This document shows positions 1-64,000 of a DNA stretch of 64,000 nt, one piece after another. How positions within the stretch are numbered: the stretch's first letter is position 1; each line of letters starts with the position of its first letter. The notes below the pieces were generated by a model that worked only from the letters and a program-made list of their open reading frames with translations, did not search any database and was not told the DNA's origin. The stretch lies in contig CAZXLQ010000001.1 in the NCBI GenBank assembly GCA_964641945.1, forward strand, positions 13,725-77,724, in the 5' to 3' direction. The DNA is from an uncultured Clostridia bacterium. GTDB lineage: Bacteria; Acidobacteriota; Blastocatellia; UBA7656; JADIYM01. Made by a program: the position numbers and the translations under genes.

Positions 1-115
1 CAGAGGAATCGAGGTCGACGATCCACTCGCCTACCCGCATATCAAGATGCGGCATCCGAACCTCGCGAAGTAACGCCTACCGTCGCTTCGATGGCTGCGG
101 TAGGATTTCACTTCC

Positions 116-1780
116 GTGTCTGCCATGATCCCGAACAGCCCGGTCGGCCGCTTCGAGCACGTCATCAAGACGTACTGGGGCAAGTCCTACAAGGGCGAGT
201 CCCTCAATGCAGCCGTGCTGGACACGCTCTACGTGACCGTATCCCTAGTGGGAGCCCACGATGCAGTGGGCCACAGGCCAAGCAACATCATCGCGCATGA
301 GCCGGGGTCCCTCACGGTGCTTTGTCGGGCAGAGGAGATGATGGTCGAGCGAACGCAGAAGCTGTTGGATCTGCCGCCTGGCCGCGTCTCGAATGAGCCC
401 GGAGCAATCGGCGAATACAGAACCAACATGCAGAAGTGGGCGGCGGCAGCTCGGGCGATGCTTGCTCGTCTTGGACAGCCCTACGAGTACGATGCCCAGG
501 GATTCATCGATTGGGATGGGGAGCAGTGGGGGTTGGCAGATCTGACTCTGGCGGCGGTCCGCCTGCCCGAGCACAACCGCTACGACTTCCTCATTCCGTG
601 GATCGGCCGTGAGCTGGTCAAGCTGTTGAAAGCTGTCATCGACTTGGCCATGGTCGAGTTTTCGGAGACTGCTTTGCGGGCTCGCAAGGACTACCGTGAC
701 GCGGTTCATCTGCTGCATGACAAGGCGCCGGCCATCGCGCAGTGGGCGAAGGAGACGCGAACCGACATCGGCAAGGTGGATCTTGCGACGGCGCTTGAAG
801 CGGTCTCCATCTACCAGTTCAAGACGAGCCTCGTCGAGCAGGGCGACATCGTCTACACGTTCAAGGACGGCTGGACTGTCCAGGAGCTGCGAACCGAGTC
901 AGCGCTCACGGCCGAGGGCAACAACATGCAGAACTGCATCGCTGGATACCACGATGCCGTAGAAGAGGGAGGCACGCGCATCTACTCGATCCGCGACAAA
1001 GCCGGGAACCCGCACGTATCGATGGAACTGCGTGGAGTTGCGCCGGTGAAGGGTGCGAGGATTCGCGGCACCCCTATGAGCCTGATCATCGGTCCGCCAG
1101 GAGCCGATTTGGGACCGGACGAGTTCATCCGCTCGCCATTGAGGATGGGCTGGTACTTTGCGCAGATCTTGGGCAAGCAGAACGACCGTCCCATCGACGC
1201 GTACCGCGAGCGCGCTCGCGAGTTCATCGACAAGATCTTCGACAAGGAGGGCTTCGGCTGGTGCATCGTTGGCGGCACGGCGAAGTGGGCACGGTTCTCA
1301 GGCCGGCAGCTTAGCAACCTAGATGTGCCGGCGATCCTGGGCCCGAACCACGTCCAAAACGATGTTCTTGCTGGAGCCGACTTCGCAGAATCGCGTCTTG
1401 AATGGACGAACCTGTCTCATCTCGATCTGACAGGATGTGTGTTCGACCGAGCAAACACGACTCGCGCTTCATTTCGCGGGGCGAGCCTTGAAGGCGCGAA
1501 GTTTGAGGGGGCCACCTGCGACCACACGGACTTTGCTGGGGCTAGGCTGGTTGGAACGTCGTTCGATTCGGCCGACTGCACCGGCTCGGATTTCCAAAAA
1601 GCACAGCTAGCGGAAGCATTGTTTCGTGACGCCCGCGTCGACGGCGCAGACTTTCATCTCGCATCTGGAGGACAACGGGCGGTCTGGGAAGGTGCCAATC
1701 TAACCATAGCTCAGACACGTCAGCTCGAAGAACTGGGCCATGTTACGCACGAGTTTCTCGTGATGAGACGTGGCGAATGA
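116..1780 (+). CDS. PcfJ-like domain protein with C-terminal pentapeptide repeats
   Basis: 554-aa ORF, GTG start; core motif WTVQELRTE..NMQNCIAGYHDAV..RIYSIRD..P.VSMEL shared with ORFs 3232-4602 and 58952-60346; C-terminal tandem A(D/N)LxxA/GxxF pentapeptide repeats. Confidence 0.6.
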   Translation: MSAMIPNSPVGRFEHVIKTYWGKSYKGESLNAAVLDTLYVTVSLVGAHDAVGHRPSNIIAHEPGSLTVLCRAEEMMVERTQKLLDLPPGRVSNEPGAIGEYRTNMQKWAAAARAMLARLGQPYEYDAQGFIDWDGEQWGLADLTLAAVRLPEHNRYDFLIPWIGRELVKLLKAVIDLAMVEFSETALRARKDYRDAVHLLHDKAPAIAQWAKETRTDIGKVDLATALEAVSIYQFKTSLVEQGDIVYTFKDGWTVQELRTESALTAEGNNMQNCIAGYHDAVEEGGTRIYSIRDKAGNPHVSMELRGVAPVKGARIRGTPMSLIIGPPGADLGPDEFIRSPLRMGWYFAQILGKQNDRPIDAYRERAREFIDKIFDKEGFGWCIVGGTAKWARFSGRQLSNLDVPAILGPNHVQNDVLAGADFAESRLEWTNLSHLDLTGCVFDRANTTRASFRGASLEGAKFEGATCDHTDFAGARLVGTSFDSADCTGSDFQKAQLAEALFRDARVDGADFHLASGGQRAVWEGANLTIAQTRQLEELGHVTHEFLVMRRGE

Positions 1781-3228
1781 ACTGGTCACCAGAACAGACC
1801 GCTTTCGTCCGCATGTGGTCCGCGGTTCTGCTTGCGTTCGGCAAAGCCGCGTTCGTTCGGGGAACCATCTCCGACGTCGTCGCTTGGTCGGAAGAGGGCG
1901 GCCCGAGAGACTACAGCATGCTCCGGGTGGCCTTTGTCGGCGATGGCATGAAGGTGGCCCGTGAGTTTGGCTACCTGAGCGCGGAGGAGGGCGAGAACCT
2001 GAATCTCGGAGCGACGGGGCCGATCTCCTACGTGGCAGCAAGACTCCTCGGGGCCAAGGACATGGCGAGGGATCTGGGGCGAGACCGCATTGCCCTGGCA
2101 GACTTGCTCGACCGACTGTCTGGGCAGGCCGTCTACGAGTTTTGTGATGCCCACGGCATCGAGATGCCGTTCACTGAAACCTCGATGAGGCTGATCGTCG
2201 AACCGGGCTACCCGTGGCCTGAAAATGACCGACCCGGGCTCGTCTACTGGTCGGCAAAGAAGCAGAAGCTGATCAAACCAGAGCGTCCGGCCTGGCTCAT
2301 CCCGGTCGAGGATCGAGACGCTCCAGGCAAGACCAAACTCGGCGTGAACCCCTGCTTGGTGTTTCCTCCAGAGAAGCGAGATCGCACGTGGCCGCTCTGG
2401 GGCCGCTCGGGGAAGCAAGACCTGATCGTCGCCCATTCGATGACGCTACTCGCAACACCTGATGCACCGTCCTTCCCGTTCTTGGGGCAGAAGTCGTACA
2501 AGCAGATCGACACGGCGATCGAGAACATCCGATCCTGCGGCGGCTTGCTCTTTCCATCGTTGTCGGTTGGAGAGATTCCAGCCTCCAACTTCGGTCCCAT
2601 CACGCTCGTCGGGCACCTCGGGCTCGTCTTGGACGGCCTGAAGCCGTTCAAGGAACGCAGGACAGACATTACCTCCTGGGTCTACGAGCATGATGCCTGG
2701 ACGGTTAGCACGGGCGAACTGATGCGCGACGTTGCGGTGCGCCTCTTCGATGAGCTGCATGGGCATGAGGACTACGTGTATGGGCACAATATCTGGGCCA
2801 TCGGTCCCCCATCTGAATGGTTCGGCGGTCCGACGCAGGGGAGCACGCCGCTGAGGACCGTCAGCGAGCTGGTGAGGGCGGCCAAGCGGCGGGGTTCGAC
2901 GTTCAAGCGTGGCATGAGTCGCGAGGCGTTCATCGCAGCCAACGAGGCCGTCGCTGGAACGGCCGACAAGTACGCGTACTGCGAGTCCAAGGGGCGGCGG
3001 GTGATCTCCCTCGACGAGTTCCCGGTCTTGGTGGCTCCGAATACGCTCGCAGATCAAGTCAGAACCTTCACACGAGGCGTCGGATACTCCGGCGAGGTGG
3101 TTTTGCTGTCCGACGAGTTCGAGGTCGTGTCGAACGACATGTCGGACGATCGCGACTACCGTCTCTTCCAGTGGTCGTGGCTCGTGGCGGACGCGGTGAA
3201 GCGGCTCGCGAAGCCGATGGAGATCTGA
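1777..3228 (+). CDS. hypothetical protein (483 aa)
   Basis: long ORF, ATGA overlap with upstream stop; no recognisable motif. Confidence 0.6.
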   Translation: MNWSPEQTAFVRMWSAVLLAFGKAAFVRGTISDVVAWSEEGGPRDYSMLRVAFVGDGMKVAREFGYLSAEEGENLNLGATGPISYVAARLLGAKDMARDLGRDRIALADLLDRLSGQAVYEFCDAHGIEMPFTETSMRLIVEPGYPWPENDRPGLVYWSAKKQKLIKPERPAWLIPVEDRDAPGKTKLGVNPCLVFPPEKRDRTWPLWGRSGKQDLIVAHSMTLLATPDAPSFPFLGQKSYKQIDTAIENIRSCGGLLFPSLSVGEIPASNFGPITLVGHLGLVLDGLKPFKERRTDITSWVYEHDAWTVSTGELMRDVAVRLFDELHGHEDYVYGHNIWAIGPPSEWFGGPTQGSTPLRTVSELVRAAKRRGSTFKRGMSREAFIAANEAVAGTADKYAYCESKGRRVISLDEFPVLVAPNTLADQVRTFTRGVGYSGEVVLLSDEFEVVSNDMSDDRDYRLFQWSWLVADAVKRLAKPMEI

Positions 3229-3231
3229 CCC

Positions 3232-4602
3232 ATGCTACTCGAAGACGCGACATCGAAGGAACAGGTAGAGGCGGCACTCGCGGCCGGAGATGAGGAGCTA
3301 CGCGAAGACATCAACGAGCAGTTGTCGGTCGCCAAGAGGCGATGGGAGCAAGACGGCTACGCTTGCGAGACAGAGGAATGGAGCTTCTCCGAGTGGGGGA
3401 CCGACAACGAAGTGTTTGCAGAGGAGATCGTCAAGCAGAGCCCGCAGCGATTCGACCTCTCTGAGGTGCCTATCAAGTCCGTCCTGGACGCCGTCAACTA
3501 CCAGATCGGCCGCGTTCGCTCAGGGATCTTTCACCTCTACGATCGGCCTCGCTACTCATCTGTTGGGTTTCACTACTCAGTCGAACTCGAAATGTATTGC
3601 CGCTTTGACTCGTCAGACGCTCCGAAGGGTGCGGAGTACATTCCGGAAGACATCGCGAAAGAGTTCTGGGAAGATCTTGGATACGGCGTCGAGTGGGAGA
3701 GAACGGACCGCATTGGTGAGAACTTCGGCTACCGACGAGACTCTGGTGAGTCGGTGGACATCTACATTACGGAGGAGGACTTCGACGAGTTCTGCCGTGA
3801 CATCCGAAGCGAGTACATTCGCTCAGTCCGAAAGGAAAAGCCGAAGGACGTCGTCCCACTGTTTCTCAGCTCGCTGAAGGGCTATTCGAGCGACTTGTAC
3901 AACAAGCTGGTGGCCAAGAAGTTCTCCAAGGACGTTCTTCTGAAGCTCGCCGACTGGTGGTACGAAACAGAAGAGAACGGCGAGGACCCGTCTGAGATGC
4001 TCAAGAGCTGCATCGACGATCCACACGAAGGCGAAGAGCGTGAGGTGGTGGCGACCTTCTCGAAGGAGGAGATTCGCTCCATGGGCATCACCAGCGGCCC
4101 GCTGCTCGAAGAGGCTCCGTGGACGCTCGTGAAGCTGCTTCCTCCTTCGGACACGTGCATGGAAAGCGTCTTTCTCGGCCACTGCGTTGGCGAACCGGAT
4201 CGAGGCTACAATGACGCGATCGAGCGCGGAGAGATTGAGATCTGGTCACTCCGCTCTCGCTTCGGAAAGCCGCGCTTCACGCTGGAGGTGGACACCGACT
4301 TCTACAATGAGTCGGTTCCAATCGTTGACGGAAGGCCGATGACCGATGGAGATCGGGCCAACACCATCAAGCAGATCAAGGGCAAAGGCAACCGCACGCC
4401 TGGCTACGAACGAGCGAACCTACGAGGACCCGAAGTTCGGTTCCCAGATGAGGTCATCTTCTGGAGGCAAGTCTTCAAAGACATCGGCGTCGATCCGGAA
4501 GGGGTCGATGACTTCGACGCCGCGCGAGACGTGCCAGCGCTCGAAAGGAATGTGAGCCGCAACGCAACGAGGAGCTTCGACGAACCGTACGAGCCGATGT
4601 GA
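3232..4602 (+). CDS. PcfJ-like domain protein (paralog, no pentapeptide tail)
   Basis: motif WTLVKLL..SVFLGHCVGEPDRGYNDAI..IEIWSLRSRFGKPRFTLEVD parallels ORF 116-1780 core. Confidence 0.55.
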   Translation: MLLEDATSKEQVEAALAAGDEELREDINEQLSVAKRRWEQDGYACETEEWSFSEWGTDNEVFAEEIVKQSPQRFDLSEVPIKSVLDAVNYQIGRVRSGIFHLYDRPRYSSVGFHYSVELEMYCRFDSSDAPKGAEYIPEDIAKEFWEDLGYGVEWERTDRIGENFGYRRDSGESVDIYITEEDFDEFCRDIRSEYIRSVRKEKPKDVVPLFLSSLKGYSSDLYNKLVAKKFSKDVLLKLADWWYETEENGEDPSEMLKSCIDDPHEGEEREVVATFSKEEIRSMGITSGPLLEEAPWTLVKLLPPSDTCMESVFLGHCVGEPDRGYNDAIERGEIEIWSLRSRFGKPRFTLEVDTDFYNESVPIVDGRPMTDGDRANTIKQIKGKGNRTPGYERANLRGPEVRFPDEVIFWRQVFKDIGVDPEGVDDFDAARDVPALERNVSRNATRSFDEPYEPM

Positions 4603-4611
4603 GGTGGAACA

Positions 4612-4962
4612 GTGCGGGTGCCTTCACCAGAGAGAAGCGTCGTCCTGGAGCTGTACCGGCCGTCGTTGGTCACCAGAGAGTTCGAGCTTGCTGCGTCTGC
4701 TCAGTGCTTTTCTGTAGCCGAGGCTCATCGAGTCATCCGAGCCAACCGAGGGGCAGACCTAGCGATCGTGACGTGGCGCGAGAAGCGCTGGTCCTGGCTT
4801 CGCGTTGGAAACGATTGGCGACGCATCCCGCTCTGGTCCGTGCAGGACGTGCCCTATACGACGCAGGTGCGGGTCACCGTGACGCGGCGGCCAGAATCCG
4901 AGCACCTGAGCTACGGTGACCTGGACGCGTATGTGCTCGCCAAGTTCAAGCGAAGGCGGTAG
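4612..4962 (+). CDS. hypothetical protein
   Basis: GTG start preceded by GAGGTGG; 116 aa. Confidence 0.5.
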   Translation: MRVPSPERSVVLELYRPSLVTREFELAASAQCFSVAEAHRVIRANRGADLAIVTWREKRWSWLRVGNDWRRIPLWSVQDVPYTTQVRVTVTRRPESEHLSYGDLDAYVLAKFKRRR

Positions 4963-4979
4963 GTGCGTTCGATGAGCTG

Positions 4980-7832
4980 ATGTGCGAGGATCTGACCCAC
5001 ATGTCGGGCTACGACTCCGCCATCGAAGTCGGGAAACCACCCCTCACCTGTCCGCTTACGGGTGAACCACTGCATACCCGGACCGAGGTCGAGAGGGGTA
5101 TCAGCGACGAGGCTTGGGCCAAGCAGTTCGAGAACCCGAAGGTGCGACTCGGACCCGTCAGCCGAGAGAAGATGGAGGAGGCCATCGCGCTGGCTCCAGA
5201 ACCGCTCAAGAAGGCCTGGGAGCCTTTGCTGGGCCGCCAACACGGGCTCGACAGCGACGACACCAGGGCCGCCATGGTGGTCACTGGCCTGCGGGTCGCC
5301 TCGATGGCCATTTCGTACGGTTCCGATGCCAACAGAACGACGGTTTTGCGGGTGGATTCGGCGATGTTGGCGGTCGTCGTGGTTCAGAACTTCGCGAAAG
5401 CGGCTGGCTGGACCAATGTCGCGCAGGGACTGAACAACCGGTTCCACCGAGAGCTGCGGAGCGGGATCTTGCGCATGAAGGAACGCGCCGGGCGTCCTGG
5501 AACGCTCGGGATCCACGCTCCTTTCGATCAGCAGTGGAACGATCTCTGCCGAGCCAACCGCAACCTCTTCTTCGACCAGGAGAAGGAGGGGTCGCTTTTC
5601 TGGAGGTACTTCCACGAGAGCGATCTTCGCTACGTTGTGAATCTGCTTCAGTCCGCGTTTGGCGACGCTCTCATCGAAACCCAGGAGGGCAAGCTCCTAC
5701 TGCTTCCCTCAATGCCGCTACCAGCGCTGCCCAAGGCCGCGGAACGTCACGTCCCCAAGGGACCGAGGGCGACGAACGAGATCCACAAGATCGACCCAGC
5801 CATTGACGCCCTCCGTGTCGGCGACAAGGTCGTACTGCCGGATGGGACCGAGTCGATCATCCAGTTCATCGACGGACGAAAGTCGAAAATCGGCGTCGCT
5901 GACAAGCGCGGTCCACGGAACAGTTACACCTGGTTCGGCTTCGTCGAGATCGAAACCGTGAACGGGAAGAAGGTCGCCGAAGAGCTGTACCGGCAACGCG
6001 TGCAGCAAGCGACCAGGGACGGCTACCCGGAAAGCGTGGTCGCCCCGACGAAGATGCCGCCGAAGATCCCTGCTGGTGCTCAACTCAAGTCGAACCAGCT
6101 CGCCAATCTGGACTTCATCGAAACGCGTCGTCGGGTCATCGTGGCCGATGAGCCGGGACTCGGGAAGACGATCAGCGCTCTACTCGCCATCGAGACGCCG
6201 GCCATCATCGTGTGTCCGGCCCACCTCAAAGCCAACTGGGTGAGCGAAACGACCAAGTGGCGACCAGATCTCAACCTTCTTGCCGTCTCAGGCGGCAAAA
6301 CGCCAGAGCTGAAGGCGATCCGCAACGCCGACACGATCCTCATCAACTACGAAATCGTCGAGCCGCACCTGGAGTGGCTCATGCAGTTTCGTCCGAAAAC
6401 GATCGTCGCCGACGAAGCCCACTACCTGAAGACGCTGACAGTCGAGCGTGACAAGGAAGGCTTCTTCAAGCCGGCCGACGACAGCAGCATCCGCGCGTCG
6501 GCGTTCTACCGGCTGCACTTCGCCGCACCCAAGCTCGTCCTGCTTACGGGCACCCCATTGCTGAACCGCGTCAAGGAACTGTTCCCGCTGCTCCACATGG
6601 TCGACAGCCGAGAATGGAGCAACCAGAAGGAATTCCAGAAGAAATACTGTGCCGCCGGCTATTCGGTGAAAGGCGGCAGGCAGATTTGGGACGCCAACGG
6701 CCGGTCCAACACCCAAGAGCTGCACGAGAAGATCAAAGGCAAGTACATGATCCGCCACACCAAGGCGGACATCCTGACCGAGCTGCCTCCCAAGACCCGT
6801 CGAACCGTGGAGCTGCCCCTCGACCCGGTCACCGCCAAGGTCTACCAGGAGATGCAGGAAGACTTCATTGCGTGGCTGGAACGCCAAGAGGGCGGTCGAA
6901 AGCGTGTCGAGCGAGCTATGCGAGCCGAGGTTCTCGTGCGGCTCACGGCTTTGAGACGAACCTCAGCTTTCGGGAAAGCTCCCGCTCTCGCACTCGTCAT
7001 CCGCGACTTCTTCGCTTCGACAGCCGGCACCCGCCCTCTCGTCGTGATGGGAGTTTTCAAGGAGCCGCTTCTTCGCCTGGCCCGCTTCATCGAGAAGTTC
7101 AACCAGGAGTTCGAGCAGGCGAACGCGACGCCTGGTGCCGACACAGACATCCCGAGGCAGATCCGCTACGCGATGTACACCGGCGCCGAGACGCCGAAAC
7201 AACGCGCAAAGACGGTCGAGGAGTTCCAGTCGGGAAACATCGACGTGGTCTTCTATTCGATCCCGCTTGGCACCGGCACCACTCTGACCGCATCCAGCGA
7301 CGTGTTCTTCATCGAGCGCCTCTGGCGACCATCCGACCAAGTCCAAGCCGAGGACCGTGTGCATCGCATCGGGCAGAGCAAAGGCGTCATGATCACCTAC
7401 TACGACGCCACCGGCACTGTCGACACGAAGATGGGGATGCTCCTGCTCGACAAGACCGACGCAGCGGCCGAGGTCATCGACGGGCTTCAGCTCTCGCGCA
7501 ACGAGTCGCTTGCGCTCGTCTACGGAGAGATGACGGCAGGGCTTCGGAAGGGGTTTGCCGGTTCTTCGTTCGAGGAGATGACGGCAAGCGACATCCTGGA
7601 CGAGGCGTATGCTGCGTCGATCGACCTCGACAGGCAGATCATGAACGCCGACGGCGCTCAAGAAGTGGACGAAGACCAGGTTCTAGCCGACGTGCGCCGC
7701 CAGTTGAAGGAGATCGAAGCCCGTGAGAAGGCTCGGGCGGTCAAGAAGAACCGCCACGCGACCGACCGTGACGAAATGATCGTCATGAACGGATGGGACG
7801 AGCCCATCTACTTGCTGCACGACGAAGACTGA
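4980..7832 (+). CDS. SNF2-family DNA-dependent ATPase/helicase with ~340-aa N-terminal extension
   Basis: motifs DEPGLGKT (Walker A), DEAHYLK (DEAH box), LLTGTPLLN, helicase-C QAEDRVHRIGQ. Confidence 0.85.
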   Translation: MCEDLTHMSGYDSAIEVGKPPLTCPLTGEPLHTRTEVERGISDEAWAKQFENPKVRLGPVSREKMEEAIALAPEPLKKAWEPLLGRQHGLDSDDTRAAMVVTGLRVASMAISYGSDANRTTVLRVDSAMLAVVVVQNFAKAAGWTNVAQGLNNRFHRELRSGILRMKERAGRPGTLGIHAPFDQQWNDLCRANRNLFFDQEKEGSLFWRYFHESDLRYVVNLLQSAFGDALIETQEGKLLLLPSMPLPALPKAAERHVPKGPRATNEIHKIDPAIDALRVGDKVVLPDGTESIIQFIDGRKSKIGVADKRGPRNSYTWFGFVEIETVNGKKVAEELYRQRVQQATRDGYPESVVAPTKMPPKIPAGAQLKSNQLANLDFIETRRRVIVADEPGLGKTISALLAIETPAIIVCPAHLKANWVSETTKWRPDLNLLAVSGGKTPELKAIRNADTILINYEIVEPHLEWLMQFRPKTIVADEAHYLKTLTVERDKEGFFKPADDSSIRASAFYRLHFAAPKLVLLTGTPLLNRVKELFPLLHMVDSREWSNQKEFQKKYCAAGYSVKGGRQIWDANGRSNTQELHEKIKGKYMIRHTKADILTELPPKTRRTVELPLDPVTAKVYQEMQEDFIAWLERQEGGRKRVERAMRAEVLVRLTALRRTSAFGKAPALALVIRDFFASTAGTRPLVVMGVFKEPLLRLARFIEKFNQEFEQANATPGADTDIPRQIRYAMYTGAETPKQRAKTVEEFQSGNIDVVFYSIPLGTGTTLTASSDVFFIERLWRPSDQVQAEDRVHRIGQSKGVMITYYDATGTVDTKMGMLLLDKTDAAAEVIDGLQLSRNESLALVYGEMTAGLRKGFAGSSFEEMTASDILDEAYAASIDLDRQIMNADGAQEVDEDQVLADVRRQLKEIEAREKARAVKKNRHATDRDEMIVMNGWDEPIYLLHDED

Positions 7833-7839
7833 AAAAGGT

Positions 7840-7880
7840 GACGGGCTCGACGCCGGGGGGGAGATGCAGTCGAGCCCGTC
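7840..7880. terminator. 12-bp perfect inverted repeat hairpin between convergent genes
   Basis: GACGGGCTCGAC ..17 nt.. GTCGAGCCCGTC immediately after SNF2 stop; no clear U-tract. Confidence 0.35.
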
Positions 7881-7961
7881 TGGCAAGCGCCCGTGCGCCT
7901 TTCAGCACGCCGCCGGCCGTGAGGTGGAACCATAGACGCACTGCCGCCGGATGTCCAGCGA

Positions 7962-8285
7962 CTACGTCGTCTTGCGGGCGATCCGAAGCAAGATCAGGTA
8001 CCCGAGCAAGTCCTGCACGACGTCCTCTCCAGCAGCTTGTCCGCGAGAAAGTCGCGAGAGCTTGTCGTCGATGCGGACGAGAATCTGTTCCTCGATCGAC
8101 GCCTTCGAGAATACGCGAACCGGTTGAAGCGCGCTGTTGCCGTAGGCCGCGTTCTTTTCCATCAGCATCGAGGCGAGGCGGAGGCATTCCATGACGATGT
8201 CGAATCCCATCGGAGACGTGCTGAGCTTCGGCAACACCTCCTTTTGAAACTTGGCTTCCAGTTCCAGCTTTCGTCCTTCGGTCAT
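7962..8285 (-). CDS. hypothetical protein
   Basis: 107-aa ORF. Confidence 0.5.
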   Translation of the reverse strand: MTEGRKLELEAKFQKEVLPKLSTSPMGFDIVMECLRLASMLMEKNAAYGNSALQPVRVFSKASIEEQILVRIDDKLSRLSRGQAAGEDVVQDLLGYLILLRIARKTT

Positions 8286-8659
8286 GGCGCTTCTCCGAGT
8301 GCGAACGTCTCACCAGCTTGTGTGAGACGGTAGCCGTAGAACGCTGGTTCGACCAGACCATCTCGTTCCGCCAAACGCAACATCGCGGCTGCACTGGCAC
8401 GCAGCGCGTTGCGACGCTGTGGCGTTGCATTCTTCCACGTAGTCCAAAATCGCTCGGCGAGCACCTCTGGTGTGGCTCCCAATCCGGCTGGGCCAGCGCC
8501 GCTGTTCAAGAGGATGATCACCACCTTCAGGAACACCTGCGTCATCCTCGACGGTTTCTTTCCATCTGCTTCCATCGGTTCTTCTTGTCCTCTTTCCGCT
8601 GCTTCTTGTTCTTTTCGCTCTCGATGATTCGGTTGGGATCGTGCTCTGCACAGTACCAC
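8282..8659 (-). CDS. hypothetical protein (start uncertain)
   Basis: 125-aa ORF, TGA/start overlap with downstream gene. Confidence 0.45.
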   Translation of the reverse strand: MVLCRARSQPNHRERKEQEAAERGQEEPMEADGKKPSRMTQVFLKVVIILLNSGAGPAGLGATPEVLAERFWTTWKNATPQRRNALRASAAAMLRLAERDGLVEPAFYGYRLTQAGETFALGEAP

Positions 8660-8831
8660 CTAGTAACACCCTGGTGATCAACCCGTTCTCGATGCCCTGG
8701 TCGACCACAGGTCTCCCACAGCCAACGGAACGGGTGCCCAGCGCAACGAGGCTGCTCGGGTGGCGACGGATCCGGATGGCCAAGCCGTCGAAGCGTCTCG
8801 CGACATCGCTTGTCCGTCTTCTTGTCTGCAA

Positions 8832-9245
8832 TCACGACTCCAACTCCCTCAGAGCCTCCACAAGACCATCTTCGGCCAGCGAAGCGCGATGGCAACGATC
8901 GCAGAAGCCCATGCGTCTGTAATGGTTCGGGCAGTCCTCGGTGTCACGCCAGAACGCCGCCGCTTCTGCGACCGCCTCCAGCGCTGCAACCCGCTCGGCG
9001 CTCGGCGGTAGCCTAGCTGAACCACGAACCTGCGCTCGGTAGCACGGACGACAGCGTTTCGACCCGGGATCGACCAAGCGCTTGCCGCACTCACGACAGT
9101 CGCTCACGGGATCGGGTCCTTGGGCTTCGGTTCGCGCTTCCACAGGCGCACCCATCGCTCGACGACAGCGTCTACCTTTGCTGTTGCCCACTCGTTTACC
9201 GCGTTGTGACGAGACGTTCCGTCTAGACGACGCTGCGCTTCCCAA
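8832..9245 (-). CDS. zinc-ribbon protein (hypothetical)
   Basis: CRECGKR..CRPC and CPNH..CDRC cysteine pairs; TTG start, true start may be internal Met. Confidence 0.45.
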   Translation of the reverse strand: MGSAASSRRNVSSQRGKRVGNSKGRRCRRAMGAPVEARTEAQGPDPVSDCRECGKRLVDPGSKRCRPCYRAQVRGSARLPPSAERVAALEAVAEAAAFWRDTEDCPNHYRRMGFCDRCHRASLAEDGLVEALRELES

Positions 9246-9721
9246 CGAGCCACATCATGATGTGCATAGGTCTCGTATAGAACCCGCCCGAGGAGTCGCG
9301 TCATGGCACTGACAGCCCGATCGACCTGGTGCTCTGCCGCAACCTTCATCGCGAGTCCTACGGTCAGTTTCTCTGGAGCGTCTCCGACATCGGTCGACGC
9401 GGCGTTGGAGGCGAATGGCATGTAGATCCCACTGCCGTTGTCCAGATCTGACACACCAAGCCGCTGGATAATAGCCCTACGCACCTCTGCCTTCGCCCAC
9501 ATGACAGTGTCAGGCCATTCGTCGACCAATCGCTCGACTAGAAGCATCTTCGCCCGTCGCTGCGCCTTCGATCTGCGCCCGAGGAGATCCGACACTTCGT
9601 TCTGGCTCACCGTGTTGTCGTCCACCAGAGCGTCCAGCATCTCGCTGTCTGCCGCCTGTGGCCCGAAAATACCGCCCGAAGTGAAGAGGCCTCCGGTAAT
9701 ACCGCTGTCGTCGTCGCTCAT
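9104..9721 (-). CDS. hypothetical protein
   Basis: 205-aa ORF. Confidence 0.55.
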   Translation of the reverse strand: MSDDDSGITGGLFTSGGIFGPQAADSEMLDALVDDNTVSQNEVSDLLGRRSKAQRRAKMLLVERLVDEWPDTVMWAKAEVRRAIIQRLGVSDLDNGSGIYMPFASNAASTDVGDAPEKLTVGLAMKVAAEHQVDRAVSAMTRLLGRVLYETYAHHDVARWEAQRRLDGTSRHNAVNEWATAKVDAVVERWVRLWKREPKPKDPIP

Positions 9722-10203
9722 GCGTCGAGCCCTCGAAGCTTGGTGTACTGCGACTTGAGTTCCTCGTGCTGCCGAACCGCGTCATCGTACGCGTCCCGAG
9801 CCGCGAGCAGGTCGTAGACCAGCGGCTCGACCACGCGCGGAGGAGGCGGCACTCGAAGTCGGCCGGCCGGCGTCTCCTGGAACATCGGTTTCGTCCTGTC
9901 GTAGAAAACCTTCTCCGCTTCAGCCCACTTCAACTTGGTCGCCCGAACGTCTTGCTGGGCCAGCTCAACCTGGTCGTAGAGCGCCTGCTCCTCCGACGTT
10001 CTCTTCCTCTTCGGGTTCACCGTTTCCTCCTCTCGAACGCCTCGACGTGCCTGAGGCACTCGGGACAGGTTGGTCTTCTGCGGTCGTAGCCGCGATTGAA
10101 CTCGGCCCAGATCCCACACGAAGTGTACGCTCCGCCTCGGTGGATCTGCGGGGGCGATGCCTGTTCCTGGGTCAAGTGCCAAACGTCGCTCACGAGAACG
10201 CAC
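9718..10203 (-). CDS. hypothetical protein
   Basis: 161-aa ORF, ATGA overlap. Confidence 0.55.
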   Translation of the reverse strand: MRSRERRLALDPGTGIAPADPPRRSVHFVWDLGRVQSRLRPQKTNLSRVPQARRGVREEETVNPKRKRTSEEQALYDQVELAQQDVRATKLKWAEAEKVFYDRTKPMFQETPAGRLRVPPPPRVVEPLVYDLLAARDAYDDAVRQHEELKSQYTKLRGLDA

Positions 10204-10214
10204 TGGTACATCGA

Positions 10215-10655
10215 TCAGGGCTCCGACACCAGCCGCAACAATGTCTCTTCCACGGTCTCATCGTCTCTCGCGTATTCGGTGAAGAAAGAGACGTACATCG
10301 CTGAGCCAGACCATTTCCTGCGGTTCCGCTCCAAAAGGATGATCAAGCGGTGTTGCCAGAAATCGCGACGGGTCCACGTGTGTCGGAGGTTGATGTCTGG
10401 CAGAACAGATCGCAGATGCGCCCAACTCCTCCGAAGACGCCGTCCTGATCCATCTCGGGCGGACGGCAGCCAAGGATCTTCATTGCGTTCTCCGCTATTG
10501 TCATTGCTACCAGACAGTCGATGAACAGCATCGCACGCTCGCCGGTATACCTCCCATAGCGTTTCACCTTCGCCGGTCAGAAGCTCGAACGCATCCTTTC
10601 GTTGAGCCAGCGACGCAGCGCGCTGCTTCTTCTTCGCTCTGCTCGTTGAACTCAT
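10215..10655 (-). CDS. hypothetical protein
   Basis: 146-aa ORF. Confidence 0.5.
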   Translation of the reverse strand: MSSTSRAKKKQRAASLAQRKDAFELLTGEGETLWEVYRRACDAVHRLSGSNDNSGERNEDPWLPSARDGSGRRLRRSWAHLRSVLPDINLRHTWTRRDFWQHRLIILLERNRRKWSGSAMYVSFFTEYARDDETVEETLLRLVSEP

Positions 10656-11014
10656 GGCAAGCGATGAATGAGGATGGCCGTAGGAACGCCGATTCGTTCG
10701 CAGGCTTCGATCATGTGGGCCGTTCCACGACTCTCGCCGTCCCAGAACGCCATCAGCTCTCCTGCTCGCTCTTTCGCGTACTCGGCCATGAGAACGTTCC
10801 GAAGGATCCCGGCCCGCTTCCCGTGTTTCTTCCAGTCTGCGGGGAACCGGACGACGTGCAGGCCGCGCTGCTCAGCCCACTCGATTCCGAACGAGTCTGG
10901 GCCCGCAGCGCAACCGCTCACGATGACGCTGGGAAGTGGTCGAGCCTCGAAGATGTCCCGCAGGTGCGTCATGCACCTCTCCCGAGGGAACGTACGTGAT
11001 CCAGCGATGATCAT
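10652..11014 (-). CDS. DUF2493 / SLOG-like (DprA/LOG-fold) protein
   Basis: IVSGCAAGPDSFGIEWAEQRGLHVVRFPADW..GKRAGILRNVLM motif; start trimmed to internal Met (MIIAGSRTF) because the upstream extension overlaps ORF 11058-11348. Confidence 0.5.
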   Translation of the reverse strand: MIIAGSRTFPRERCMTHLRDIFEARPLPSVIVSGCAAGPDSFGIEWAEQRGLHVVRFPADWKKHGKRAGILRNVLMAEYAKERAGELMAFWDGESRGTAHMIEACERIGVPTAILIHRLP

Positions 11015-11057
11015 CGGTCCGTAGTAACGATCCCTCTTCTGGGCGATCTGAGTCACT

Positions 11058-11348
11058 TCAGTCTCCTCGGAGGCCACACACGCACTCGTAGCCAGACGGC
11101 TCTTCCATCCAATCGGCCCCCACAACCCGCACTTCGACCACTTCCATGTCGTCAGCACGACCGAGAGATCCGGCTCCAAGGCAAAGCGCTTCGCATCGGA
11201 TTCGCGCGTGCAGCCCAGCATCCTCGAACTCATCCTCCCCAGGAGGAGTCGGAAACACAGCACTCAAACCGGCTGTGACCATCCAAACGTAGGCGGCAAC
11301 CATCGCCACCGCCAGGAACGAAAGGCCGATCTTCACGGGTGGCCTCAC
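11058..11348 (-). CDS. small membrane protein (hypothetical)
   Basis: N-terminal hydrophobic helix LSFLAVAMVAAYVWMVTAGL. Confidence 0.4.
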   Translation of the reverse strand: MRPPVKIGLSFLAVAMVAAYVWMVTAGLSAVFPTPPGEDEFEDAGLHARIRCEALCLGAGSLGRADDMEVVEVRVVGADWMEEPSGYECVCGLRGD

Positions 11349-11528
11349 TCACATCTCGCGACAGCGAGCGCGCAGCCCCTGGTTCTCGGCTGCCTCCGCC
11401 AGCTCCACCGCGGTCTCCCGACTGACCTCCTGCGCGAGAGGCAGCCAGGGACCCCAGAGCCCAAGCTGGGCGCGCAGAGGCTCGGGCACCGGACCACAGA
11501 CCTCAACCGTGTGCTTCTTCTCATCCAT
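11349..11528 (-). CDS. hypothetical 59-aa protein (below ORF-track cutoff)
   Basis: ATG 13 nt after upstream stop with GAGG; MDEKKHTVEVCGPVPEPLRAQLGLWGPWLPLAQEV..; preferred over the Arg-rich overlapping frame 11345-11596. Confidence 0.35.
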   Translation of the reverse strand: MDEKKHTVEVCGPVPEPLRAQLGLWGPWLPLAQEVSRETAVELAEAAENQGLRARCREM

Positions 11529-11540
11529 CGCTTCAAAGCC

Positions 11541-11891
11541 TCATTTGTCGAGTTGGTCGACCAGGAGAGCAACGCACTCGTTGACAGCTTCCGCAAGCGT
11601 TCCCCACTCCTTGCTTTTCACGAAGCCTTCGCACCTCTCAGACTCGAACTTGGCTCGCACTTCCCATCGAGCCTGGTGAACCGCAGTCGCAAGACCAATC
11701 CTCACGCCATGCTTTGCTGCGAGGTTTGCCAGCCGGTCCTCCAGAGCGCCAAGGTCCGTGCTCTCGGTGATCAACATGAAATCGACGGTAGCTCGGCCCC
11801 GTAAGCCTGTCAACCAACTTTCGACGCACGGTCGCTTGATACTTTCGACCGACCAGCTATACTGCGAGCCGATGGCGAAGAAGTTCGACAT
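11541..11891 (-). CDS. hypothetical protein (start set at Met16)
   Basis: protein-like C-terminal 110 aa; start shares CATG with divergent plus gene at 11890. Confidence 0.45.
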   Translation of the reverse strand: MSNFFAIGSQYSWSVESIKRPCVESWLTGLRGRATVDFMLITESTDLGALEDRLANLAAKHGVRIGLATAVHQARWEVRAKFESERCEGFVKSKEWGTLAEAVNECVALLVDQLDK

Positions 11892-12537
11892 GACCCGCGT
11901 TCTCGAATCGATCGACATGCCAGAGCCAGGGAGCAAGGCTTGGGTAGAACGCGAACAGGGCCGGCGTCTCCGCTCGTTCGAGCAGCTATCGTCCTTCGCC
12001 GAGAGAGTTGTCCGGGAGACGTTGGGCGTCGCTGATGACGGTTCGGACAGTCGTCCGGATGGCTACTTCATGGAACCGGACGCCGATGGAGGGGAAGCGC
12101 GCCTCGCTGCCATGCTTCGACGTCGCCTGGTCTCGAAACTCGACAGCCTCATGATGAAGCTCATCGGCGTCGACGAAAGTGTCTTCCACAGCTCTTTCCC
12201 TCCACGTGTCACCGGCTTGGTCGGTGAGAAGCTCAAGAAGCGCGCGGAGGAGCTTGCTGGCAAGCTGGTCGACGAGTGGATTGCCAGGAACGAATCGACA
12301 GAAGCCACCATCTCCCAAAGCGCGGACAGGGCTCTGAGAGTCGTCTTTCGAGACGACCTCGATCGCGCACTTCGCAGGGTCTTGGAGTCCAAGATCCAGC
12401 GCATCGCCGAGCAGCGGGCCAACGAAATCGCCGAGGAGGTCATCGTCGCGGCCGTGGACAGGGCTCTGTTCAACCAGTACCCGATCTTGCGTAGAATGGA
12501 CGCCGCCTCCCGCCTGGGCGCCAAGCCCACGGAGTGA
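11890..12537 (+). CDS. hypothetical protein
   Basis: start chosen at MTRVLES (RBS GAAGAAG); 11872 is an alternative. Confidence 0.5.
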   Translation: MTRVLESIDMPEPGSKAWVEREQGRRLRSFEQLSSFAERVVRETLGVADDGSDSRPDGYFMEPDADGGEARLAAMLRRRLVSKLDSLMMKLIGVDESVFHSSFPPRVTGLVGEKLKKRAEELAGKLVDEWIARNESTEATISQSADRALRVVFRDDLDRALRRVLESKIQRIAEQRANEIAEEVIVAAVDRALFNQYPILRRMDAASRLGAKPTE

Positions 12538-12728
12538 AACGTGCTTCACCTCTTGCTCTCCGGGTTGCTGTTCGTTCGACGCCTTTTCGTTCGCGATGAT
12601 TCTTCTCGCGAACTTCAGCGACGCCTGAGCGCTGGCATTGTTCGCCCGATCTCCGAAGCGAGACGTCTTCCTCTTCCACCAGACCGAGCGCCTCGATGAG
12701 TACCAAGCGGCATTCGGGAACCGCAGAG

Positions 12729-13004
12729 ATGAACCCGTCCGTATCCAACATGACGGAAGAGCAGATTCGATCCGTAGATCGGAAGCAAGAAGCCCTTCGC
12801 CGCCTGCAAGACCCGCCAGTCGTCAGGCTTCCCAACGGAGTGCGGGTGACTCTCACAGGTTGGCAGGACCAAGCGATTTACGACACTCTGACCGCTTCAA
12901 CGGATTTTTCCCTCTGGCCTCGCCCAACCAAACCGCCTTCGGTGATCAAGACGCCTCCAGCGCCTCGCTTGCCAAATCGGCTCGGTAGACGAGGTCGACG
13001 ATGA
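12729..13004 (+). CDS. hypothetical protein with RKQEALRRLQDPPV motif
   Basis: motif repeated at protein level in ORF 16928-17485. Confidence 0.4.
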   Translation: MNPSVSNMTEEQIRSVDRKQEALRRLQDPPVVRLPNGVRVTLTGWQDQAIYDTLTASTDFSLWPRPTKPPSVIKTPPAPRLPNRLGRRGRR

Positions 13005-13405
13005 CCTTGGAAGTCAACACATTGGAGCCGATGCTCGGTCGCGTGTTGCGGTCCGTCAGGGTGGCTCCAGACAAAACCGAACTCGTCTTCGAGGCTGACA
13101 ACAACGTCAGATTTCGCTTCTATCACGCGCAGGAGTGTTGTGAAGAGGTTGCTATCGAAGATGTGGTCGGAGACCTCGAAGATCTCATCGACGCCCCGGT
13201 GCTTGTCGCTGAAGAAACAGTCGGCTGGTCTACACCCGGAGAAGAGGTGATGCGGCGTCTCGGTGCCGAACCGCTCGACGACTCGTGGACGTGGACCTTC
13301 TATCGGTTCGCCACGGTAAAGGGAACGGTCACTGTGAGGTGGTACGGCTCCTCGAACGGCTATTACTCGGAAAGGGTCAGCTTCGCCGTGGAGTCTTCGT
13401 CATGA
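13001..13405 (+). CDS. hypothetical protein
   Basis: 134-aa ORF, ATGA overlaps both sides. Confidence 0.55.
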   Translation: MTLEVNTLEPMLGRVLRSVRVAPDKTELVFEADNNVRFRFYHAQECCEEVAIEDVVGDLEDLIDAPVLVAEETVGWSTPGEEVMRRLGAEPLDDSWTWTFYRFATVKGTVTVRWYGSSNGYYSERVSFAVESSS

Positions 13406-13641
13406 AAAGTCGATCTGTGAAAAGTCGATCTGTGTATCGCATACCGGCCGGACTGACCTTCTACCAGCCGTCAGACCAGGATCGACTGTTTCGGATCGGC
13501 CCGTGCGAGGCGTGTGGCGTCGAGACCAAATCGGCCATAGGCATGTCCCCAACGTGCGGTCGTCAGACGTGCGCCGATCACATCGAAGCAATTCGTCGTA
13601 TTCGCCGCCAGACATTGGATGCGTTCCGGCGAACACCATAA
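13402..13641 (+). CDS. zinc-ribbon protein with in-frame KSRSV duplication
   Basis: CEACGVE..CGRQTCADH; 15-nt tandem duplication at 13403-13432. Confidence 0.5.
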   Translation: MKSRSVKSRSVYRIPAGLTFYQPSDQDRLFRIGPCEACGVETKSAIGMSPTCGRQTCADHIEAIRRIRRQTLDAFRRTP

Positions 13642-13647
13642 GGCTTC

Positions 13648-13926
13648 ATGAGCTACCACCTCGGACAAGTCTCATCTCAATCGGCCTGCGACGTGGACGC
13701 GATCGCCAAGCCGCAAACCGTCAGGCTCGTCGATGTGTTTCTGTTGGGGCCAGCCTGTCTCGCCGTCGCCTACGGGCTGCCGATGAAGAGTCCGCTCGCG
13801 CGTGCGTTCTGGGCCGTGGCAGGCGTCGGGACTATCTACTACAACGCGAGGAACTACCTCGCCGTGCAGCGGGCGATCCGAGCTGGCGAGGTCTCGACGC
13901 AGAGCGCCTGGAGACTGAGGCCATGA
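13648..13926 (+). CDS. small membrane protein
   Basis: two hydrophobic segments. Confidence 0.5.
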   Translation: MSYHLGQVSSQSACDVDAIAKPQTVRLVDVFLLGPACLAVAYGLPMKSPLARAFWAVAGVGTIYYNARNYLAVQRAIRAGEVSTQSAWRLRP

Positions 13927-14156
13927 GCTACCGACATCTCGGTGCCGGACCGGCGCCCACCACCACCGACGAGATTTGCTTCCCGCGTGACGCGATCATG
14001 CGTCTTCAGCCTCGGGCCGCAGGACCGCTTCGCCATCTCGTCACCCTCACCGGCGGGTACCAGTCGGTGCCGATCTCATGGAACCGTGGGCTTCTCATCG
14101 TCGATCCGCGCTACGACAACCTTCCGCTCGGACCTGGTTGGGAGTGGCGCACGTGA
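13923..14156 (+). CDS. hypothetical protein
   Basis: ATGA overlap; 77 aa. Confidence 0.45.
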   Translation: MSYRHLGAGPAPTTTDEICFPRDAIMRLQPRAAGPLRHLVTLTGGYQSVPISWNRGLLIVDPRYDNLPLGPGWEWRT

Positions 14157-14731
14157 CGACCCCCATCGAAGTCTACACCGGAACGCAGGTCTGGATCGGA
14201 CGGCCAACCATTCGCCCAGCAAAGAAAGGCCGCGTCGAGCACGGACCGGGCCTCTACTTCACCACCTCCCTGACCACTGCCTTGAGGTACGCTCGTGGAG
14301 GGCGTACCGTCCTGAAGGTCGAGCTGGATCCGTCCATCTCTTGGCTCGAAGACGCGAAACTACCGGTTTCTGCGGTCATCCAGTGGCTCATGGAAAGGCG
14401 TGGCCTCCGGAACAGAAGCTTCATCATCGCCGATGTAATGGAGAACGCTCTTCGCACGAGGTCTCGCACTGGAGACATGGGTCTGATCTACGCCAACGCA
14501 CTGGTCAATCTCATGGTGAACTGGGATGCGATCACCGGCGATCACGGCCCAGCGCTTGCTGAGTTTCTTGTCTGGTATGACATTGACGCTTCCCACGTGA
14601 GCCAGTCGGGTGGCGAAGAGTGGATCGTCCTCTTCAATCCGAAGAAGGTGCTGCGCTGGGAGAAGGTTCACGTCGACCCAGAGACGCCATACATGCTGCC
14701 GCGAGTTCGCGGCAGTGAGAAGAAAGGGTGA
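14153..14731 (+). CDS. hypothetical protein sharing GxGLYxTT / E(Y/W)IV motifs with ORF 30885-31637
   Basis: GTGA overlap start; EHGPGLYFTTSLTTALRY .. GEEWIVLFNPKKVL. Confidence 0.5.
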   Translation: MTTPIEVYTGTQVWIGRPTIRPAKKGRVEHGPGLYFTTSLTTALRYARGGRTVLKVELDPSISWLEDAKLPVSAVIQWLMERRGLRNRSFIIADVMENALRTRSRTGDMGLIYANALVNLMVNWDAITGDHGPALAEFLVWYDIDASHVSQSGGEEWIVLFNPKKVLRWEKVHVDPETPYMLPRVRGSEKKG

Positions 14732-14735
14732 AGTC

Positions 14736-15020
14736 ATGGTTCGCCGGCACGACCTCAAGACCTTGCCCGAACCATTTGCCGCTGTGTGGGTGGGTGCCAA
14801 GACGGCAGAGCTTCGCCGCGATGACCGCGGCTTCGAGGTGAACGACGTTCTTCGCCTGAAAGAGTTCGATCCAGCGACGGGGTACTCGGGCCGCTGCATC
14901 GACGTGATCGTCAACCACATCGTGAGAGCCCCGGGCTTCGGTGCGCTGGTCGAAGGCTACGTCATGCTGTCGTTCACAATCCTTGCGACCCATGCATCCA
15001 ACCTATGGGACGCAACGTGA
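14736..15020 (+). CDS. ASCH/DUF3850-like small protein
   Basis: KTLPEPFAAVWVGAKTAELRRDDRGFEVNDVLRLKEFD pattern; RBS GAAAGGG. Confidence 0.55.
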   Translation: MVRRHDLKTLPEPFAAVWVGAKTAELRRDDRGFEVNDVLRLKEFDPATGYSGRCIDVIVNHIVRAPGFGALVEGYVMLSFTILATHASNLWDAT

Positions 15021-15412
15021 GCTACACGAGAATCGAGCGAGCGAGGATTCAGTTCCCGAAGGCACGGCTGTACGTCGATGTGCCAGTCGCATCTACCGAC
15101 GCGGCGCGTAGGCGAGGCCTCTACGGTCGAACGTTCGTGGAGCATTCCGACGGCATGCTCTTCGTCTTCGACGACGCTCATCCGGTGATGACGATGACCG
15201 GCATGAGAACGGCGCTCGATTTCGTGTTCCTGAACTCCAGCCACCGTGCGGTTGCGGTCTACCCGAACGTGCCGCCGGGCACGCCGAGTGTGGACGCGGG
15301 GAGGAGCGCGAGCCGCTATGTGCTGGAACTGGGACCCGGATCGTTGATCGGGTCGGTCCGTGTCGGAGATTTGCTGCCGATCTGGCGGTACTACGCGCCG
15401 AGGGCTCAATGA
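15005..15412 (+). CDS. DUF192-family protein
   Basis: ARRRGLYGRTF..DGMLFVFDD..MTGMRTALDFVFLN..YVLELG. Confidence 0.6.
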   Translation: MGRNVSYTRIERARIQFPKARLYVDVPVASTDAARRRGLYGRTFVEHSDGMLFVFDDAHPVMTMTGMRTALDFVFLNSSHRAVAVYPNVPPGTPSVDAGRSASRYVLELGPGSLIGSVRVGDLLPIWRYYAPRAQ

Positions 15413-15555
15413 AGGAACGGCATCTACGCGGGCTCGACCCGCGTGACATCGAAGAGTTCGGGTTCGACGATGACGATGATCTGTCGAGAAACTCCTGCCG
15501 GTTGCGGTCGATGACTTGACGACCCCCGCTTCTAGAAGCCGTAGTGAGGGACGCC

Positions 15556-16491
15556 ATGTCTGAAATCCCCCATCCCATCCCGTATCAGGGGAGCAAGCGA
15601 CGGCTCGCCCCGATCATTCTTGAGTACCTGCCCGATGACGTCGACACGTTGTTCGAGCCCTTCTGCGGCTCGGCGGCGGTCAGCCTGGCGGTCGCGCGTG
15701 CCTCGAAAGCGAAGCGTATCGAACTCAACGATAGCCTCGACTCTCTGGCGAAGCTCTGGATGAACATTGTGGACCAGCCCACCTCCGTCGCCGACGACTA
15801 CGAGAGGATTTGGCATGGTCAGAAGGAGGACCCGCGTGCGTACTACGATGTTGTGCGCGACGAGTTCAATCGCGACCGAGACCCCTCGAAGCTGCTCTTC
15901 CTGCTTGCGCGTTGCGTGAAGAATGCTGTGCGATTCAACAGCTCAGGAGACTTCAATCAATCGCCCGACAAGCGTAGGACTGGCACAAGGCCCGAGCGGA
16001 TGCGGCAGAACATCATCGGTGCGGCCACACTCCTCAAGGGCCGCTCGAAAGTCACGTCTGGTGACTACGCAGCGGCGTTCAGCGCGGCAACCGCGAGGGA
16101 TGTCATCTACATGGATCCGCCGTATCAGGGGACCAGTGGAGAGCGCGACCAGCGCTACCATCAGCAACTCGACCGAGCCCGCTTTGTCGATGACCTCGAC
16201 CGGCTTCTGGTGCGAGGCGTCAGGGTGATCATCAGCTTCGATGGCCGTTGCGGGGACCGCACCTACGGGCCGGAGCTTCCGGCGAGTCTCGGATTGACGA
16301 AGCTGGAAATCCACGCGGGCCGCTCCTCTCAGGCGACGCTCAATGGCGAGGAGGCGGACACGGTCGAGTCGCTCTACGTCTCGCCGCAGCTACTGCGGGG
16401 CACCGGAGTGGCTCACCGAACAAGATCGGTGAAGGAAACCCCCCAGCAAGTAGCAACCAGGCGCGAACTCGGGCCGCAGCGCGATACATGA
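15556..16491 (+). CDS. Dam-like (D12 class) N6-adenine DNA methyltransferase
   Basis: IPYQGSKRRLAPII, FEPFCGSAAV (motif I), YMDPPY (motif IV); ATG with GAGGGA RBS. Confidence 0.85.
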   Translation: MSEIPHPIPYQGSKRRLAPIILEYLPDDVDTLFEPFCGSAAVSLAVARASKAKRIELNDSLDSLAKLWMNIVDQPTSVADDYERIWHGQKEDPRAYYDVVRDEFNRDRDPSKLLFLLARCVKNAVRFNSSGDFNQSPDKRRTGTRPERMRQNIIGAATLLKGRSKVTSGDYAAAFSAATARDVIYMDPPYQGTSGERDQRYHQQLDRARFVDDLDRLLVRGVRVIISFDGRCGDRTYGPELPASLGLTKLEIHAGRSSQATLNGEEADTVESLYVSPQLLRGTGVAHRTRSVKETPQQVATRRELGPQRDT

Positions 16492-16544
16492 GCGGTTGGT
16501 CGAAAGTAGTTGACCGCACGCCGGACAGTCGGTAGGTTTGCTGC

Positions 16545-16931
16545 ATGACCACGAGGACCGAGCGTGACTGCGCAAGAATCCGATGCCTGACCGCGGTGAT
16601 GAACAGCTTGCACTGCGAGTTGGCCCGTATCGTTCGTGCCGGCGAAGATCCCGACGCTCTGGACGGCTACGTGATCGAAAATCTCAACCGAGGTCTCGTC
16701 GGTGACTCATTTGTCGGACTCAGTCGTCGTGACCTGATGGAGTTGATGGGCTCCATCGCGGCGATGGAAAAGCTGATCGATCTCAAGCTGCCCCCAGAAC
16801 AAGTGCGCGATGCCCTCGTCATCGCCAACCGCGCCATCGGTTCGGAAATGCGAGCCGACCTGTTTCTCTATCTCGAAGGCATCGTCGCCGACCGAGCAGC
16901 CGAGGCGGCGCCCGAAGAAGCCCAGGCGTGA
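16545..16931 (+). CDS. hypothetical protein
   Basis: 128-aa ORF. Confidence 0.5.
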   Translation: MTTRTERDCARIRCLTAVMNSLHCELARIVRAGEDPDALDGYVIENLNRGLVGDSFVGLSRRDLMELMGSIAAMEKLIDLKLPPEQVRDALVIANRAIGSEMRADLFLYLEGIVADRAAEAAPEEAQA

Positions 16932-17485
16932 TGAAGGTCTTGGCCATCACGCAGGAGGGTGATCCGCTCTTCGTTCGAGATGAGAACGGACTAGACTTCG
17001 AGGTCGAAGCGGTTTGGGTTAGTGATGCTCGGCTCCGAAGTCCGAAGCCATCGTTGTCGTTGGAACAGAAAGTCTGGAACGAAGTCTTCAGCCCCGAGCG
17101 TCGGATCGCGCTCTACGGTTGCTCCATGCTGGTACGCCCGGAACCTCTTTTGGTCAGACCAGCTCGACGGATCCTTGTGGCCCATCCACTTCGCTCGCTT
17201 GCAGACCGTGACGAAGTGGAGCGGCGCGCTCGTGCTTTGGAGCGACTTGGCGGATGGCCCGCAGAGGATGAGGTAGTCATTCGTCGCTCCGAGGCGTACC
17301 GGCGCGATTTCGACCGAAAGCATCCGAAGGCCAGGCCCTCGCACCCGCTCGAAACGGAGCGCCCTGACCCTGCCCAAGCTCGGCGCCAAGAAGCTCTGCG
17401 TCGTCTTCAAGACCCGCCCGTCCCGCCCGACGCCGAGATGGTGAAGCACTTCATCAACGGGCTGATCCGGCGTCCCGTGGCCTGA
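16928..17485 (+). CDS. hypothetical protein with RRQEALRRLQDPPV motif
   Basis: shares motif with 12729-13004. Confidence 0.5.
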   Translation: MMKVLAITQEGDPLFVRDENGLDFEVEAVWVSDARLRSPKPSLSLEQKVWNEVFSPERRIALYGCSMLVRPEPLLVRPARRILVAHPLRSLADRDEVERRARALERLGGWPAEDEVVIRRSEAYRRDFDRKHPKARPSHPLETERPDPAQARRQEALRRLQDPPVPPDAEMVKHFINGLIRRPVA

Positions 17486-17611
17486 GGAAACGAGCCTCCA
17501 CGCATCAACGCCTCTTGGCCCTTCAACGCGATCTCGGGCCCCAGCGCGATTTTCGCCGTAGCCGATAATCTGTGTTATATCCAGTGGTTAGGTGATACGA
17601 AAAGATACGAT

Positions 17612-17639
17612 TTGACACGGTTTGAGACGGTGCTAGATT
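17612..17639 (+). promoter_or_regulatory. sigma70-like promoter TTGACA-N16-TAGATT, leaderless start at 17646
   Basis: sits in an unusually AT-rich 160-nt island (17486-17645) with GATACGA x2 direct repeat. Confidence 0.5.
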
Positions 17640-17645
17640 CCGGTC

Positions 17646-18185
17646 ATGGGCCTGCGAAACCCGACCGATGACGACGCAGCATTGGCATTCGCCGCGCACG
17701 ACTGCGCGCTCCGAGAAGCACACAAGGAGATCGAGCGACTTGGCTCCGAGCTGAACTTTGCTCGTGACGGGCTGCGTGCCTGGGAGGCGGATGCGCTGCT
17801 GGCGATGAAGCAGCGCGATGCGGCCCAAGAACACATCCACGGTCTGGAGGCCGAGGTCGATCGGCTAGAGGCAAAACTCGCGGCGCTGGTGGAAGCGGCA
17901 TCTCACCTGGAGCGACGCATCACCTACTCGGACACGAGCGGCATCTGGTACCTCGTGCCAGACCCAGGACAACCGCGGCTTGCTGCGCTCCGCTCCGCCC
18001 TCTTGGACCTCGTCAGCGAAGCCGCCGCCTACACCGCGAGTGTGGAGGCGCGAACGTTGCGAAGGGCTGCCGAGTGGCTCGCGGGGTCACCCGCACCATC
18101 GCGAGGCGTGCGGTCGGCAGCCGACTGGCTCCGCACCGAAGCACAAAAGCGGGAGGCTCATGTGCGACCGACCTCGAAGCCGTAA
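17646..18185 (+). CDS. coiled-coil protein (hypothetical)
   Basis: heptad-rich Ala/Glu/Leu sequence. Confidence 0.55.
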   Translation: MGLRNPTDDDAALAFAAHDCALREAHKEIERLGSELNFARDGLRAWEADALLAMKQRDAAQEHIHGLEAEVDRLEAKLAALVEAASHLERRITYSDTSGIWYLVPDPGQPRLAALRSALLDLVSEAAAYTASVEARTLRRAAEWLAGSPAPSRGVRSAADWLRTEAQKREAHVRPTSKP

Positions 18186-18188
18186 AGC

Positions 18189-18635
18189 ATGTACCAAACC
18201 AAGAAAACGCGAGCCCTGTCCAACGACCTTGCCCTTGCTACCGGACGCACTGCTGCCTTGCTGCGAGAGGCAACCGGGCTCTCTCAGGCTGCTGTCGCCA
18301 AACGCCTCGGCATCGCTCGTCGCAACTACGCTCGCTTCGAGGCTGGGGAGCATGAACCGATGCTGTCGACGATTGTTCGCCTCGCCCACGCCCACCAGTT
18401 CTCTCCAGCGTATGTCGTCTCGCTGGTGCTTGGGGCGGCACAGCCTCCATTGCAGATCGGCGCCGAGTGCGTGGTCGACAACGAGTACGAGGACGAAGTC
18501 GTCATTGTTCACCCGTGTGTCGCCGTGGATGGCAGCGAGGCCTACGCATGCCGCGACAAGTCCGGAAGGACTCAGGCGATTCGACGTTCCAACTTGCATC
18601 CGCGCTCCAGCTTTCCAACGAAGAAGAGGCCATGA
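18189..18635 (+). CDS. XRE-family helix-turn-helix transcriptional regulator
   Basis: LSQAAVAKRLGIARRNYARFEAGEHEPMLSTIVRLA. Confidence 0.7.
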   Translation: MYQTKKTRALSNDLALATGRTAALLREATGLSQAAVAKRLGIARRNYARFEAGEHEPMLSTIVRLAHAHQFSPAYVVSLVLGAAQPPLQIGAECVVDNEYEDEVVIVHPCVAVDGSEAYACRDKSGRTQAIRRSNLHPRSSFPTKKRP

Positions 18636-19024
18636 ACACCAAGGACCTTCCCGACGACACCTTGCTCCCGGGCCATCAATACACGCTCGGTGAGCAGCGA
18701 GAGACCATTCGCAAGATGCGAGCGATCAACAGCGACTTCTACGCGATGGTCTTTTCGGCCAGCATGGGCTCGCGCTGCCACGCGTTCGTGGAGTTCTGCG
18801 GCCTCCAGGCCAAGTTCATCGACATGTGCGAGGCCGCGCTCAACCAGGGCATCGAGTTCGCCTTCGCCAATCAGCACGGATCTGTTTCCTGGCCGCTCGA
18901 CACACACCACGCCGCATACCTCGGCGAGAAGTTCCAGTGCATCTACGGTTTCGCACTCGGGCCCAACCCAGAGCTGCGACAGACGTTTCTCGAAGCTGGG
19001 ATCGGGAAGGAGACGGGCAAATGA
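18632..19024 (+). CDS. hypothetical protein
   Basis: ATGA overlap; internal Met with AAGAAGAGG RBS. Confidence 0.5.
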   Translation: MNTKDLPDDTLLPGHQYTLGEQRETIRKMRAINSDFYAMVFSASMGSRCHAFVEFCGLQAKFIDMCEAALNQGIEFAFANQHGSVSWPLDTHHAAYLGEKFQCIYGFALGPNPELRQTFLEAGIGKETGK

Positions 19025-19392
19025 ACTTCGGACAAGCGCTCGAAGTGCTCAAGGCAGGCAGGCGCGTCGCTCGCGACGGGTGGAACGGCAAGGGTATGTG
19101 GCTGGTGCTCGTGAAGCCACGCGTCTCGTACGGGGCGGCGGAGGAGGAGGAGGTGACGTACCTGGTCGGCTTGCCGGCCGGAGTTGCGAGAATGCCAAAC
19201 TGGCGGGACGCGCGTTTCGCGGAGTGGGACGCGCGTTTCGCGGAGTGGCTATCCGGTGACGCGGAAGTGCAGCAGTCGGCGCGCCTGCTCCCGTGGATCG
19301 GGATGAAGACGGCGGACGGTGGCTTCGTGCCGTGGCTCGCGTCACAGACGGATCTGCTCGCTGAGGACTGGGCCGAGGTGCCAACCTCATGA
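19021..19392 (+). CDS. DUF2829-like protein (family that includes Thoeris anti-defence Tad2)
   Basis: MNFGQALEVLKAGRRVARDGWNGKGMW .. LLAEDWAEV; RBS GGAAGGAGA; contains 21-nt in-frame tandem duplication DARFAEW x2. Confidence 0.55.
   Translation: MNFGQALEVLKAGRRVARDGWNGKGMWLVLVKPRVSYGAAEEEEVTYLVGLPAGVARMPNWRDARFAEWDARFAEWLSGDAEVQQSARLLPWIGMKTADGGFVPWLASQTDLLAEDWAEVPTS
19208..19249 (+). repeat. 21-nt perfect tandem duplication inside DUF2829 gene
   Basis: ACGCGCGTTTCGCGGAGTGGG x2. Confidence 0.8.
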
Positions 19393-19423
19393 CCGAACAG
19401 GGCCAGAAGCCGCGGAGGCTCAG

Positions 19424-19732
19424 TTGACCGACGAAACGCGGATCGACGGTCGTTGTCAACGGTGCGAGGGCGCCTGCTTCTCGTTCGCGGTCGAAGGCGT
19501 CGGCTTGTGGCGGCGGTGGCTCGGCGCCTACATAGGCGGCGCTCCGCCCAAGCGCGACCGCATGACGTGCCTTGTGTGCCTCACGCCCGAGGAGCTGGCC
19601 CGCGTCGAGCGCATGAACCCAAAGCAGGCAATCGCGCCGCTTCTGAGCCGCATCGAAGCGGCCCGGGGCGGAGAAACGACACATGACGAGACAGGACGAC
19701 GAAACGAAGCAGACGACGATGGAACCGGGTGA
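19424..19732 (+). CDS. hypothetical Cys-containing protein (TTG start)
   Basis: GGAGG 6 nt upstream of TTG; CQRCEGAC..CLVC. Confidence 0.35.
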   Translation: MTDETRIDGRCQRCEGACFSFAVEGVGLWRRWLGAYIGGAPPKRDRMTCLVCLTPEELARVERMNPKQAIAPLLSRIEAARGGETTHDETGRRNEADDDGTG

Positions 19733-19910
19733 GCTGTCGCTGACGCATCTGCGGAAGGCCATCAGCTCCGCACGCAAACTCGTCGACCACTACCGTCGGC
19801 AGAACCCGGATCCCCGTGAAGGGCGCCAGCTCGCCATCGTCGCCACGCATCTCGAAGACGCCGAGCTGCACATCGTTGCGGCGACGGTTGGCGGCGTGGA
19901 GAAGCTGTGA
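19683..19910 (+). CDS. hypothetical protein
   Basis: 75-aa ORF; start uncertain. Confidence 0.35.
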   Translation: MTRQDDETKQTTMEPGELSLTHLRKAISSARKLVDHYRRQNPDPREGRQLAIVATHLEDAELHIVAATVGGVEKL

Positions 19911-20143
19911 GACGCCCAGAGTACGTCCACTGCGCCCAGATGGGCCTCTGGGACGGCAGTGTCCCGCTGAGCAAGACCTGGTGCGGTCGCGTCGACACGC
20001 CGAAGGACGAGTGGCAGTTCGAGAGCGCGAACCACGCATTACTGAGCGGCAGATCTCGATCCATGCTCTGTCCCGAATGCGCCACGGCCATCAAGGAAGC
20101 TCTGCGGGCAGTCGCCTACAGGCCAAGAAGGAAGTCTGCGTGA
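19907..20143 (+). CDS. hypothetical protein
   Basis: 78 aa; CPEC pair. Confidence 0.4.
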   Translation: MRRPEYVHCAQMGLWDGSVPLSKTWCGRVDTPKDEWQFESANHALLSGRSRSMLCPECATAIKEALRAVAYRPRRKSA

Positions 20144-20430
20144 CCAGTCGGGCTGAGGGGGTTCTTGCTCGGCTCAAGGACCCGGTCCCGTGGACAACGA
20201 TGGACGGTCGCGTGATGACCGTTCGGGACATGACAGACTCGCACCTTCGTAACTCGATCCGGTACATCGCACGCGTGGTTCGTCGACACAGGCCAGCGTT
20301 TGCTGGCGCCACACTCACGACCCTGCTCAGCTACGACAACGCCGAGAAGGCCATCCCATCCTACATGCACTCCGCCATCCCGGCACTCATCGAAGAGTGG
20401 CACGGCGCGGGCACGACCTGCTCAAGCTGA
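20141..20430 (+). CDS. hypothetical protein (GTG start)
   Basis: AAGGAAG RBS. Confidence 0.45.
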
Positions 20431-20491
20431 ACCTCAGCAACCTGTTCGGCGACCCTGGCAAGCCCATCGGCAGCGACCCCTGAAAGAAACC

Positions 20492-20833
20492 ATGTCCAAG
20501 CTCGATCCCCTCCTCATCGAAGGCATGCTCATGGCCGTCATCCGGCCCAAGGACCCTGGTCTTGCCATCGAGGCCGCACGAAAGGTCACCGAAGACCAGA
20601 ACCTGGGCCTGATCTCTCGCGACGAAGCGCACAGCCGCTTCAACGAGATCCTCTCGATGCAGGAGTACACCTTCCTCGGCCTTCTCGGGCCGCAGCAAGA
20701 AGTTCTCGACCAAGAAGGAAACATCATCGGCCAGATGCAGCCAGGGGACTCGTTCGTGCCGTACACACAGCTCGCCGCTGCCGCTGAAGTCTCCGACGCG
20801 ATGAAAGCCGTCGAGGCGAAGAGGGAGAACTGA
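20492..20833 (+). CDS. hypothetical protein
   Basis: GAAAGAAACC RBS. Confidence 0.5.
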   Translation: MSKLDPLLIEGMLMAVIRPKDPGLAIEAARKVTEDQNLGLISRDEAHSRFNEILSMQEYTFLGLLGPQQEVLDQEGNIIGQMQPGDSFVPYTQLAAAAEVSDAMKAVEAKREN

Positions 20834-20843
20834 CGTGGAACGG

Positions 20844-21005
20844 ATGTTGAAGCTCGCTGAAGTCGAGAAGATGCTGTCGATCAGCCGAACCACGCTGAAG
20901 AGATGGATCTACGCCAAGAAGATCCGAGCCACGAAGGTCGGCCGCGACTGGCGCATCAGCGAGAATGAGGTCGAGACGATCCGTGCGGGGCTGAGGAGAG
21001 CATGA
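20844..21005 (+). CDS. excisionase/MerR-like helix-turn-helix DNA-binding protein (53 aa)
   Basis: MLKLAEVEKMLSISRTTLKRWIYAKKIRATKVGRDWRISENEV; below ORF-track size cutoff. Confidence 0.55.
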   Translation: MLKLAEVEKMLSISRTTLKRWIYAKKIRATKVGRDWRISENEVETIRAGLRRA

Positions 21006-21667
21006 GCGGCACGAAGGTTCTGTCGAGCGTCCGGCGCCAATCCGACGAGTACAGCATCCGCTTCGACGACCGCTTCGGATGGATCGTTGCCCATGTCAGC
21101 GATGCCACCGGCGTACTCTCCATCGCCAGCGATTGGGGGAACTGGAGCCACCGCTGGGACACGCGACACCTGGGCTTCCCGACGCTGACCGAGTTCATTC
21201 TCAAGAGGCCTGACGTTCACTACCTGGCCAACAAGCTCATCGGCTACGGACGAGACCGTCAGGTGAGCATCGCCAAGACGCGTCAGTCCTTTCGTGAGAC
21301 AGTCTGTTCCAACCGACGCGCCAAGCTGCTGTCTCGTGTCAAGGCAGAGGAACTGTGGGCCGAGGTCGGGCTGTGGGAGGGCGGAGATCTTCCTGGCGAC
21401 TTCACCTGCGAGGATCTTGTCTACGAGGACACGTCCGAGTTCATGAACCTCAAAGAAATCGTGCTGCCTGCTCTTCTCAATGCGATGCGGAACAACCCTG
21501 CCAAGGCGGAAGCTGCGATGACGGACCACGAGGCTGCGGTGAGCAAGATTCGCGAGACCTACGAATCCGGCGGACCAGTTCTCGGGCTGCACAGCCGCGC
21601 CGACGTTGGTGTGCTGCTTCGTGAGATCGCTCGCCTGGAAGAGAAGCTCCGCCGCCAAGAAACATGA
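21002..21667 (+). CDS. hypothetical protein
   Basis: 221 aa. Confidence 0.55.
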   Translation: MSGTKVLSSVRRQSDEYSIRFDDRFGWIVAHVSDATGVLSIASDWGNWSHRWDTRHLGFPTLTEFILKRPDVHYLANKLIGYGRDRQVSIAKTRQSFRETVCSNRRAKLLSRVKAEELWAEVGLWEGGDLPGDFTCEDLVYEDTSEFMNLKEIVLPALLNAMRNNPAKAEAAMTDHEAAVSKIRETYESGGPVLGLHSRADVGVLLREIARLEEKLRRQET

Positions 21668-21722
21668 CGTGATGGGCGGGAATCCAATGAGTCGCACAGG
21701 TTCCGTACTGGGAGGGAAAGTT

Positions 21723-22271
21723 ATGAACCTCTCCGAGTGGTACCAGTTCGAGACCTGCCTGGAGGCGCAGCTCACCGGGACGCTTGTGCTCCCCGGAGCC
21801 ATGTGGAACAGGCACGAAGATTTTCGTCAGCAAGCCCTCCTTCATGGCTGGTCTGCATCGTTCGTAGACGGAACGGTGGACGACCAGTTTACGGCTCCGG
21901 AAGCACAGATGAGAGCCCTTGCACCACATGTTCTTGTGACGTTGTCGGACGAAGGTGCCGACCGAACTCTCTATCGAACTCATCTCGACCGGCTGCTCTC
22001 GTCCCCGCTGGAGGAACGCGTTGACCGCCTGGAAAAGTGGTTCGAGGCTCTGCTCAACGAGAAGGGCCGCGAAGCCGCAAAAAGGCTGGGCGCCGACCTC
22101 GATGAAGAGGAAAGCTCGCTTGACTCTAAGCGATTCAGCCCGCCGTTCATGGTTCAGTTTGGATCTCGCATCCGCGTGCATCTGGAAGTTCAGCAGGGCG
22201 CTCCGCGACTGACTCAGCCAGCGATCATCCGCATCTGCCTGATCGGCCTCAAGAAGAGGGAAATTAGGTGA
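21723..22271 (+). CDS. hypothetical protein (start uncertain; 21672 alternative)
   Basis: GGGAGGGAAAG RBS before MNLSEWYQ. Confidence 0.5.
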   Translation: MNLSEWYQFETCLEAQLTGTLVLPGAMWNRHEDFRQQALLHGWSASFVDGTVDDQFTAPEAQMRALAPHVLVTLSDEGADRTLYRTHLDRLLSSPLEERVDRLEKWFEALLNEKGREAAKRLGADLDEEESSLDSKRFSPPFMVQFGSRIRVHLEVQQGAPRLTQPAIIRICLIGLKKREIR

Positions 22272-22549
22272 AACGATCGAAGGACGACATTCTCGGCATC
22301 ATGCGCGAAGCCAACGAGGATGCAATGCTTGCCGAGGGGTTCGAGGACGCGTTCCTTGGACCTGCGGTTCGATGCGGTCAACAGCCGCTCGCCGCCTACT
22401 CCTACGAGAGAGCGGTCCAAGTGCTGATCGACCGTGACGGGATGACCCGCGAAGAAGCCACGGAGTGGATGGACTTCAACGTTGTCGGCGCCTGGGTAGG
22501 TCCGGGGACGCCGATCTGGATCTACGAACCCCAGGATGACAATGACTGA
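22268..22549 (+). CDS. hypothetical protein
   Basis: 93 aa. Confidence 0.5.
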   Translation: MKRSKDDILGIMREANEDAMLAEGFEDAFLGPAVRCGQQPLAAYSYERAVQVLIDRDGMTREEATEWMDFNVVGAWVGPGTPIWIYEPQDDND

Positions 22550-22877
22550 CCAGAGCGACGAGATCTTGGACCCGGGTTCCATTCCTCACGCAAACACTGC
22601 TCATGCCTCACCCGCTCGAAAGGCACTCGGCCGTCTCGACGGGCTCGATGACTTCGACAAGATCATCGACATGCTCTACGAGTGGAAGCGGTACGCCAAA
22701 GAGCTGAAGTTCAACGAGATGCTGTGGACCTTGTACGCCAGCGACTCAAGTAGCGAGGAGGCAGTTCTGAAGACACTGCAAAATGAGGTCGCCCAGGCCA
22801 GAGCCAACAGAATCGATCGTGCCATCGCGAAGATGGGCTTGGACGAGGCCGAGCGCATTCTGGGACTGGAACGATGA
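22536..22877 (+). CDS. hypothetical protein
   Basis: 113 aa. Confidence 0.5.
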   Translation: MTMTDQSDEILDPGSIPHANTAHASPARKALGRLDGLDDFDKIIDMLYEWKRYAKELKFNEMLWTLYASDSSSEEAVLKTLQNEVAQARANRIDRAIAKMGLDEAERILGLER

Positions 22878-23356
22878 GTCCGGCGAATGACCAGAGCGTG
22901 TCGAGCGCCTTGGGCCGCCTGGGAGTCGTTCGCGTGGCGTGGCGTGCCGGGTTCGCCGTGTACTCCGTCAAGACACCTCTTGGGCTCCATGATGTCTGGA
23001 ACGATCACCGCAGGTCCGGCACGTTTGGGTTCTACGACTGGATCTGCTCTGGTGCGAAAGACGGTCAATGGTACGCGCCCGTGGTGTTCCACTACTGCGA
23101 GAAGTGCGACCTCGGCGGAGCTGCGATCTACGTCGAGATGCGAGGCCGCGTCGTGTGTTCCTGCGGGAACATCGACGCCGTACCTCTTCAGCTTTCTGGG
23201 CTCCCAACCGAACCACCCTGGTGGTGCGCCGTTTGCGGAAAGCTGAACGACTCACCGAGGAGACTCGTTCGCGAGGGCTGGAGAAGTCCGTTCTACCTCT
23301 GCGGACCGTTCTGTGCGGATCTGTTCAACCAGATCGTACCCGATCCCATCCGCTGA
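22874..23356 (+). CDS. Cys-rich hypothetical protein
   Basis: CEKC..CSCG..CAVC..CGPFC. Confidence 0.5.
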   Translation: MSPANDQSVSSALGRLGVVRVAWRAGFAVYSVKTPLGLHDVWNDHRRSGTFGFYDWICSGAKDGQWYAPVVFHYCEKCDLGGAAIYVEMRGRVVCSCGNIDAVPLQLSGLPTEPPWWCAVCGKLNDSPRRLVREGWRSPFYLCGPFCADLFNQIVPDPIR

Positions 23357-23386
23357 CCCACCCTCAAAATAATCGTCGAAGGCACT

Positions 23387-23395
23387 TGTCAGACA
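23387..23395. promoter_or_regulatory. TGTCAGACA palindromic operator-like site
   Basis: intergenic, upstream of gene 23461; followed by TACTGT. Confidence 0.45.
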
Positions 23396-23460
23396 CGTAC
23401 TTTCGACGTACTGTTCCACCTGTTCGGGCTGGGCGCCCACAACCCACCACCGGAGATCCA

Positions 23461-23790
23461 ATGGCAGCGAAGCAGAAGAGCATCGAAGGCACCGAGAAGC
23501 CCGCAGAGACGGAGGAGGAGAAAAAGCCGAAGCCGAAGCGCGTCGTTAGGCGCAAGCCGCTCTGGCTCTGCCTTCCGGTCGCCTACGACCATGGCATCGA
23601 CGAAAACGGCAACGAGTTCTCCGTACCGAGGCAGTTCGAGATCCACCAGTGCCACAGCAAGGCCGACGTCCAGACGCTGCTCGAACTGCGTCAGCTCGAC
23701 AGCACGAACCTCAACTACGACCACGTGAAGATCTTCCGCGCCGACCCGTTGCCGCTGAAGCTCACGACCCAGGTTCTGATCAAGTTCTGA
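23461..23790 (+). CDS. hypothetical protein
   Basis: GGAGA RBS; Lys/Glu-rich N-terminus. Confidence 0.5.
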   Translation: MAAKQKSIEGTEKPAETEEEKKPKPKRVVRRKPLWLCLPVAYDHGIDENGNEFSVPRQFEIHQCHSKADVQTLLELRQLDSTNLNYDHVKIFRADPLPLKLTTQVLIKF

Positions 23791-23806
23791 GAGGAGGTAC
23801 AGCACA

Positions 23807-24682
23807 ATGGGAACGCAGCTTCTCCCCGGCGAGCGGGGAACGTACTTCAAGATGGACCCCGACGCTCTGGTGATCGTCGGTCTCGACACGCCTCACAAGT
23901 CCGGCGAGCACCCGCTCTGGGACGAACGCATTCTGCTGCCGCTCGATGAGTCCATGGTCAAGAACATCATGGCGCTCGGAGTTCAGGAGAGCGTGCGCGT
24001 CGAAGTCGAGAAGGGAACTGACGGGTCGAAGGTTCCCTACGTCGTCGACGGCCGCCGCCGCGTCATGCACGCACGCGAAGCCAACAAGCGGCTGAAGACC
24101 CTCGGAGAACCACCGGTCACTGTTCCGGTCATCGCGGAGAAGAACACCAACGCCGAGGACCTGTCCATGCTGACGATCTCGCTCAACGAGATCCGCAAGG
24201 ACGACCCGATGATGGTGAAAGCCGCCAAGGCTGGCCGCATGCAGGCGCGCGGGATGAGCACCAAGCAGATCGCCCTCGCCTTCGGCGTTGCCGCCGGCAC
24301 CGCTGATCTGTTCCTGCGTCTGAACGGAGCCCACGACGAACTGAAGAAGGCGGTCGCCGCAGACAAGATCACTGCCACGGCAGCCGGCAAGCTCTCCGAG
24401 CTGCCTCGCGACGAGCAGCCCGCTGCCCTCAAGAAGCTCCTCGACGAAGCCAAGGCCAGGGGCGAGAAGCGCGGCAAGGTGAAGGATGCGGCTGCCATCG
24501 CGACCTCGCGAAAGAAGGGCGGCGAAGCCCGTCCAGCGCCCGGGAAGCGCATCCTGCTGCGTGTGGTCTCCAACGGAACGAGCGTGCTGCACGACGAGTT
24601 CATCCGCGGGGTCCGGTTCGCCATGGGGGATCTCGATCCTCGCGCCGTCTCCGGACTCTCCGCTCTGATGACGAAGAAGTGA
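23807..24682 (+). CDS. ParB-like nuclease-domain / HTH protein
   Basis: ParB N-domain-like block PYVVDGRRRVMHAREAN and HTH MSTKQIALAFGVAAGTADLFLRL. Confidence 0.75.
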   Translation: MGTQLLPGERGTYFKMDPDALVIVGLDTPHKSGEHPLWDERILLPLDESMVKNIMALGVQESVRVEVEKGTDGSKVPYVVDGRRRVMHAREANKRLKTLGEPPVTVPVIAEKNTNAEDLSMLTISLNEIRKDDPMMVKAAKAGRMQARGMSTKQIALAFGVAAGTADLFLRLNGAHDELKKAVAADKITATAAGKLSELPRDEQPAALKKLLDEAKARGEKRGKVKDAAAIATSRKKGGEARPAPGKRILLRVVSNGTSVLHDEFIRGVRFAMGDLDPRAVSGLSALMTKK

Positions 24683-24891
24683 GAGCTGATATCGAACAGC
24701 TCGCCCTCAAGCTGGCCGACGAATGGCATCGCATGAGCACCTCCGATCGGCAGCTTCTCGTCCGTGCTAACCCACGAGTCGAGAAGCTGCTGTTCGACCT
24801 GCATACGCTCACACTTGGAGACCCGCGCCGATGCTACTGCTGTTCGGCACCGCACCACGACCCTCGCTGCCCAGCCTATCGGCGCACATGA
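24679..24891 (+). CDS. hypothetical protein
   Basis: GTGA overlap; 70 aa. Confidence 0.4.
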   Translation: MRADIEQLALKLADEWHRMSTSDRQLLVRANPRVEKLLFDLHTLTLGDPRRCYCCSAPHHDPRCPAYRRT

Positions 24892-24898
24892 AAGAGGC

Positions 24899-26929
24899 AT
24901 GGCCAAGAAAGCCAAACCGCGAAGCGATCTGAACCCTGAGCAGGAGGCCGTTGCTTCTCACGTGGACGGCCCGCTTCGAGTCGTCGCGACAGCCGGATCT
25001 GGCAAGACCACGGCGCTGATCGAGCGTGCGGTTCGGCTCGTTCAGTCGGGCGTCGACATGCAGAAGATCCTGCTCATCTCCTTCTCGGTGAACGCCAGAA
25101 AGCAGATGGCCCAGCGAATCTCTGCTCGTCTACCCGGCACCGAAGCTGGCGAGATGTGCCGAACGTTTCACTCGATCGCGCTCGACATCTTCCGGCGCGA
25201 GGTCGACCCGCAGAAATCGTGGGCCCTCGACACGAGCGGCAGTCTCACCCGAATGGTCATTCGCTCAGCTCTGAACGACCACGGACTCAGTCCGACTCAT
25301 GAACTGAGCCAGGCCGTCTTCGACTTCGCGTCGCGTGCCAAGAACGACCTGCTCGTCGAACCGCCAGCGCTGCGTCGCCTCGGCCTCCGCAATCCCGGAC
25401 TGCTGAGACTCGCTTCCACCTTCGCCAACGACACGCTGGTGGGCTGCTCGGGGGACGATCTCGTCACAGTGCTCCTGGCCATGGAAGACAATCGCCGTCG
25501 CGGGCTTCGGCTCGACGGCGCCGTCCGCCGCTTCGCGAACTTCGATGACCTGCTCGTGCATGCGGCCCATCTTTTGATTCAAAACGACGTGCGAGAGCGA
25601 TGGGGCTTGAGGTGGTCGCATGTGATGCAAGACGAGGCTCAAGACGAGAACACTGCTCAGGCAGAAATCGCCCATGCGCTCTGCCGCACGAGCCGCAACT
25701 ACGTGATCGTCGGAGACCCAGCTCAGAGCATCTTCGGCTTCCGTGGCTCTCGTCCTCAGCGCATCCTCAAGTTCGACGAAGAGTGGCCAGGCGCGGCTAC
25801 GGTCAAGATGTTCCGGAACTATCGGTCTGGCATCGAGATCGTCGAAGCCTCCAACCGTCTCATCAGCTTGATGCCCCCAGACACGGTCCTTCCGATGGAG
25901 GCAAAAAGCGAGCGACAGACGCATGCCTTCCTCGCCGCAGCGGAGTTTCGGACACAGAACGACGAGGCGAAAGCCATCGCGGCAAACATCAAGGCCCACC
26001 GGCGCGACGGGGTGGACTGGAAGGACCAGGCGATCTTGGTCCGCACCAACGCACAGACAGGACCCATAGAGGCAGCTCTTGCCGAGGCGGAGATCCCCTA
26101 CAACCTCATCTCCGGCGAGAGCTTCTTCGAGCTGCGAGAGACCGGATTCTTCTTTGGCTCGATGAGGATGATCGAGAAGCGGGCCAAGCGTGACGACGTG
26201 CGAATGGCGATGTCTGTCGTCGCCAACAAGGCCTTCGCGGACGGCGTCGCCGCTCGGTACGAAGAAGACCCGGAGCACGACTGGTTCCGCGCCGTACAGG
26301 GCGAACTGGAATCGCCGAACGCCAATCTCGCAGCAGGAACTCGGCGACGACTCCAGCAATGGATCGGGACGCTCCTTCGACCAACGTCGAACGGTGGAAC
26401 GGTTGTGTCCCCCTACAAGATCGTCAAGCTGCTCCAGTGGGCGGTGCTCCCGGACGAGAAAGCGACGGCTTCCGACACAAAGAAACTCGAAGCCGCTGGC
26501 GACAACCTCAAGTCCGAGAACGTCAAGGCCGTCTGCTCCTTCGTAAGTGACTACGCGAGCTGCGCCGCCGTGTGCGACAAGCTCGACTTGATCGACAAGG
26601 CTCGCTCGTCGCGCACCCCCAACAAGGTCGCCATCTCGACCGTTCACAAAGCGAAGGGAGCCGAGTGGCCGATTGTCTACATCGCCGGATGTGAGAACGG
26701 TCTGTTTCCTGTGGGCAGTGCAGACCTCGTGGAAGAACGGCGCCTCTTCTACGTTGCTGTCACACGGGCGATGGACGAGCTGTGGGTCTCCTACTCGACC
26801 GAAGACGACGAGCGAGACAAAGAACCGAGCTGCTTCATCGAGGAGGCCAAGATCCCAATCACCAACTGGCCCGAAACAGGACGCCGCATCACGCCCGCAA
26901 GAGTTGGCGACCAGCTCTCGCTGATCTGA
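24899..26929 (+). CDS. UvrD/Rep-like superfamily-1 DNA helicase
   Basis: Walker A ATAGSGKT; C-terminal VHKAKGAEWPIVYIAG..LFYVAVTRA. Confidence 0.85.
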   Translation: MAKKAKPRSDLNPEQEAVASHVDGPLRVVATAGSGKTTALIERAVRLVQSGVDMQKILLISFSVNARKQMAQRISARLPGTEAGEMCRTFHSIALDIFRREVDPQKSWALDTSGSLTRMVIRSALNDHGLSPTHELSQAVFDFASRAKNDLLVEPPALRRLGLRNPGLLRLASTFANDTLVGCSGDDLVTVLLAMEDNRRRGLRLDGAVRRFANFDDLLVHAAHLLIQNDVRERWGLRWSHVMQDEAQDENTAQAEIAHALCRTSRNYVIVGDPAQSIFGFRGSRPQRILKFDEEWPGAATVKMFRNYRSGIEIVEASNRLISLMPPDTVLPMEAKSERQTHAFLAAAEFRTQNDEAKAIAANIKAHRRDGVDWKDQAILVRTNAQTGPIEAALAEAEIPYNLISGESFFELRETGFFFGSMRMIEKRAKRDDVRMAMSVVANKAFADGVAARYEEDPEHDWFRAVQGELESPNANLAAGTRRRLQQWIGTLLRPTSNGGTVVSPYKIVKLLQWAVLPDEKATASDTKKLEAAGDNLKSENVKAVCSFVSDYASCAAVCDKLDLIDKARSSRTPNKVAISTVHKAKGAEWPIVYIAGCENGLFPVGSADLVEERRLFYVAVTRAMDELWVSYSTEDDERDKEPSCFIEEAKIPITNWPETGRRITPARVGDQLSLI

Positions 26930-26936
26930 GAACACC

Positions 26937-27338
26937 ATGGACACCAAGAAGTGGCAAAAGAACTGCGACACCTGTGGACAATCAGTCCCGCTGGATCCGA
27001 TCGAGCCTTGCAACCTGTGCGGCCATCCATGCGGTGTGCCGGCAGGCGAAAACGATCCCGGAGACCAGCGGATGGGGCTTATCAAGCAGACGGTAGTCGG
27101 TGGCTATTGGTCGACGCCTGGGAACGGAGACGGAGCGCTCGACGATGGCATTTCGTACCGCTTCTCCCTCTGCGAGTTCTGCCTGGACTGGCTCTTCCAA
27201 CGCTTCGTGATCCCGGTTTCTACAGTCCCGTCCCCATTCCGACCCGCAGAGCAGCGCGTGCGAGATGACGAGTGGCGACGGCACAAGACTGAGTTTTTCG
27301 CCGAGTTCGAGAAGCGGAACGCATCCAGGAAGCTCTGA
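26937..27338 (+). CDS. Cys-rich hypothetical protein
   Basis: CDTCGQ..CNLCGHPC. Confidence 0.5.
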   Translation: MDTKKWQKNCDTCGQSVPLDPIEPCNLCGHPCGVPAGENDPGDQRMGLIKQTVVGGYWSTPGNGDGALDDGISYRFSLCEFCLDWLFQRFVIPVSTVPSPFRPAEQRVRDDEWRRHKTEFFAEFEKRNASRKL

Positions 27339-28012
27339 TGCCCAAACTCGTCTTCGTCTCCGATACACACGAGCAGCACCACGTACTCAACATCCCTCCG
27401 TGTGACATCCTCATCCACTGCGGAGACGCGACAGGCGTTGGGCGCGTCGATCGTCTGGAAGCGTTCAACGCATGGGCTCGACGGCTCAAGAAGATCGGAA
27501 TGACCAAAGAAGTCGTCTTCGTGGCAGGAAACCACGACGTGCTTCTCGACGCGTCGCATCCCGCGGTCAATCGCGACGATCGGACGCGTCGGCTTCATCG
27601 CATGGCCGTTGAGGCTCTAGATTCGGTGATCTACCTGAAAGACTCCGAGGCTACCATCGACGGTCTACGGTTCTGGGCCAGTCCGTGGACGCCACGGTTC
27701 TTGGACTGGGGCTTTCAGCTTGATGGCGAAGCGCATGCGATGGAAGTGTTCTCCCAGATACCACACGGGATCGACGTGCTGGTAACACACGGTCCCCCAG
27801 CCGGCATTCTCGATCTGTGCCCAGACGGCCGACGAGTTGGATCAAGCGCTCTACTCGAAGTCGTGCGCGATCGTCGCCCGAAGATACATGCGTTCGGCCA
27901 CATCCACCACAGCTACGGAGTCGAAGAAATCGACGGCATCAAGTTCGTGAACGCCTCCATCTGCACCGAGCAGTACCTTCCGCTCAACAAGCCGATCGTC
28001 ATCGAAGCGTAA
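27338..28012 (+). CDS. calcineurin-like metallophosphoesterase
   Basis: VSDTHEQHH, HCGD, GNHD, THGPP, GHIH metal-binding motifs. Confidence 0.8.
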   Translation: MPKLVFVSDTHEQHHVLNIPPCDILIHCGDATGVGRVDRLEAFNAWARRLKKIGMTKEVVFVAGNHDVLLDASHPAVNRDDRTRRLHRMAVEALDSVIYLKDSEATIDGLRFWASPWTPRFLDWGFQLDGEAHAMEVFSQIPHGIDVLVTHGPPAGILDLCPDGRRVGSSALLEVVRDRRPKIHAFGHIHHSYGVEEIDGIKFVNASICTEQYLPLNKPIVIEA

Positions 28013-28557
28013 TGCGTCGGCAGGCGTCCACGATATCTCTCGAAGAGGAGCTTCAGCTTGAAGCTCGCATTCTCTCTGCGCGGAGGCTTGGTGCGAAACC
28101 GGGCACCGTCAGGCGCCTCTGCCCGCTCTGTCACGACGTCTACTTCGTAGCCAGCGGTCATCGCGGCAGCGTCTACTGCAAGATGGTAGCGACTCGAAAG
28201 GCGTTGCTTGAGCGGCAACTCGCCGCCGTGTCTATGAACTACAAAAAATGGATGGACGAGCTGGGTGTCCCGTACGAGCTGCATGAGACCAGCTACAGCC
28301 GAGTCGAGAGGGGTGCCTTCAAAGGCATCGGCGAGCTGGAGACGCGGATGTGGGTTCCGATGACGGTTGCCAAAGCCGTCAGGCTGGTCGAGGAAACCGG
28401 ACGAACCGAGTTCGGTCCTACTTATTCGCTGTGCAGTATCGAGACTCGGCGAGCGCTCATCGCTGATCTGGTACTGAAGAACAAGGCTCAGTGGCTTCGA
28501 GAAGGAATCGGAACGCAAGGTCTTCTCACCGCATCAACTGACACTTCCCCAGCCTAG
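28012..28557 (+). CDS. hypothetical protein
   Basis: TAATG overlap; 181 aa. Confidence 0.5.
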   Translation: MRRQASTISLEEELQLEARILSARRLGAKPGTVRRLCPLCHDVYFVASGHRGSVYCKMVATRKALLERQLAAVSMNYKKWMDELGVPYELHETSYSRVERGAFKGIGELETRMWVPMTVAKAVRLVEETGRTEFGPTYSLCSIETRRALIADLVLKNKAQWLREGIGTQGLLTASTDTSPA

Positions 28558-28786
28558 CCATTGCTATCCGTCCTTCTCGGTCTCGACGCATGGACATCCT
28601 TCGATGGCGTTGCCTGTTAGGATCGACTCTTCGACGAAGATCACAGTCCAAGCACATCTCCGCCTTCCGAGGCTCACCACCGATGAAAGACCACTCGGGA
28701 GTGGTTTCGCCGCAGCAAACGCACACGGGGTTCCCCAGTCGCCTCAACGCCTGGAACCTCAACGAGGGCTTGGGACGCTTACGCAT
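28526..28786 (-). CDS. doubtful small Cys-containing ORF
   Basis: low complexity; convergent overlap with 28012-28557. Confidence 0.25.
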   Translation of the reverse strand: MRKRPKPSLRFQALRRLGNPVCVCCGETTPEWSFIGGEPRKAEMCLDCDLRRRVDPNRQRHRRMSMRRDREGRIAMARLGKCQLMR

Positions 28787-29549
28787 GAGCGGCAGAACCT
28801 GAAGCAACGCGCTTGAGGTACTCGTTCACCTGCTCGATCGTCAGCGGTGGGACGTGAACTTGGGTGTCAGTGTGCATGAAGCCCCAGCCAACGTCCGCGA
28901 CAACCAGGGTCCCGTCCGGACGACGCATGAGGTTGCCCGAGTGAACGTCTTCCCAGTCGATTCCCATCGAGTGCATCGCGTGGACCGCGTCGCTGATCTG
29001 ACGCAGCAGTTCGACACCGCGCTCCAGGTTGGGCGCCGTATTCATTCCGCTTTCCACGAGATCGTCCCTCAGGTAGCTCCGCCACTTGTCGAGCATTGCT
29101 CGATGCGATGGCCGCGGAAACTTCAGGTCGATGTCCATGTCGTTGTAGATGTCGAAGAGAATGTCGACCAGCGTCGAGTCTTTCTTCGAGAGCGGCGTCA
29201 TGTAGGACCGGTGAATCAGATACCAGCCGCGAAGACCTGGCTGATGCGAGCCCGTCACGACCCAGATGTTGTGGATGTCGACGATGTTCTTGTGCCTCTT
29301 GCCACGAAGCACGGCGGAGGCCTGAGCCTCGGACGGATCCCGAGTGAACTTCAGAACGGACTTGCCCCCGAGGTCCACTTCGTAGGCAGCGCCGAACGCT
29401 CCTTTGCCGAGCTTCTGCTTCACGGGGTCGGTGATTCCGAGTCGCTCGACGCAATCTCGATGCTTCAACATCACAAGCCCCAACGGCATGTGAGGCTCGC
29501 GGGTGATCTTCGAGAACGTGGAAGGGTAGCTGTAGGACTGGTCGATCAT
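28779..29549 (-). CDS. protein kinase-like (Ser/Thr kinase fold)
   Basis: Gly-rich loop LGKGAFGAAYEV, Lys in VLKF, catalytic HSGNLMRR, DVGWG. Confidence 0.7.
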   Translation of the reverse strand: MIDQSYSYPSTFSKITREPHMPLGLVMLKHRDCVERLGITDPVKQKLGKGAFGAAYEVDLGGKSVLKFTRDPSEAQASAVLRGKRHKNIVDIHNIWVVTGSHQPGLRGWYLIHRSYMTPLSKKDSTLVDILFDIYNDMDIDLKFPRPSHRAMLDKWRSYLRDDLVESGMNTAPNLERGVELLRQISDAVHAMHSMGIDWEDVHSGNLMRRPDGTLVVADVGWGFMHTDTQVHVPPLTIEQVNEYLKRVASGSAAHA

Positions 29550-29552
29550 GTC

Positions 29553-29579
29553 TGTCAGACACGCATCTTATGTCGGACA
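29553..29579. promoter_or_regulatory. paired operator-like sites TGTCAGACA and TGTCGGACA, 18 bp centre-to-centre
   Basis: divergent region between kinase gene and basic-protein gene. Confidence 0.45.
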
Positions 29580-29646
29580 GCCGTCTCCGCCAACACCCGG
29601 TGGGCTCTGGCTGCGGAATCAGTTAGGATAGGCCCCGGAGAACCAG

Positions 29647-29907
29647 ATGGCCTACCACATCCCGAAGCCACGTCGTCGCAAGAAGTCTCGCAAGACCAGC
29701 CGCCGCACCAGCAAGCACGGCTACATCGTCGTCGCTGGTCGAGGCCGAGGCCGCAAGTGCCTCAAGACGACCTTTCGATCCAAGGCGAAGGCTGCCGCGG
29801 CTGCTCGTCGCACCTCGAAGCGCACGGGGCGGTCGTGCCGGGTGCGACAGGTCGCGGTGGCAGCTCGCCGTCGTCGGACCAGTCGTCATCGCCGGACCAG
29901 CCGTTGA
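29647..29907 (+). CDS. highly basic small protein (Arg/Lys-rich)
   Basis: GGAGA RBS; GC3-rich codons; could be histone-like DNA-binding or a frame artefact. Confidence 0.4.
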   Translation: MAYHIPKPRRRKKSRKTSRRTSKHGYIVVAGRGRGRKCLKTTFRSKAKAAAAARRTSKRTGRSCRVRQVAVAARRRRTSRHRRTSR

Positions 29908-29915
29908 GGTAGCCA

Positions 29916-30866
29916 GTGAGCTACCGAGGACTTGGTCAGGCGAAGATCGTCCCTGGGCAGATCAACTTCGCAACCCTCCCGCCTGGCCAGACGGCGTTGC
30001 CCAGCCTCGAACCGTTGGTACGAGCGGGCCTGCCCATCGCGCCGTACATCGAACACGGAAGCTGGGAGACAGGAGAGCCGGCCATCATGCGCTACGGACT
30101 GGACCCATACCGGGGCATCATGGGGCTCGGCCAAGGCGGCGGTGCCGCCGAGGCACAGTCCATGAAGTTCGAGGTCGTGGTACCCGGCGAGCCCCGCGGT
30201 TCCTTTCTCTTCGAGGAGCTTCTGGAGGCCGTAGACGCTGCTGCCATGCTCCACGGGCAGAAGGGGCGGCAATCGCGAGTCGTGAGCCCACCGGGCTCTG
30301 AGAACATCGTGGCTGATGTCGACACGGCCGGCCGGGTCCGGATGCTTCACGGGCTGGGTCAGAGCATCGGACAGTCCATCCGACGCCTGGAGAACCAGTC
30401 CTACCGTGTCATTCCAGACACATGGGCTCGGACTGCTGCCGGAGCTGGTCGCTACGTCAGGGGGATGGACGCGGCCATGAAGACAGCCAAACGGCTCCTT
30501 CGTGAGAACCCCAGGACGACCATCAGGGTCTTCGCCGAGGGGACCGGGCTCATGATGCCCGGATCCGAGGTCGTGGCCATCCAGCGCCAGCCCGGTGGCG
30601 GCATCGACGTGCGATTCAACTACCATCTCTCTGGAGGGCTGGGACAGGCACTGACCGACCTGGTGTGCTCAGAGACCGCGGTGGCCGGCTCCTGGCGAGC
30701 CAGAGTGGTCGGAGGTCTCAATGCTGGCGCCCAGGCCGCCCTTCTGGGGGCTGCCGCAGCCGGCTTCATTGGGGCTCTGATTGGCAAGCCGGTCATCGCT
30801 GCCGCAGCCGGCGCAGCCATCGGATGGAGCGGGTACTCGATCTGGACGGCAACCTACCGCGTCTGA
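29916..30866 (+). CDS. hypothetical protein with C-terminal glycine-zipper membrane segment
   Basis: GAAAAGFIGALIGKPVIAAAAGAAIGW. Confidence 0.55.
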   Translation: MSYRGLGQAKIVPGQINFATLPPGQTALPSLEPLVRAGLPIAPYIEHGSWETGEPAIMRYGLDPYRGIMGLGQGGGAAEAQSMKFEVVVPGEPRGSFLFEELLEAVDAAAMLHGQKGRQSRVVSPPGSENIVADVDTAGRVRMLHGLGQSIGQSIRRLENQSYRVIPDTWARTAAGAGRYVRGMDAAMKTAKRLLRENPRTTIRVFAEGTGLMMPGSEVVAIQRQPGGGIDVRFNYHLSGGLGQALTDLVCSETAVAGSWRARVVGGLNAGAQAALLGAAAAGFIGALIGKPVIAAAAGAAIGWSGYSIWTATYRV

Positions 30867-30884
30867 CGCCCACACCGAGGCGGC

Positions 30885-31637
30885 ATGGCTCTCTACCACG
30901 GATCGAACGAAGACCTCGACGAGCTGGACGGCAACGAGCCCGGCTACACGGGCTCGCTCGGCTGGGGCCTCTACCTCACGACCGACCCGGAGTTCGCCAG
31001 GATCTTCGGCAAGCATATCTACGAGGTCGAGAGCCCGGTACCTGACGAGCTGGTGGCTCAGATCGAACCGATGTCCTACGACTGCGGCAACGACCTGACC
31101 TTCTACACGCCCGGTTCGACTCCGTTCTCCTTCGAGATCGTCGACCGCAAGACGGGAGAGACGCACCGCTATTCGGTGCTCGGAGACTGCGACGAGGAAG
31201 TTCGCCAGGACCTCCGCCGGTGGGCCCTCGATGAGTTCGTGCCGTCGCAGGAGCTGAAGGACGCCGTGAACAAGCTGCCAGCGGCGATCGCCTCCCGTGT
31301 CGGCGTCGGCGCCAAGGAGATCCTCGATGCGGCCAGCAAGGGGGAGCGTGTCGACGACGTCATCGACGCGATCCTCGACACGATGTCCGAAGAGGGTGTC
31401 GACGGGGACCTTCTCGACGATGAGATCAAGCCGCTACTCGAAGCGCTCGAACGGGAAATCGACGAGTTCGCCGACGAGAAGGTCGCCGAGCGCCTGGGTG
31501 ACGAACTCGATCTCGACGACATCTCGGCAATCGTCGAGCGCCACGGCTACAGCGCGTTCTTCATCGAAGGCTACGCGCCGGGCAACGAGTACGTCATCGT
31601 GGACGAGAAGTACCTACCGATCCCGGTGACCAAGTAG
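30885..31637 (+). CDS. candidate PARP-like (H-Y-E class) ADP-ribosyltransferase
   Basis: LYHGS, GWGLYLTTD and GNEYVIVDEKYL resemble PARP catalytic triad blocks (HGS / GIYFA / YNEYIVYD); acidic linker between; motif-level call only. Confidence 0.45.
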   Translation: MALYHGSNEDLDELDGNEPGYTGSLGWGLYLTTDPEFARIFGKHIYEVESPVPDELVAQIEPMSYDCGNDLTFYTPGSTPFSFEIVDRKTGETHRYSVLGDCDEEVRQDLRRWALDEFVPSQELKDAVNKLPAAIASRVGVGAKEILDAASKGERVDDVIDAILDTMSEEGVDGDLLDDEIKPLLEALEREIDEFADEKVAERLGDELDLDDISAIVERHGYSAFFIEGYAPGNEYVIVDEKYLPIPVTK

Positions 31638-31638
31638 G

Positions 31639-32337
31639 TCACAGGCCGAGAACGCGCGCCGCCCACTCCTCGTGGATGCAGACGATGTGCGCCTCGACGC
31701 ACGCCATGTTCTCCAACTTGGCGTAGACCGGACGCAACCCGTGACGTCGGTAGTGGGCACACCACTCCTCCAGCGTCTGCACCGTCACATGTGCCGGCTC
31801 CGGGTCTGGAAAGACGTGCGGCGTCACCGCTCCGACGATCCCGTGCGGTGCAAGAACACGCTTGATCGCCGACAGCGCTGCGTCGAGGTTGATGACGTGT
31901 TCCATGACATGGCGCGAGTAAATGAACTGCACCTGGCCGTCCCAGTCCGACGGCATCTCCTCGATCGCCAGATGACGCACGTTGAGGTGTGCCGTCCGCT
32001 CAGCAGCCTCCTTGACCACCTCGATGCCGCAGTAGTTCGCCTCAAAGCGCTGCATCAAGTAGTCGCGATCGCGTGCCGAGCCAGACCCGAGATCGAGCAC
32101 GCCGCGGTCTTCTCCCTCGATCTTCATCCCGGCGCGATGCTGACATCCGAGCATGGCGTCGACGATGAGCCGGCGGCTCTCTTCATCGCGTTCCAACCAC
32201 CACCGAACACGCTCATCCGGCTGCCCGACGTGCATCACCGCCATCCGCCGATGGTGGTCAGTGTTCAGCAACTCCAGGCGCGCTCGCTCGTTCGGATCCA
32301 TCTCACGCCTTCCGCAGCACGACCATGCGCTCGACAC
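31639..32337 (-). CDS. class I SAM-dependent methyltransferase
   Basis: VLDLGSGSARD motif I and downstream motifs. Confidence 0.75.
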   Translation of the reverse strand: MSSAWSCCGRREMDPNERARLELLNTDHHRRMAVMHVGQPDERVRWWLERDEESRRLIVDAMLGCQHRAGMKIEGEDRGVLDLGSGSARDRDYLMQRFEANYCGIEVVKEAAERTAHLNVRHLAIEEMPSDWDGQVQFIYSRHVMEHVINLDAALSAIKRVLAPHGIVGAVTPHVFPDPEPAHVTVQTLEEWCAHYRRHGLRPVYAKLENMACVEAHIVCIHEEWAARVLGL

Positions 32338-33073
32338 CGTCCATCATGACGGACTCGTCCGCAGGAACCTCGTGCCCATCGTACCCGATGTAGGAGCAGG
32401 AGAACCCCTCCACGACCAGCTCCTCCCAAAACCTACGCGGCGCGCTGTACCGTTGCGGAGACCACTCGATGACAGCTCGAAACCCGGGGTTGGTGCGGAT
32501 CTTCTTCATCCCTGCCCACACGAACGGCTCATGGCCCTCTGTGTCGATGACCGCGAAGGTCGCCTCCGGACAGACGTCATCGGCTCGGACGGCCTCCACG
32601 ATCTGCTTTCCTTCGGCGGAGATCGCGCTGTTCATGCTCATGCCGTCGTCACGCATGTTGAACTTGCGCTGACCGGGCGCGTCGCTTGCGACAGCTCGAA
32701 CCACAGTCGTGTACGGATGGAAGCCGTTCAGGTGCATCGAGTGCTCGATGTTTCTGGCGTGAGTCTCGTTCGGCTCGATCGCAACGATGCGACCCATGCT
32801 GCCGACCTGCCGCGCCATCATCACCGAGTAGTAGCCGCAGTTCGCTCCGATGTTGACAGCGGTCTCCCCCTTCTTGAGGTTGTTCAGAATCCAGACCGTC
32901 ACCCATGATTCCCAGAACCCGTCGAGCAGCAGGTGAGGGGCCAGACCGCGATCGGAGGTGTCCAAGATCATCCGCAGTTCGCCGAGCACGACGGCCAGGG
33001 CCGTCTGCTTGCCCAGGTACACCGACCTCGCTCCCGCTCGACTCGACGCCTCGACGTTCGCGACTGTCGCCAT
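32303..33073 (-). CDS. FkbM-family methyltransferase
   Basis: VNIGANCGYYSVMMA..RIVAIEPNETHARNIE..LNG. Confidence 0.7.
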   Translation of the reverse strand: MATVANVEASSRAGARSVYLGKQTALAVVLGELRMILDTSDRGLAPHLLLDGFWESWVTVWILNNLKKGETAVNIGANCGYYSVMMARQVGSMGRIVAIEPNETHARNIEHSMHLNGFHPYTTVVRAVASDAPGQRKFNMRDDGMSMNSAISAEGKQIVEAVRADDVCPEATFAVIDTEGHEPFVWAGMKKIRTNPGFRAVIEWSPQRYSAPRRFWEELVVEGFSCSYIGYDGHEVPADESVMMDGVERMVVLRKA

Positions 33074-33591
33074 CAGCTCTTCCTCGGCGGCAGGTCGCTG
33101 ATGTCCACGTCGGATGCGGGTGGCAGATCGTCTCTGCGTCCAGGGACGTGCTTGTCATCCTGATGAGCATCGAGAGTCGAGTTCGGCATGACGCCTCCCA
33201 TCATCGTCTGGATGCGCTCCCCGGCCTTGTCGAGGAAGACCTCCGCTGCCTCTCCGAACTCAGCGCGCCTGTTGTCGCGAGCACGCTGGGCGATCGGCCT
33301 GAACTCATCGCCGCCGAGGCTGTCGTATGGACGGAGCATCTCCAGGCCGCAGCCGCTGCACGGGCCCGTGTAAGAACGAACATCGCCTCCGAGAGCTTCG
33401 ATCTCGTCCTTCTCGAAGCGGAGCGTTTTGTCCCATCCGCACTGGATGCAGACGAACCGACACTCGTCCGGCAGAGCCTCACCGGCGATTCGGCGAGCCA
33501 AGCGAGCGGCGTCTTCCTTCGACTTCAGCGCCAAAGCGGCGCCGGAGCTGGGAACGTCAGGACGGAACCCGGGAACGTCATCCTCGGCCAT
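33073..33591 (-). CDS. zinc-ribbon hypothetical protein
   Basis: CIQCGW..CSGCG. Confidence 0.5.
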   Translation of the reverse strand: MAEDDVPGFRPDVPSSGAALALKSKEDAARLARRIAGEALPDECRFVCIQCGWDKTLRFEKDEIEALGGDVRSYTGPCSGCGLEMLRPYDSLGGDEFRPIAQRARDNRRAEFGEAAEVFLDKAGERIQTMMGGVMPNSTLDAHQDDKHVPGRRDDLPPASDVDISDLPPRKS

Positions 33592-33784
33592 TCTTCTTCT
33601 CCTTCTTGGGCTCGAACTTCTCGATCAGGTAGTTCAGCACGGCCGAGATGTTCGGCTTGTTCTTGGCGTTCATCCACCCGCGCTCGCGCGCCAGCCCGAC
33701 GAGCTTCTCGAAGTTGGACACCGTCGAGCGAAACGACAGCCGAACGCTGTGGGTTTCTTCCTTCTCATCGGGCTCGGTCGACAT
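33578..33784 (-). CDS. small hypothetical protein
   Basis: 68 aa. Confidence 0.4.
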   Translation of the reverse strand: MSTEPDEKEETHSVRLSFRSTVSNFEKLVGLARERGWMNAKNKPNISAVLNYLIEKFEPKKEKKNGRG

Positions 33785-34077
33785 CAGAGCACCTTGCTCA
33801 TCGCCCGGACCATGAAGAGGTCCTCACCGCGAAGGTAGATCAGCGATGCCGCCGGACCTGCCGGAGTCGGCATCGTTGTCCTGAACTCCCAGACGTCGTC
33901 CGAGCCCAGCTCACGGAAGCTCTGCGCTGTGAACGCCACCAGGGTGTTCGCCGGCACGGACATCGCCTTGCCGTCCGGACCTTCGACCGTCGAGATGTTG
34001 AAGTCGCTCACCCTCGTGAGGATCTCGATCGGACCCTGACCGTTCAGGTTGCGCAACGCGATGCCCATCGACGCCAT
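33784..34077 (-). CDS. hypothetical protein
   Basis: 97 aa. Confidence 0.45.
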   Translation of the reverse strand: MASMGIALRNLNGQGPIEILTRVSDFNISTVEGPDGKAMSVPANTLVAFTAQSFRELGSDDVWEFRTTMPTPAGPAASLIYLRGEDLFMVRAMSKVL

Positions 34078-34078
34078 T

Positions 34079-35176
34079 TCAGCCTCCTTCGACCCATGTT
34101 CGGAGTTTCTCGACCCACTGCGGGAGCGCCCATTCCCAGGTGCCCCAGTTGCCCTGCTTCTCGAAGTCCATCGAGTTGCGAACCTGCATCGCGTGAACGT
34201 TGAGCCTGTTCAGGCCGCGATCCAGACAAGCTCCCAACAGTCCGACATCGATCACTGGTGCCATCCCGTTCTCGTACGCGAGAGGGGCGTCGAATGGAGA
34301 AGGGATGCACATCCATCGCCCCGGCCAATCGACGAGGAACTCTGCGTGCCCAGTGTTGCATGTCGTCAGCAAGGGAACACCGGCTACCAGCGCCCCGCTG
34401 ATCATCATGCCGTACCCCTCACAGCGAGACGGGGAGATCACGAGATCCGCTTCTTCGTAGAGCCGCGACAGCGACTCGTCCGACTCTCCGCGAGCTTCAC
34501 CACACCGGAACACCACGTCGTCGCTCAGGTCGTGGTCGGCGATCTTGTAGAGGACACCCTTTTGAAGGGCGCTTGGGCCATGGATGACGAGCTTTGCGTG
34601 CGGTCGCACGTGAGCCCAAGCCTCGATCAGCTCCTCGGTGCCCTTTCGCCCAGGCCAGGCGAAGTCACTGGTAAAATGGACCGCCGTGAGGCAAGGGCTG
34701 CCCTGAACGCACTGGGCCCTGAGCCAGCGCTGCTTGCTGTCCGAAGGGACCGGACTCCCGAGAGGAAGCACGCTGGCCACGAAGTCGCTGTTCTCGATGT
34801 CATCAAGCGCTCGCAGACAGAACCTCGATGGAGCGATGACCGTCCCGAACTTCGCGATCGTCGTCAGGTACTCCTTGTCCATCTCAGTCGTGTTGGGGCT
34901 GATGAAGATGGCCGACCGGTCCCTTCCTCTCTGCTCGGGGAAAGAGCTGAGGTAGTGGTGCGGCACGGCGATCACGAGAACATGCGTGCCGTCGCGCGGG
35001 TCCTCGGCGACGCTCCTCCACCGGTCATGAAGTGCCGGGTCAAGGTTGATCACCCGCCCGAGCATGCCCTCATGCCTCAGCGCCTCCGCGACGCGCCCGG
35101 CGACAGACGCGTAGGAGTGCATGGTGCCGAAGTGTCCGACGATGTCGATCACGCGAGCTTCCACTCCTTCACCCAC
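34079..35176 (-). CDS. GT4-type (GT-B) glycosyltransferase
   Basis: C-terminal EGYGMMISGALVAGVPLL (E-x7-E region). Confidence 0.75.
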   Translation of the reverse strand: MGEGVEARVIDIVGHFGTMHSYASVAGRVAEALRHEGMLGRVINLDPALHDRWRSVAEDPRDGTHVLVIAVPHHYLSSFPEQRGRDRSAIFISPNTTEMDKEYLTTIAKFGTVIAPSRFCLRALDDIENSDFVASVLPLGSPVPSDSKQRWLRAQCVQGSPCLTAVHFTSDFAWPGRKGTEELIEAWAHVRPHAKLVIHGPSALQKGVLYKIADHDLSDDVVFRCGEARGESDESLSRLYEEADLVISPSRCEGYGMMISGALVAGVPLLTTCNTGHAEFLVDWPGRWMCIPSPFDAPLAYENGMAPVIDVGLLGACLDRGLNRLNVHAMQVRNSMDFEKQGNWGTWEWALPQWVEKLRTWVEGG

Positions 35177-36510
35177 TCTTCAGGGACGATGCGGCTCAGC
35201 CCCGCCCTCACCGCCGGCAGGCAGCTCTCTGCGCTGAACATCTCACGGGTGGCCGAGGCTGCGGCGCGGTCGAGATACCGGCCTCGGTCGAACTGGGTCT
35301 GCATCCCTGCTGCCAGGTCGTCCAGCTTGTAGGTGCCCCACCGCGTTCGCTTGTCGAACATGAGAGCGATGCGAGCGACTTCTGGGCCGACCTCGGTGAG
35401 CTGGTAGGGGAAGGTGGTGTCTCGGGTCGATCCGGACTTCTGACGAATCTCCTCGACCATCTGCCCGACGGCACCGTAGGCGCTCGTGACCATCGGCACC
35501 CCCTGAGCTTTCGCCCAGACATGCGGAATGCCAAGGCCCTCCCCGTAGGACGGGTTCGCGTAGCAGTCCAAGTCGCCGAGCCACTCGATGACCTGCTGGT
35601 CCGTCTGGTCGGTCCCCAGCTCGAAGCCGATGCGAGGCATCTTTCCGGACATCGGAAACCCAGAGTCACCGAACTCTTTCGCGATCTCCGCGATCTCCGC
35701 CGTGAGCTTCTCCTTGAACTTCTTGATGGTGAGGTTTTCACCGAATGCGCTCGTCTTGAGGACGAGCTTCACCGGCTGCTCGCGAGCAAACGCCGAGAAG
35801 TAGGCTCGCACAAGATCGTGCATGCCCTTCCGCTTCTGCCACGTACCAAGCACGCCGAAGATGAATGGATCGTCATGCGTGACCGGCCGATTCTTCCGCT
35901 CAGCCAACACGTCGAGTGCCGTCATCGACCATGGCCCCTCCGTCAGCATCGGCCTGACCACGTGGACCACGCTTGCCGGAACGTTGGACTGGACGAAAGC
36001 GTCACGAACGAACTCGCTCACGACCCAGATGCCAGCAAAGACCGGACCGGTCGCGAGGCTCCGGCAGTAATCCGAGACCCGATCGCCCTCGAACGCGCAG
36101 TACGGGACGATCTTCGGCGCCATCTCCTCCATCTCCACGGCCACCTCGGGCGGCCACGAGCAGAACAGCGCCTTCGGATGCCCAACGCCTTCCTTCACCC
36201 ACTGGAAGAGCAGGTCGTATCGGTCGGGCGGAAAACGCTCGATGTCGATGTCCACATTGCGATGCGGCACCAGCGCCGTCGGGATCCCAAGCGACCGCGA
36301 GAGCATCCACTGTAGCGACAGCGCGTGCGTCGCGTACCCCGTACGATGATGGCTTCCCCACGTGTGCCAGAGCCCATGCACGTCGTACCCGGGAGCCGGC
36401 GGCGCGACGTAGTCGCGGAACTTCTGCCCCGTCGGACGCATCTGCGACGCAACCAGCGCCTCGAACTCTTCTGGCGTCCGATCCTTGTATTCCTGGTACT
36501 TGTCCGACAT
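35149..36510 (-). CDS. glycosyltransferase-like protein (GT-B, family 1/4-like)
   Basis: YGEGLGIPHVWAKAQGVPMVTSAYG. Confidence 0.6.
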   Translation of the reverse strand: MSDKYQEYKDRTPEEFEALVASQMRPTGQKFRDYVAPPAPGYDVHGLWHTWGSHHRTGYATHALSLQWMLSRSLGIPTALVPHRNVDIDIERFPPDRYDLLFQWVKEGVGHPKALFCSWPPEVAVEMEEMAPKIVPYCAFEGDRVSDYCRSLATGPVFAGIWVVSEFVRDAFVQSNVPASVVHVVRPMLTEGPWSMTALDVLAERKNRPVTHDDPFIFGVLGTWQKRKGMHDLVRAYFSAFAREQPVKLVLKTSAFGENLTIKKFKEKLTAEIAEIAKEFGDSGFPMSGKMPRIGFELGTDQTDQQVIEWLGDLDCYANPSYGEGLGIPHVWAKAQGVPMVTSAYGAVGQMVEEIRQKSGSTRDTTFPYQLTEVGPEVARIALMFDKRTRWGTYKLDDLAAGMQTQFDRGRYLDRAAASATREMFSAESCLPAVRAGLSRIVPEEWVKEWKLA

Positions 36511-36521
36511 GAGGGTGTCAG

Positions 36522-36550
36522 ACAGTACATGGGCAGTCAGACAGGTGCAA
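36522..36550 (-). promoter_or_regulatory. promoter TTGCAC-N17-TACTGT with two TGTCWGACA sites, 11 nt before ATG 36510
   Basis: minus-sense TTGCACctgtctgactgcccatgTACTGTctgacaccctcATG. Confidence 0.5.
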
Positions 36551-36558
36551 GTCGAGAA

Positions 36559-36900
36559 CTACGACAGATCCTTGGAAGCGACGGGAAGCTCGTCGTGGTC
36601 CTCTCCATCGGGTTCTCGGAGTGGTCTGTTGCGAGGAACGCTTGCGAGCAGGTCGAGCTTCATCTGTTCGAGAAGACCGATGGCCTGGTAGATGACCGGA
36701 CTCGACGTCGAGAAGTTGTTCGTCTTGATGTAGTACGTGCCGTCTTCGCTCACGAGCAGTGCCATCGCCAACGTCGGAGCCCCCTCGAAGCCTTCAGCTC
36801 CGTCCTCGGCGATCTCAGCCAGGAACTGATCGAACCTCTTTCGGTCCTCAGCAACCTGACGAGCGATCTCCATGTCCAACTCGTTCTTCTTGTCGGTCAT
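36559..36900 (-). CDS. hypothetical protein
   Basis: 113 aa. Confidence 0.5.
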   Translation of the reverse strand: MTDKKNELDMEIARQVAEDRKRFDQFLAEIAEDGAEGFEGAPTLAMALLVSEDGTYYIKTNNFSTSSPVIYQAIGLLEQMKLDLLASVPRNRPLREPDGEDHDELPVASKDLS

Positions 36901-36904
36901 CGGT

Positions 36905-37255
36905 TCAGACCTGGCTGGAGTACGACTTCAGCGAACGCATGACGGTCTCGTTCGCACCGCCTCGGCGCTCCAACCGTTCGTAGAGGTTCTTGGCCAGCTC
37001 TGGCGTCGAGAGCTTTCTGGCTGCCTTGTTCCGCGACATTGGCTGCGGCGCCGGCTTCCGGTTGACCATCCAGACGACGACGAGAACGGCCAGAACCGCC
37101 AAGAGTAGGAGCAGCAGCTTCTTCTGACGGTCATCGGCGACGGAGACCGGAGAGAACTGCGACAGCGGAACGAGCGGGTAGTTGTGCGGCTGAACAGCAG
37201 GCCGCAGCCCGACGACGAACTGCGCTGGGTTGGGCGGCAGAATGCGGTAGGACAT
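36905..37255 (-). CDS. single-pass membrane protein
   Basis: KKLLLLLLAVLAVLVVVWMV. Confidence 0.5.
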   Translation of the reverse strand: MSYRILPPNPAQFVVGLRPAVQPHNYPLVPLSQFSPVSVADDRQKKLLLLLLAVLAVLVVVWMVNRKPAPQPMSRNKAARKLSTPELAKNLYERLERRGGANETVMRSLKSYSSQV

Positions 37256-37262
37256 TGGACCT

Positions 37263-37820
37263 CTACTTGGGGTCGATCAGCGTAGGACGCTGATGCACTA
37301 CGAGCTGCGTCACGCCGGACATGTCGGTGACAGCGATGCCGTCCTGCACTCGCACGCACCACTCTCGGCAGTAGTCGCAGACCCACTTCTCTGCGGAGGA
37401 GATGAGGGGGATCTTGTCATCGTCCATCACCGGACGACCGAGGACGTTCTTGCAGTGGAACTGCCAGTTGATCTTGATGTGCTTGGGCGCCTTCCTGTAC
37501 GGAACCGCCTCGACGCTCATCTGCTTGTTGTCCTCGCGGACGAGAAAGTTGTTGTGACAGCGAGGGCACATTCCCACGAGCATGCCGACGGCCTCTGCCC
37601 TCTCGCTGGCGCGAGGGGCCGCGTACAGCTCGCACTCGATGGTGCTGATCTCCTCGCCCTTCGGGCCGACCCACATGATCCACGTCTTCGGCGCCATCTC
37701 TTCCGCATCGAACGAACTGTATGCCAGCCGTCCCTGCTGCGACGTCTTTCGCCACATCTCCTGACCAGCACGCATCTGCGCCTCGGTCATGTGGAACGCG
37801 TCTCTCTTGCTCACGGTCAT
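37263..37820 (-). CDS. hypothetical protein
   Basis: 185 aa, several Cys. Confidence 0.55.
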   Translation of the reverse strand: MTVSKRDAFHMTEAQMRAGQEMWRKTSQQGRLAYSSFDAEEMAPKTWIMWVGPKGEEISTIECELYAAPRASERAEAVGMLVGMCPRCHNNFLVREDNKQMSVEAVPYRKAPKHIKINWQFHCKNVLGRPVMDDDKIPLISSAEKWVCDYCREWCVRVQDGIAVTDMSGVTQLVVHQRPTLIDPK

Positions 37821-37847
37821 CGGGGTGCCCAGCCCTTTCTTTTTCGA

Positions 37848-38330
37848 TCAGCGGCGACGACGGTTCGCGCGAACCGGCTTGCCTTCGGTCAGGATCTTGA
37901 GACCCTGAAAGCTGTAGAACGCACTCAAGCCGCTGAGCACGTAGAGCACGGCCAGAGGCGGCAGGATGTACCGGACCATGTACGGCGCCGCAGCGACCGC
38001 CATGCGATCGACGAGCGGGTTGACGACGTGGCGGTCGAGAGCGGCAACGATCTGCGGCCCCTGCCGACGCATCGTCCCTTCCGGGTCGCTGATCAGCCTT
38101 GCGGTCGTATCCGCCACCGACGCGACGGTGCTCGCGGTCGTCTGCCCGAGGCCAGCGATCGTCACAGGCCGATGCCGAGCGACGCGCGCAAGGCACGCTC
38201 CTTCGTCAGCCATCCCACGACACGCCTGAGCCCTGGCGTTCCAGTAGGCGTTGAGCTTCGACCTCGTCCAGCCGAGGTCGCGGTTCGCCTGAGCCCTGGT
38301 GAGAGCCACCTGCCCGAGCGAGTAGCTCAC
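37848..38330 (-). CDS. hypothetical membrane-associated protein (GTG start)
   Basis: GGAGG RBS, GTGA overlap; C-terminal TM. Confidence 0.5.
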   Translation of the reverse strand: MSYSLGQVALTRAQANRDLGWTRSKLNAYWNARAQACRGMADEGACLARVARHRPVTIAGLGQTTASTVASVADTTARLISDPEGTMRRQGPQIVAALDRHVVNPLVDRMAVAAAPYMVRYILPPLAVLYVLSGLSAFYSFQGLKILTEGKPVRANRRRR

Positions 38331-38860
38331 GATCGCCTCCGACGGCGGTTCGCCCGAAGGGCGGAGCGACGCCCCATCCGATAGCCCAGGAAGGCCATGA
38401 GCGGGATCCCGATGAACGTACCGACCGCGGTGATCTTCGCGTAGTCGGTGAGGGCCGAGTAGTTGGTCGGAGGAACTCCGTCGAAACGCAATGTGGCCGT
38501 GTTCGGCCCGTACTCGACCCGGGGTGTCGGACCCATCCACAGTCGACGAGCCACTGCGAAGAACTTCGAGACGACGTTCTCCCCCTGCTCGGGCACGACC
38601 TCGGTCACCTGGCCCAGGCCACGGAGCGGGACGGTGTGGTACCGACCGTACGGATAGGTCGGACCGACCTTGAAGAGGTCGCCGTAGCCGCCGAGGTAGA
38701 GCACCTGCTCGCCCCAAACGCCTCGACCGACCTTGTAGCCTGCGCCGGGGATGGGCGTCTGGACGACGCGCGGATACTGCCGGAACCTGGCGAGACTGCC
38801 TGGCAAGTAGAGCGACGGGCGGTACGGTTGGACCTCAACCGGCTGCGGATTTACCGACAT
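38327..38860 (-). CDS. hypothetical protein
   Basis: 177 aa; C-terminal TM. Confidence 0.5.
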   Translation of the reverse strand: MSVNPQPVEVQPYRPSLYLPGSLARFRQYPRVVQTPIPGAGYKVGRGVWGEQVLYLGGYGDLFKVGPTYPYGRYHTVPLRGLGQVTEVVPEQGENVVSKFFAVARRLWMGPTPRVEYGPNTATLRFDGVPPTNYSALTDYAKITAVGTFIGIPLMAFLGYRMGRRSALRANRRRRRS

Positions 38861-38896
38861 GGAGCAATCCTACGCGAGAATGGGCCACGGCGGTAG

Positions 38897-39382
38897 TCAC
38901 CCGGCCCGGCTCGTTCGGCGCTTTCGTGCGGGCTTCTGACGCCCGACTGGGCGACTCGTTCGACGACGTGGCTTCACATCTCCTGGCAGCAGCGACGCGA
39001 GCGACCTTCTGACCCTGAGCGAGATGATTGGTCGCACCGGCTTGCCGCTCTTCCCGAGCACTGCGACGCACCGCCCAACAGGGCTGACCACGGCGATCAG
39101 CAAATCGAGCAAGCTGTCGCCAAACTTCTGCGCCTCGTAGGCGGCGTACTTGAGGGCCGTGCGGCGGTCATAGACCTTTGCCGAAAGTACGTGCGGCTTC
39201 GCCCACAACGAAGCGGCTCCGGCATCGTCGACTCGGAGAAAGACGACCTTGTACACCTGACCTTCTGGCTCAGCCTGCCGAACCGGCACCGCATCGACTT
39301 CGGGCGTCTCTTCCTCAGCCGGCACTTCGGTCTCATCCATGAGGTCGGATGTACCACTTGTCTGACAGCAGATGCAAGCCAC
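38897..39382 (-). CDS. hypothetical protein (start uncertain)
   Basis: 161-aa ORF. Confidence 0.45.
   Translation of the reverse strand: MACICCQTSGTSDLMDETEVPAEEETPEVDAVPVRQAEPEGQVYKVVFLRVDDAGAASLWAKPHVLSAKVYDRRTALKYAAYEAQKFGDSLLDLLIAVVSPVGRCVAVLGKSGKPVRPIISLRVRRSLASLLPGDVKPRRRTSRPVGRQKPARKRRTSRAG
39359..39367. promoter_or_regulatory. TGTCTGACA operator-like site
   Basis: at 5' end of minus gene 38897-39382. Confidence 0.4.
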
Positions 39383-39416
39383 CCTCGCTTCCGTCTGGAC
39401 CTGCTACGATCGCCGC

Positions 39417-39647
39417 ATGTCCTACACGGCCATCAACGACATGCGCTCGGCACGATACCCGCTCCAAGGACTCGGCTGCGGATGCTCGGCACCGGCTTCG
39501 GTCGGGTCATTCGGTGGTCTCGGGCAAACCGTGACCTCCAACTGGATGCCGTGGGCAATCGGTGGCGTCGCCCTTCTCGGACTGGGCGTGGGCTCCTACT
39601 TTGCCCTGAGGCCGGTACGCAGGAATCGGCGACGGAGACATCGGTGA
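39417..39647 (+). CDS. doubtful small membrane protein
   Basis: isolated plus-strand ORF in a minus block. Confidence 0.3.
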   Translation: MSYTAINDMRSARYPLQGLGCGCSAPASVGSFGGLGQTVTSNWMPWAIGGVALLGLGVGSYFALRPVRRNRRRRHR

Positions 39648-39820
39648 GAGTGAAAGTCTGGCGAGAGCGGCCCGGGGTGATCGGCCCAGGACCCTGCTGG
39701 TGCGCTCTGGTCGACGGAATGTACCTGCACGTACACGACCGACTGATCGCCCTGCTGTTCGCGCTGATCACCAGTCCACGGAACGAACGATGTCTCGTCG
39801 GCTGGTAAGTCAGGTCGAGT

Positions 39821-40027
39821 TCATGAGATTACGCGTTCCCAGTCTCTGAGCAGCACGTCGTCCACGACGGTCTCGTAGGCGCGGCATGGACCCGGACCGC
39901 TGAGGCCGATCAGACCGTTCTCGGAGATCGAAACGACCACCCACGTCTCAGACGCATGGGCGGTCTTCTCCTTCCAAACCTGCCCAGTTGCGATGGTCGG
40001 ATGCGTTGCCTTCAGCTTCTTCGCCAT
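39821..40027 (-). CDS. hypothetical protein
   Basis: 68 aa. Confidence 0.45.
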   Translation of the reverse strand: MAKKLKATHPTIATGQVWKEKTAHASETWVVVSISENGLIGLSGPGPCRAYETVVDDVLLRDWERVIS

Positions 40028-40037
40028 GATGACTTTC

Positions 40038-40406
40038 CTAGGCGCCCAAGCGCTTGAGTGCCATCAGCGGCCTGACGGATCTCCGCAGCTTGTGAAGCGC
40101 ATTGATTGCCTTCGCGAGCTTCTGAGCTTCGTACGCGTTCCAGGTCTCACGACGACCCTTCTCATTCGCCCGCGAGCGAAACTCTGACAACCCAACGAGG
40201 AGCTTGTCGACGACAGGAAGCATCTCCGCGAACTCGTTCTTCGGTCGGTCCCACATGCTTTTGAACAAGTCGACCGTCCTCAACAACCCTTGCGCTGAAA
40301 CGCCGGACTGCTGCTGAGCGCGTACCAGAGCGATGCGAAGGTCGGAGCCGATCAGCCAACCCATCTCCCGGCAGATTGCCTTCTCTTCGTCCGACACGGT
40401 CATCAA
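40038..40406 (-). CDS. hypothetical protein
   Basis: 122 aa. Confidence 0.5.
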   Translation of the reverse strand: MMTVSDEEKAICREMGWLIGSDLRIALVRAQQQSGVSAQGLLRTVDLFKSMWDRPKNEFAEMLPVVDKLLVGLSEFRSRANEKGRRETWNAYEAQKLAKAINALHKLRRSVRPLMALKRLGA

Positions 40407-41089
40407 AGCCCTCGACGGCCGAAAGAACGCAGAACCGAAGCGATGCTCTCCAGCTTGGAGACGATTCGCAGCTCAGGCGCCAGCCTGTACATCAACTCAG
40501 GCTCAGTCGGCTCGGGCATGTAAACAACGAGTGGCCTGCCTCTCCCAGCGAACCACCCAGCTTCCAGATGAGCGCTCTTGCCGCAGTCGAGCACCAGGAC
40601 CACCGCATCAGCAGACCGCATGCCTTCGTAATCGGCATCAAACGCACGCTGGGCCGATGGATGCGTGAGCGCTTTCCCCAAGACCTCTGCGCTCCATGGC
40701 TTCGGCCCAGCAACGTCTACCCAGCGAAACCCAGACTCGTCGCTGCGAAAGTCGTAGACATCGAACCCATCAGCACGCAGCGCGCTGACCACCGCGGGCT
40801 GGTGGATGTTCTTCCACGAAGACGCAACGTATATGCTCTGCGGTGCGCGGCGCGTCTGATCGCTCAAGAGCGAGGCCAACCGTTGCGCACACGCTGAGCA
40901 CCCCGGAACGTTCATCTCGTAGAACGCAACGACCGCGTGAGCAGCCGACCCAAAGACCCTCTCACCCTTCTCCGGGACCCGACCGCACCACGTCAACGAC
41001 TGCAAAAAGCAGTGGTCCTCCAGCCCGCGCGTGATGGAGTCTGGTCCGCAGTCAGGCGGCAATCCTCGCAAGATGCAGAGAGGCCTCAC
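40403..41089 (-). CDS. hypothetical protein, possibly nucleoside 2-deoxyribosyltransferase-like (flavodoxin-like fold)
   Basis: IYVASSW..ADAVVLVLD..EAGWFAGRGRPLVV pattern; weak. Confidence 0.45.
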   Translation of the reverse strand: MRPLCILRGLPPDCGPDSITRGLEDHCFLQSLTWCGRVPEKGERVFGSAAHAVVAFYEMNVPGCSACAQRLASLLSDQTRRAPQSIYVASSWKNIHQPAVVSALRADGFDVYDFRSDESGFRWVDVAGPKPWSAEVLGKALTHPSAQRAFDADYEGMRSADAVVLVLDCGKSAHLEAGWFAGRGRPLVVYMPEPTEPELMYRLAPELRIVSKLESIASVLRSFGRRGL

Positions 41090-41988
41090 AAATCAACCGG
41101 CATCAGCTCACGAGCCAATCCGACGTCCCAGAACGGGCTCGACCAAACCGCACGCCTTGTCTTGTCGTAGCGGCTACGACCACCGTCTCCCGGCTCGTCC
41201 TGCCAAGCGGCATACTTCTTGGTTCCGAGCTTGCGGATGAGCCTCTTTGCGAAGTCGATCGCCTTTTCGTTGATCCGAAGTGGAAGCGCGGCGTCGAGGC
41301 AGCCCTTGGCAATGGCCGGCGCGTTCACCGAGAACGCGTGGTAGACGCACATCGCGACGTCGATCTCCGGCGGCAGTAGTACCGATGGCAAACCGATGAA
41401 GCTGTCGAGGCACGGCTGCAAAGTGAACCTCTTGTAGATGTCCAGCTCTGTGCTGCCGTAACCGGCCGCAAGCCACTCGGCGGCATAGTCGATCTGAGCC
41501 CGGTGCGTCCCATGCGCAGCGAAGAGACGATGGAACCGCTCGGCCCACGCCTTCTGCCGCTCGCTCCCGAGACGCGGCACCTTTCCCTCCGGACCGCTGA
41601 ACTCGTTGCGAATCGACCTGCCAGATGCCTTCACGCCTTGCACGTCGCGCAGGACACCGTCCCGACCCACCTGCCAGCCTTGCGCGGCCAACGCCCCACG
41701 GACTTCTTCTGCGTCCGCTGGCGCTGCTGTCATGACCCGACCGAGCAGAGCGAAGAAGGAACCTTGCTCCAAGCTCCTGGGAGAGACGGCGATGTTGTGA
41801 AGCAACCCGGCGCTCATGCCAGCACCGTCGTAGCTCTGCACGGTGCCGAAGTGCGAACCCTCCAAGCGACTCGTGAGCCAGACCGCCCGCATGATGTGCA
41901 GGTTCTTTTCGGGACCCAGCTCGACCGGCGGCCCGCCGTCCACGATGTAGCCGGAGTAGTTCTTGTAGGTGACCCAACGGGTTCTCAT
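41086..41988 (-). CDS. hypothetical protein
   Basis: 300 aa; ATGA overlap. Confidence 0.55.
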   Translation of the reverse strand: MRTRWVTYKNYSGYIVDGGPPVELGPEKNLHIMRAVWLTSRLEGSHFGTVQSYDGAGMSAGLLHNIAVSPRSLEQGSFFALLGRVMTAAPADAEEVRGALAAQGWQVGRDGVLRDVQGVKASGRSIRNEFSGPEGKVPRLGSERQKAWAERFHRLFAAHGTHRAQIDYAAEWLAAGYGSTELDIYKRFTLQPCLDSFIGLPSVLLPPEIDVAMCVYHAFSVNAPAIAKGCLDAALPLRINEKAIDFAKRLIRKLGTKKYAAWQDEPGDGGRSRYDKTRRAVWSSPFWDVGLARELMPVDL

Positions 41989-41997
41989 GGTGCGTCG

Positions 41998-42026
41998 AAT
42001 CTACGCACGACTGTCTGACAAGTCAA
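41998..42026 (-). promoter_or_regulatory. promoter TTGACT-N17-TAGATT with TGTCAGACAG operator in spacer, 9 nt before ATG 41988
   Basis: minus-sense gcgcTTGACTtgtcagacagtcgtgcgTAGATTcgacgcaccATG. Confidence 0.55.
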
Positions 42027-42080
42027 GCGCCGCGTGCTAGCGTGCGGCGAGCACTCTGAAAACCAAATAGAGGTAGTGGT

Positions 42081-42548
42081 TCGCAAGGGCTGCCCAGCGC
42101 CCTGAAGCTGATGACAGGTTGGGCCCCGACACGCCTCGCCCGCCGGGGGATATCGCAATGGCTGCCCAGCGCCCTAAAGCTGGTGACCGGGTGATGATAC
42201 GGCGACGCGTGCGACCTCCCTCGGGTCGCAAGGGCTGCCCAGCGCCCTGAAGCTGGTGACGGCCGCACGCTTGCTCACCGACTGCTCGGCCACGAGTCGC
42301 AAAGGCTGCCCAGCGCCCTGAAGCTGGTGACCTCGCGCCGCAGGGTGGACGCGCGCCCGAGGCGGACATCGCAAGGGCTGCCCAGCGCCCTGAAGCTGGT
42401 GACGTGTACGTGTGCGCGAGATCGGTGTCGCGCAGCACGTCGCAAGGGCTGCCCAGCGCCCTGAAGCTGGTGACGGAGCGACCTTTTCCCCCCACGAGAT
42501 CCTCGACCGTGCATCGCAAGGGCTGCCCAGCGCCCTGAAGCTGGTGAC
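42081..42548. CRISPR. CRISPR-like array: 7 repeats of about 35-36 nt, 6 unique spacers of 36-39 nt
   Basis: repeat (G/A)TCGCAAGGGCTGCCCAGCGCCCTGAAGCTGGTGAC starting at 42081, 42153, 42226, 42297, 42369, 42440 and 42514; repeats 1 and 2 carry point variants; internal hairpin GGGCTG/CAGCGCCC; no cas genes in window. Confidence 0.8.
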
Positions 42549-42656
42549 GTGTTGGCATGGCGACCAAAGACAACGGCCTCGACGGCTTTCGCCACCGAGG
42601 CCGCTGCCTCCACAACATGAAGGAGGTCACGTCAACCGCAGGACAAGACCGTACCA

Positions 42657-43148
42657 TCAGCGCACCGTCGCAGCAACCCACACGATTGCCGTCACGACGA
42701 CTCCGACAGCAAACCAGAGCGCCGGGTGCTCAAACCATGACCTCTCCGCTGCCGCTCGCGTCGCCTCTCTCGCCTCCACCAAAGCTGCCGTCAGCTCCGC
42801 CTGACGTGCCGTCCACAGGTCATCCCGAAGACGCAGACGTTCCTCACAGGCGCTGATCCTTGATCGCTCCATTTCCACACGCACGTCGCAGGTCTCGCGA
42901 TCTCGCTCGGTGGTGCGATCGAGCAGGTACCGCATGCGCTCATACTCTTGCTGGATCTGGAGCAGATCCGCCGCACCGATGAGCAGCCCGTCACGAGGAG
43001 CAGGCGCTCCACGACGCAGAGGAAGGATCTCCTCCGGCTCAGGAAGCCGCAGCTCTGTTGCTTCCGGAGTCTCCTGAGCCGCCGACCGGGCAGGGAGCAT
43101 CAGAAGCAAACTGAGGAGGAAGGATAGAGCGCGGGCCATGAGTAGCAT
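42657..43148 (-). CDS. secreted/membrane coiled-coil protein
   Basis: N-terminal signal-like LSFLLSLLLMLPARSAAQ, C-terminal TM ALWFAVGVVVTAIVWV. Confidence 0.5.
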   Translation of the reverse strand: MLLMARALSFLLSLLLMLPARSAAQETPEATELRLPEPEEILPLRRGAPAPRDGLLIGAADLLQIQQEYERMRYLLDRTTERDRETCDVRVEMERSRISACEERLRLRDDLWTARQAELTAALVEAREATRAAAERSWFEHPALWFAVGVVVTAIVWVAATVR

Positions 43149-43158
43149 CGTAGCGCAA

Positions 43159-43401
43159 TCAATCGAAGTGGAACGCGCGGTGCTCGGCGAGCTGCGTCTC
43201 GTGGTCGAAGCGATGCGAGTAGACTTCCATCACACGCTGCATCTCACCAGGACTGGCCGCTATCTTGCGGACATCATCACCGGGCATGACGTGGACTGGA
43301 TAGTCCTCATGGTCGAACGTGTCGCACACGATCAGCGTGTGCGTCGCGCCCCTCGCCTTGCCTTCGGTGAGCCACGTCCGGATCTCGTCCTTCGTCGTCA
43401 T
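43159..43401 (-). CDS. hypothetical protein (start at MTTKDEI)
   Basis: TGTCAGACAG site directly upstream of ATG. Confidence 0.45.
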   Translation of the reverse strand: MTTKDEIRTWLTEGKARGATHTLIVCDTFDHEDYPVHVMPGDDVRKIAASPGEMQRVMEVYSHRFDHETQLAEHRAFHFD

Positions 43402-43407
43402 GGAAAC

Positions 43408-43416
43408 TGTCTGACA
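43408..43416. promoter_or_regulatory. TGTCTGACA operator-like site abutting ATG 43401
   Basis: TTGACT lies 24 nt further upstream (minus sense). Confidence 0.45.
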
Positions 43417-43441
43417 GGTTCTTTCGACGGAGTCAACCAAG

Positions 43442-43512
43442 TTCGGGGAGAGGGACTCGAACCCCCGTGAACTGGACCAAGGCCAGTCGTCCTGCCGCTA
43501 GACGATCCCCGA
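43442..43512 (-). tRNA. tRNA (anticodon loop CCTTGGT; TTG, Gln-type, C33)
   Basis: acceptor 7/7, T-loop TTCGAGT. Confidence 0.6.
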
Positions 43513-43513
43513 G

Positions 43514-43584
43514 CGCAGCGTGCGGGAGTCGAACCCGCCTGGCGTCGGTGAAAGCGACGCGGCCTCCCGGAAGCCCAACGCTGC
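43514..43584 (-). tRNA. tRNA-Glu(TTC)
   Basis: acceptor 7/7 (43515-21 vs 43578-84), T-loop TTCGACT, loop CTTTCAC. Confidence 0.75.
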
Positions 43585-43597
43585 ATCATCCAGATAG

Positions 43598-43670
43598 AGC
43601 CCCGAGCCGGTCTCGAACCGGCGGCCCCCTGCTTACAAGGCAGGTGCTCTGCCAACTGAGCTATCGGGGC
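43598..43670 (-). tRNA. tRNA-Thr(TGT)
   Basis: acceptor 7/7, loop CTTGTAA. Confidence 0.75.
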
Positions 43671-43851
43671 GGTTTCGTTCTTCACGCCATCGGTCAAGAA
43701 TCGCAGCCGTCTCACGCGTCGCAACGAAAAGCCGCACGGAGAGGCACGACTCGCACTGCCTGTCGCCAGAGTACGACGGCAGGACCCCTTCGTGCCCAGT
43801 GCGACCACACTTCTCGCAGATCGAGTAGAACTCGTGCCAGTAGTCGATCAT
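43633..43851 (-). CDS. doubtful small Zn-binding ORF whose 3' end overlaps tRNA-Thr
   Basis: CEKCGRTGH..CESC; overlap with tRNA 43598-43670. Confidence 0.25.
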   Translation of the reverse strand: MIDYWHEFYSICEKCGRTGHEGVLPSYSGDRQCESCLSVRLFVATRETAAILDRWREERNRPDSSVGRAPAL

Positions 43852-43867
43852 TCGACGAACTGTATCA

Positions 43868-43940
43868 TGCCGGTTGCGGGAGTCGAACCCGCCTGCTCCG
43901 CTTTACGAGTGCGGTGCTCTCCCACGAGAGCGTAACCGGC
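43868..43940 (-). tRNA. tRNA-Thr(CGT)
   Basis: acceptor 7/7, loop CTCGTAA. Confidence 0.7.
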
Positions 43941-43977
43941 GTATACTGCATGCGATGAGGCCCACCGCGACAGAACG

Positions 43978-44166
43978 ATGCGAATGATCTCAACGGCGAG
44001 AACGAGTCTGCTCGACGCTCAGTACGCGCTCGGAGCGATCTCCCGCTACTCACCCGAGGCCGCCGCGCTCCACAAGATCATCGTCGAGACCCGGAAGACC
44101 GTCGAGCGAATGCGTGTCGTCGACGCGCAAACCATCTCGCCCAACAAGAGGCGGAAGCGGCGCTGA
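43978..44166 (+). CDS. doubtful small ORF between tRNAs
   Basis: 62 aa. Confidence 0.3.
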   Translation: MRMISTARTSLLDAQYALGAISRYSPEAAALHKIIVETRKTVERMRVVDAQTISPNKRRKRR

Positions 44167-44239
44167 CGTCCCGTACGCGAATCGAACGCGTGTTTCCAGG
44201 TTGAGGGCCTGGCGACTTGAGCCGCTGGTCGAACGGGAC
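44166..44239 (-). tRNA. tRNA (anticodon loop CCCTCAA; CTC, Glu-type, C33)
   Basis: acceptor 7/7, T-loop TTCGATT. Confidence 0.55.
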
Positions 44240-44560
44240 ATCACGGAGACCGGAAGGCTCGAACTCCAACGCCTTGCGACGTCGCACCGGGTAGCGGCCG
44301 GGCCCAGCACCACCTGCTGGTTCAGTCTCCAAGCGGAAGAAGGAGGTCACGATCCCCAACGCCTTGCGACGCCGCTCCGCTTTCGAGGCGGACCCGGTCC
44401 CCGACCGGTTCTTCTTCCAAGCGGAGAGCGGAGGTCCTGACCCTCAGCGCCTTGCGACGCCGCAACCGCTTCCAACGGTACCCGAGCCCCGCTCGGTTCG
44501 CTCTCCATGGAGAAGTGGGGGCACGATCCCCAGCGCCGAAACGCCCATCGGTGTTCAAAG
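44240..44560. repeat. three or four degenerate ~90-nt tandem units with palindromic core CTTGCGACG(Y)CGC and tRNA-fragment-like GGTCACGATCCCC
   Basis: cores at about 44266, 44356, 44444; partial copy at about 44520. Confidence 0.6.
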
Positions 44561-44942
44561 CCGTGTCGAGCCCAGCTCGATTCCTTCTCCAGTCGGTGAT
44601 CCGTTCGAGTCCGGCGTCTACACACCTGAGTTACCAGCCCAGGACGCCTCAGCAGAAGTCGATTGTTCGGTCACGATCCTCCGCCGCCTGGCCGGGCGAC
44701 TTCAACGGACCGGAGGGACTCTACCCCCAAGGCGCAAAGCACTGGTTCATGATTTTCGCGCCAACCGCATTGACCAAGGGCCAGGAACCTCGCCGACCGG
44801 CGCCCAAGGTCTCACGTACCGTATCTTCCTCTGCTGTACGACACACCCGATTCCCCGAAGCGCTGCCTTGCCCGCCGTGCCAGCGTGCGTCTTCAGCCAT
44901 GGGTAGAAACCGGACTCGAACGGATCACTTACATTCTCACCT

Positions 44943-45455
44943 TCACGCAGCCTTGCCGAAGTAGGGCCGCCATGCCTCAGGGACAGCCCTGAGATCGAAC
45001 TTCTTGGGAACCACCGGAAGCCAGACAGGCTTCTTCGGCTGCCTGAGCAGCTTCATCTTCGCCTCCTCCGGCGTCCGGTTGCCCTTCTTCGAGTTGCACG
45101 GATAGCAAGCCGCGACGATGTTGTCCCATTCCGTACGACCACCTCGCGAGCGAGGGATGACGTGGTCGTAGTTCAGCTCGTGCGCCTCGAAGTCACCGCC
45201 GCAGTATTGACACTGGTGCCCGTCGCGGAGCAGCACGTTCGCGCGAGAGAACTTGATCGACACCTTCTTTCCGCGAGCCTTCCGCACCATACGGATGATC
45301 GACGGCATGTGCATCGCGACCGACGGGGAGCGGATCACCTCCGACGTCGCCTCCACGACCTCTGCCTTTTCGTCGTAGAGCAGGCAGATCGCCCGCTCCC
45401 AGGAGACGATCCGACTTGGTTGGTAGAACGAATCGAGGACGAGTACGCGCTGCAT
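44943..45455 (-). CDS. HNH endonuclease
   Basis: DGHQCQYCGG..YDHVIPRSRGG..WDNIVAACYPCNSKKGN. Confidence 0.75.
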   Translation of the reverse strand: MQRVLVLDSFYQPSRIVSWERAICLLYDEKAEVVEATSEVIRSPSVAMHMPSIIRMVRKARGKKVSIKFSRANVLLRDGHQCQYCGGDFEAHELNYDHVIPRSRGGRTEWDNIVAACYPCNSKKGNRTPEEAKMKLLRQPKKPVWLPVVPKKFDLRAVPEAWRPYFGKAA

Positions 45456-45472
45456 GATCTGGCTCCGTGATC

Positions 45473-45545
45473 TGCGGACCGTCGGAGTCGAACCGACACT
45501 GAGCGGTGTTTGAAGCCGCTGCCTCTGCCGTTGGGCTACGTCCGC
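45473..45545 (-). tRNA. tRNA (anticodon loop TTCAAAC; CAA on a short-variable-arm scaffold, identity unclear)
   Basis: T-loop TTCGACT, acceptor 6/7. Confidence 0.5.
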
Positions 45546-45559
45546 GTTGAGGTTGGTCG

Positions 45560-45587
45560 ATAGTAAGGTTCGTGTCTGACAAGTCAA
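45560..45587 (-). promoter_or_regulatory. promoter TTGACT-N16-TACTAT with TGTCAGACA in spacer, upstream of tRNA 45473-45545
   Basis: minus-sense cttcTTGACTtgtcagacacgaacctTACTATcgacc. Confidence 0.5.
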
Positions 45588-45594
45588 GAAGCGA

Positions 45595-45668
45595 TGCGCG
45601 AGGACGGATTTGAACCGACACTTGCTAGGTTCTTAGCCTAGTGCCTCTGCCAGTTGGGCTACCCGCGC
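45595..45668 (-). tRNA. tRNA (anticodon loop CTAAGAA; identity unclear)
   Basis: T-loop TTCAAAT, acceptor pairs with one G-U. Confidence 0.5.
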
Positions 45669-45670
45669 GT

Positions 45671-45744
45671 TGCCGACGAGTGGATTTGAACCACCACTGG
45701 GTACGGTCTGAACGTACTGCCTCTGCCAGTTGGGCTACATCGGC
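45671..45744 (-). tRNA. tRNA (anticodon loop TTCAGAC; CAG on a short-variable-arm scaffold)
   Basis: T-loop TTCAAAT, acceptor pairs with one G-U. Confidence 0.5.
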
Positions 45745-45750
45745 GTGGAG

Positions 45751-45824
45751 ATGCACGACCAGAGATCGAACTCTGCTGGGGCGACGTGTGAGATCGCTGC
45801 CGTCTCCAGACGGCTCGTCGTGCA
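45751..45824 (-). tRNA. tRNA-Val(CAC)
   Basis: acceptor 7/7; imperfect T-stem; loop CTCACAC. Confidence 0.6.
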
Positions 45825-45924
45825 GGTTCAGATCGTCATCCGTGTCGCGCACACCTCGGCCGTGGCCACGGCCGCCGGACTCCTAGCCGGGACTGATGAC
45901 GATCCGGTTCGGTCCGCGGACCGA

Positions 45925-45996
45925 TCGGGCTGGCCGGACTCGAACCGGCAACTACTCCGCCCCGAACGGAGTGGGGTACCTTTCCCCTACAGCCCG
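45925..45996 (-). tRNA. tRNA-Pro(CGG)
   Basis: acceptor 7/7, T-loop TTCGAGT, loop TTCGGGG. Confidence 0.75.
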
Positions 45997-46077
45997 GAAG
46001 TCTGGGTGGCCGGTTCCGCCCCGGCGGCCTCGTGCTCCCCGAGCACGCGCTCTGCTTGCTGAGCTACACCCAGATGA

Positions 46078-46148
46078 TCGCAGCGGCGAGAATCGAACTC
46101 GCTCTGCCCGCGTATGAAACGGGTCCTCGGCCATCGAGGATCGCTGCG
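46078..46148 (-). tRNA. tRNA-Met(CAT) (Met/fMet/Ile2 not distinguished)
   Basis: acceptor 7/7, loop TTCATAC. Confidence 0.7.
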
Positions 46149-46231
46149 TTGGTTTGCGGCCCCCGGAGTCGCGCCGGGTTGGCAAGGGGTATGAGCCCAA
46201 GCTGGTATCTCCACCTGCGCCGCACAAGACA

Positions 46232-46303
46232 CGCTGTCGGGTTGACTCGAACAACCATCTCCGACTTCGGACGTCGGGATCCTATCCTTTGGACTACGAC
46301 AGC
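46232..46303 (-). tRNA. tRNA-Arg(CCG)
   Basis: acceptor 7/7, loop GTCCGAA. Confidence 0.75.
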
Positions 46304-46779
46304 TTTTTCCACGAAAGCGGGACAAGTAGCCCGTGGTCCATCTCCCAGTGGCAGTTGCGACACAGGATCGCCACGTTGTCCTCCGCGTTGACCTCTGAGA
46401 GCGAAGCGCTCTCGCTGAACCCCGAGATTGGCTTGATATGGCAGAACTCGACATGCTTCGAGTACCCACAGTTCTCACACACTCTTGCACGGTGAGCGTT
46501 TGATTCGCGGCAGTGAGTCCGTACCAGCGAGTGTCGCCACGGCCCATCCTTGGAACGCTGAAGTTCTCCCAACGTGCGCTCACGCGACTTGTCCACAGAG
46601 ATGCACGCGATGCACTTCTGCCTCCTGGACCGCTCTACCTGCACTCCGCAAGCGCTACATGCCGGACGCGGGTTTCGCTTTCTCTTGACGGTCTCCCTGT
46701 TTGTCATGCGCGCGGAGCAGGTGCGAGAGCAAAACCTTGGGTTCTCCGTCTCCTGGCCGCACGTGGCACACTTGACCAT
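46294..46779 (-). CDS. HNH endonuclease
   Basis: C-terminal CHIKPISGF..NVAILCRNCHWEMDHG; N-terminal Cys clusters; start at MVKCATCG. Confidence 0.75.
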   Translation of the reverse strand: MVKCATCGQETENPRFCSRTCSARMTNRETVKRKRNPRPACSACGVQVERSRRQKCIACISVDKSRERTLGELQRSKDGPWRHSLVRTHCRESNAHRARVCENCGYSKHVEFCHIKPISGFSESASLSEVNAEDNVAILCRNCHWEMDHGLLVPLSWKKLS

Positions 46780-46789
46780 GACGCGTGGC

Positions 46790-46817
46790 AATCTAGCCAC
46801 CCACTGTCTGACAGTCA
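46790..46817 (-). promoter_or_regulatory. promoter TTGACT-N16-TAGATT with TGTCAGACAG in spacer, 10 nt before HNH ATG 46779
   Basis: minus-sense gcgTTGACTgtcagacagtggtggcTAGATTgccacgcgtcATG. Confidence 0.55.
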
Positions 46818-46892
46818 ACGCCCACGGAGGGACTTGAACCCCCACGAGACCCAGGTTCGTAGCCTGGCGCTCTATCCATTGAGCTACGCGGG
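46818..46892 (-). tRNA. tRNA-Arg(ACG)
   Basis: loop CTACGAA, acceptor pairs with one G-U. Confidence 0.7.
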
Positions 46893-46899
46893 CAGAAGA

Positions 46900-46974
46900 C
46901 CGCGACCGGAGGGAGTCGAACCCACATCGATCCATTACGGTTCACTCGTTTAGAAAACGAGACCGGTACGGTCG
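46900..46974 (-). tRNA. tRNA (anticodon undetermined)
   Basis: canonical T-arm, acceptor 7/7 (46901-07 vs 46968-74); internal arms ambiguous. Confidence 0.5.
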
Positions 46975-47481
46975 CCCAGATGTAGCCAGGCCATGGGCCT
47001 TCGCCCACTTTCTGACAGCGTTATCCGACACGCCGAACATCTCACCGAGCGCGACCCACGAGTGCGTCTCCAACAACTTCTCAAGCTCCTCCTTCTCTGG
47101 TCGCTTCGCGATTCGCGAAGCCATAGCGGAGCATTCGTACGAGCAAAAACGCGCGTTGAACGTCTGGCGTCCGCATCGCTCGCACGTGGACGATTCGCGA
47201 GGCCCGTAGCGCTCCATATTGTGCGCGGCCACATGCTGCCTGTGATCCATGACCTCCAAGTTCTCTGGACGGTTGTCGTCCTTCAGCTCGTTCTTGTGAT
47301 GGACGCTTTCGGATGGCAGTACCCAGCGGCCGATCGTGATCGATGCGACGTGACGATGGACGTAAACCTTCCCCTGACTGTTTGCGAGCGGGTGAGATTT
47401 ATCCAGAAAGTACATGTACCCGAGCGTCTTGTCCTTCTTCGGCGGCTTTGCGCAAGGATCCCAACTGTACTCTTGGTCCAT
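46942..47481 (-). CDS. HNH endonuclease (HNH_3-like) with C-terminal HTH
   Basis: HHKNELKDDNRPENLEVMDHRQH; 3' end overlaps tRNA 46900-46974. Confidence 0.75.
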   Translation of the reverse strand: MDQEYSWDPCAKPPKKDKTLGYMYFLDKSHPLANSQGKVYVHRHVASITIGRWVLPSESVHHKNELKDDNRPENLEVMDHRQHVAAHNMERYGPRESSTCERCGRQTFNARFCSYECSAMASRIAKRPEKEELEKLLETHSWVALGEMFGVSDNAVRKWAKAHGLATSGRPYRSRFLNE

Positions 47482-47515
47482 GTTTTTGGCCTAGAATGTT
47501 GAGGTTCGAATGTCA

Positions 47516-47583
47516 AGGACCGACCGCGAATCGAACGCGGCTTCGACGGGTTGCAATCGTCGGTCTTCCCAGAAGACCGGTCC
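47516..47583 (-). tRNA. tRNA-Cys(GCA), tentative, compact D-arm
   Basis: T-loop TTCGATT, loop TTGCAAC, acceptor 6/7. Confidence 0.45.
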
Positions 47584-47588
47584 AGAAA

Positions 47589-47659
47589 AGCGGGCGGCGA
47601 GAATCGAACTCGCTTGGCTGGGTTGGAAGCCCAGAGCCTAACCAGTCGGCCACGCCCGC
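47589..47659 (-). tRNA. tRNA-Gly(TCC)
   Basis: acceptor 7/7, loop CTTCCAA. Confidence 0.75.
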
Positions 47660-47822
47660 ATAGCCGGCGCAGGAGAAAGGCGGCTCCCTACGCCCACACC
47701 GTCATCGACGGCTCGGTCCTGCGACCGAGCGCTCCGCCCAACGCAGAGCCCCCGACCGGCATCGCACCGGCACCATCGTCCATACCAAGGACGCGTTCTT
47801 CTTCTTGAACTTCGGGGGCACA

Positions 47823-47895
47823 TGGACCTGGAGGGCTCCGCCCCCTCCGCCTCCTGCTTGCAAGGCAGGCGCTCTCCTGAATGAGCTACAGGCCC
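47823..47895 (-). tRNA. tRNA-Ala(TGC) with G3:U70, non-canonical T-loop GGCGGAG
   Basis: anticodon arm cctgc/TTGCAAG/gcagg, D-arm gctc..gagc, acceptor GGGCCUG with G3-U70. Confidence 0.55.
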
Positions 47896-47898
47896 AGA

Positions 47899-47970
47899 TC
47901 GTCGCGCCGGGTTCCGCCCCCGGGGCCTCCTGCGTGTCGAGCAGGCCTCTTCTGACTGAGCTACGCGACG
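47899..47970 (-). tRNA. tRNA-Val(GAC)-like, non-canonical T-loop GGCGGAA, C33
   Basis: acceptor 7/7 (47900-06 vs 47964-70). Confidence 0.5.
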
Positions 47971-47974
47971 AGAA

Positions 47975-48050
47975 CTCCCGCGGTGGGAATCGAACCCACG
48001 CCATCGTGCCCACGGCACCTTGTTGGGAAACGCGCTTCCCTAGCGACCAG
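47975..48050 (-). tRNA. tRNA-like element: canonical 3' half, 5' end unresolved
   Basis: T-arm gtggg/AATCGAA/cccac; only 7/7 acceptor partner lies 210 nt away at 48185-48191. Confidence 0.3.
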
Positions 48051-48191
48051 GGATCTCCTTGCCATTCGGTGCATCCGCAACCCGCGGTGCCTACCCACAC
48101 CCCGAGGACAGCCCCAAGTAGCAGGCGGCCCGATGCCTTTTACGGTGATCGGCTCCGTTTTTCCGACGTTCTGCCTCTGAACTACGCGGGA

Positions 48192-48264
48192 TGGAGCAGT
48201 CGGGGATCGAACCCGCCACAGCCCGCGTATCAGACGGGCCAGGACAACCAGTCACTTCCGCTCC
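48192..48264 (-). tRNA. tRNA-Ile(GAT)
   Basis: loop CTGATAC; acceptor pairs with one G-U. Confidence 0.7.
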
Positions 48265-48268
48265 GAAG

Positions 48269-48343
48269 CATCCCCAGCGCGACTCGAACACGCGACCTGA
48301 TCTTTAGGAAAGATCTGCTCTGATCCAACTGAGCTATGGGGAC
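48269..48343 (-). tRNA. tRNA-Arg(CCT)
   Basis: loop TTCCTAA; D-arm gctc/gagc. Confidence 0.7.
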
Positions 48344-48426
48344 ACGATCTGGTAGACGGGACCTGCCCCCGCTTGACCTGGAGCCACAATCCAGGGCCTC
48401 GACTACTTCGGCCTCTACCAGCATGA

Positions 48427-48497
48427 GAGCGGATGGGGAGAATCGAACTCCCAGAGTCGCGCTGGCAACGCGACCGCCTCACCATCGGCAACATCCG
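48427..48497 (-). tRNA. tRNA-Gly(GCC)
   Basis: acceptor 7/7, loop TTGCCAG. Confidence 0.75.
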
Positions 48498-48501
48498 CAA
48501 C

Positions 48502-48574
48502 ATGGACCTCAGCGGGGTCGAACCGCTGACCTCCTCGATGCCATCGAGGCGCTCTCCCAACTGAGCTAGAGGCC
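48502..48574 (-). tRNA. tRNA-Ala(GGC) with G3:U70
   Basis: loop ATGGCAT; acceptor GGGCCUC with G3-U70. Confidence 0.7.
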
Positions 48575-48638
48575 CGAAGAAGATCCGACGAACCGAAACT
48601 GCTCGGTGGTTGGGGATTGTTGGTGCGCCGGACCTTCA

Positions 48639-48710
48639 TCTGGGTGACTGGAATCGAACCAGCCGAGACGAGCACCCAAAGCTCGTGCCGCACCTTGCGG
48701 CTCCACCCAG
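48639..48710 (-). tRNA. tRNA-Pro(TGG)
   Basis: acceptor 7/7, loop TTTGGGT. Confidence 0.7.
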
Positions 48711-48714
48711 GGAC

Positions 48715-48788
48715 CGCCTCGTAGGGGGATTGAACCCCTCTCGACACCGCTCGACAAGCGGCCGGCGTCCCCAGACGCCTCACGAGGC
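48715..48788 (-). tRNA. tRNA-Asp(GTC)
   Basis: acceptor 7/7, T-loop TTCAATC, loop TTGTCGA. Confidence 0.7.
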
Positions 48789-48816
48789 ATTGGCGCGGCG
48801 AATCGTCGACGCGCGA

Positions 48817-48889
48817 TGGGACGTCTCGGAGTCGAACCGAGTTCTGTGGATCTTCAGGCCACCGCAATGACCGCACTTGCTCACGTCCC
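48817..48889 (-). tRNA. tRNA-Phe(GAA)
   Basis: acceptor 7/7, loop CTGAAGA. Confidence 0.7.
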
Positions 48890-48931
48890 AAGCGGGAAAC
48901 GCAGAGGCGCAAGCGTCTCCACGTGACCCCA

Positions 48932-49003
48932 CAGGCCGTGCAGGAGTCGAACCATGCTCGACGACGGATTTGGAGTCCGTCCGGCTGCCTCAGCCTACGG
49001 CCT
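48932..49003 (-). tRNA. tRNA-Trp(CCA)
   Basis: acceptor 7/7, loop CTCCAAA, imperfect T-stem. Confidence 0.65.
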
Positions 49004-49007
49004 GTAG

Positions 49008-49081
49008 CTCCAGGGGTCGGTGACGATCCGACAAGCACTCCGGTAACAGCGGAGCGGCTAGCCAACTTTGCCTTCCCTGGA
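49008..49081 (-). tRNA. tRNA-Asn(GTT), atypical T-loop ATCGTCA
   Basis: acceptor 7/7, loop CTGTTAC. Confidence 0.6.
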
Positions 49082-49139
49082 ATAGCGGACGCCCTCACGG
49101 ACGCCCGCGCTCTACTTCTTCAGTTTTCAGAGAGCCGAG

Positions 49140-49210
49140 TTCCGGCGCCAGGAATCGAACCTAGATTTTCGCGTTCAGAGCGCGACGGCCTGCCGTTAGC
49201 CGAAACCGGA
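49140..49210 (-). tRNA. tRNA-Gln(CTG)
   Basis: loop CTCTGAA, acceptor 6/7. Confidence 0.65.
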
Positions 49211-49281
49211 TGGGCTGCCAGGGAATCGAACCCTGCACGGCCTGAGTAAGAATCAGGTCCCTCCCTTGAGGGGTGCAGCCC
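49211..49281 (-). tRNA. tRNA-Lys(CTT)
   Basis: acceptor 7/7, loop TTCTTAC. Confidence 0.7.
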
Positions 49282-49660
49282 GCTGCTTCGATCTGGTCTT
49301 TCTGCTTTGCGCGGCGCTCGCCGCCCTGCATTCGTCACACCTGCGTCCGTGCCGGTACATCGCGAACGTTCCGTGCTTGCGAAGTTCGCGACCGAGATCC
49401 TCCTTGACCGTCTTCTCTGTGTGACATCGAGAGCAAAGAAGCTGACAGAGCTTCAGCTCCTTCATGAAGCGAGACATGCCGCAGCCGTACATTCGACTGA
49501 ATGGCATGGTCTTTTTCTTTCGATCGATATGATCCACCTCCAGACCATCAACACTGTCACAGCGAGCGCACTTGCCGCCCAGAACAGCAATCGCCAACTC
49601 GCGCCGCTCGTGGTAGCGACGCTTCATGTAGACCCTCATGTGTGCCGCGTTACTCGACAT
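49253..49660 (-). CDS. HNH endonuclease
   Basis: LEVDHIDRKK..CQLLCSRCH; 3' end overlaps tRNA-Lys. Confidence 0.75.
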   Translation of the reverse strand: MSSNAAHMRVYMKRRYHERRELAIAVLGGKCARCDSVDGLEVDHIDRKKKTMPFSRMYGCGMSRFMKELKLCQLLCSRCHTEKTVKEDLGRELRKHGTFAMYRHGRRCDECRAASAAQSRKTRSKQRAAPLKGGT

Positions 49661-49686
49661 CGTCCTTGGGAGCGAGAGGAGTCGAA

Positions 49687-49758
49687 CCTCCGCAGTCCGG
49701 AGTAAAGGTCCGGTGTCCAGCCATCAGACGCCGCTCCCGCGTTCACGCGGCAGCGCGT
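49687..49758 (-). tRNA. tRNA-Lys(TTT)-like (C33)
   Basis: acceptor 7/7, loop CCTTTAC. Confidence 0.55.
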
Positions 49759-49940
49759 TTCTCCTCTCTCTTCTCGCCGACACCGCGGACCGTGCGGCGA
49801 TCCGCGTCGGACATGACCCGCCAGAGCCCGTCCAGCTCGTCCTGAAGACGATCGACCTCGTCCTCTCCACCACGCAGATGCGCCTGCCTGAGGCGCTCCC
49901 GCGCCCGCTTGTACCTCTCGACGATGTGATGGGTGCTCAT
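49743..49940 (-). CDS. doubtful small ORF between tRNAs
   Basis: 65 aa. Confidence 0.3.
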   Translation of the reverse strand: MSTHHIVERYKRARERLRQAHLRGGEDEVDRLQDELDGLWRVMSDADRRTVRGVGEKREEKRAAA

Positions 49941-49960
49941 GATCTTGTTCCTGTTGCTGT

Positions 49961-50041
49961 TGGAGCCGCTTGGAATCGAACCAAGTCTCCCCGGAGGGAG
50001 CGGATTTACAGTCCGCCTGCGACACCAGCCGCATCGACTCC
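49961..50041 (-). tRNA. tRNA-Tyr(GTA), class II with variable-arm hairpin
   Basis: loop CTGTAAA, variable stem ctccc/gggag, acceptor pairs with one G-U. Confidence 0.7.
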
Positions 50042-50249
50042 AGAAACGACGAAGGCCGCCTGGTTTCCCTGGCGGCCTCCGTAGGTTCTGGGACTTTAGG
50101 TCCTCTTTCTACGATGCCGCCTCCGCTTCCCGGATGCTGGGCTTCTGGTTGCGGTCGACCTGGTGCCACGTCGGGCGCACCTCGGTCGACCCGCCCAGAA
50201 GGCGGGTACCGAGATACATCGTCGCGAACCTGGATGACAACATGGTCCC

Positions 50250-51700
50250 CTACTCATGCCAGATGTCCGACAGGCCGTCAAGCGAAAAAGTGATCGTTCT
50301 TTCGACCCACACTTCCCTACGAATCGTCGGGGCTCTCGATCGGCGCTCGTCGGGTCGGACCCTCCAGTTTGCCATCCGGACCACATTCTTCTTGTAGGAC
50401 TTCGGGCACTGGGGTCATCCCTCTTCGGGCCGCTCAGGTCGCTGCACAACCGACCCGAGCGAGCACCACGCTCGTACCGAGCGCCTTCACATTCTGAGCC
50501 GCGTTCACGTCACGGTCCACCACGTATCCGCACGGGCAGCGGTGCTCACGGACGCTCAGGTCCTTGGGCACCACGATTCCGCACCGGCTACAGCGCTGGC
50601 TCGTGCCGCGAGCATCGACCGCCACACACCACTTGCCGGCACTCTCAGCCTTGCAAGCTACGGCATGCACCAGCGTGCTCCACGCAGCATCCGTCACCGA
50701 CTTGGCCAGCACACCAGCCGCCAAGCCCTTCACGTTCAAGTCTTCGACTGCGATGACGTCATACTTCGCCACCAACACGCACGCGAGCTTGCGTGCGAAG
50801 TCGAGCCGTTGCTGCCGCACGTGGGCATGCGCCTTGGCCACGAGCCGCTGAGCGACCCTGGCCCCCTGCGTGGACTTCTGCCCGCGGCGCCGTCGCCGCG
50901 CCAGGCGCTGTTGGCGCATGGCCAACTGGTCTTCGGCCTTTCGGAAGAACCGCGGCGCGGCGATGGTCTCGCTGTCGCTCGTCGCCACCAGCGACGTAAG
51001 CCCCACGTCGATTCCGACCACGCTCTGAGCGGCCTCGGCTGCCGGCACCTTTGGTGGTGCGGCGCCCAGGTCGCAACTGAAGCACACGAACCAGCGGCCG
51101 GTCGCTTCGCGGCGGACGGTAACGTTGCGGATGGCACCCGTGAGCGACCGGTACTCGTGGAACCGCACCAGGCCGAGCTTGGGGATACGGACGTGCGCCG
51201 AGCGCGTGCCGCGCTGAGCGGCGACCGGCGCAACTCGGCCGACCTCGAAGCTGTCGTAGCGAGAAAGCGACCGGAAGCGAGGGTAGCCCGGCTTCTGGCC
51301 CGCCTTCACGCGGCGGAAGAACGCCTGGAAGGCGCGATCGCAGCGACGGAGCGCCGAACGTTCGACCTCGACGGGGATGCTGGCGATGATCTCGTCGGAA
51401 GACCGGAGCGAGGTCAGCTCGGCGGTTTGGCTGTTGTAGGTCACGATCGGCGCGGGCTTGCGCTCGACGCCGCGATCGGTGGCCGCCTGCCGCTGGCGCT
51501 TCTCGTGCTCCCACGCGTCTCGCCGGTGCTGGAGCGCGGCGTTGTAGAGCTGCTGGCAGGTCCGCAGCCAAGAACCGAGCGTGGTCTCCTGGGCGACGGT
51601 CGGATGTAGCGGGTAGCGGAAGGTGCGGAGCAAGAGGGGTATGGTGTGAAGGGCAAAGTCAAATGTCAAATGCCTCCACTACCCGGACTCGCACAGGCGA
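50250..51700 (-). mobile_element. IS200/IS605-family TnpB-only element (IS1341-like remnant; ends not defined)
   Basis: tnpB with no tnpA; expected omegaRNA region downstream of tnpB 3' end at about 50250-50480. Confidence 0.45.
50434..51669 (-). CDS. tnpB: TnpB (OrfB) RuvC-like transposon-associated nuclease
   Basis: N-terminal RTFRYPLHPT..QLYNAAL; C-terminal zinc finger CSRCG..CPCGYVVDRDVNAAQN. Confidence 0.85.
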   Translation of the reverse strand: MTFDFALHTIPLLLRTFRYPLHPTVAQETTLGSWLRTCQQLYNAALQHRRDAWEHEKRQRQAATDRGVERKPAPIVTYNSQTAELTSLRSSDEIIASIPVEVERSALRRCDRAFQAFFRRVKAGQKPGYPRFRSLSRYDSFEVGRVAPVAAQRGTRSAHVRIPKLGLVRFHEYRSLTGAIRNVTVRREATGRWFVCFSCDLGAAPPKVPAAEAAQSVVGIDVGLTSLVATSDSETIAAPRFFRKAEDQLAMRQQRLARRRRRGQKSTQGARVAQRLVAKAHAHVRQQRLDFARKLACVLVAKYDVIAVEDLNVKGLAAGVLAKSVTDAAWSTLVHAVACKAESAGKWCVAVDARGTSQRCSRCGIVVPKDLSVREHRCPCGYVVDRDVNAAQNVKALGTSVVLARVGCAAT

Positions 51701-51797
51701 CCAACGTCCTCCAGCATCTTCGCCTTGGTTTAGATCGGAACGTCGCCGGGCAACATAACTAGCTTCGTCCTCTTGTACCTGGAGAGATTCCCGCCCT

Positions 51798-52112
51798 TCA
51801 CGACTGCTCCACATCCGCGACGTGCTCCGGCCCGAACACGACTTCATCGCCCCAACGCAAGCCGAGGATGGTGGCCGGATGGTTCTTGAGCTTGCCCTTG
51901 TACTCAACCCCGTTCGCAGTCCTGGACCTCGATGAAATCTCCACCCACATCCGCTCGCCAGCGGGCTTTCCGCCGATCATCGAGCCGATGAAGATGAGCT
52001 TCACCAGATCTTTCGCTCGCAAGTCTTCGCGGAGCGAACGCTCGGGGATTTGGAACGTCGAGTAGTGACGATCGTTCTGCGCTTCAGCAGATTCGAGATG
52101 CCACGGCTTCAC
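51798..52112 (-). CDS. hypothetical protein (GTG start, GAGGAG RBS)
   Basis: GTGA overlap with upstream stop; ORF-track N-terminal extension rejected. Confidence 0.5.
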   Translation of the reverse strand: MKPWHLESAEAQNDRHYSTFQIPERSLREDLRAKDLVKLIFIGSMIGGKPAGERMWVEISSRSRTANGVEYKGKLKNHPATILGLRWGDEVVFGPEHVADVEQS

Positions 52113-52531
52113 AGTTCGTACTCCTCGACCAGCTCCAGAAATCGATCTGGTTCGCAGATCATCGTGTCGCTGCCACTCGGGTAGTTCGATGGTACGTGCC
52201 AGCCGTCCACGCCGGACACGCGGCACACTTGCTCGGCAAGCTCGAAAACCCCTGGCTCAGCCTCCTCACCGAGTTTTTGCTCGACCCAATGCGACAGGTT
52301 TCGCATGTCCGTCTCTTCGCTGATGATAATCAGCCGAGGGGCTTCGATGATCTTGAACGCCAGCACGCGCGGAGGACCGCCGCCTTGGTTCCACGTCGTG
52401 AACTCACGTGCAACCGTCTCGGCGTCTGAGACCCATGCTGGACCACGCAGCTCAGTAAACCTCTCCATCGCACTCGTCCCGTGATAGACGAGCGTTCCCT
52501 TCCGAAGAGGCTTCCGGATCGACAGCTTCAT
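52109..52531 (-). CDS. hypothetical protein with YHGTS motif
   Basis: start at MKLSIRK (uncertain). Confidence 0.45.
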   Translation of the reverse strand: MKLSIRKPLRKGTLVYHGTSAMERFTELRGPAWVSDAETVAREFTTWNQGGGPPRVLAFKIIEAPRLIIISEETDMRNLSHWVEQKLGEEAEPGVFELAEQVCRVSGVDGWHVPSNYPSGSDTMICEPDRFLELVEEYEL

Positions 52532-52745
52532 GCGGCGGTGTGAACAACACAGCAGAGGTAAGCCCCCGCCTGGCATCCTCGAAGACACGACTCGGGCATG
52601 TGAACGGCTCCGCAGCCACACCGGCCCGGAGACAACGACGAGCCGCACCCTGAACAGACCCACCTGTGCTCGCTCTCAGAGCGTCCGCAGTTTGCGCACG
52701 GATCGAACCTACCGGGATGAGGGTCGAACGTGAGCTGCTTGGTGA

Positions 52746-53561
52746 TCATCTCTTCCATTCGCTCGCGCTCCCGTGTCGGAATGCTTCCTTGAGAACCTCG
52801 CCGACCAGACCCTCTGACGAACGGTGCCACATGTACTCGATCTTGGCCCTTGAGAAAGGACGCACGGTCAGATGTGTAGGCACAAAATCGTCTTCCAGAT
52901 CACTTCCTTCCTCGACGCATTCGATCGTGAAGATGTCGTCGATGCCTAGCAGGTCTTCGACCGCTCCTTCGGCATCAAACACATCGGTCAGGTGCAAGCT
53001 GCCGAAGCCCAGACGATCAGCGACTCGGCTGACCGCCGGAGCGTCCGCAAAGATGAAGGTGTCCGCGGCCAAACGATCGGCGCATTCAAGCGTCGGTTCC
53101 CACTCAAACTCTTTCCTGAACCAGGCGAGAGATCCCTCAAAGATTCCCCAGGGCTCCTCATCGTCTTCGTACTCCTCGTACTCCTCGTCTTTGACGACGT
53201 ACTTGAACTCTCCACCCGCAGCTTTGCCCATCGATCTGCGCACCAGATAGTTCAAGATCTTCAACGCTTCCACCTGATCGATGCCGCCTTCTTCGTACCT
53301 CAGCGATCGAAGCACATCGCCAAAAGACATCCATGGCCACAGCCACGACAGTCGGCTACCGCCGTCATGGATGACGGCTGCATGCACCATCGACGATGGG
53401 AGAAAATGGGCCCTGGAAAGTTCCTTGCTGCGAGACCAAGGATCTCCTGGAACAGCCGAGTAGACCAACGCAGCACCCAAGCATGGGGTGAAGGACAAGG
53501 CTTTCCTGGCTGACCTCGTCGGATCTTCCGACTGAGTGCCACGGAAAACGAAGTCGCTCAC
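52746..53561 (-). CDS. hypothetical protein with acidic EEYEEYEDDEE stretch
   Basis: 271 aa. Confidence 0.5.
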   Translation of the reverse strand: MSDFVFRGTQSEDPTRSARKALSFTPCLGAALVYSAVPGDPWSRSKELSRAHFLPSSMVHAAVIHDGGSRLSWLWPWMSFGDVLRSLRYEEGGIDQVEALKILNYLVRRSMGKAAGGEFKYVVKDEEYEEYEDDEEPWGIFEGSLAWFRKEFEWEPTLECADRLAADTFIFADAPAVSRVADRLGFGSLHLTDVFDAEGAVEDLLGIDDIFTIECVEEGSDLEDDFVPTHLTVRPFSRAKIEYMWHRSSEGLVGEVLKEAFRHGSASEWKR

Positions 53562-53803
53562 CGAACCACCCGCAGCCTCTTCCCGTCGGCTGCCCGTACC
53601 TTGTCATCACCGGCGAGAACCCAGTTGTTGCAGCAACCATAGGTCTTCACTGGCACCTTCAACCCCAAGCACCAGCCATCCTTGTCGCCGCGGTAATCGA
53701 GCTTCGAGCACGTGCCGCAGAAGTAGCCGGGGCCCGCATGAGAGAAGCCCTCGACCTGAACGTAGCCTGCCGATTGCTTGATCTTGCGTTCCTCGGGAGT
53801 CAT
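53558..53803 (-). CDS. small Cys-rich protein
   Basis: CGTC..CC; ATGA overlap. Confidence 0.45.
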   Translation of the reverse strand: MTPEERKIKQSAGYVQVEGFSHAGPGYFCGTCSKLDYRGDKDGWCLGLKVPVKTYGCCNNWVLAGDDKVRAADGKRLRVVR

Positions 53804-54162
53804 CGGCGTCCTCCGTCACTACGTCTTGATCGATTCCACTCGCTGAGGTAGCGCGCGGCGGCATCCAGATCATCGCCACCTCGAAGCCGTTCGTACTCTT
53901 CGCGCTGACGAGCATCGAAGGCCGCCATGTCGTCCTCGAACTTCTCCTCGATCTCCTCGATCCTGGCCCGGCCATCGACGAGCGCCGCATCCAGACGAGC
54001 AGAAATCTCGTCCTCGCCGGGCCCGGCATCGATCCCGATGACCACTCCGGGGTCGACTACCACCGTCGGACCTGCACACCGAGTCCCGCCGTAGAACATC
54101 GCAATGGCCAGCAACAGAGCCGCCACCCCGAGAAGAATCCCTTGCGTCCTTGAAATCGTCAC
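53800..54162 (-). CDS. N-terminal TM plus coiled-coil protein (GTG start)
   Basis: GTGA overlap with 36-aa peptide ORF; ILLGVAALLLAIAMF. Confidence 0.45.
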   Translation of the reverse strand: MTISRTQGILLGVAALLLAIAMFYGGTRCAGPTVVVDPGVVIGIDAGPGEDEISARLDAALVDGRARIEEIEEKFEDDMAAFDARQREEYERLRGGDDLDAAARYLSEWNRSRRSDGGRR

Positions 54163-54268
54163 AGTTCGTCCGGGGACACGAAGAAGGCGCCGAGCAGCGC
54201 GAGACACCCGAGGGCAATGACCAGAACCAGTGCCACCACTACTGCCAGGATCATGGACAGGACCGTCA
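54159..54268 (-). CDS. 36-aa hydrophobic TM peptide
   Basis: AAGGAG RBS 8 nt upstream; MTVLSMILAVVVALVLVIALGCLALLGAFFVSPDEL. Confidence 0.4.
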
Positions 54269-54272
54269 TGCC

Positions 54273-54797
54273 TCACTCCTTGGGCATCGCGCCATTGTCC
54301 TCTGCCTCGGGTTCGAGCTTGTCGGCCAACGAGTCGTCGGTCGGCGGAGGCGGAGGAGGGTCCGACTTCACGCCCAGGCGCTGTTTGGCGAAGGAGACGA
54401 CGATCTCCGACAGGCGCTTGCCGATCTCGTAGACCTGTCCGCTCAACGCTCCAGCCAGCGCAAACCATAGAACATGCGCTGGAACCGAATCGGGTACCCA
54501 TGCGGCTGCTGGGATGGGCGCCAGCCCAGCGAGGCCTCCGACCACTACCGGATGCATCGAGATGGTCGCACGCCAGAAGCGGTACCAGATGGGAAGCTTC
54601 GGGTCGGCCACAATCTCTGCAACGCTCTGTCGGCTGCCTCGCCCCTCCGCGGCCTCCGCAGCCCGTTCGGCAGGGACCACCACAGCGACGAGTCGCTTCG
54701 CCGCAATCCCCCCAAGCGCTACGCCGATCGAGACCGCCACGAAGCTCCAGAACTGCTCCAGAAAGTAGACGACCTTTCCGCTTGCGATCTCTTCCAT
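54273..54797 (-). CDS. multi-pass membrane protein
   Basis: at least 3 hydrophobic segments; poly-Pro tail. Confidence 0.55.
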   Translation of the reverse strand: MEEIASGKVVYFLEQFWSFVAVSIGVALGGIAAKRLVAVVVPAERAAEAAEGRGSRQSVAEIVADPKLPIWYRFWRATISMHPVVVGGLAGLAPIPAAAWVPDSVPAHVLWFALAGALSGQVYEIGKRLSEIVVSFAKQRLGVKSDPPPPPPTDDSLADKLEPEAEDNGAMPKE

Positions 54798-55035
54798 GAT
54801 AGGCGGATTCTACTGCATCACCGGCCCAACATCGAGAACCGACGGACTAGCCCAGGTTCTCCGACCTCGTCGGAAAGCCGCGCGCCGAGCAGGATGAGCG
54901 CGTTGTCCAGCTCACCGGCCCAACGACCACAGGCCACGCACTGCCAACGCATGGTGCATGGGAGAGGTGGCCCGTTGAATGAGAGTCGCCAAATCACGCA
55001 TGAGCACTGCGGCTTCTGATTCTCCCGGTAGGGGC

Positions 55036-55461
55036 TCAACCGAACCTCGGCGTGTTGTAGTAGTTGGACAGCCCGGAACCCCAGAGGCCGAGGCCCTTGA
55101 TGCACCTCAGGCACTGCACGCTCTTCTTCTTCCGGGTCACGTGCGAGCCGTCCGTTCGGGCGCCACACAGAGGCAAGCCGTCGTCCGACCGAAAGTGCTT
55201 CGGCTTGACGTACGAGTTTCGGCTCCGCACTCGCGCCTGCACTCGCGCGGCGAGCTTGAACGTCCGCAGGGCCTCCTCGGCTGCTTCGACCGGGTCTTCG
55301 ATCGACTTGACCAGCTTGACGAGCTGATGAGCCAGCGGAAGGCTGGCCAACCGCACAGCCGAGGCGAACTGCTTTCTACTCATCCGCATCGACGTTCTTT
55401 CGTCTGCTGCGGCTCCGCGGAGCATGCGTGCTCGGGTGGCCCTTTGGTCCCCAGTCAGCAT
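55036..55461 (-). CDS. hypothetical protein (start uncertain)
   Basis: 141-aa ORF. Confidence 0.4.
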   Translation of the reverse strand: MLTGDQRATRARMLRGAAADERTSMRMSRKQFASAVRLASLPLAHQLVKLVKSIEDPVEAAEEALRTFKLAARVQARVRSRNSYVKPKHFRSDDGLPLCGARTDGSHVTRKKKSVQCLRCIKGLGLWGSGLSNYYNTPRFG

Positions 55462-55657
55462 ATCTCGTCCGCAGCTTCCTGATGCTCTTTGAGTCGCGCG
55501 TCCGAACTGTACTCGGCCACGGGAAGCGACCCCGCCACCTCTCCGGAATCACCACAACCTTGCCACGCCGAACGCGGACGACCGGAGCAGTTCCGCCAGC
55601 CAGCCGGCGTACAACTTCCTCACGCGTAGCTTCCCCTGTCCACGTCTTCTTCATCGT

Positions 55658-55966
55658 CTACCCCATGCACTCCACACACATGCACTCCATCGGGTGCTCA
55701 GATCTTCGCTGTCCGCGCCATGTTGTGAACCACCGCATCTTGCACTTGTTGCAGCAGAACCGAAGCGTCTTGGGGTCCTCGATGTTCTTGAGCGACGCGA
55801 GCGCTTCGTTCCCCTGCACGCTTGGGCAAGAGTCGGGCAGTACCTCGCGGGCGCACCACTCGCAGTAGAAGCGGTCAGTCGCCTCCGCCACCGAAGATGC
55901 CTCCGATCTTCCAGCTCCGCATCGCGTGCTTGATCTCCTTGCGATGCCTTCGCACCTCAGCAACAT
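55658..55966 (-). CDS. zinc-finger hypothetical protein (start uncertain)
   Basis: CEWC..CCNKCK..CMCVEC. Confidence 0.4.
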   Translation of the reverse strand: MLLRCEGIARRSSTRCGAGRSEASSVAEATDRFYCEWCAREVLPDSCPSVQGNEALASLKNIEDPKTLRFCCNKCKMRWFTTWRGQRRSEHPMECMCVECMG

Positions 55967-56294
55967 ACTCGCGACTGTTCGCGGTCATGCTGCGATGCAG
56001 ATCCCGCTGAGTCTGAACGCGATCTCGTGCGAGCTGCACGCCGGCCTCGGCCTTGGCCATCATCTCTCGCGCCTGACGCTCGTTCAGAGCCCTGAGGTAC
56101 GACTGCCGACAGCCGTCGCAAAGAACGGCCGATCCAACCGATCCAGCGACCACCTTCGGTCGACGCCCAAACTGCTTCTCGAAATCCTCCACCGAAGAAA
56201 CTGGGATCGAGGCCGGATCGTAGTCCAGCACGTCGTCGCACGCGCAGCAGATGGGCGCTCCAAGACGGCGAAGAGCAACGAGGCCTCGATTCAC
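55875..56294 (-). CDS. hypothetical protein (GTG start, GTGA overlap)
   Basis: start re-set from ORF-track 56456. Confidence 0.45.
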   Translation of the reverse strand: MNRGLVALRRLGAPICCACDDVLDYDPASIPVSSVEDFEKQFGRRPKVVAGSVGSAVLCDGCRQSYLRALNERQAREMMAKAEAGVQLARDRVQTQRDLHRSMTANSREYVAEVRRHRKEIKHAMRSWKIGGIFGGGGD

Positions 56295-56515
56295 GGCGAC
56301 TTCCAAGAGTAGCCCGACTCTCGATAGGTGCCAGAGCACGCGCAGGCGTCGAACACACGGAAAGCATGCTCTCTGCCGCGTGGAGGGCGTCCGCCGCACG
56401 AATCGCACTTGAGAAAGCGACCCCAAGACCGATGGAATGCGAGACGGATCTCCCACTGGGCTGCTCGCTTGGCGAAGTCCGCTGCCTTGGCCAGATCCTC
56501 AGCCTTCGGACTCAT
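56291..56515 (-). CDS. hypothetical Cys-containing protein
   Basis: GAGGAG RBS before MSPKAEDL. Confidence 0.45.
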   Translation of the reverse strand: MSPKAEDLAKAADFAKRAAQWEIRLAFHRSWGRFLKCDSCGGRPPRGREHAFRVFDACACSGTYRESGYSWKSP

Positions 56516-56732
56516 CCGACTTCTCCTCGAACATCGCAACCTGGTTCAGGTCAGCCTGCGGCGCGAGAGCGTCCGCGAGATCCCGCATCGGCCGACGAAC
56601 CCTGATCACCTTCTTCGCCAACTCCACGAGCACGTACACGGCCACCGCCTCCTCCCGCTTCAAGCTCGGGACGAGAGCCTCGGCGTGCTTGATGGCGTCG
56701 GAGATCTTCACCTTCGTGCCCCCGGCCGCCAA
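56499..56732 (-). CDS. hypothetical protein
   Basis: 77 aa. Confidence 0.45.
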   Translation of the reverse strand: MAAGGTKVKISDAIKHAEALVPSLKREEAVAVYVLVELAKKVIRVRRPMRDLADALAPQADLNQVAMFEEKSDESEG

Positions 56733-57037
56733 CGCTGCTCGGCGACCATCGCGCGAACCTCGTCCGCCACAGCTTTCGGATCTCTCGCGCCATCCGGACC
56801 CTCAAGCCGCTTCTCCAGCTCCAACGCGATCGCCTCGTGAACGATCCCAGACTTGACGACCGCCTCCATCGCCGCGGAAGCGGCTTCTGACGCCTCTTCC
56901 CACTTCACATCGCCGAGGAGCGAAGATGCACGAGCGCGTAGCTCAGCATCTCCTCTCGACTCGATCAGCTTCATGAGCAAGCCGACCTTGCTCTGCCAGA
57001 TGACCAGATCCCGCTGCGACCGCTGCGTGTTAGACAT
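56708..57037 (-). CDS. hypothetical protein
   Basis: 109 aa. Confidence 0.5.
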   Translation of the reverse strand: MSNTQRSQRDLVIWQSKVGLLMKLIESRGDAELRARASSLLGDVKWEEASEAASAAMEAVVKSGIVHEAIALELEKRLEGPDGARDPKAVADEVRAMVAEQRWRPGARR

Positions 57038-57090
57038 GCGACCCGGTTCTATACGGCCACCACCGACAATGTCAAGTACATTCGACAGAC

Positions 57091-57282
57091 CTATCGCAAG
57101 CGACGGAGGGCCTCCTCCAGCGACCGTACCAGATCCTCGTCTGGCAATGCACGAACCCGCTCCAGGGCCGATGCTTCCGGCTCAAACGGGTCGAAGAACG
57201 CCAGCGCGAACAGATCTCCCAGTCGTCCTGAAGGGCACAGCTCAATCACCGTCGCAGCGCGACGGGCCAGGTCGGTCGTCAT
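57091..57282 (-). CDS. hypothetical protein
   Basis: 63 aa. Confidence 0.4.
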   Translation of the reverse strand: MTTDLARRAATVIELCPSGRLGDLFALAFFDPFEPEASALERVRALPDEDLVRSLEEALRRLR

Positions 57283-57620
57283 CCGAGCAAGCGTAGCTCA
57301 CGGGTCCGCCTGATGGCGCCAGGAAAGTCGGCGCAGACAGAACGGATGGCTTCGGTTTTGGACGTAATGCCTTCCGGAGCTGCCAGCTCTTCCATTCCCA
57401 TCCCACACTCAGCGCACACTACCGCGTCATCGGACCGGTGTTTCATTGTGAGCACACCGATTCGAGCCAGCTCCTGCTCGAAGTCCAGTTCGCCGCGCTC
57501 GGACCTCTTCTTCAGTCTGGCGATCGTCCCGTTGGCCACCGCCCGCTCTCGCTTCAGCGCACGCTCCAGCGTGTGCTTCGGCTCGAACGTGCAGACCATC
57601 ACCCGGACCGGCGCGGTCAC
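57279..57620 (-). CDS. hypothetical protein
   Basis: 113 aa; CAECG. Confidence 0.5.
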   Translation of the reverse strand: MTAPVRVMVCTFEPKHTLERALKRERAVANGTIARLKKRSERGELDFEQELARIGVLTMKHRSDDAVVCAECGMGMEELAAPEGITSKTEAIRSVCADFPGAIRRTRELRLLG

Positions 57621-57844
57621 GCCAGCGACAGGTCCTGAGGACGGAACTCGAACGTCTTGCCGCTCCGCAAGGCGACCTTCACGCGGGCGATCCTGCCTTC
57701 CAGGCGGACGCCCACGACCTTGCCGACCGCGCTCTCCTTCAACCCGTGCGTCTTCTGCATCGCAACGGGGACACGAACGGTCACCTTGGCGTTCTTCTTC
57801 TGCGTGATTTCTGCGAGGTTCACTGTTGGCTCCTGTCGAGTCAC
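57617..57844 (-). CDS. small beta-rich putative DNA-binding protein divergent from integrase (candidate regulator)
   Basis: GTG start; KVTVRVPVAM..VVGVRLEGRIARVKVAL. Confidence 0.5.
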   Translation of the reverse strand: MTRQEPTVNLAEITQKKNAKVTVRVPVAMQKTHGLKESAVGKVVGVRLEGRIARVKVALRSGKTFEFRPQDLSLA

Positions 57845-57860
57845 TCGACTGGATACAGGG

Positions 57861-57869
57861 TGTCAGACA
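57861..57869. promoter_or_regulatory. TGTCAGACA operator-like site in int / divergent-regulator intergenic region
   Basis: between GTG 57844 (minus gene) and int ATG 57910. Confidence 0.45.
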
Positions 57870-57909
57870 GACGGGGACGAGTCAACTTCGATGCGCTATC
57901 CTCGTGCCC

Positions 57910-58947
57910 ATGAACGAACTGGCCTTTGTGACTCGGGAGACGAGGATGCTCCAGAGGTTCGGCAAGGGCGACGAGCGCAAGCTCAAGAGCTACCTGCTCA
58001 TGCTCGCAGCCTTCCTCGAAGGACGGCCCGAGAACACCAGGCGGTCCTACAAGACGGCGATTCGTCAGTTCTTCGAGATGTTCGACTGGATCTGCCCCGA
58101 GGATGTCACCGTTGCCCACGCTGTTGCGTTCAAGAAGCGACTCGGCGAACGCGTCGGAGATGCCACGGTCTACTACCGCATCTCGGCTCTGAAGTCGTTC
58201 TTCGACTTCCTGAGGAAGCCGGCGGGTGCGACCGAGCAGGCGCTCATCACTTCAAACCCGTTCGACCTCGTGCCACGTTCGGACATCAAGCCGACGCCGT
58301 ACGGTCGAGCGACGGTAATGGATTGGTCGACGTTCATGAAAATCTACGACGCCATTCCAGGTGATCCGCTCGGTCTTCGAGACAAGGCGATCTTGCTCTT
58401 CTTCGCCTTCACCGGAAGGCGGCGAACAGAAGTGGCCTCGCTTCGCATTCGCGATCTCGATCTGAAGTCGACGCCCAAGAAGTACACGGTTCGCGTGAAA
58501 GGCGGCGAAGTGAAGACCTGGCAGTTGCCGCAGATCTGCTACGACGCTCTCAAGGCGTACTGGATTGCCTCCGACCGTCTTTCGGGTCTACAGCCGGACG
58601 ACGGCGTGTTCACCGCATCGGACGAGACGCCGCTGACGAGTCGGCTCGAACCGAACCGACCGCTGGCATCGCGGACGATGAACGAGATCTTGCTTCGAGC
58701 TGCTCGTCGCGCTGGCGTAGACCGCAAGGTCGCTCACATTCACGCGCTTCGCCACATGTCCGCCAGAGACCTCGACGAGGCTGGCGTTCGGTTGCAGGAC
58801 ATCCAGGAGTTCCTCGGCCATCTCAACCCGAACACGACGGCCATCTATCTTCAGAAGATCGGACGAACCGGGCCCGCTCACGAAGAGCGGCTCATCGCCA
58901 TTCGAGAAGCCGCAGAAAAGCTCGCAATGGGTCTGAAGTCAACCTGA
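57910..58947 (+). CDS. int: tyrosine integrase/recombinase (XerC/D-like)
   Basis: box II AHIHALRHM and LGH..TTAIYLQ catalytic Tyr region; core-binding-like N-domain. Confidence 0.85.
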   Translation: MNELAFVTRETRMLQRFGKGDERKLKSYLLMLAAFLEGRPENTRRSYKTAIRQFFEMFDWICPEDVTVAHAVAFKKRLGERVGDATVYYRISALKSFFDFLRKPAGATEQALITSNPFDLVPRSDIKPTPYGRATVMDWSTFMKIYDAIPGDPLGLRDKAILLFFAFTGRRRTEVASLRIRDLDLKSTPKKYTVRVKGGEVKTWQLPQICYDALKAYWIASDRLSGLQPDDGVFTASDETPLTSRLEPNRPLASRTMNEILLRAARRAGVDRKVAHIHALRHMSARDLDEAGVRLQDIQEFLGHLNPNTTAIYLQKIGRTGPAHEERLIAIREAAEKLAMGLKST

Positions 58948-58951
58948 GCCC

Positions 58952-60346
58952 TCATTTCCGAACGCGGGTGGTCCCAAGCATCGCACCACGATCTTCCGGA
59001 TCGACATCCGGAGGCCACTTGGTGCGCGAATCGTATCTCGCACGGTACAAATCGGTCTCGAAAAGGTTTGCGCCGAAAAGATTCGATCCGTATAGAGCGG
59101 CACCAGAGAGGTTGGCGTGCGAGAGGTCGGCGTGCGAGAGGTCGGCGTGCGAGAGGTCGGCGTGGGCCATCCTTGCTCTCGAAAGGTCCGCGCCAGACAG
59201 GTTCGTGTTGCTCAGTTGACGGCCGATCAGGTCTGCGCCGGCCAGGTCTCGTCCCGCCAGTGATGCGCGAGAAAGCAGAATCCCGTTTGGCTCGCCGCCC
59301 TTTCCTCTATCGACGAACTCCACGACCATCGACCGGATCGCCTCGACCACAGCTTTGACTTCGTGCCCTCCCAATGGCGGCTCGTTGTCCTGTCCCGCTT
59401 GCAGCACGTAGGTGGCGAACTGAGCGTCCCCGATGTTCGAGTTGGCTTGCCCGAAGATCTGCAAGAAGCTCCCGCCCCAACGATTCTCATTTGACGGCTT
59501 CCACTCCATCGTGACGTACGGGACGCCGTCCGGGTCTCGTAGCGAGTAGATCACGCTATCGCCGTGCTCCACCGCCTCGCAGTATGTTCCGACGCAGTGG
59601 CTGAGGGCTTTCCCCTCAGGCTCCAGCTCCCGCCTGCCTCGCAGCTCTTGCACGGTCCATCCGGTCGGGAACCGGTAGACGACCTTGCCCTGGCGCACCT
59701 TCTTCGAGTAGCGGAAGGTCTTGATCGCTTCGAGGACTTCCGCGAGCGACTTCTTCATCAGATCGATGCGATTCAGCTTCGCCCACTGAGCGATGGCATT
59801 GCCTGACCGGCGGAGCCTTCCAAGAGCCTCCTCGTAGTCACGGTACTCGTCCAGCGGTGCAAGGTTCTCCTCGATTGCCTTCTCCACAGCCGTGATGGTG
59901 TGCTTCGAGAGCTTGCTCAGCTCACGAGCCACCCACGGAAAAATCCCGTCTGCCTCGTGCGGCTCACGCATGGCACCGCCAGCGAACGTCGGCAACGCGA
60001 TCGTCTCAAGCAGCAAACGAAGAAGATGCCGATGGCCCGCAGGACCAACCGGCCAATAATCGTGCTCTACGAGGCGTACGTATCCGAGGTTTGAGATGCC
60101 CAACCATTGAAAACTTGGTCGCGGAAGACCTGTGACGAGAGAGCCGCCCGAGTAGAGATCAAGAAGGTCTCGGCGACCTTTCCCATGGGCCTCGTAATAC
60201 GCGTCCTCGACCTCTCGCCACGACTCGTCGATTCCGATGGTTGGGAAGATCACGCTGAGCGTGTCGAGCACGACCCATGGTTGCTTCTCGATGTACATCT
60301 TGGTGATGTACTGAAGCCGGTCGATCGCTGCGTTCTTCGTCAGCAC
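58952..60346 (-). CDS. PcfJ-like domain protein with C-terminal pentapeptide repeats (paralog of 116-1780)
   Basis: WTVQELRGRRELEPEGKALSHCVGTYCEAVEHGDSVIYSLRD; ADLSHADLSHADLSHANLSGAAL repeats; GTG start 1 nt after upstream stop with GGGGG RBS. Confidence 0.6.
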   Translation of the reverse strand: MLTKNAAIDRLQYITKMYIEKQPWVVLDTLSVIFPTIGIDESWREVEDAYYEAHGKGRRDLLDLYSGGSLVTGLPRPSFQWLGISNLGYVRLVEHDYWPVGPAGHRHLLRLLLETIALPTFAGGAMREPHEADGIFPWVARELSKLSKHTITAVEKAIEENLAPLDEYRDYEEALGRLRRSGNAIAQWAKLNRIDLMKKSLAEVLEAIKTFRYSKKVRQGKVVYRFPTGWTVQELRGRRELEPEGKALSHCVGTYCEAVEHGDSVIYSLRDPDGVPYVTMEWKPSNENRWGGSFLQIFGQANSNIGDAQFATYVLQAGQDNEPPLGGHEVKAVVEAIRSMVVEFVDRGKGGEPNGILLSRASLAGRDLAGADLIGRQLSNTNLSGADLSRARMAHADLSHADLSHADLSHANLSGAALYGSNLFGANLFETDLYRARYDSRTKWPPDVDPEDRGAMLGTTRVRK

Positions 60347-60347
60347 G

Positions 60348-61190
60348 TCACCCCCGACGGTTGCGACGCATCGAGCGTCGCCAGATCGCCCATCCCAGAA
60401 CACCTGCACCAGCAAGAACGGCGATGCCGCCGACGATCGGAACCGCTGACGACCTAGAAACCCCGATCGCCGCGGCTCCTGCCGCTTCTACGGCCGATCG
60501 CACACGCTCCCATTCGGGAGCCCACCGGTCGTACGCCTGTCGCAACCGAGTGACGTAGACAGAACAGTCCGAGCAGCCGTTGTACCTGCGAGCCAGCTCG
60601 TTCCAGTCCATCGACCTCGCAGCGGTCTGAGCGCGAGGGTTCGCCCGCATCCACGCCGCCAGTAGCCGTTCGCTGACCAGAGACGGGTCGCTGTCGAACC
60701 CTCTCACGGCCGCAGCCGCGTCGTCTCCGAAGAGAGACAGCAGATGGCCGCCCAGCACCTGGTAGCTGCCCCAGGATGTCGCCTTCACGGCTTCGCGAGG
60801 TGCGAGCCTGAAAGCTCGGTCGAATGCCGCTCGGTTCGTTTCAGACCCGGTACAGGATGCTGAACGCGAGATGCGGCACGGTTCGAGCCCGTTCGCTGAT
60901 CGCCAGTCGTTGTTGCCCGGCGTGTAGGGCACCGCAGCCATGTCCGCGGCTGACATGGCGGCACGGATCTGGGGACCGGACGTTCCGGTCGGCAACCCTT
61001 TTCGCATACGCCAGTAGAGATGTGGCTCAAAACGCACCACCGACGGGTTCGATCCAGATTCGACCGACCGAATGGATCGCAGAGCGGTGATGGGGATCTG
61101 TGCCTCGTTCGCAAGAGCGAGGTCTCTTCGCCAACCTTCCAGGTCTGCAACCAACGCGGCCTGTCCGAGGCCGCTCACCGCGTAGGACAT
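60348..61190 (-). CDS. DUF3380-type N-acetylmuramidase-like protein with C-terminal TM anchor (candidate endolysin)
   Basis: TSWGSYQVLGGHLLSLFGD resembles the SWG.FQIMG muramidase motif; C-terminal AVPIVGGIAVLAGAGVLGWAIW; start trimmed to MSYAVSG. Confidence 0.5.
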   Translation of the reverse strand: MSYAVSGLGQAALVADLEGWRRDLALANEAQIPITALRSIRSVESGSNPSVVRFEPHLYWRMRKGLPTGTSGPQIRAAMSAADMAAVPYTPGNNDWRSANGLEPCRISRSASCTGSETNRAAFDRAFRLAPREAVKATSWGSYQVLGGHLLSLFGDDAAAAVRGFDSDPSLVSERLLAAWMRANPRAQTAARSMDWNELARRYNGCSDCSVYVTRLRQAYDRWAPEWERVRSAVEAAGAAAIGVSRSSAVPIVGGIAVLAGAGVLGWAIWRRSMRRNRRG

Positions 61191-61224
61191 GGGGCCGATC
61201 CTATCATCGGAAGGGACTGGACGC

Positions 61225-61233
61225 TGTCTGACA
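61225..61233. promoter_or_regulatory. TGTCTGACA operator-like site upstream of muramidase-like gene
   Basis: 35 nt upstream of ATG 61190 in divergent region. Confidence 0.4.
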
Positions 61234-61253
61234 GCCGGTGCATCATCGCGGGC

Positions 61254-61742
61254 ATGTCGGACAGGAAGCCCCCGCCCAGCCCGTTCCCAGCCGAAGACGA
61301 CGACTCGATCATCTTCGAGAAGAAGCCGGAAGCGTCCGCATTCGAGCGGGCCGCGCAAGAGCTGACCTCGGCTCGCGAAGCGGTCCGTCTCCAGATGGAG
61401 AATGAGCGGTTCTTCGATGTCGAGTTCTGCATCAAGAACCACAAGGTCTGGTGGTCTCACTCGCAGAGCGAGATTCCCGCTCATGCTCTCGCCGACCTGA
61501 TCATCGAAGCCGTACAGAGGCTGCCCACCGAGGCCATCGAGTACAAGCCGAGGACGGCGGTCATCGCAGATCTCGCCACGAAGCAGGTCACCTATGACCG
61601 GTACGTCAGGTTCAACTGGTCGGATCAGAAGATCCAGACCTCGCTTTCGCCCAACGAAGGGGAGATCTTCCTGAGCGTCATGTCGGCACTCGTCGAAGAC
61701 CTCAGACGAAAAGCACAGACCCTCACAGGAGGAACCAACTGA
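61254..61742 (+). CDS. hypothetical protein
   Basis: start at MSDRKPPP. Confidence 0.45.
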   Translation: MSDRKPPPSPFPAEDDDSIIFEKKPEASAFERAAQELTSAREAVRLQMENERFFDVEFCIKNHKVWWSHSQSEIPAHALADLIIEAVQRLPTEAIEYKPRTAVIADLATKQVTYDRYVRFNWSDQKIQTSLSPNEGEIFLSVMSALVEDLRRKAQTLTGGTN

Positions 61743-61978
61743 TGGCGATGATGGACAAAGACGAGTTCGCTGAATGGCTGGAGGAGCACAAGGACGAAGC
61801 GCTCGACGGTCTGTCAGACAGACCCCGATCGCTGTCTCGATGGCTTCTTGCCTTCTACGAAGAGACGAAAATCCTGGCACCGAAGCCGTATCAAGAGAGC
61901 GTCACGGTCCCAGACGATGACGACGACCTGGATGAGGACGGAGACCTGGACGAAGACGACGAGGAGGAGGGCGAATGA
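61742..61978 (+). CDS. acidic small protein
   Basis: ATGA overlap; D/E-rich tail. Confidence 0.45.
   Translation: MAMMDKDEFAEWLEEHKDEALDGLSDRPRSLSRWLLAFYEETKILAPKPYQESVTVPDDDDDLDEDGDLDEDDEEEGE
61812..61820. promoter_or_regulatory. TGTCAGACA site inside coding sequence (GGTCTGTCAGACAGACC)
   Basis: extended 17-nt near-palindrome within gene 61742-61978. Confidence 0.3.
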
Positions 61979-62796
61979 TCCGCTTCAGGTCCGCAGAAGA
62001 CGAGCGCCGCTACCTGATCCTTCGCGGAGAGATGTTTCGTCGCATCACCGGCGCCGGGCTTTCCGACGAAACGGCAAGTCAGATCCTCCGCAACCTCGGC
62101 AAGGTCGAGATGATGCTCTTCCTCGAAGGAATCCGTCAGGGGCTTGCTCTCGGAGCCATCGGACAGGAAGCGTCTCATACCAATCAGAGCCCCGAAGACG
62201 TCGCTGCTCCGAGTCCGATGCCTGACCCCCACTCCTTCAAGGCCTACCAACTTCACGCGATCGTCTACGGAAGCGCCGACACGCCTCTTCGGTCCGTCGA
62301 AAAGGAGTGGCTCGAACGCCTCGGCCTGCCCGAAGACCATCTGGCCTCGTCCTGGCTCGATGACCGACCAATGCGATTCGCACCCATGACCGTCGCTGAA
62401 GCCATGGGCGAACCAACGCCAGCGCCGCCGATGATCAAAATCTCCGCAGACCGCGCTCCGATTCCGGTCATCGAACCAGAGCAGGACCCCCTACTCCTCG
62501 AACTCCTGAGCAGGAAGAACGAGACCCCGGAACCTGACGACGATCGACCAGAAAGCCCCATCTTTCTCGACAGCGTTCGTGATCGGATCCAGACACTCAC
62601 CTCGTCAGGGTGGAAGCCGACCACCTGGCCCGAGCTGATCCTGCGTCTTCACCACGAGATGGCAGTCGATGCTGCCTTCCTCGATCTCCAGCTTTCGACC
62701 GACTTCGGGCGAACTGTGCTCGATCAGTGCGGGCTCGCGGGACTCGCTCCTGGATCGTCTATTCTGTTTTCGGACCTGACGAAGACGGATCCGTAG
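61975..62796 (+). CDS. hypothetical protein
   Basis: 273 aa. Confidence 0.5.
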   Translation: MIRFRSAEDERRYLILRGEMFRRITGAGLSDETASQILRNLGKVEMMLFLEGIRQGLALGAIGQEASHTNQSPEDVAAPSPMPDPHSFKAYQLHAIVYGSADTPLRSVEKEWLERLGLPEDHLASSWLDDRPMRFAPMTVAEAMGEPTPAPPMIKISADRAPIPVIEPEQDPLLLELLSRKNETPEPDDDRPESPIFLDSVRDRIQTLTSSGWKPTTWPELILRLHHEMAVDAAFLDLQLSTDFGRTVLDQCGLAGLAPGSSILFSDLTKTDP

Positions 62797-63094
62797 GCGG
62801 CGGCGGCGGGTCCGTCTCTCGATCGTCGGGGATGTCTGCGGCAACCCGAGCGATGGTGCGGGTCGTTGCGTGGATCTCCTCCAGGCCGCGCTCCAGCTCT
62901 TCCTTCGCCTTCACGAAGTGCTGAGCTGAGTGCGTGGCGGTGCCCACCCCCATCATCGCCGTCTTGGAGAGCCGTCTGCCTCGGTCGGCGTACTTCATCA
63001 GCGTCCGGAGAGCCTGAGCCTGCTCACCGCCTAGAGCGTCGGCGATCTCCTGGACGAGAGCAACGGCTCGCTCATAGGTCATCGGCTGAGCCAT
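62759..63094 (-). CDS. hypothetical protein
   Basis: strong RBS AGGAAGGAGAGAGGG before MAQPMTYE. Confidence 0.5.
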   Translation of the reverse strand: MAQPMTYERAVALVQEIADALGGEQAQALRTLMKYADRGRRLSKTAMMGVGTATHSAQHFVKAKEELERGLEEIHATTRTIARVAADIPDDRETDPPPPPTDPSSSGPKTE

Positions 63095-63107
63095 CCCTCT
63101 CTCCTTC

Positions 63108-63362
63108 CTAGACAAGCGCCGCGTGAGCCAAGATTCCTCTCGCGACCAACGCTGTCTCCACCTTCGTTTTCGCACAAGCGAACCTCGGACAGCCCTCCCG
63201 AGGGAGGCCAACCGCCTGAGCAAAGTACACTGCGACTGGACGCCCAGCTAGGTCGAGAGCCAGACCCTGTGAGACTCGTCCGACTTCTCGGCCATCAGGC
63301 GTCCGCCAGAGAGCCATCGGCCGCTCGGGAGGAAGCTGCCTCATCGGCGCCACCGTCGCCAA
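63108..63362 (-). CDS. hypothetical protein
   Basis: 84 aa. Confidence 0.4.
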   Translation of the reverse strand: MATVAPMRQLPPERPMALWRTPDGREVGRVSQGLALDLAGRPVAVYFAQAVGLPREGCPRFACAKTKVETALVARGILAHAALV

Positions 63363-63428
63363 GCCAGGGCGAGCCCTACCGTCGCCACGACCGCTCCCAG
63401 GCCGTACATCCAGGCCGCTCCAGAGCCG

Positions 63429-63971
63429 TCACCGGCTTCCAGAGCGGCCCCCGGGAAGAGGGCTGGCAGTCTCCCGCCGGAGCAGCTCGTTGACCGCACC
63501 CTGGCCCCATGGCTCGCCGCCAGCACGGGTGAAGTGCAGGCCATCTGGAGCGCGACCGGCCTCGGGGCCGGTGAACGGGTAGGCGTCGATGTAGCGGGAA
63601 GCACCGTAGACGCGCTGAGCGATGTCCTTGATCCCCTGACCGCGGGACTGAGCCTCCGGGTCCGCGTATCGCGGCGGACCCGTGTAGTAGACGCGTGGGC
63701 GAACGCGGTCCTTGATCTGCCTCATCGCAGATTCGAGCGCCCGCGATGCAGGGTCGTTCGATCCGAACACGAGAAGGATCACGTCCGGGGCAAACGAAGC
63801 GACGGCGCTCGTGTACTGCGACCACAGATCAGGCAATCGCACGTAGTCATAGGGTCCCTTACCAGGGTTGCCGACTCGCTGCACGCGATGACCTGCCTGC
63901 GTGAGCTTCTGCTCCATGTGCAAGCCCGGCGGACCGGCAGCCTGACTGTCACCCACAATGAGAACCTTCAT
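63429..63971 (-). CDS. SGNH/GDSL-family hydrolase (esterase)
   Basis: block I LIVGDSQA, block III FGSND. Confidence 0.75.
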   Translation of the reverse strand: MKVLIVGDSQAAGPPGLHMEQKLTQAGHRVQRVGNPGKGPYDYVRLPDLWSQYTSAVASFAPDVILLVFGSNDPASRALESAMRQIKDRVRPRVYYTGPPRYADPEAQSRGQGIKDIAQRVYGASRYIDAYPFTGPEAGRAPDGLHFTRAGGEPWGQGAVNELLRRETASPLPGGRSGSR

Positions 63972-64000
63972 ACGGCTGATGGTAGCATTGACCCTGCCGT

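Follow-up and report, generated by a model that had tools for sequence, protein, structure and literature searches.

The window, that is the whole 64-kb stretch of DNA that was analysed, contains about 39 tRNA genes and four HNH endonuclease genes packed into 6.6 kb (Table 1), with all genes on one strand and spacers between tRNAs that are often only 0–8 nt long. ARAGORN at default settings called 27 tRNAs within 43441-50041, each of them on the minus strand, and the Rfam tRNA model (gathering score 29 bits, used as threshold) added tRNA-Ala(TGC), tRNA-Pro(GGG), tRNA-Val(GAC) at 47899-47970 and the gene at 46901-46975, giving 31 with default tools on the minus strand of 43442-50041. Seven more (Asp-GTC, Cys-GCA, His-GTG, Val-CAC, Ser-GCT, Ser-GGA and a CAT tRNA) were obtained from relaxed ARAGORN, our own cloverleaf parser and orthologues in the only close relative, a 171-kb IMG/VR viral contig (referred to as L138) that is syntenic and has the same tRNA order. 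A doubtful Ser-TGA-like gene brings the total to about 39. The original prediction of about 32 tRNAs therefore agrees with the default tools and is an undercount once the relaxed search and L138 are considered; its core reading, a dense one-strand tRNA array on a mobile element with interspersed HNH genes and non-standard members, holds.

Table 1. Features of the tRNA array (window coordinates), with the evidence for each.
Feature	Position	Strand	Evidence
tRNA-Tyr(GTA), class II, A73	49961..50041	-	ARAGORN; Rfam clan match 49.5 bits; 7/5 parse
tRNA-Lys(TTT), C33, anticodon loop CCTTTAC	49667..49738	-	ARAGORN; Rfam 45.9 bits
HNH endonuclease 4, 135 aa	49253..49660	-	phrog_4234 4e-29; Pfam HNH below cut-off
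tRNA-Lys(CTT)	49211..49281	-	ARAGORN; perfect cloverleaf
tRNA-Gln(CTG), 0-nt spacer to tRNA-Lys(CTT)	49140..49210	-	ARAGORN; Rfam 48.7 bits
tRNA-Asn(GTT), T-loop ATCGTCA (A54...U58 swap)	49008..49081	-	ARAGORN; parse
tRNA-Trp(CCA), irregular: 8-bp acceptor stem, 6-bp anticodon stem, bulged T stem	48931..49004	-	ARAGORN; top Rfam match tRNA-Sec model, 30.8 bits
tRNA-Phe(GAA)	48817..48889	-	ARAGORN; Rfam 45 bits
tRNA-Asp(GTC), G73	48715..48788	-	relaxed ARAGORN; 7/4/5/5 cloverleaf; 84% identical to L138 Asp, which default ARAGORN calls
tRNA-Pro(TGG), C1:G72, A73	48639..48710	-	ARAGORN
tRNA-Ala(GGC), G3:U70	48503..48575	-	ARAGORN; Rfam 57.8 bits
tRNA-Gly(GCC), U73	48428..48498	-	ARAGORN; Rfam 43.6 bits
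tRNA-His(GTG), T-loop GGCAGGT, A18, A73	48348..48421	-	motif-free scan, 7/7, 5/5, 5/5 pairs
tRNA-Arg(CCT), A20	48269..48343	-	ARAGORN; Rfam 58 bits
tRNA-Ile(GAT)	48192..48264	-	ARAGORN
tRNA-shaped RNA, ~215 nt	47975..48189	-	minimum-free-energy fold; L138 comparison
tRNA-Val(GAC), T-loop GGCGGAA, A18, C33	47899..47970	-	Rfam 33.4 bits; parse; orthologue L138 8404-8476, 47.7 bits
tRNA-Ala(TGC), T-loop GGCGGAG, A18, G3:U70	47823..47895	-	Rfam 50.9 bits
tRNA-Thr(GGT), T-loop TGCGATG (G55), A18	47747..47819	-	ARAGORN; Rfam 45.7 bits
tRNA-Gly(TCC), U73	47589..47659	-	ARAGORN; Rfam 58.2 bits
tRNA-Cys(GCA), U73, short D-loop	47516..47583	-	relaxed ARAGORN; default ARAGORN calls L138 orthologue
HNH endonuclease 3, 179 aa	46942..47481	-	Pfam HNH_3 6e-9; phrog_15471 1e-27
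tRNA-Arg(TCT)-like, without D arm	46901..46975	-	Rfam 35.9 bits; parse: 19-nt variable region
tRNA-Arg(ACG), A20	46819..46893	-	ARAGORN; Rfam 60 bits
HNH endonuclease 2, 161 aa	46294..46779	-	Pfam HNH_2 4e-5; phrog_8446 6e-4
tRNA-Arg(CCG)	46232..46303	-	ARAGORN; Rfam 53.9 bits
CAT-anticodon tRNA, T-loop CGCGACT (G55), AG D-loop	46154..46224	-	relaxed ARAGORN; slot of L138 9394-9465 (57.7 bits)
tRNA-Met(CAT)	46078..46148	-	ARAGORN; Rfam 32.1 bits
tRNA-Pro(GGG), T-loop GGCGGAA, A18, C33, C1:G72	46001..46073	-	Rfam 44.7 bits; perfect cloverleaf
tRNA-Pro(CGG)	45925..45996	-	ARAGORN; Rfam 57.5 bits
tRNA-Val(CAC), 6-nt T-loop	45752..45823	-	relaxed ARAGORN; parse; L138 orthologue 9624-9694, 46.4 bits
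tRNA-Leu(CAG), 5-nt variable region (class-I-like), A73	45671..45744	-	ARAGORN; Rfam 50.7 bits; family survey
tRNA-Leu(AAG), 5-nt variable region, A73	45595..45668	-	ARAGORN; Rfam 54.5 bits
tRNA-Leu(CAA), 5-nt variable region, A73	45473..45545	-	ARAGORN; Rfam 42.1 bits
HNH endonuclease 1, 170 aa	44943..45455	-	Pfam HNH_5 1e-18; phrog_16726 6e-39
tRNA-Ser(TGA)-like, doubtful; 7/5, A73, weak anticodon stem	44508..44590	-	relaxed ARAGORN
tRNA-Ser(GGA), 8/4, long variable arm, G73, T-loop GTCAGGA	44422..44506	-	read from sequence; 8+4 perfect pairs
tRNA-Ser(CGA), 8/4, G73, T-loop ATCGTGA	44334..44418	-	ARAGORN
tRNA-Ser(GCT), 8/4, G73	44244..44330	-	relaxed ARAGORN; Rfam Sec model 24.1 bits
tRNA-Glu(CTC), C33	44167..44239	-	ARAGORN; Rfam 47.8 bits
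tRNA-Thr(CGT), canonical elbow	43868..43940	-	ARAGORN; Rfam 42.7 bits
tRNA-Thr(TGT)	43598..43670	-	ARAGORN; Rfam 69.1 bits
tRNA-Glu(TTC)	43514..43584	-	ARAGORN
tRNA-Gln(TTG), C33, anticodon loop CCTTGGT	43442..43512	-	ARAGORN; Rfam 51.5 bits

A chance-control scan, using base pairing only and no T-loop motif, found 24 cloverleaves on the minus strand of 43400-50100, none on the plus strand, none on either strand of the other 57 kb and at most one in each of 30 shuffles. The tRNAs flagged at the outset as odd, a Leu-type trio (42.1, 54.5 and 50.7 bits) and two with GGCGGA T-loops (50.9 and 33.4 bits), all score above the Rfam threshold, and the possibility that they are pseudogenes or chance hairpins was rejected on this basis.

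The anticodons cover all 20 amino acids and, with standard wobble, could read 99.6% of the 6013 codons in 12 window genes. The tRNAs carry identity elements matching their anticodons, including G3:U70 in both Ala tRNAs (as predicted for 47823-47895), C1:G72 with A73 in all three Pro tRNAs, A20 in Arg tRNAs and, at position 73, U in Gly and Cys, G in Asp, Asn and three Ser, and A in all three Leu. C33, reported before in four tRNAs, is seen in all of these (Gln-TTG, Glu-CTC, Val-GAC and Lys-TTT) and additionally in Pro-GGG; the L138 orthologue of tRNA-Lys(TTT) likewise has C33.

Leu, Ser and His tRNAs of the class II type had been thought either carried by aberrant genes or missed by eye: the former is true of Leu, the latter of Ser and His, since a tandem Ser block lies at 44244-44590 and a tRNA-His(GTG), called by neither ARAGORN nor Rfam, at 48348-48421. 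Three of the Ser tRNAs share the 8/4 acceptor/T-stem shape published for phages, where 8/4 Ser and His tRNAs are known from tRNA clusters (Mukai 2017, PMC5389517). Ser-GGA is perfectly paired as 8/4 and acquires a 49:65 mismatch if drawn as 7/5, and tRNA-His(GTG) can be drawn either way. The possible degenerate tRNA at 46154-46224 proved to be a CAT tRNA with a counterpart in the same L138 slot and three G:C pairs closing its anticodon stem; whether it is Met, initiator-like or Ile2 is unclear. Some members look impaired, namely the Ser-TGA-like gene (3-bp anticodon stem with A73), Trp (irregular T stem), Val-CAC (T-loop) and possibly the Arg(TCT)-like gene, which has no D arm while its L138 orthologue (9166-9236) has one.

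HNH genes and the nature of the element

All four predicted HNH genes are real, as judged by Pfam and PHROGs, and belong to four different PHROG families. Three overlap tRNAs as predicted, although, read along the coding strand, each runs into the 5' end of the tRNA that follows it and not into a 3' end: the final 10 nt of HNH2 overlap tRNA-Arg(CCG), the final 34 nt of HNH3 the Arg(TCT)-like gene and the final 29 nt of HNH4 tRNA-Lys(CTT). An 82% identical copy of the HNH1 protein occupies the same slot in L138, and a 57% identical copy of HNH4 a different one; HNH2, HNH3 and the TnpB gene are absent from L138, where the two Arg tRNAs flanking the HNH2 slot lie 5 nt apart. The comparison shows these to be unrelated, free-standing homing endonucleases in tRNA spacers that are gained and lost between related arrays. 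By analogy with T4 SegB (quoted in PMC8421152), they may help the array, whole or in part, to spread.

The array belongs to a large uncultured mobile element, most likely a phage of ~170 kb or more. The label “phage” is likely given that the closest relative is a viral contig, and is short of proven: no recognisable virion gene lies within the 64-kb window, and for this reason the element may instead be a plasmid or phage-plasmid. The top protein matches reach at most 39% identity.

Short-arm leucine tRNAs

The predicted Leu-type trio at 45473-45744 is real and combines Leu anticodons and A73 with short variable arms. L138 differs in having ordinary long-arm (class II) Leu tRNAs in these three slots, with anticodons that match those of the trio in identity and order; the one in the Leu(CAG) slot is 84 nt long. 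Together with A73 and the tRNA-Leu D-arm, these matching slots indicate that the trio carries Leu identity. The 21-mer of the D-arm was found in 86 IMG/VR contigs, and all 70 well-formed members of the family have a Leu anticodon, A73 and a 5–6 nt variable region that nearly always ends in U48. The window's short-arm tRNAs are thus members of a widespread phage family, and cultured phages of Erwinia, Streptomyces, Mycobacterium and Enterococcus carry the type under the annotation tRNA-Leu.

E. coli LeuRS requires A73, A15:U48, G18G19 and A20a, while the long arm and the anticodon are dispensable (Giege & Eriani 2023, PMC9976931). The trio has lost the long variable arm and retains the known identity elements that bacterial LeuRS needs (A73, A14, A15:U48, G18G19 and A20a), and LeuRS would be expected to charge these tRNAs. 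CUC is the commonest Leu codon here, and Leu-AAG reads it only when A34 is deaminated. In bacteria, A34 deamination is usually confined to tRNA-Arg.

An alternative tRNA elbow

Both predicted GGCGGA T-loop tRNAs are real, although GGCRG T-loops occur in four window tRNAs and not two. They are part of a recurrent alternative elbow in which G55 is always accompanied by A18 instead of G18 and positions 54:58 are G:G, U:A, A:U or C:C; six window tRNAs use it (Pro-GGG, Ala-TGC, Val-GAC, His-GTG, Thr-GGT and the one with anticodon CAT at 46154). Across 779 distinct strict cloverleaves the D-loop has AG where position 55 is G, and GG where it is U (Fisher p = 2.5e-25 for loci not selected on T-loop), a rule obeyed by 6/6 and 33/33 window tRNAs respectively. 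Of 46 IMG/VR pattern matches 42 are perfect cloverleaves, and the variant is seen across at least 18 identities, accounting for 8 of the 13 tRNAs in one array.

In this elbow A18-G55 replaces the near-universal G18-U55 contact, and the U54-A58 pair can become G54-G58; C56 is kept, and therefore presumably also G19-C56. Elbow type differs between the window and L138 at equal anticodon for His and Thr-CGT, the L138 Thr(CGT) (10911-10982) having a CGCACGT T-loop with A18. Ala-TGC and Thr-GGT differ from their L138 counterparts (8695-8768 and 8772-8844) by three compensatory anticodon-stem pairs each, while the unusual T arms of both are unchanged. Judged by such comparison, which shows selection on structure, the odd tRNAs are working genes under selection, and their interpretation as decay products was rejected. 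A Streptomyces chromosomal tRNA family has the GGCGGAA T-loop with anticodon loops that vary freely between species, so the elbow can also occur in tRNAs that may have no decoding role. Arrays of tRNA genes like this one are already known, but several members here have unusual, conserved shapes; the elbow variant looks undescribed, no account of it having been found in the literature searched.

Proposed function and accompanying elements

Taken as a whole, we consider it probable that the locus is the tRNA cluster of a phage-like element, with working variant tRNAs and mobile HNH genes. The array is probably transcribed as long precursors; none of its tRNA genes encodes the CCA end, and maturation would rely on the host for RNase P, 3'-end processing and CCA addition. 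It may form a self-sufficient decoding set whose anticodon loops, elbows and variable arms depart from those of host tRNAs, and such a set could sustain phage translation when tRNA-directed host nucleases or toxins deplete host tRNAs. Altered anticodon loops of phage tRNAs have been proposed to evade anticodon nucleases (PMC10264068); no nuclease with known activity on the tRNA elbow in a relevant host was found.

Within the array, the RNA at 47975..48189 matches no Rfam family and has tRNA-Asn-like acceptor, D and T arms, all paired in the minimum-free-energy fold, with a ~140-nt structured insert replacing the anticodon arm. It is 79.5% identical to L138 8479-8690, with compensatory changes in 10 pairs. 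A CRISPR-like array is likewise present.

tRNA content and decoding capacity of the array

Default ARAGORN detects 27 tRNAs, every one of them on the minus strand within 43441-50041 of the window, and the Rfam tRNA model, applied to 43000-50600 with permissive filters, adds four further regions at or above 29 bits. The resulting 31 tRNAs agree closely with the original prediction of about 32. Seven more were obtained from relaxed ARAGORN, a search proposed together with that prediction, from a pairing-only cloverleaf parser and from comparison with L138, the syntenic relative of the array on a 171-kb contig; among them is the CAT tRNA, which had been put forward as a possible extra gene. There is also a doubtful Ser-TGA-like gene, and the density is about 39 tRNA genes in 6.6 kb on a single (minus) strand.

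Positions of the tRNA genes added to the default ARAGORN calls and of other features described in the text
Feature	Sequence	Position	Strand	Remark
Ala-TGC	window	47823-47895	minus	Rfam 50.9 bits, added to default ARAGORN set
Pro-GGG	window	46001-46073	minus	Rfam 44.7 bits, added to default ARAGORN set
Arg-TCT-like	window	46901-46975	minus	Rfam 35.9 bits, added to default ARAGORN set
Val-GAC	window	47899-47970	minus	Rfam 33.4 bits, added to default ARAGORN set
Asp-GTC	window	48715-48788	minus	among the seven added
Cys-GCA	window	47516-47583	minus	among the seven added
His-GTG	window	48348-48421	minus	among the seven added
Val-CAC	window	45752-45823	minus	among the seven added
Ser-GCT	window	44244-44330	minus	among the seven added
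Ser-GGA	window	44422-44506	minus	among the seven added
CAT tRNA	window	46154-46224	minus	among the seven added
Ser-TGA-like gene	window	44508-44590	minus	doubtful
tRNA-shaped RNA, about 215 nt	window	47975-48189	minus	
tRNA-shaped RNA, about 215 nt	L138	8479-8690	plus	
tRNA-shaped RNA, about 215 nt	L275	about 1397-1640	minus	
T-arm-like hairpin	window	44900-44942	minus	just after HNH1 stop codon
CRISPR-like array	window	42076-42555		
TnpB/Cas12f-like ORF	window	50434-51669	minus	411 aa, directly upstream of tRNA-Tyr
163-aa ORF	window	42657-43148	minus	
Homologue of 163-aa ORF	L138	6041-6406		61% identical
PcfJ-like/pentapeptide ORF	window	116-1780	plus	
PcfJ-like/pentapeptide ORF	window	58952-60415	minus	
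Long-arm Asn/Gln tRNAs	L138	7308-7390, 11139-11224		16-nt variable arm
Long-arm Asn/Gln tRNA	L277	638-719		16-nt variable arm, Klebsiella phage KPP-1
Streptomyces-type tRNAs	L165	2621-2935		
785-aa ORF	L165	2950-5304		

The gathering threshold of the Rfam tRNA model (RF00005) is 29 bits; 24 regions score between 32.1 and 69.1 bits, and the remaining members were recovered by ARAGORN or by the Sec model of the same clan. A covariance-model check had been suggested above all for two sets of unusual genes, and all of them exceed the threshold: three consecutive Leu genes at 45473-45744 (Leu-CAA, Leu-AAG and Leu-CAG, here called the Leu trio) score 42.1, 54.5 and 50.7 bits, and the adjoining Ala-TGC and Val-GAC genes, which carry GGCGGA T-loops, have the scores given in the table. 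A motif-free cloverleaf scan returns 24 strict matches on the minus strand of the region and none on its plus strand, none on either strand of the remaining 57 kb and never more than one in any of 30 shuffles.

The anticodons of the approximately 39 genes represent all 20 amino acids, and under standard wobble they can read 99.6% of the 6013 codons in 12 confident window genes (GC3 = 0.74), with only ATA, TTA and GTA lacking a reader. The identity elements of the acceptor stem and discriminator position are consistent with the anticodons: G3:U70 is present in both Ala tRNAs and C1:G72 with A73 in every one of the three Pro tRNAs; Gly and Cys have U73, Asp, Asn and three Ser tRNAs have G73, Leu, Lys, Phe and Tyr have A73, and the Arg tRNAs carry A20. 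CCA is encoded in no tRNA gene and spacers of 0-8 nt are common, which implies that the precursors are polycistronic and that a CCA-adding enzyme is needed. No tmRNA is called by ARAGORN in the window, and no tRNA-processing or repair genes were recognised near the array. The tRNA set of the array is nearly complete, is under structural constraint and lies on a probable mobile element, and it would make translation by the element largely independent of the host tRNA pool.

The A18/G55 elbow variant

Six tRNAs of the window (Pro-GGG, Ala-TGC, Val-GAC, His-GTG, Thr-GGT and the CAT tRNA at 46154) combine G55 with an AG D-loop, whereas the 33 others have U55 with GG. The consensus of G18, G19, U54, U55, C56 and A58 is therefore broken by A18 and G55 in those six only, four of which also have G54 and G58. 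A swap to A54...U58 with U55 and GG is found in Asn and Ser-CGA, and also in mycobacteriophage Alice.

The IMG/VR viral contigs were searched with the pattern TAGCTCA-N(33-43)-GGGGCGGARCC, which gave 46 sites; 42 of these form cloverleaves of many identities, with 6-7 of 7 acceptor pairs and 4-5 of 5 T-stem pairs (5/5 in 41). Among 779 distinct strict cloverleaves parsed from all retrieved loci, U55 is accompanied by GG at D-loop positions 18-19 in 610/633, and G55 by an AG D-loop in 74-85/88, the rest being AGG, for which the reading is ambiguous. The 18:55 association also holds in loci that were not selected on the T-loop (473/19 versus 1/21, Fisher p = 2.5e-25, a value that ignores kinship), the cases being drawn from 16 loci and many identities. 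With G55, positions 54:58 are G:G (T-loop type GGCRG), U:A (TGCRA), A:U (AGCGT) or C:C (CGCAC), and C56 is kept throughout. The variant occurs in tRNAs of at least 18 amino-acid identities, and in some arrays it makes up half or more of the tRNAs (8/13 in L136, 7/14 in L128).

These patterns are read as a coordinated replacement, in which an A18-G55 contact of inferred geometry takes the place of G18-Psi55 and other pairs take that of the U54-A58 reverse-Hoogsteen pair. In their T-loop review, Roovers, Droogmans and Grosjean regard U54 (A54 in the initiators of eukaryotes), U55, C56 and A58 as conserved (PMC7912444), and G54 and G55 are mentioned neither there nor in a review of non-canonical tRNAs (PMC7609411); no description of A18/G55 or G54/G58 tRNAs was found in open-access full text. 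Comparative support is strong for the A18/G55 elbow and its 54:58 alternatives, which seem to form a variant of tRNA architecture that has not yet been described. A fuller reading, held tentatively and regarded as possible rather than probable, is that this elbow (54:58 as G:G, A:U, C:C or U:A, with C56 retained) is an undescribed natural tRNA corner of working elongators of most identities in many phages and in some bacterial tRNAs, and that phages may favour it because it removes the U54/U55/A58 and G18 sites seen by host modification enzymes, nucleases and toxins, yet still fits RNase P, EF-Tu and the ribosome.

Other tRNAs are known to depart from the U54/U55/A58 and G18 consensus with tRNA function kept, including the eukaryotic initiator with its A54-A58 pair (PMC7912444) and mitochondrial and pyrrolysine tRNAs without G18G19/T-Psi-C (PMC7609411). 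In contrast to these exceptions, the change described here is coordinated (G55 with A18 and altered 54:58), retains C56 and is found in elongators across at least 18 identities, in phages as well as in some bacteria. Two BLAST probes for the GGCGGAA T-loop in cultured phages returned only tRNAs with canonical T-loops, which is not evidence of absence since BLAST cannot search for a loop motif. Default ARAGORN misses every GGCRG-type tRNA of the array, so that phage tRNA counts and 'missing' isoacceptors in annotations are probably biased. The switch from G18-U55 to A18-G55, together with the 54:58 alternatives, provides a clean covariation signal for contacts that textbooks call invariant, and the alternatives are ready-made designs for orthogonal or nuclease-resistant tRNAs. 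The elbow variant is the part of the array worth following up; the short-arm Leu family and the Ser tRNAs with 8-bp acceptor and 4-bp T stems (8/4) are known or half-known, and dense phage tRNA arrays with homing endonucleases are already known, the array alone being ordinary.

That default ARAGORN overlooks the GGCRG tRNAs could also mean that the aberrant members (short-arm Leu, GGCRG T-loop, C33) are decaying pseudogenes or chance hairpins within a real array, and some neighbours do look damaged, namely the Ser-TGA-like gene and the Arg-TCT-like gene, which lacks a D arm and may be damaged because its 5' half doubles as the C-terminus of HNH3, the third of the four HNH genes in the array. 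All aberrant members, however, lie above the Rfam threshold and have perfect stems and intact identity elements. Compensatory changes relative to L138 spare the odd T arms: Ala-TGC and Thr-GGT each show three fully compensated anticodon-stem pairs, and their T arms are identical in the two arrays. Unrelated viral contigs show the same architectures with covarying stems, 86 of them for Leu and more than 40 for the T-loop, and G55 and A18 change together. The comparison already largely refutes decay or chance, which we regard as extremely improbable.

The CAT tRNA has three G:C pairs closing its anticodon stem, as in initiators, yet a paired U1:A72, and combines the G55/A18 elbow with the T-loop CGCGACT; its L138 counterpart has a U1-U72 mismatch. 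It may be an initiator, an elongator Met or an Ile2 tRNA.

The same T-loop pattern, scanned in one genome per species, matches at least 127 sites, and among the matches listed 87 of 127 are good cloverleaves. Most of these 87, again among the matches listed, belong to one family in the chromosomes of Streptomyces, Actinomadura, Actinoplanes and Nocardiopsis (L154-L273), which has C1:G72, G73, an AG D-loop and a GGCGGAA T-loop in one to four tandem copies. The family occupies one syntenic locus just upstream of a 785-aa ORF (L165 is given as an example in the table) for which there is no Pfam, NCBIfam or PDB match, and its anticodon loops vary freely between species, some having 6 nt. Pro-GGG tRNAs of candidate-phyla-radiation genomes also carry the GGCGGAA loop, among the matches listed. 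Because the scan matched Streptomyces tRNAs with C1:G72, tRNAProX was considered, a mistranslating Streptomyces tRNA with A33, A34, an A15:A48 pair, G21, C1:G72 and the partner ProRSx (PMC10404621). It was rejected for the C1:G72, GGCGGAA-loop tRNAs, as those of Streptomyces and of the window have U33 or C33, not A33 A34.

It is mainly this Streptomyces-type family, with the same T-loop and hypervariable anticodon loops at a fixed chromosomal locus, that keeps in play the reading that variant-elbow or short Leu tRNAs are not ordinary decoders, and are instead used off the ribosome (as non-ribosomal donors, nuclease decoys or regulators) or charged in a way that does not match the anticodon. 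The non-proteinogenic tRNA-Gly of Staphylococcus is likewise without G18G19. Irregular tRNAs that are charged yet unused in translation offer a further precedent (Mukai 2017, PMC5389517). In the phage arrays, however, the acceptor identity of variant-elbow tRNAs matches the anticodon (Ala G3:U70, Pro C1:G72), several are the sole window tRNA for their codons (His, Thr ACC/ACU, Val GUC/GUU), and Leu anticodons coincide with A73 in all 70 short-arm Leu-type tRNAs that form good cloverleaves. A non-decoding role is thus considered quite improbable, and decoding remains the preferred reading.

Leucine, serine and other unusual tRNAs compared with the relative

The Leu trio lacks the long variable arm of class II tRNAs (at least 10 nt with a stem), its variable regions being CCAGT, CAAGT and TCAGT (5 nt each). 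All three members have the D arm GCC-C-AACUGGCAG-A-GGC, a variable region ending in U48, and A73, and they keep all the LeuRS elements A73, A14, A15:U48, G18G19 and A20a (list as in PMC9976931). E. coli LeuRS, for which A15:U48, G18G19 and A20a are essential (Giege and Eriani, PMC9976931), still charges variants without both the anticodon and variable arms (PMC9976931). A D-arm 21-mer common to two of the trio, GTAGCCCAACTGGCAGAGGCA, has an exact match in 86 IMG/VR contigs; in the 70 matches with good cloverleaves the anticodon is without exception a Leu one (TAA 22, TAG 20, CAA 19, CAG 7, GAG 2) and A73 is always present. The variable region has 5 nt in 65 of the 70 and 6 nt in the other five, nearly always with a final T (U48), and the other stems covary freely.

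According to BLAST, the same type is annotated as tRNA-Leu in cultured Erwinia phiEa21-4-like, Streptomyces, Mycobacterium, Enterococcus, Rhizobium and Synechococcus phages, and a tRNA-Leu(TAG) whose variable loop is short has been remarked on in an HNH-containing tRNA cluster of mycobacteria (Behra et al. 2019, PMC6582537). Since every listed LeuRS element is kept, we conclude that the trio are leucine tRNAs of a widespread, under-noticed phage family, their charging being predicted from these elements. Animal mitochondrial tRNA-Leu and an engineered minimal tRNA-Leu of E. coli (PMC9976931) likewise take Leu identity from A73 and the D-loop/core and not from the long arm or anticodon, whereas the type in the window is natural, is found in elements infecting bacteria and has a D arm that is almost invariant across at least 86 viral contigs. 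Bacterial Schlafen nucleases were considered as the cause of variable-arm loss and dropped, as what is reported for them is cleavage in the anticodon arm and not dependence on the variable arm.

Ser-GCT, Ser-CGA and Ser-GGA have perfect 8-bp acceptor and 4-bp T stems, with a 49:65 mismatch if drawn 7/5, together with 5-6-bp D stems and G73; the Ser variable arm carries the hairpin GCGUC-GCAA-GGCGU, and the Ser-TGA-like gene fits 7/5 and not 8/4. The same (8/4) tRNA-Ser, with long variable arm and G73, is found on a phage-like element in the clusters of Mukai et al. 2017 (PMC5389517), where an (8/4) tRNA-His with A73 lies in the same cluster. The His tRNA of the window also has A73 and can be drawn 8/4, but it has C1:G72 and a G at DNA position -1. 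Changes of the T-loop or elbow are not discussed in that paper ('T-loop' is absent from its text), and short-arm Leu tRNAs are not described there. Among other odd members, Trp combines acceptor and anticodon stems of 8 and 6 bp with a bulge in the T stem, and Val-CAC has a 6-nt T-loop. C33 is present in Gln-TTG, Glu-CTC, Val-GAC and Lys-TTT, the four genes for which it had been predicted, and in Pro-GGG besides.

The window and L138 have in common the tRNA order Tyr, Lys, Gln, Asn, Trp ... Leu-CAG, Leu-AAG, Leu-CAA, HNH1, then Ser, Thr, Glu, Gln. In the same slots, the two related arrays have differing tRNA architectures, which reveals the supposedly universal tRNA features that are exchangeable in nature. 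The Leu trio is class-I-like in the window (73-74 nt), whereas its L138 counterparts are class II tRNAs of 83-86 nt, with 15-nt arms and the variable hairpin GUCC-GAAA-GGAC. Variable arms of Asn and Gln-TTG are short in the window (4-5 nt) and long in L138 (16 nt). Canonical and A18/G55 elbows are exchanged in both directions, His having a canonical T-loop with G-1:C73 in L138 and GGCAGGT with A73 in the window, and Thr-CGT a canonical elbow in the window and CGCACGT with an AG D-loop in L138. Variable arms seem to be readily gained and lost in phage arrays; class-II-like Asn/Gln tRNAs with such 16-nt arms were seen both in L138 and in Klebsiella phage KPP-1.

Such exchanges are also what would be expected if the array provided codon supply only, serving the codon usage of the element against a differing host tRNA pool, and if the odd shapes were neutral drift along isosteric alternatives with no role in escape from defence. 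The set matches the GC3-rich codon usage of the element itself, with ATA, TTA and GTA alone unread, same-anticodon tRNAs flip elbow type over short distances, and the gain and loss of variable arms, with Leu, Asn and Gln differing between the window and L138, looks like tolerated drift. However, the high share of the G55/A18 elbow in some arrays, such as L136 and L128, suggests lineage-wide pressure, and C33 is retained in the Lys-TTT and Val-GAC orthologues of L138 and in Val-GAC of mycobacteriophage Alice. Supply with drift is therefore judged a somewhat unlikely explanation of the whole.

More speculatively, it could be proposed that C33, the elbow and the loss or gain of variable arms would lessen recognition by host tRNA nucleases, toxins and modification enzymes. 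The idea is an extension of the published proposal that phage tRNAs escape anticodon nucleases by anticodon-loop changes (PMC10264068), and no direct evidence of a defence targeting the elbow was found. If the variants do aid survival of tRNA-targeting defences, anticodon-loop escape would extend to the elbow and variable arm.

HNH genes, neighbouring features and the nature of the element

The four HNH genes claimed in the original prediction are real, as three of the four ORFs pass the Pfam cut-off and all four match PHROG HNH families, each a different one. Three of them overlap tRNAs, as had been stated, but they do so at the 5' end of the next tRNA (by 10, 34 and 29 nt on the coding strand) and not at 3' ends. 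The endonuclease genes differ between relatives: HNH1 is conserved in L138 (82% identical protein), HNH4 has a 57% identical copy that lies there between Trp and Phe and in the window between two Lys genes, and HNH2, HNH3 and the TnpB/Cas12f-like ORF are absent from L138, where the Arg-ACG and Arg-CCG genes that flank HNH2 in the window are 5 nt apart. The HNH enzymes may act as putative homing endonucleases, by analogy with T4 SegB in its tRNA region; SegB, as quoted in PMC8421152, promotes inheritance of the neighbouring tRNA region. T4 SegB and the HNH genes of T5-like tRNA regions are likewise free-standing endonuclease genes between tRNA genes that vary in presence and position among related genomes, although SegB is a GIY-YIG enzyme whereas the four in the window are HNH enzymes of four different families.

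Cluster C mycobacteriophage arrays and mycobacterial tRNA array units (Morgado & Vicente 2018, PMC5966550; Behra et al. 2019, PMC6582537) also comprise 30-40 tRNAs on one strand with HNH genes between blocks, and the window further resembles them in the short-variable-loop tRNA-Leu of one mycobacterial cluster and the C33 of Val-GAC in phage Alice. The sequence relationship, however, is confined to about 55 nt of tRNA-Ala in mycobacteriophages, the only megablast match of the array, and there is no tmRNA in the window. The tRNAs of Alice have U55 T-loops throughout, two of them with the A54...U58 swap, in contrast to the G55 members of the window.

Just after the HNH1 stop codon, a hairpin resembling a T arm (ATCCG-TTCGAGT-CCGGT) precedes a 3' strand like that of an acceptor stem; the feature has no matching 5' half, is absent from L138 and could be the remnant of a tRNA displaced by HNH1 insertion.

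A tRNA-shaped RNA of about 215 nt is present in the window, in L138 and in L275, a short metagenome contig close to L138. Its acceptor stem is tRNA-Asn-like (U1:A72, G73) and it has a D arm and a T arm, but the place of the anticodon arm is taken by an insert of about 140 nt that comprises several helices. Ten pairs are fully compensated between the window and L138 (acceptor pairs 3-5, one D-stem pair and several in insert helices), the 3:70 pair being C:G in the window and U:A in L138, and the order of this RNA relative to Val-GAC is swapped between the two. It was rejected as a tmRNA, having no G3:U70, no ARAGORN tmRNA call and no Rfam family, and likewise as a group I intron, Y-RNA-like RNA or GOLLD, the best Rfam score being 17.6 bits to YrlA against a cut-off of 69. 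Searched with a 17-mer, IMG/VR yielded chance matches and the known relative only, and an nhmmer search of the retrieved loci found nothing; a metagenome scan revealed one further near-identical copy. It could be a naturally occurring 'tRNA scaffold' that carries a structured RNA.

Immediately downstream of the tRNAs lies a CRISPR-like array of seven 36-nt repeats (ATCGCAAGGGCTGCCCAGCGCCCTGAAGCTGGTGAC) with unique spacers of 35-38 nt. The repeat is absent from IMG/VR and the spacers are without match among the retrieved loci. No cas genes were recognised adjoining it, only the TnpB/Cas12f-like ORF 8 kb off, from which it is separated by the tRNA cluster. This ORF has Pfam OrfB_IS605 and Cas12f1-like TNB domains and matches Cas12f (8e-57) and Cas12u (2e-54) in PADLOC, so that TnpB and Cas12f are indistinguishable here.

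The window has a G+C content of 60-65% and encodes an SNF2 helicase, a UvrD helicase, a tyrosine integrase, a ParB-like protein, a Dam-type methylase, a muramidase, a glycosyltransferase and two PcfJ/pentapeptide proteins; no virion proteins (capsid, portal, terminase or tail) were recognised in its 64 kb. Identical sequence is present in several runs of one study (SRR152378xx, SRR152377xx), and the sole relative found is the 171-kb IMG/VR contig Ga0265297_10000272 (L138, with fragments L108, L131 and L274). Matches of the UvrD and TnpB proteins reach at most 39% identity, with nothing close among cultured phages. Our preferred reading of the element is a large uncultured phage; a plasmid-like element stays in contention.

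The ParB-like gene, integrase, helicases, Dam methylase and PcfJ-like proteins, together with the lack of recognised virion genes in the window, would suit a 'tRNA array unit' borne by a plasmid, a phage-plasmid or an integrative element, comparable to those of mycobacterial chromosomes and giant linear plasmids, and such units are documented on plasmids and chromosomes (PMC5966550, PMC12803027). Yet the only relative is a contig filed in IMG/VR, PLSDB plasmids give no nucleotide match, the muramidase matches PHROG endolysin families, and the window covers just a part of the element, whose size is about 170 kb or more. A non-phage element is accordingly regarded as unlikely, and a phage is preferred.

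At the 3' end of the array is a 163-aa ORF whose homologue in L138 lies at the array's 5' end, upstream of tRNA-Tyr, a difference in position which indicates that the array or its flanks have been rearranged. Two paralogous ORFs of about 500 aa, each with a PcfJ-like domain and pentapeptide repeats, are located one near each end of the window on opposite strands.

Follow-up and report, generated by a model that had tools for sequence, protein, structure and literature searches.

The element described here interrupts a conserved ~78-aa gene in an uncultured phage and carries tnpB together with a predicted omegaRNA, and we put the probability at about 60% that it uses its guide for RNA-guided homing into, or damage of, rival phages at the empty allele of that gene. 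It lies on the minus strand of a 64-kb stretch of DNA (hereafter the window) and is a non-autonomous 1.28-kb unit carrying only these two components, TnpB being the ancestor of Cas12. Presence/absence polymorphism at one site and a predicted guide that matches the empty allele, the combination by which a homing endonuclease is recognized, are both found here from sequence alone, and the element probably spreads between phages in the manner of such an endonuclease.

The interrupted gene belongs to a conserved family of basic proteins of ~78 aa (18 clusters). Its 5' fragment (51679..51801, minus strand) retains 40 codons, and the 3' remnant (50317..50404, minus strand), recognized by aligning the right flank of the window with the contigs L270 and L279, is out of frame in the window lineage. 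An intact 78-aa ORF is found in L270, a contig of a sister phage in which the insertion site is empty; the site is occupied in the window, L271 and L272, the first two having a truncated ORF of 40 aa. The phage setting suggested by the initial annotation holds, while its term 'domesticated' does not fit a separable insertion that some near-identical phages have and others lack. Of the 1280 bases of the element, 1-2 vary between genomes that diverge by ~9% in the adjacent left gene, a low divergence relative to the left flank that is also compatible with ordinary mosaic recombination. Phage-like surroundings were likewise seen in 5/5 of the closest relatives whose context was examined.

The tnpB ORF occupies 50434-51669 (minus strand), as supported by the ORF call and family matches, and encodes at most 411 aa. 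The TTG at 51633 is the probable start, yielding 399 aa, because the proteins of relatives begin two codons ahead of RTFRYPL. The 411-aa ORF reported earlier was recovered with all of its motifs, namely the N-terminal block RTFRYPLHPT...QLYNAAL, the zinc finger C360xxC363...C378xC380G and DRDVNAAQN. Three Pfam domains were matched (HTH_OrfB_IS605, OrfB_IS605 and Cas12f1-like_TNB), the NCBIfam guided_TnpB profile scored 254 bits over positions 2-388 of 389, and the solved structure of ISDra2 TnpB (8bf8) matched the product with E=2.5e-36. The RuvC residues D221, E309 and D387, whose integrity the initial annotation had proposed to check, are intact and invariant in 39 relatives, as are the zinc-finger residues C360, C363, C378 and C380; in the alignment with ISDra2 TnpB, D387 corresponds to D361 within DRD(E/V)NAA, and E309 to the E of IIGTEHL. 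These matches show the product to be a full-length TnpB with RuvC triad and zinc finger intact. Comparison with a 96%-identical relative (L001) gave 31 synonymous and 9 non-synonymous codon differences (~3.4:1), with 36 of the 46 differences at third positions, indicating that tnpB is under purifying selection. An exact-peptide scan of reference genomes returned relatives of only ~35% identity, mostly cyanobacterial, which were of no use for locating the element ends.

Comparison of the occupied and empty alleles at base level placed the element at 50405..51684 (minus strand; 1280 bp, which the conserved terminal C at 50404 would bring to 1281 bp if counted in), with a GC content of 67.6% against 61.9% for the window. 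Where the window has 1300 bp, L270 has 57 bp. The empty allele contains a single ...CTGTG CGAAGTCC TACAAG..., and in the window CGAAGTCC stands on each side of the element, the left copy (CGAGTCC; 51685..51691, minus strand) having lost one A relative to the target CGAAGTCC. The target-site duplication, verified against this empty site, is 7-8 bp; reading the flanks as an extended inverted repeat was rejected, given that the empty site shows a direct duplication. The left-end terminal inverted repeat (TIR), GGGTAGTGGAGGCAT (51670..51684, minus strand), agrees at 11/15 positions with the reverse-complemented right end; the latter (...AUGACCCCAGUGCC; 50405..50419, minus strand) is also the predicted 3' terminus of the omegaRNA, its boundary being the empty-site junction. 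With the termini fixed the match has P of about 2e-4, a significance that appears only under that restriction, since an unanchored inverted-repeat search of the window was not significant (z=-0.4). The left-end TIR supplies the TAG stop (51681-51679) at which the interrupted gene now terminates, and is followed directly by a TTGACA -35-like hexamer (51669-51664).

The relatives display the same type of ends more cleanly. At the right end, the clade motif GACCACUACCC marks the point where flanks cease to align, and the window deviates from this consensus at two positions; its left end matches that of L002, the closest relative with clean ends, at 15/19 positions. L002 has a perfect 15/15 TIR, and the TIRs of relatives measure 18-32 bp (z>6), with target-site duplications of 8 bp (L002, L251) or 9 bp (L115) that are unrelated in sequence. 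In L115 the TIR matches the inverted repeat of IS903 at 14/18 positions, and an annotated IS903 transposase adjoins it. A search for target-site duplications at the left ends of other close relatives gave none besides L002, and no TAM was derivable from it. One viral contig matched the left-end motif GGTAGTGGNNGGCNTTTGAC, with no tnpB behind the match, which was set aside as chance, and a Polyangium relative (L283) was rejected as an informative partner; it has no TIR and adjoins a large serine recombinase that is probably a prophage integrase.

From these comparisons the element is bounded by imperfect TIRs and a 7-8-bp target-site duplication, a signature that points to a DDE-type cut-and-paste transposase acting in trans and not to the peel-and-paste mechanism of IS200/IS605. 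The window encodes no transposase, so mobilization would be in trans: the 78 window ORFs scanned matched neither a transposase family of the Y1/HUH, serine-recombinase or DDE type nor a Cas family (in one scan, among the best 25 of 32 families). A cognate DDE transposase would be expected between ends of the form GGGTAGTGG...CCACTACCC, and the cousin L115 has IS903-like ends. The absence of a HuH TnpA, on which the earlier description of a solo TnpB rested, thus extends over the whole 64 kb. The assignment to IS605/IS1341 made at the same time did not survive, the empty site in the sister phage having proved both the inverted repeats and the duplication; elements of the IS200/IS605 type, including IS1341, have neither (PMC3119063, PMC13565253). 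The lack of Y1/HUH TnpA also departs from IS200/IS605, although it is permitted for the IS1341 group, and IS607 is disfavoured by the presence of TIRs and a duplication and by the absence of a resolvase family from the window. That TnpB itself would mediate this kind of insertion, with no partner transposase at all, we regard as very unlikely.

The 3' domain of the omegaRNA is predicted to consist of a hairpin and a terminal pseudoknot. The hairpin, CGCUC-GGUAC-GAGCG (50469..50483, minus strand; loop 50478-50474), lies within the last codons of tnpB and is conserved, with a covarying stem that is 100% paired across relatives and in which 4/5 pairs change on both sides. Pairing of the loop GGUAC with GUGCC at 50409-50405 predicts a pseudoknot, a known trait of prokaryotic omegaRNAs (PMC13565253). 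Loop and terminus covary as GGUAG/CUACC, GGGAU/AUCCC, GGGAA/UUCCC, GGCUU/AAGCC, GGCAG/UUGCC and GGUAU/AUACC in relatives and as GGUAC/GUGCC in the window. In 12 elements with independently fixed ends, 95% of cells pair and 7/10 pairs change on both sides, with a covariation score of 0.61 against 0.16 in shuffles (0/500), in a test that is partly circular, since a perfect stem was a criterion for picking the hairpins and the position of the CC(C) end guided the choice of terminal pentamer. Slid controls lowered the pairing to 18-51%, and two relatives (L099 and L193) have one uncompensated loop/terminus mismatch each. Conservation runs about 30-50 nt past the tnpB stop and then collapses, and the predicted scaffold ends at 50405, 29 nt past the stop, which is the insertion junction. 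The expectation that the omegaRNA would overlap the 3' end of tnpB is thus supported by the hairpin inside the last codons; the span of 50250-50480 assigned to it has to be shortened to this scaffold end.

Read against the changed hairpin loop, the two apparent mutations at the right end of the window are compensatory, as they restore the predicted pairing. Compensatory change has preserved the pseudoknot even as the right end moved away from the TIR consensus, and in the window lineage selection therefore appears to act on the nuclease/guide function more than on transposability. An Rfam scan of 49500-52500 and the array region described below returned tRNAs only, with no omegaRNA and no CRISPR-DR family; a sigma-70 promoter scan found nothing, and terminator-like matches were not above chance.

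The predicted guide, CGAAGUCCUACAAGAAGAAU (50385..50404, minus strand), is placed directly 3' of the scaffold end, and its length at this locus is presumably that of ISDra2, from which we took it over. The right duplication copy supplies its first 8 nt (50404-50397). The guide has a single perfect match in the window, and it matches the L270 empty allele, where the target after AACTGTG reads CGAAGTCCTACAAGAAGG, at 17/17 contiguous bases (18/20 overall), which makes RNA-guided homing or competition between co-infecting phages likely. The three clean-ended elements have different bases 5' of the duplication (CTGTG, AGCCG and CAATG). In Fanzor the 3' duplication copy lies within the scaffold and the 5' copy is part of the TAM (PMC13565253); in an alternative register of that kind, with the duplicated bases as TAM/scaffold, the L270 target would be matched with 2 mismatches in 16.

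Three allele classes were found in public metagenomes, taking occupied and empty alleles from different samples: at least 10 occupied contigs, 2 with the empty intact allele and 6 with an empty allele carrying one additional A (CGAAAGTCC...), which falls within the first five target bases. The metagenomes with these contigs include SRR15237813, SRR20718481, SRR14126288 and ERR7764193. Viral-contig scans for the empty and occupied junctions gave no match, the lineage being absent from IMG/VR, as is the upstream neighbour gene, and a near-identity DNA search of the locus against deposited phages was likewise without a match.

These observations suggest a model in which tnpB would be transcribed from a promoter in the left end of the element and the omegaRNA would form the 3' part of this transcript, its scaffold lying mostly in the last ~100-150 nt of the ORF and terminating in the pseudoknot between the conserved hairpin loop and the last element bases. 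A guide of roughly 16-20 nt would follow the scaffold (CGAAGUCCUACAAGAAG...). The TnpB-omegaRNA complex would recognize the uninterrupted allele of this phage gene, where ...AACTGTG precedes the guide sequence instead of the element end, and upon co-infection with a sister phage carrying the empty allele the nuclease would cut the sister genome. The element would be copied into the break when the occupied genome serves as repair template (homing); failing that, the rival would merely be damaged. More tentatively, the locus may represent a DDE-type TnpB element that works as a programmable homing or competition nuclease, whose last bases would serve both as the inverted repeat recognized by the transposase and as the pseudoknot strand. 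In the window lineage the RNA function would then have prevailed, with compensatory drift away from the TIR consensus, and the +1 A frameshift allele in sister phages could be an escape mutation in the TAM-proximal seed of the guide.

It is possible, though in our judgement unlikely, that the element is an ordinary selfish passenger moved by a transposase that the host of the phage or prophage supplied, its TnpB only carrying out 'restorative homing' by re-cutting the donor site vacated on excision and having no role between phages. TIR, target-site duplication and interrupted gene together have the architecture of a transposon insertion, and the gene can evidently be dispensed with, given that a frameshifted allele is in circulation too; phage records often include TnpB genes (368 records match), and passages in PMC10055086 and PMC13565253 give transposon retention as the established role of TnpB. 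Cut-and-paste excision, however, would usually leave a footprint and not a clean target matched by the guide, and a mere passenger would not lead one to expect a right end that has left the TIR consensus yet kept the RNA pseudoknot, near-identity of the element in phages whose adjacent gene diverges by 9%, or the phage-like contexts of all five closest relatives examined. The missing transposase, the two off-consensus positions in the right-end motif and the base lost from the left duplication copy could also be taken as signs of a decayed, non-functional IS605/IS1341 remnant, a reading we consider highly improbable in view of the full-length ORF, the invariant catalytic and zinc residues, the synonymous/non-synonymous ratio and the two substitutions that restore pairing with the changed loop. 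Decay had been envisaged at the outset in case the RuvC residues were mutated or the repeats or scaffold missing; the residues are intact, and inverted repeats and a predicted scaffold are present. Passages in PMC10705468 and PMC13418256 describe phage-encoded TnpB derivatives that act as transcription factors, and a domesticated RNA-guided regulator (TldR-like) or another exapted phage function would fit that precedent. The RuvC sites of those derivatives are inactivated, whereas D221/E309/D387 are intact here, and a presence/absence insertion with a predicted guide matching its own insertion site differs from a fixed gene whose guide matches a promoter, so this explanation also appears quite improbable.

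The neighbourhood offers one further candidate role. A tRNA array of 27 tRNAs, with four HNH genes within it, lies beside the element; it does not abut tnpB as had been stated, tRNA-Tyr (49961-50041) lying 363 nt past the element end. The orphan array placed ~8 kb away by the initial annotation is real: seven copies of a 36-nt repeat occupy 42080-42548, 7.9 kb from tnpB, with no cas gene seen in the 64 kb, and a search of the array against phages and plasmids gave no match. Since Cas12 evolved from TnpB (PMC10691335), tnpB and this array might be seen as a proto-type-V CRISPR effector and its repeats. On neither strand, however, does the repeat resemble the omegaRNA region significantly (score 19 versus a null of 14.9 +/- 2.3, reached by 25/300 shuffles), its end has no GURCC strand as needed for the pseudoknot, and the 27 tRNA and four HNH genes separate the array from a tnpB that has its own adjacent predicted guide. 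The protein is moreover a canonical short TnpB and not TranC/Cas12-like (LaTranC, E=7e-12 versus 2.5e-36 for ISDra2 TnpB). The functional link suggested earlier is thus unsupported, and we consider it extremely unlikely.

The closest well-studied counterpart is the TnpB-omegaRNA of ISDra2 (IS200/IS605; PDB 8bf8/8exa/8h1j), which has the same protein family and domain order (~36% identity over 355 residues), the RuvC D-E-D triad and zinc finger, an omegaRNA overlapping the tnpB 3' end, a pseudoknot at the element boundary and a guide derived from the flank. ISDra2 differs in having Y1 TnpA and subterminal hairpins, neither inverted repeats nor target duplication, and insertion 3' of TTGAT, whereas the window element combines TIRs and a 7-8-bp duplication with the lack of TnpA and of an identifiable TAM. 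Solo-tnpB elements of the IS1341 group likewise carry TnpB only and are presumably mobilized in trans. DDE-transposase-associated TnpB branches are known from IS630, ISL2 and IS1031 (Altae-Tran et al. 2023, PMC10691335). Those branches and their solo derivatives resemble the window element in having TnpB within 250 bp of an end and inverted terminal repeats, and the transposon-like ends of the solo copies suggest mobilization in trans. The IS630, ISL2 and IS1031 groups make 2-4-bp duplications, compared with 7-8 bp in the window and 9 bp, with IS903-like ends, in the cousin L115; further differences are that no partner transposase was identified here and that the replicon carrying the element is a bacteriophage. 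Fanzor, from the DDE transposons of eukaryotes, is also an RNA-guided TnpB-type nuclease inside a TIR/TSD transposon with the guide beside the right end, but it is larger and eukaryotic, and Fanzor1 has no terminal pseudoknot (PMC13565253), unlike the omegaRNA predicted here. With free-standing phage homing endonucleases such as SegB in the tRNA region of T4, the element shares presence or absence in related phages, an exchange boundary by a tRNA island and a predicted ability to cut the allele that lacks the nuclease gene, and it resembles in this way the free-standing HNH homing endonucleases scattered in the adjacent tRNA island. In contrast to these, its target recognition is predicted to be by an RNA guide, and the nuclease resides on a transposon with ends of its own.

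To our knowledge, IS605-type elements in bacterial chromosomes are the only ones for which the natural role of TnpB has been shown. Overall, we regard the element as a moderately interesting form of a known kind of system. The tempting idea of a solo TnpB serving a nearby cas-less array is removed, and what stands in its place is TnpB combined with DDE-type ends and a 7-8-bp duplication, which is described as rare among prokaryotes. One short sequence of this element appears to be constrained twice, by its role at the transposon terminus and by its part in folding the guide RNA. The locus occurs in close phages as occupied, empty and possibly escape alleles, a natural set in which RNA-guided viral homing would be directly testable.

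Homologues of the gene upstream of tnpB, at 70-95% identity, occur in other metagenome contigs, and two of these contigs (L271 and L272) carry tnpB at the same place as the window. In L270, a contig from a sister phage, the gene order is the same, tnpB is absent and an intact 78-aa ORF stands in its stead. At base level the empty allele reads ...TTGGTCGCAACTGTG CGAAGTCC TACAAGAAGG... and the occupied allele of the window ...CTGTG CGAGTCC / GGGTAGTGG...CCAGTGCC / CGAAGTCC TACAAGAAG... (slashes, element junctions). The two alleles therefore define the insertion of a 1280-bp element (51684-50405, minus strand) with an 8-bp target-site duplication (TSD), or 7 bp when the terminal C, which is conserved, is assigned to the element; the left TSD copy lost one A after insertion. 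The element interrupts a gene for a basic phage protein of ~78 aa whose family is conserved (18 clusters). The insertion point lies within its conserved ...CAK/SYKK... segment, and the gene is cut short by a stop codon contributed by the left end of the element. A 42-bp in-frame segment of this gene (GCGTTCGAGAGCTAGATTCGAGGTTCGACCCGACCGGCAAGA), present in L270 (6412-6453) and in the sister-phage contig L279, is missing in the window lineage (about 51705).

Once its termini are fixed, the element ends in inverted repeats at 11 of 15 positions (P about 2e-4); in an unanchored inverted-repeat search of the window these ends were not significant. Relatives have perfect or near-perfect terminal inverted repeats (TIRs) of 18-32 bp and flanking duplications of 8 bp (L002, L251) or 9 bp (L115), unrelated to one another in sequence. 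The TIR of L115 matches the inverted repeat of IS903, verified next to an annotated IS903 transposase, at 14 of 18 positions, and IS903 generates duplications of 9 bp. The GC content of the element is 67.6%, compared with 61.9% for the window. The initial annotation had pointed to IS605/IS1341-family elements for delimiting the ends. Canonical IS200/IS605/IS1341 and IS607 elements lack TIRs and TSDs (PMC13565253, PMC3119063), whereas the present element has both, fixed by the empty site in L270, and an IS605-type identity was rejected. It groups instead with the TnpB branches described as linked to DDE transposases, which have inverted terminal repeats and include solo derivatives (PMC10691335). 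As initially noted, there is no TnpA beside tnpB: scans of 78 ORFs of the window (best 25 of 32 families in one scan) revealed no transposase family of the Y1, serine or DDE type, and neither these ORFs nor a left-end-motif scan of viral contigs yielded a partner transposase. We infer a transposase acting in trans.

The 411-aa ORF (50434-51669, minus strand) is, judged by its sequence, a full-length TnpB, as first annotated. Pfam assigns HTH_OrfB_IS605, OrfB_IS605 and Cas12f1-like_TNB domains, the NCBIfam guided_TnpB profile matches with 254 bits over positions 2-388 of 389, and ISDra2 TnpB is the top natural solved structure (E=2.5e-36). Relatives begin two codons ahead of RTFRYPL, which makes the TTG at 51633 the probable true start. 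The RuvC residues D221, E309 and D387, the last aligned with catalytic D361 of ISDra2, do not vary among 38 relatives of 51-70% identity; cysteines C360, C363, C378 and C380 are likewise invariant. Codon changes relative to L001, which carries a 96%-identical tnpB, number 31 synonymous and 9 non-synonymous. The protein is intact and under selection, and the gene looks functional. Phages commonly carry TnpB genes: the protein has matches in 368 deposited phage records, all at <60% identity, and the bare sighting of a phage TnpB is therefore ordinary. The idea that it is domesticated found no backing in any demonstrable sense.

The omegaRNA was mapped by comparing the 3' flanks of relatives from metagenomes and IMG/VR. 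The conserved stretch reaches 15-50 nt beyond the tnpB stop and closes with the motif GACCACUACCC, after which similarity collapses. A hairpin within the last tnpB codons (CGCUC-GGUAG-GAGCG) has a stem that covaries among relatives and a loop complementary to the terminal pentamer, and loop and pentamer co-vary across sub-families (GGUAG/CUACC, GGGAU/AUCCC, GGGAA/UUCCC, GGCUU/AAGCC and GGCAG/UUGCC, with GGUAU/AUACC in Polyangium). The window has the loop GGUAC (50478-50474, minus strand) and the terminus GUGCC (50409-50405, minus strand), so that two departures from the clade motif restore pairing with the altered loop base. Among 12 elements with a right end fixed by empty site, TSD or TIR end, whose hairpins had been picked for perfect stems, pairing holds in 95% of cells and both sides change in 7 of 10 pairs. 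Their covariation score of 0.61 (0.16 in shuffles) was reached by 0 of 500 shuffles, and pairing fell to 18-51% in slid controls; two relatives, L099 and L193, each have one uncompensated mismatch. The comparison thus shows a conserved predicted fold, with the terminal pseudoknot known from prokaryotic omegaRNAs (PMC13565253). The pseudoknot lies at the element end and therefore sets the scaffold 3' end at 50405; the proposed overlap with the 3' end of tnpB holds, while the proposed reach to ~50250 does not. No Rfam family matched the omegaRNA region. In the relative L190, right-end-like GGTGTTAGGACCCGACCCC is present twice, ~60 nt apart, 0-80 nt past the tnpB stop, which may reflect either duplication of the right end or an additional guide unit.

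Directly 3' of the scaffold lies the predicted guide CGAAGUCCUACAAGAAG, which by construction is the flank. In the uninterrupted allele it has a match of 17 contiguous bases, preceded there by ...AACTGTG and not by the element end; the existence of an empty allele matching the predicted guide is thereby shown. At the left junction of the occupied allele only 3 bases match before register is lost, and the occupied genome should therefore escape cutting. The window contains four sites that match the 17-nt guide with 3 mismatches (2489, 36886, 47798 and 59452; 0.1 expected from shuffles). None keeps the first 12 bases, and they are thus probably an effect of codon composition (Lys/Tyr codons) rather than off-targets.

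A third allele (cluster P0133, six contigs) is empty and carries an additional A within the first five bases of the duplicated/target sequence, GCGAAAGTCC in place of GCGAAGTCC (L279-L282, about L279:3150-3175; compare L270:6455-6480). The change frameshifts the gene and may be an escape mutation in the predicted TnpB target. The left TSD copy of the window shows the opposite change, -1 A. The element itself agrees with those of L271 and L272 at all but 1-2 of its 1280 bases. The gene directly adjoining it on the left (51700-52112) is ~9% divergent from L271, L272, L001 and L270; beyond that gene, the stretch 52200-53900 hardly differs from L271 and L272. The break falls at the left end of the element, and 51700-52112 is read as a sharply bounded exchanged segment. 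All 46 tnpB differences from L001 are confined to a 400-bp patch (50900-51300, ~11% divergent), with no difference elsewhere in the element or in 360 bp of right flank, which indicates recombination between tnpB alleles.

The neighbouring tRNA array comprises 27 genes (43441-50041), among which lie four HNH endonuclease genes, all on the minus strand (44943-45587, 46294-46935, 46942-47481 and 49253-49660). The parts of the window most divergent from L270 are around 49000-49100 and 49500-49700, and homing-endonuclease turnover in the island is suggested. At 44328-44499, a tandem duplication of 88 bp, with 2 copies at 77% matches, overlaps tRNA-Ser (44333-44418) and may be a duplicated tRNA fragment. 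Two large paralogues with a PcfJ-like domain and C-terminal pentapeptide repeats lie at opposite window ends in opposite orientation (116-1780, plus strand; 58952-60415, minus strand).

The repeat-spacer array (42080-42548) is genuine, with seven copies of a 36-nt repeat (GTCGCAAGGGCTGCCCAGCGCCCTGAAGCTGGTGAC), the leftmost degenerate, and spacers of 35-38 nt. It is cas-less as annotated: the same 78 ORFs (best 25 of 32 families in one scan) gave no match to a Cas family. A functional link to TnpB had been raised and was rejected: comparison with the omegaRNA region on both strands gave no significant similarity to the repeat, which also lacks the pseudoknot strand. The repeat had no match in Rfam (no CRISPR-DR family) or among deposited phages or plasmids. 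At 26 of 35 nt, 21 contiguous, spacer 5 (42404-42438) agrees with an ORF (1911-3017) of the TnpB-bearing metagenome contig L112, a hint that the array may target other phages via a host Cas system, though no evidence connects it with TnpB.

The reading with the best support is that of an active TnpB-omegaRNA, which would cleave the empty allele of a sister phage, with recombination during co-infection then restoring or spreading the element; alternatively, cutting would harm the rival phage. Here we infer expression, a TAM (a short motif beside the target), cleavage and gene conversion. The four HNH endonucleases of the adjacent island would act in similar fashion. With its occupied, empty and +1 alleles, the locus allows RNA-guided homing between phages to be tested.
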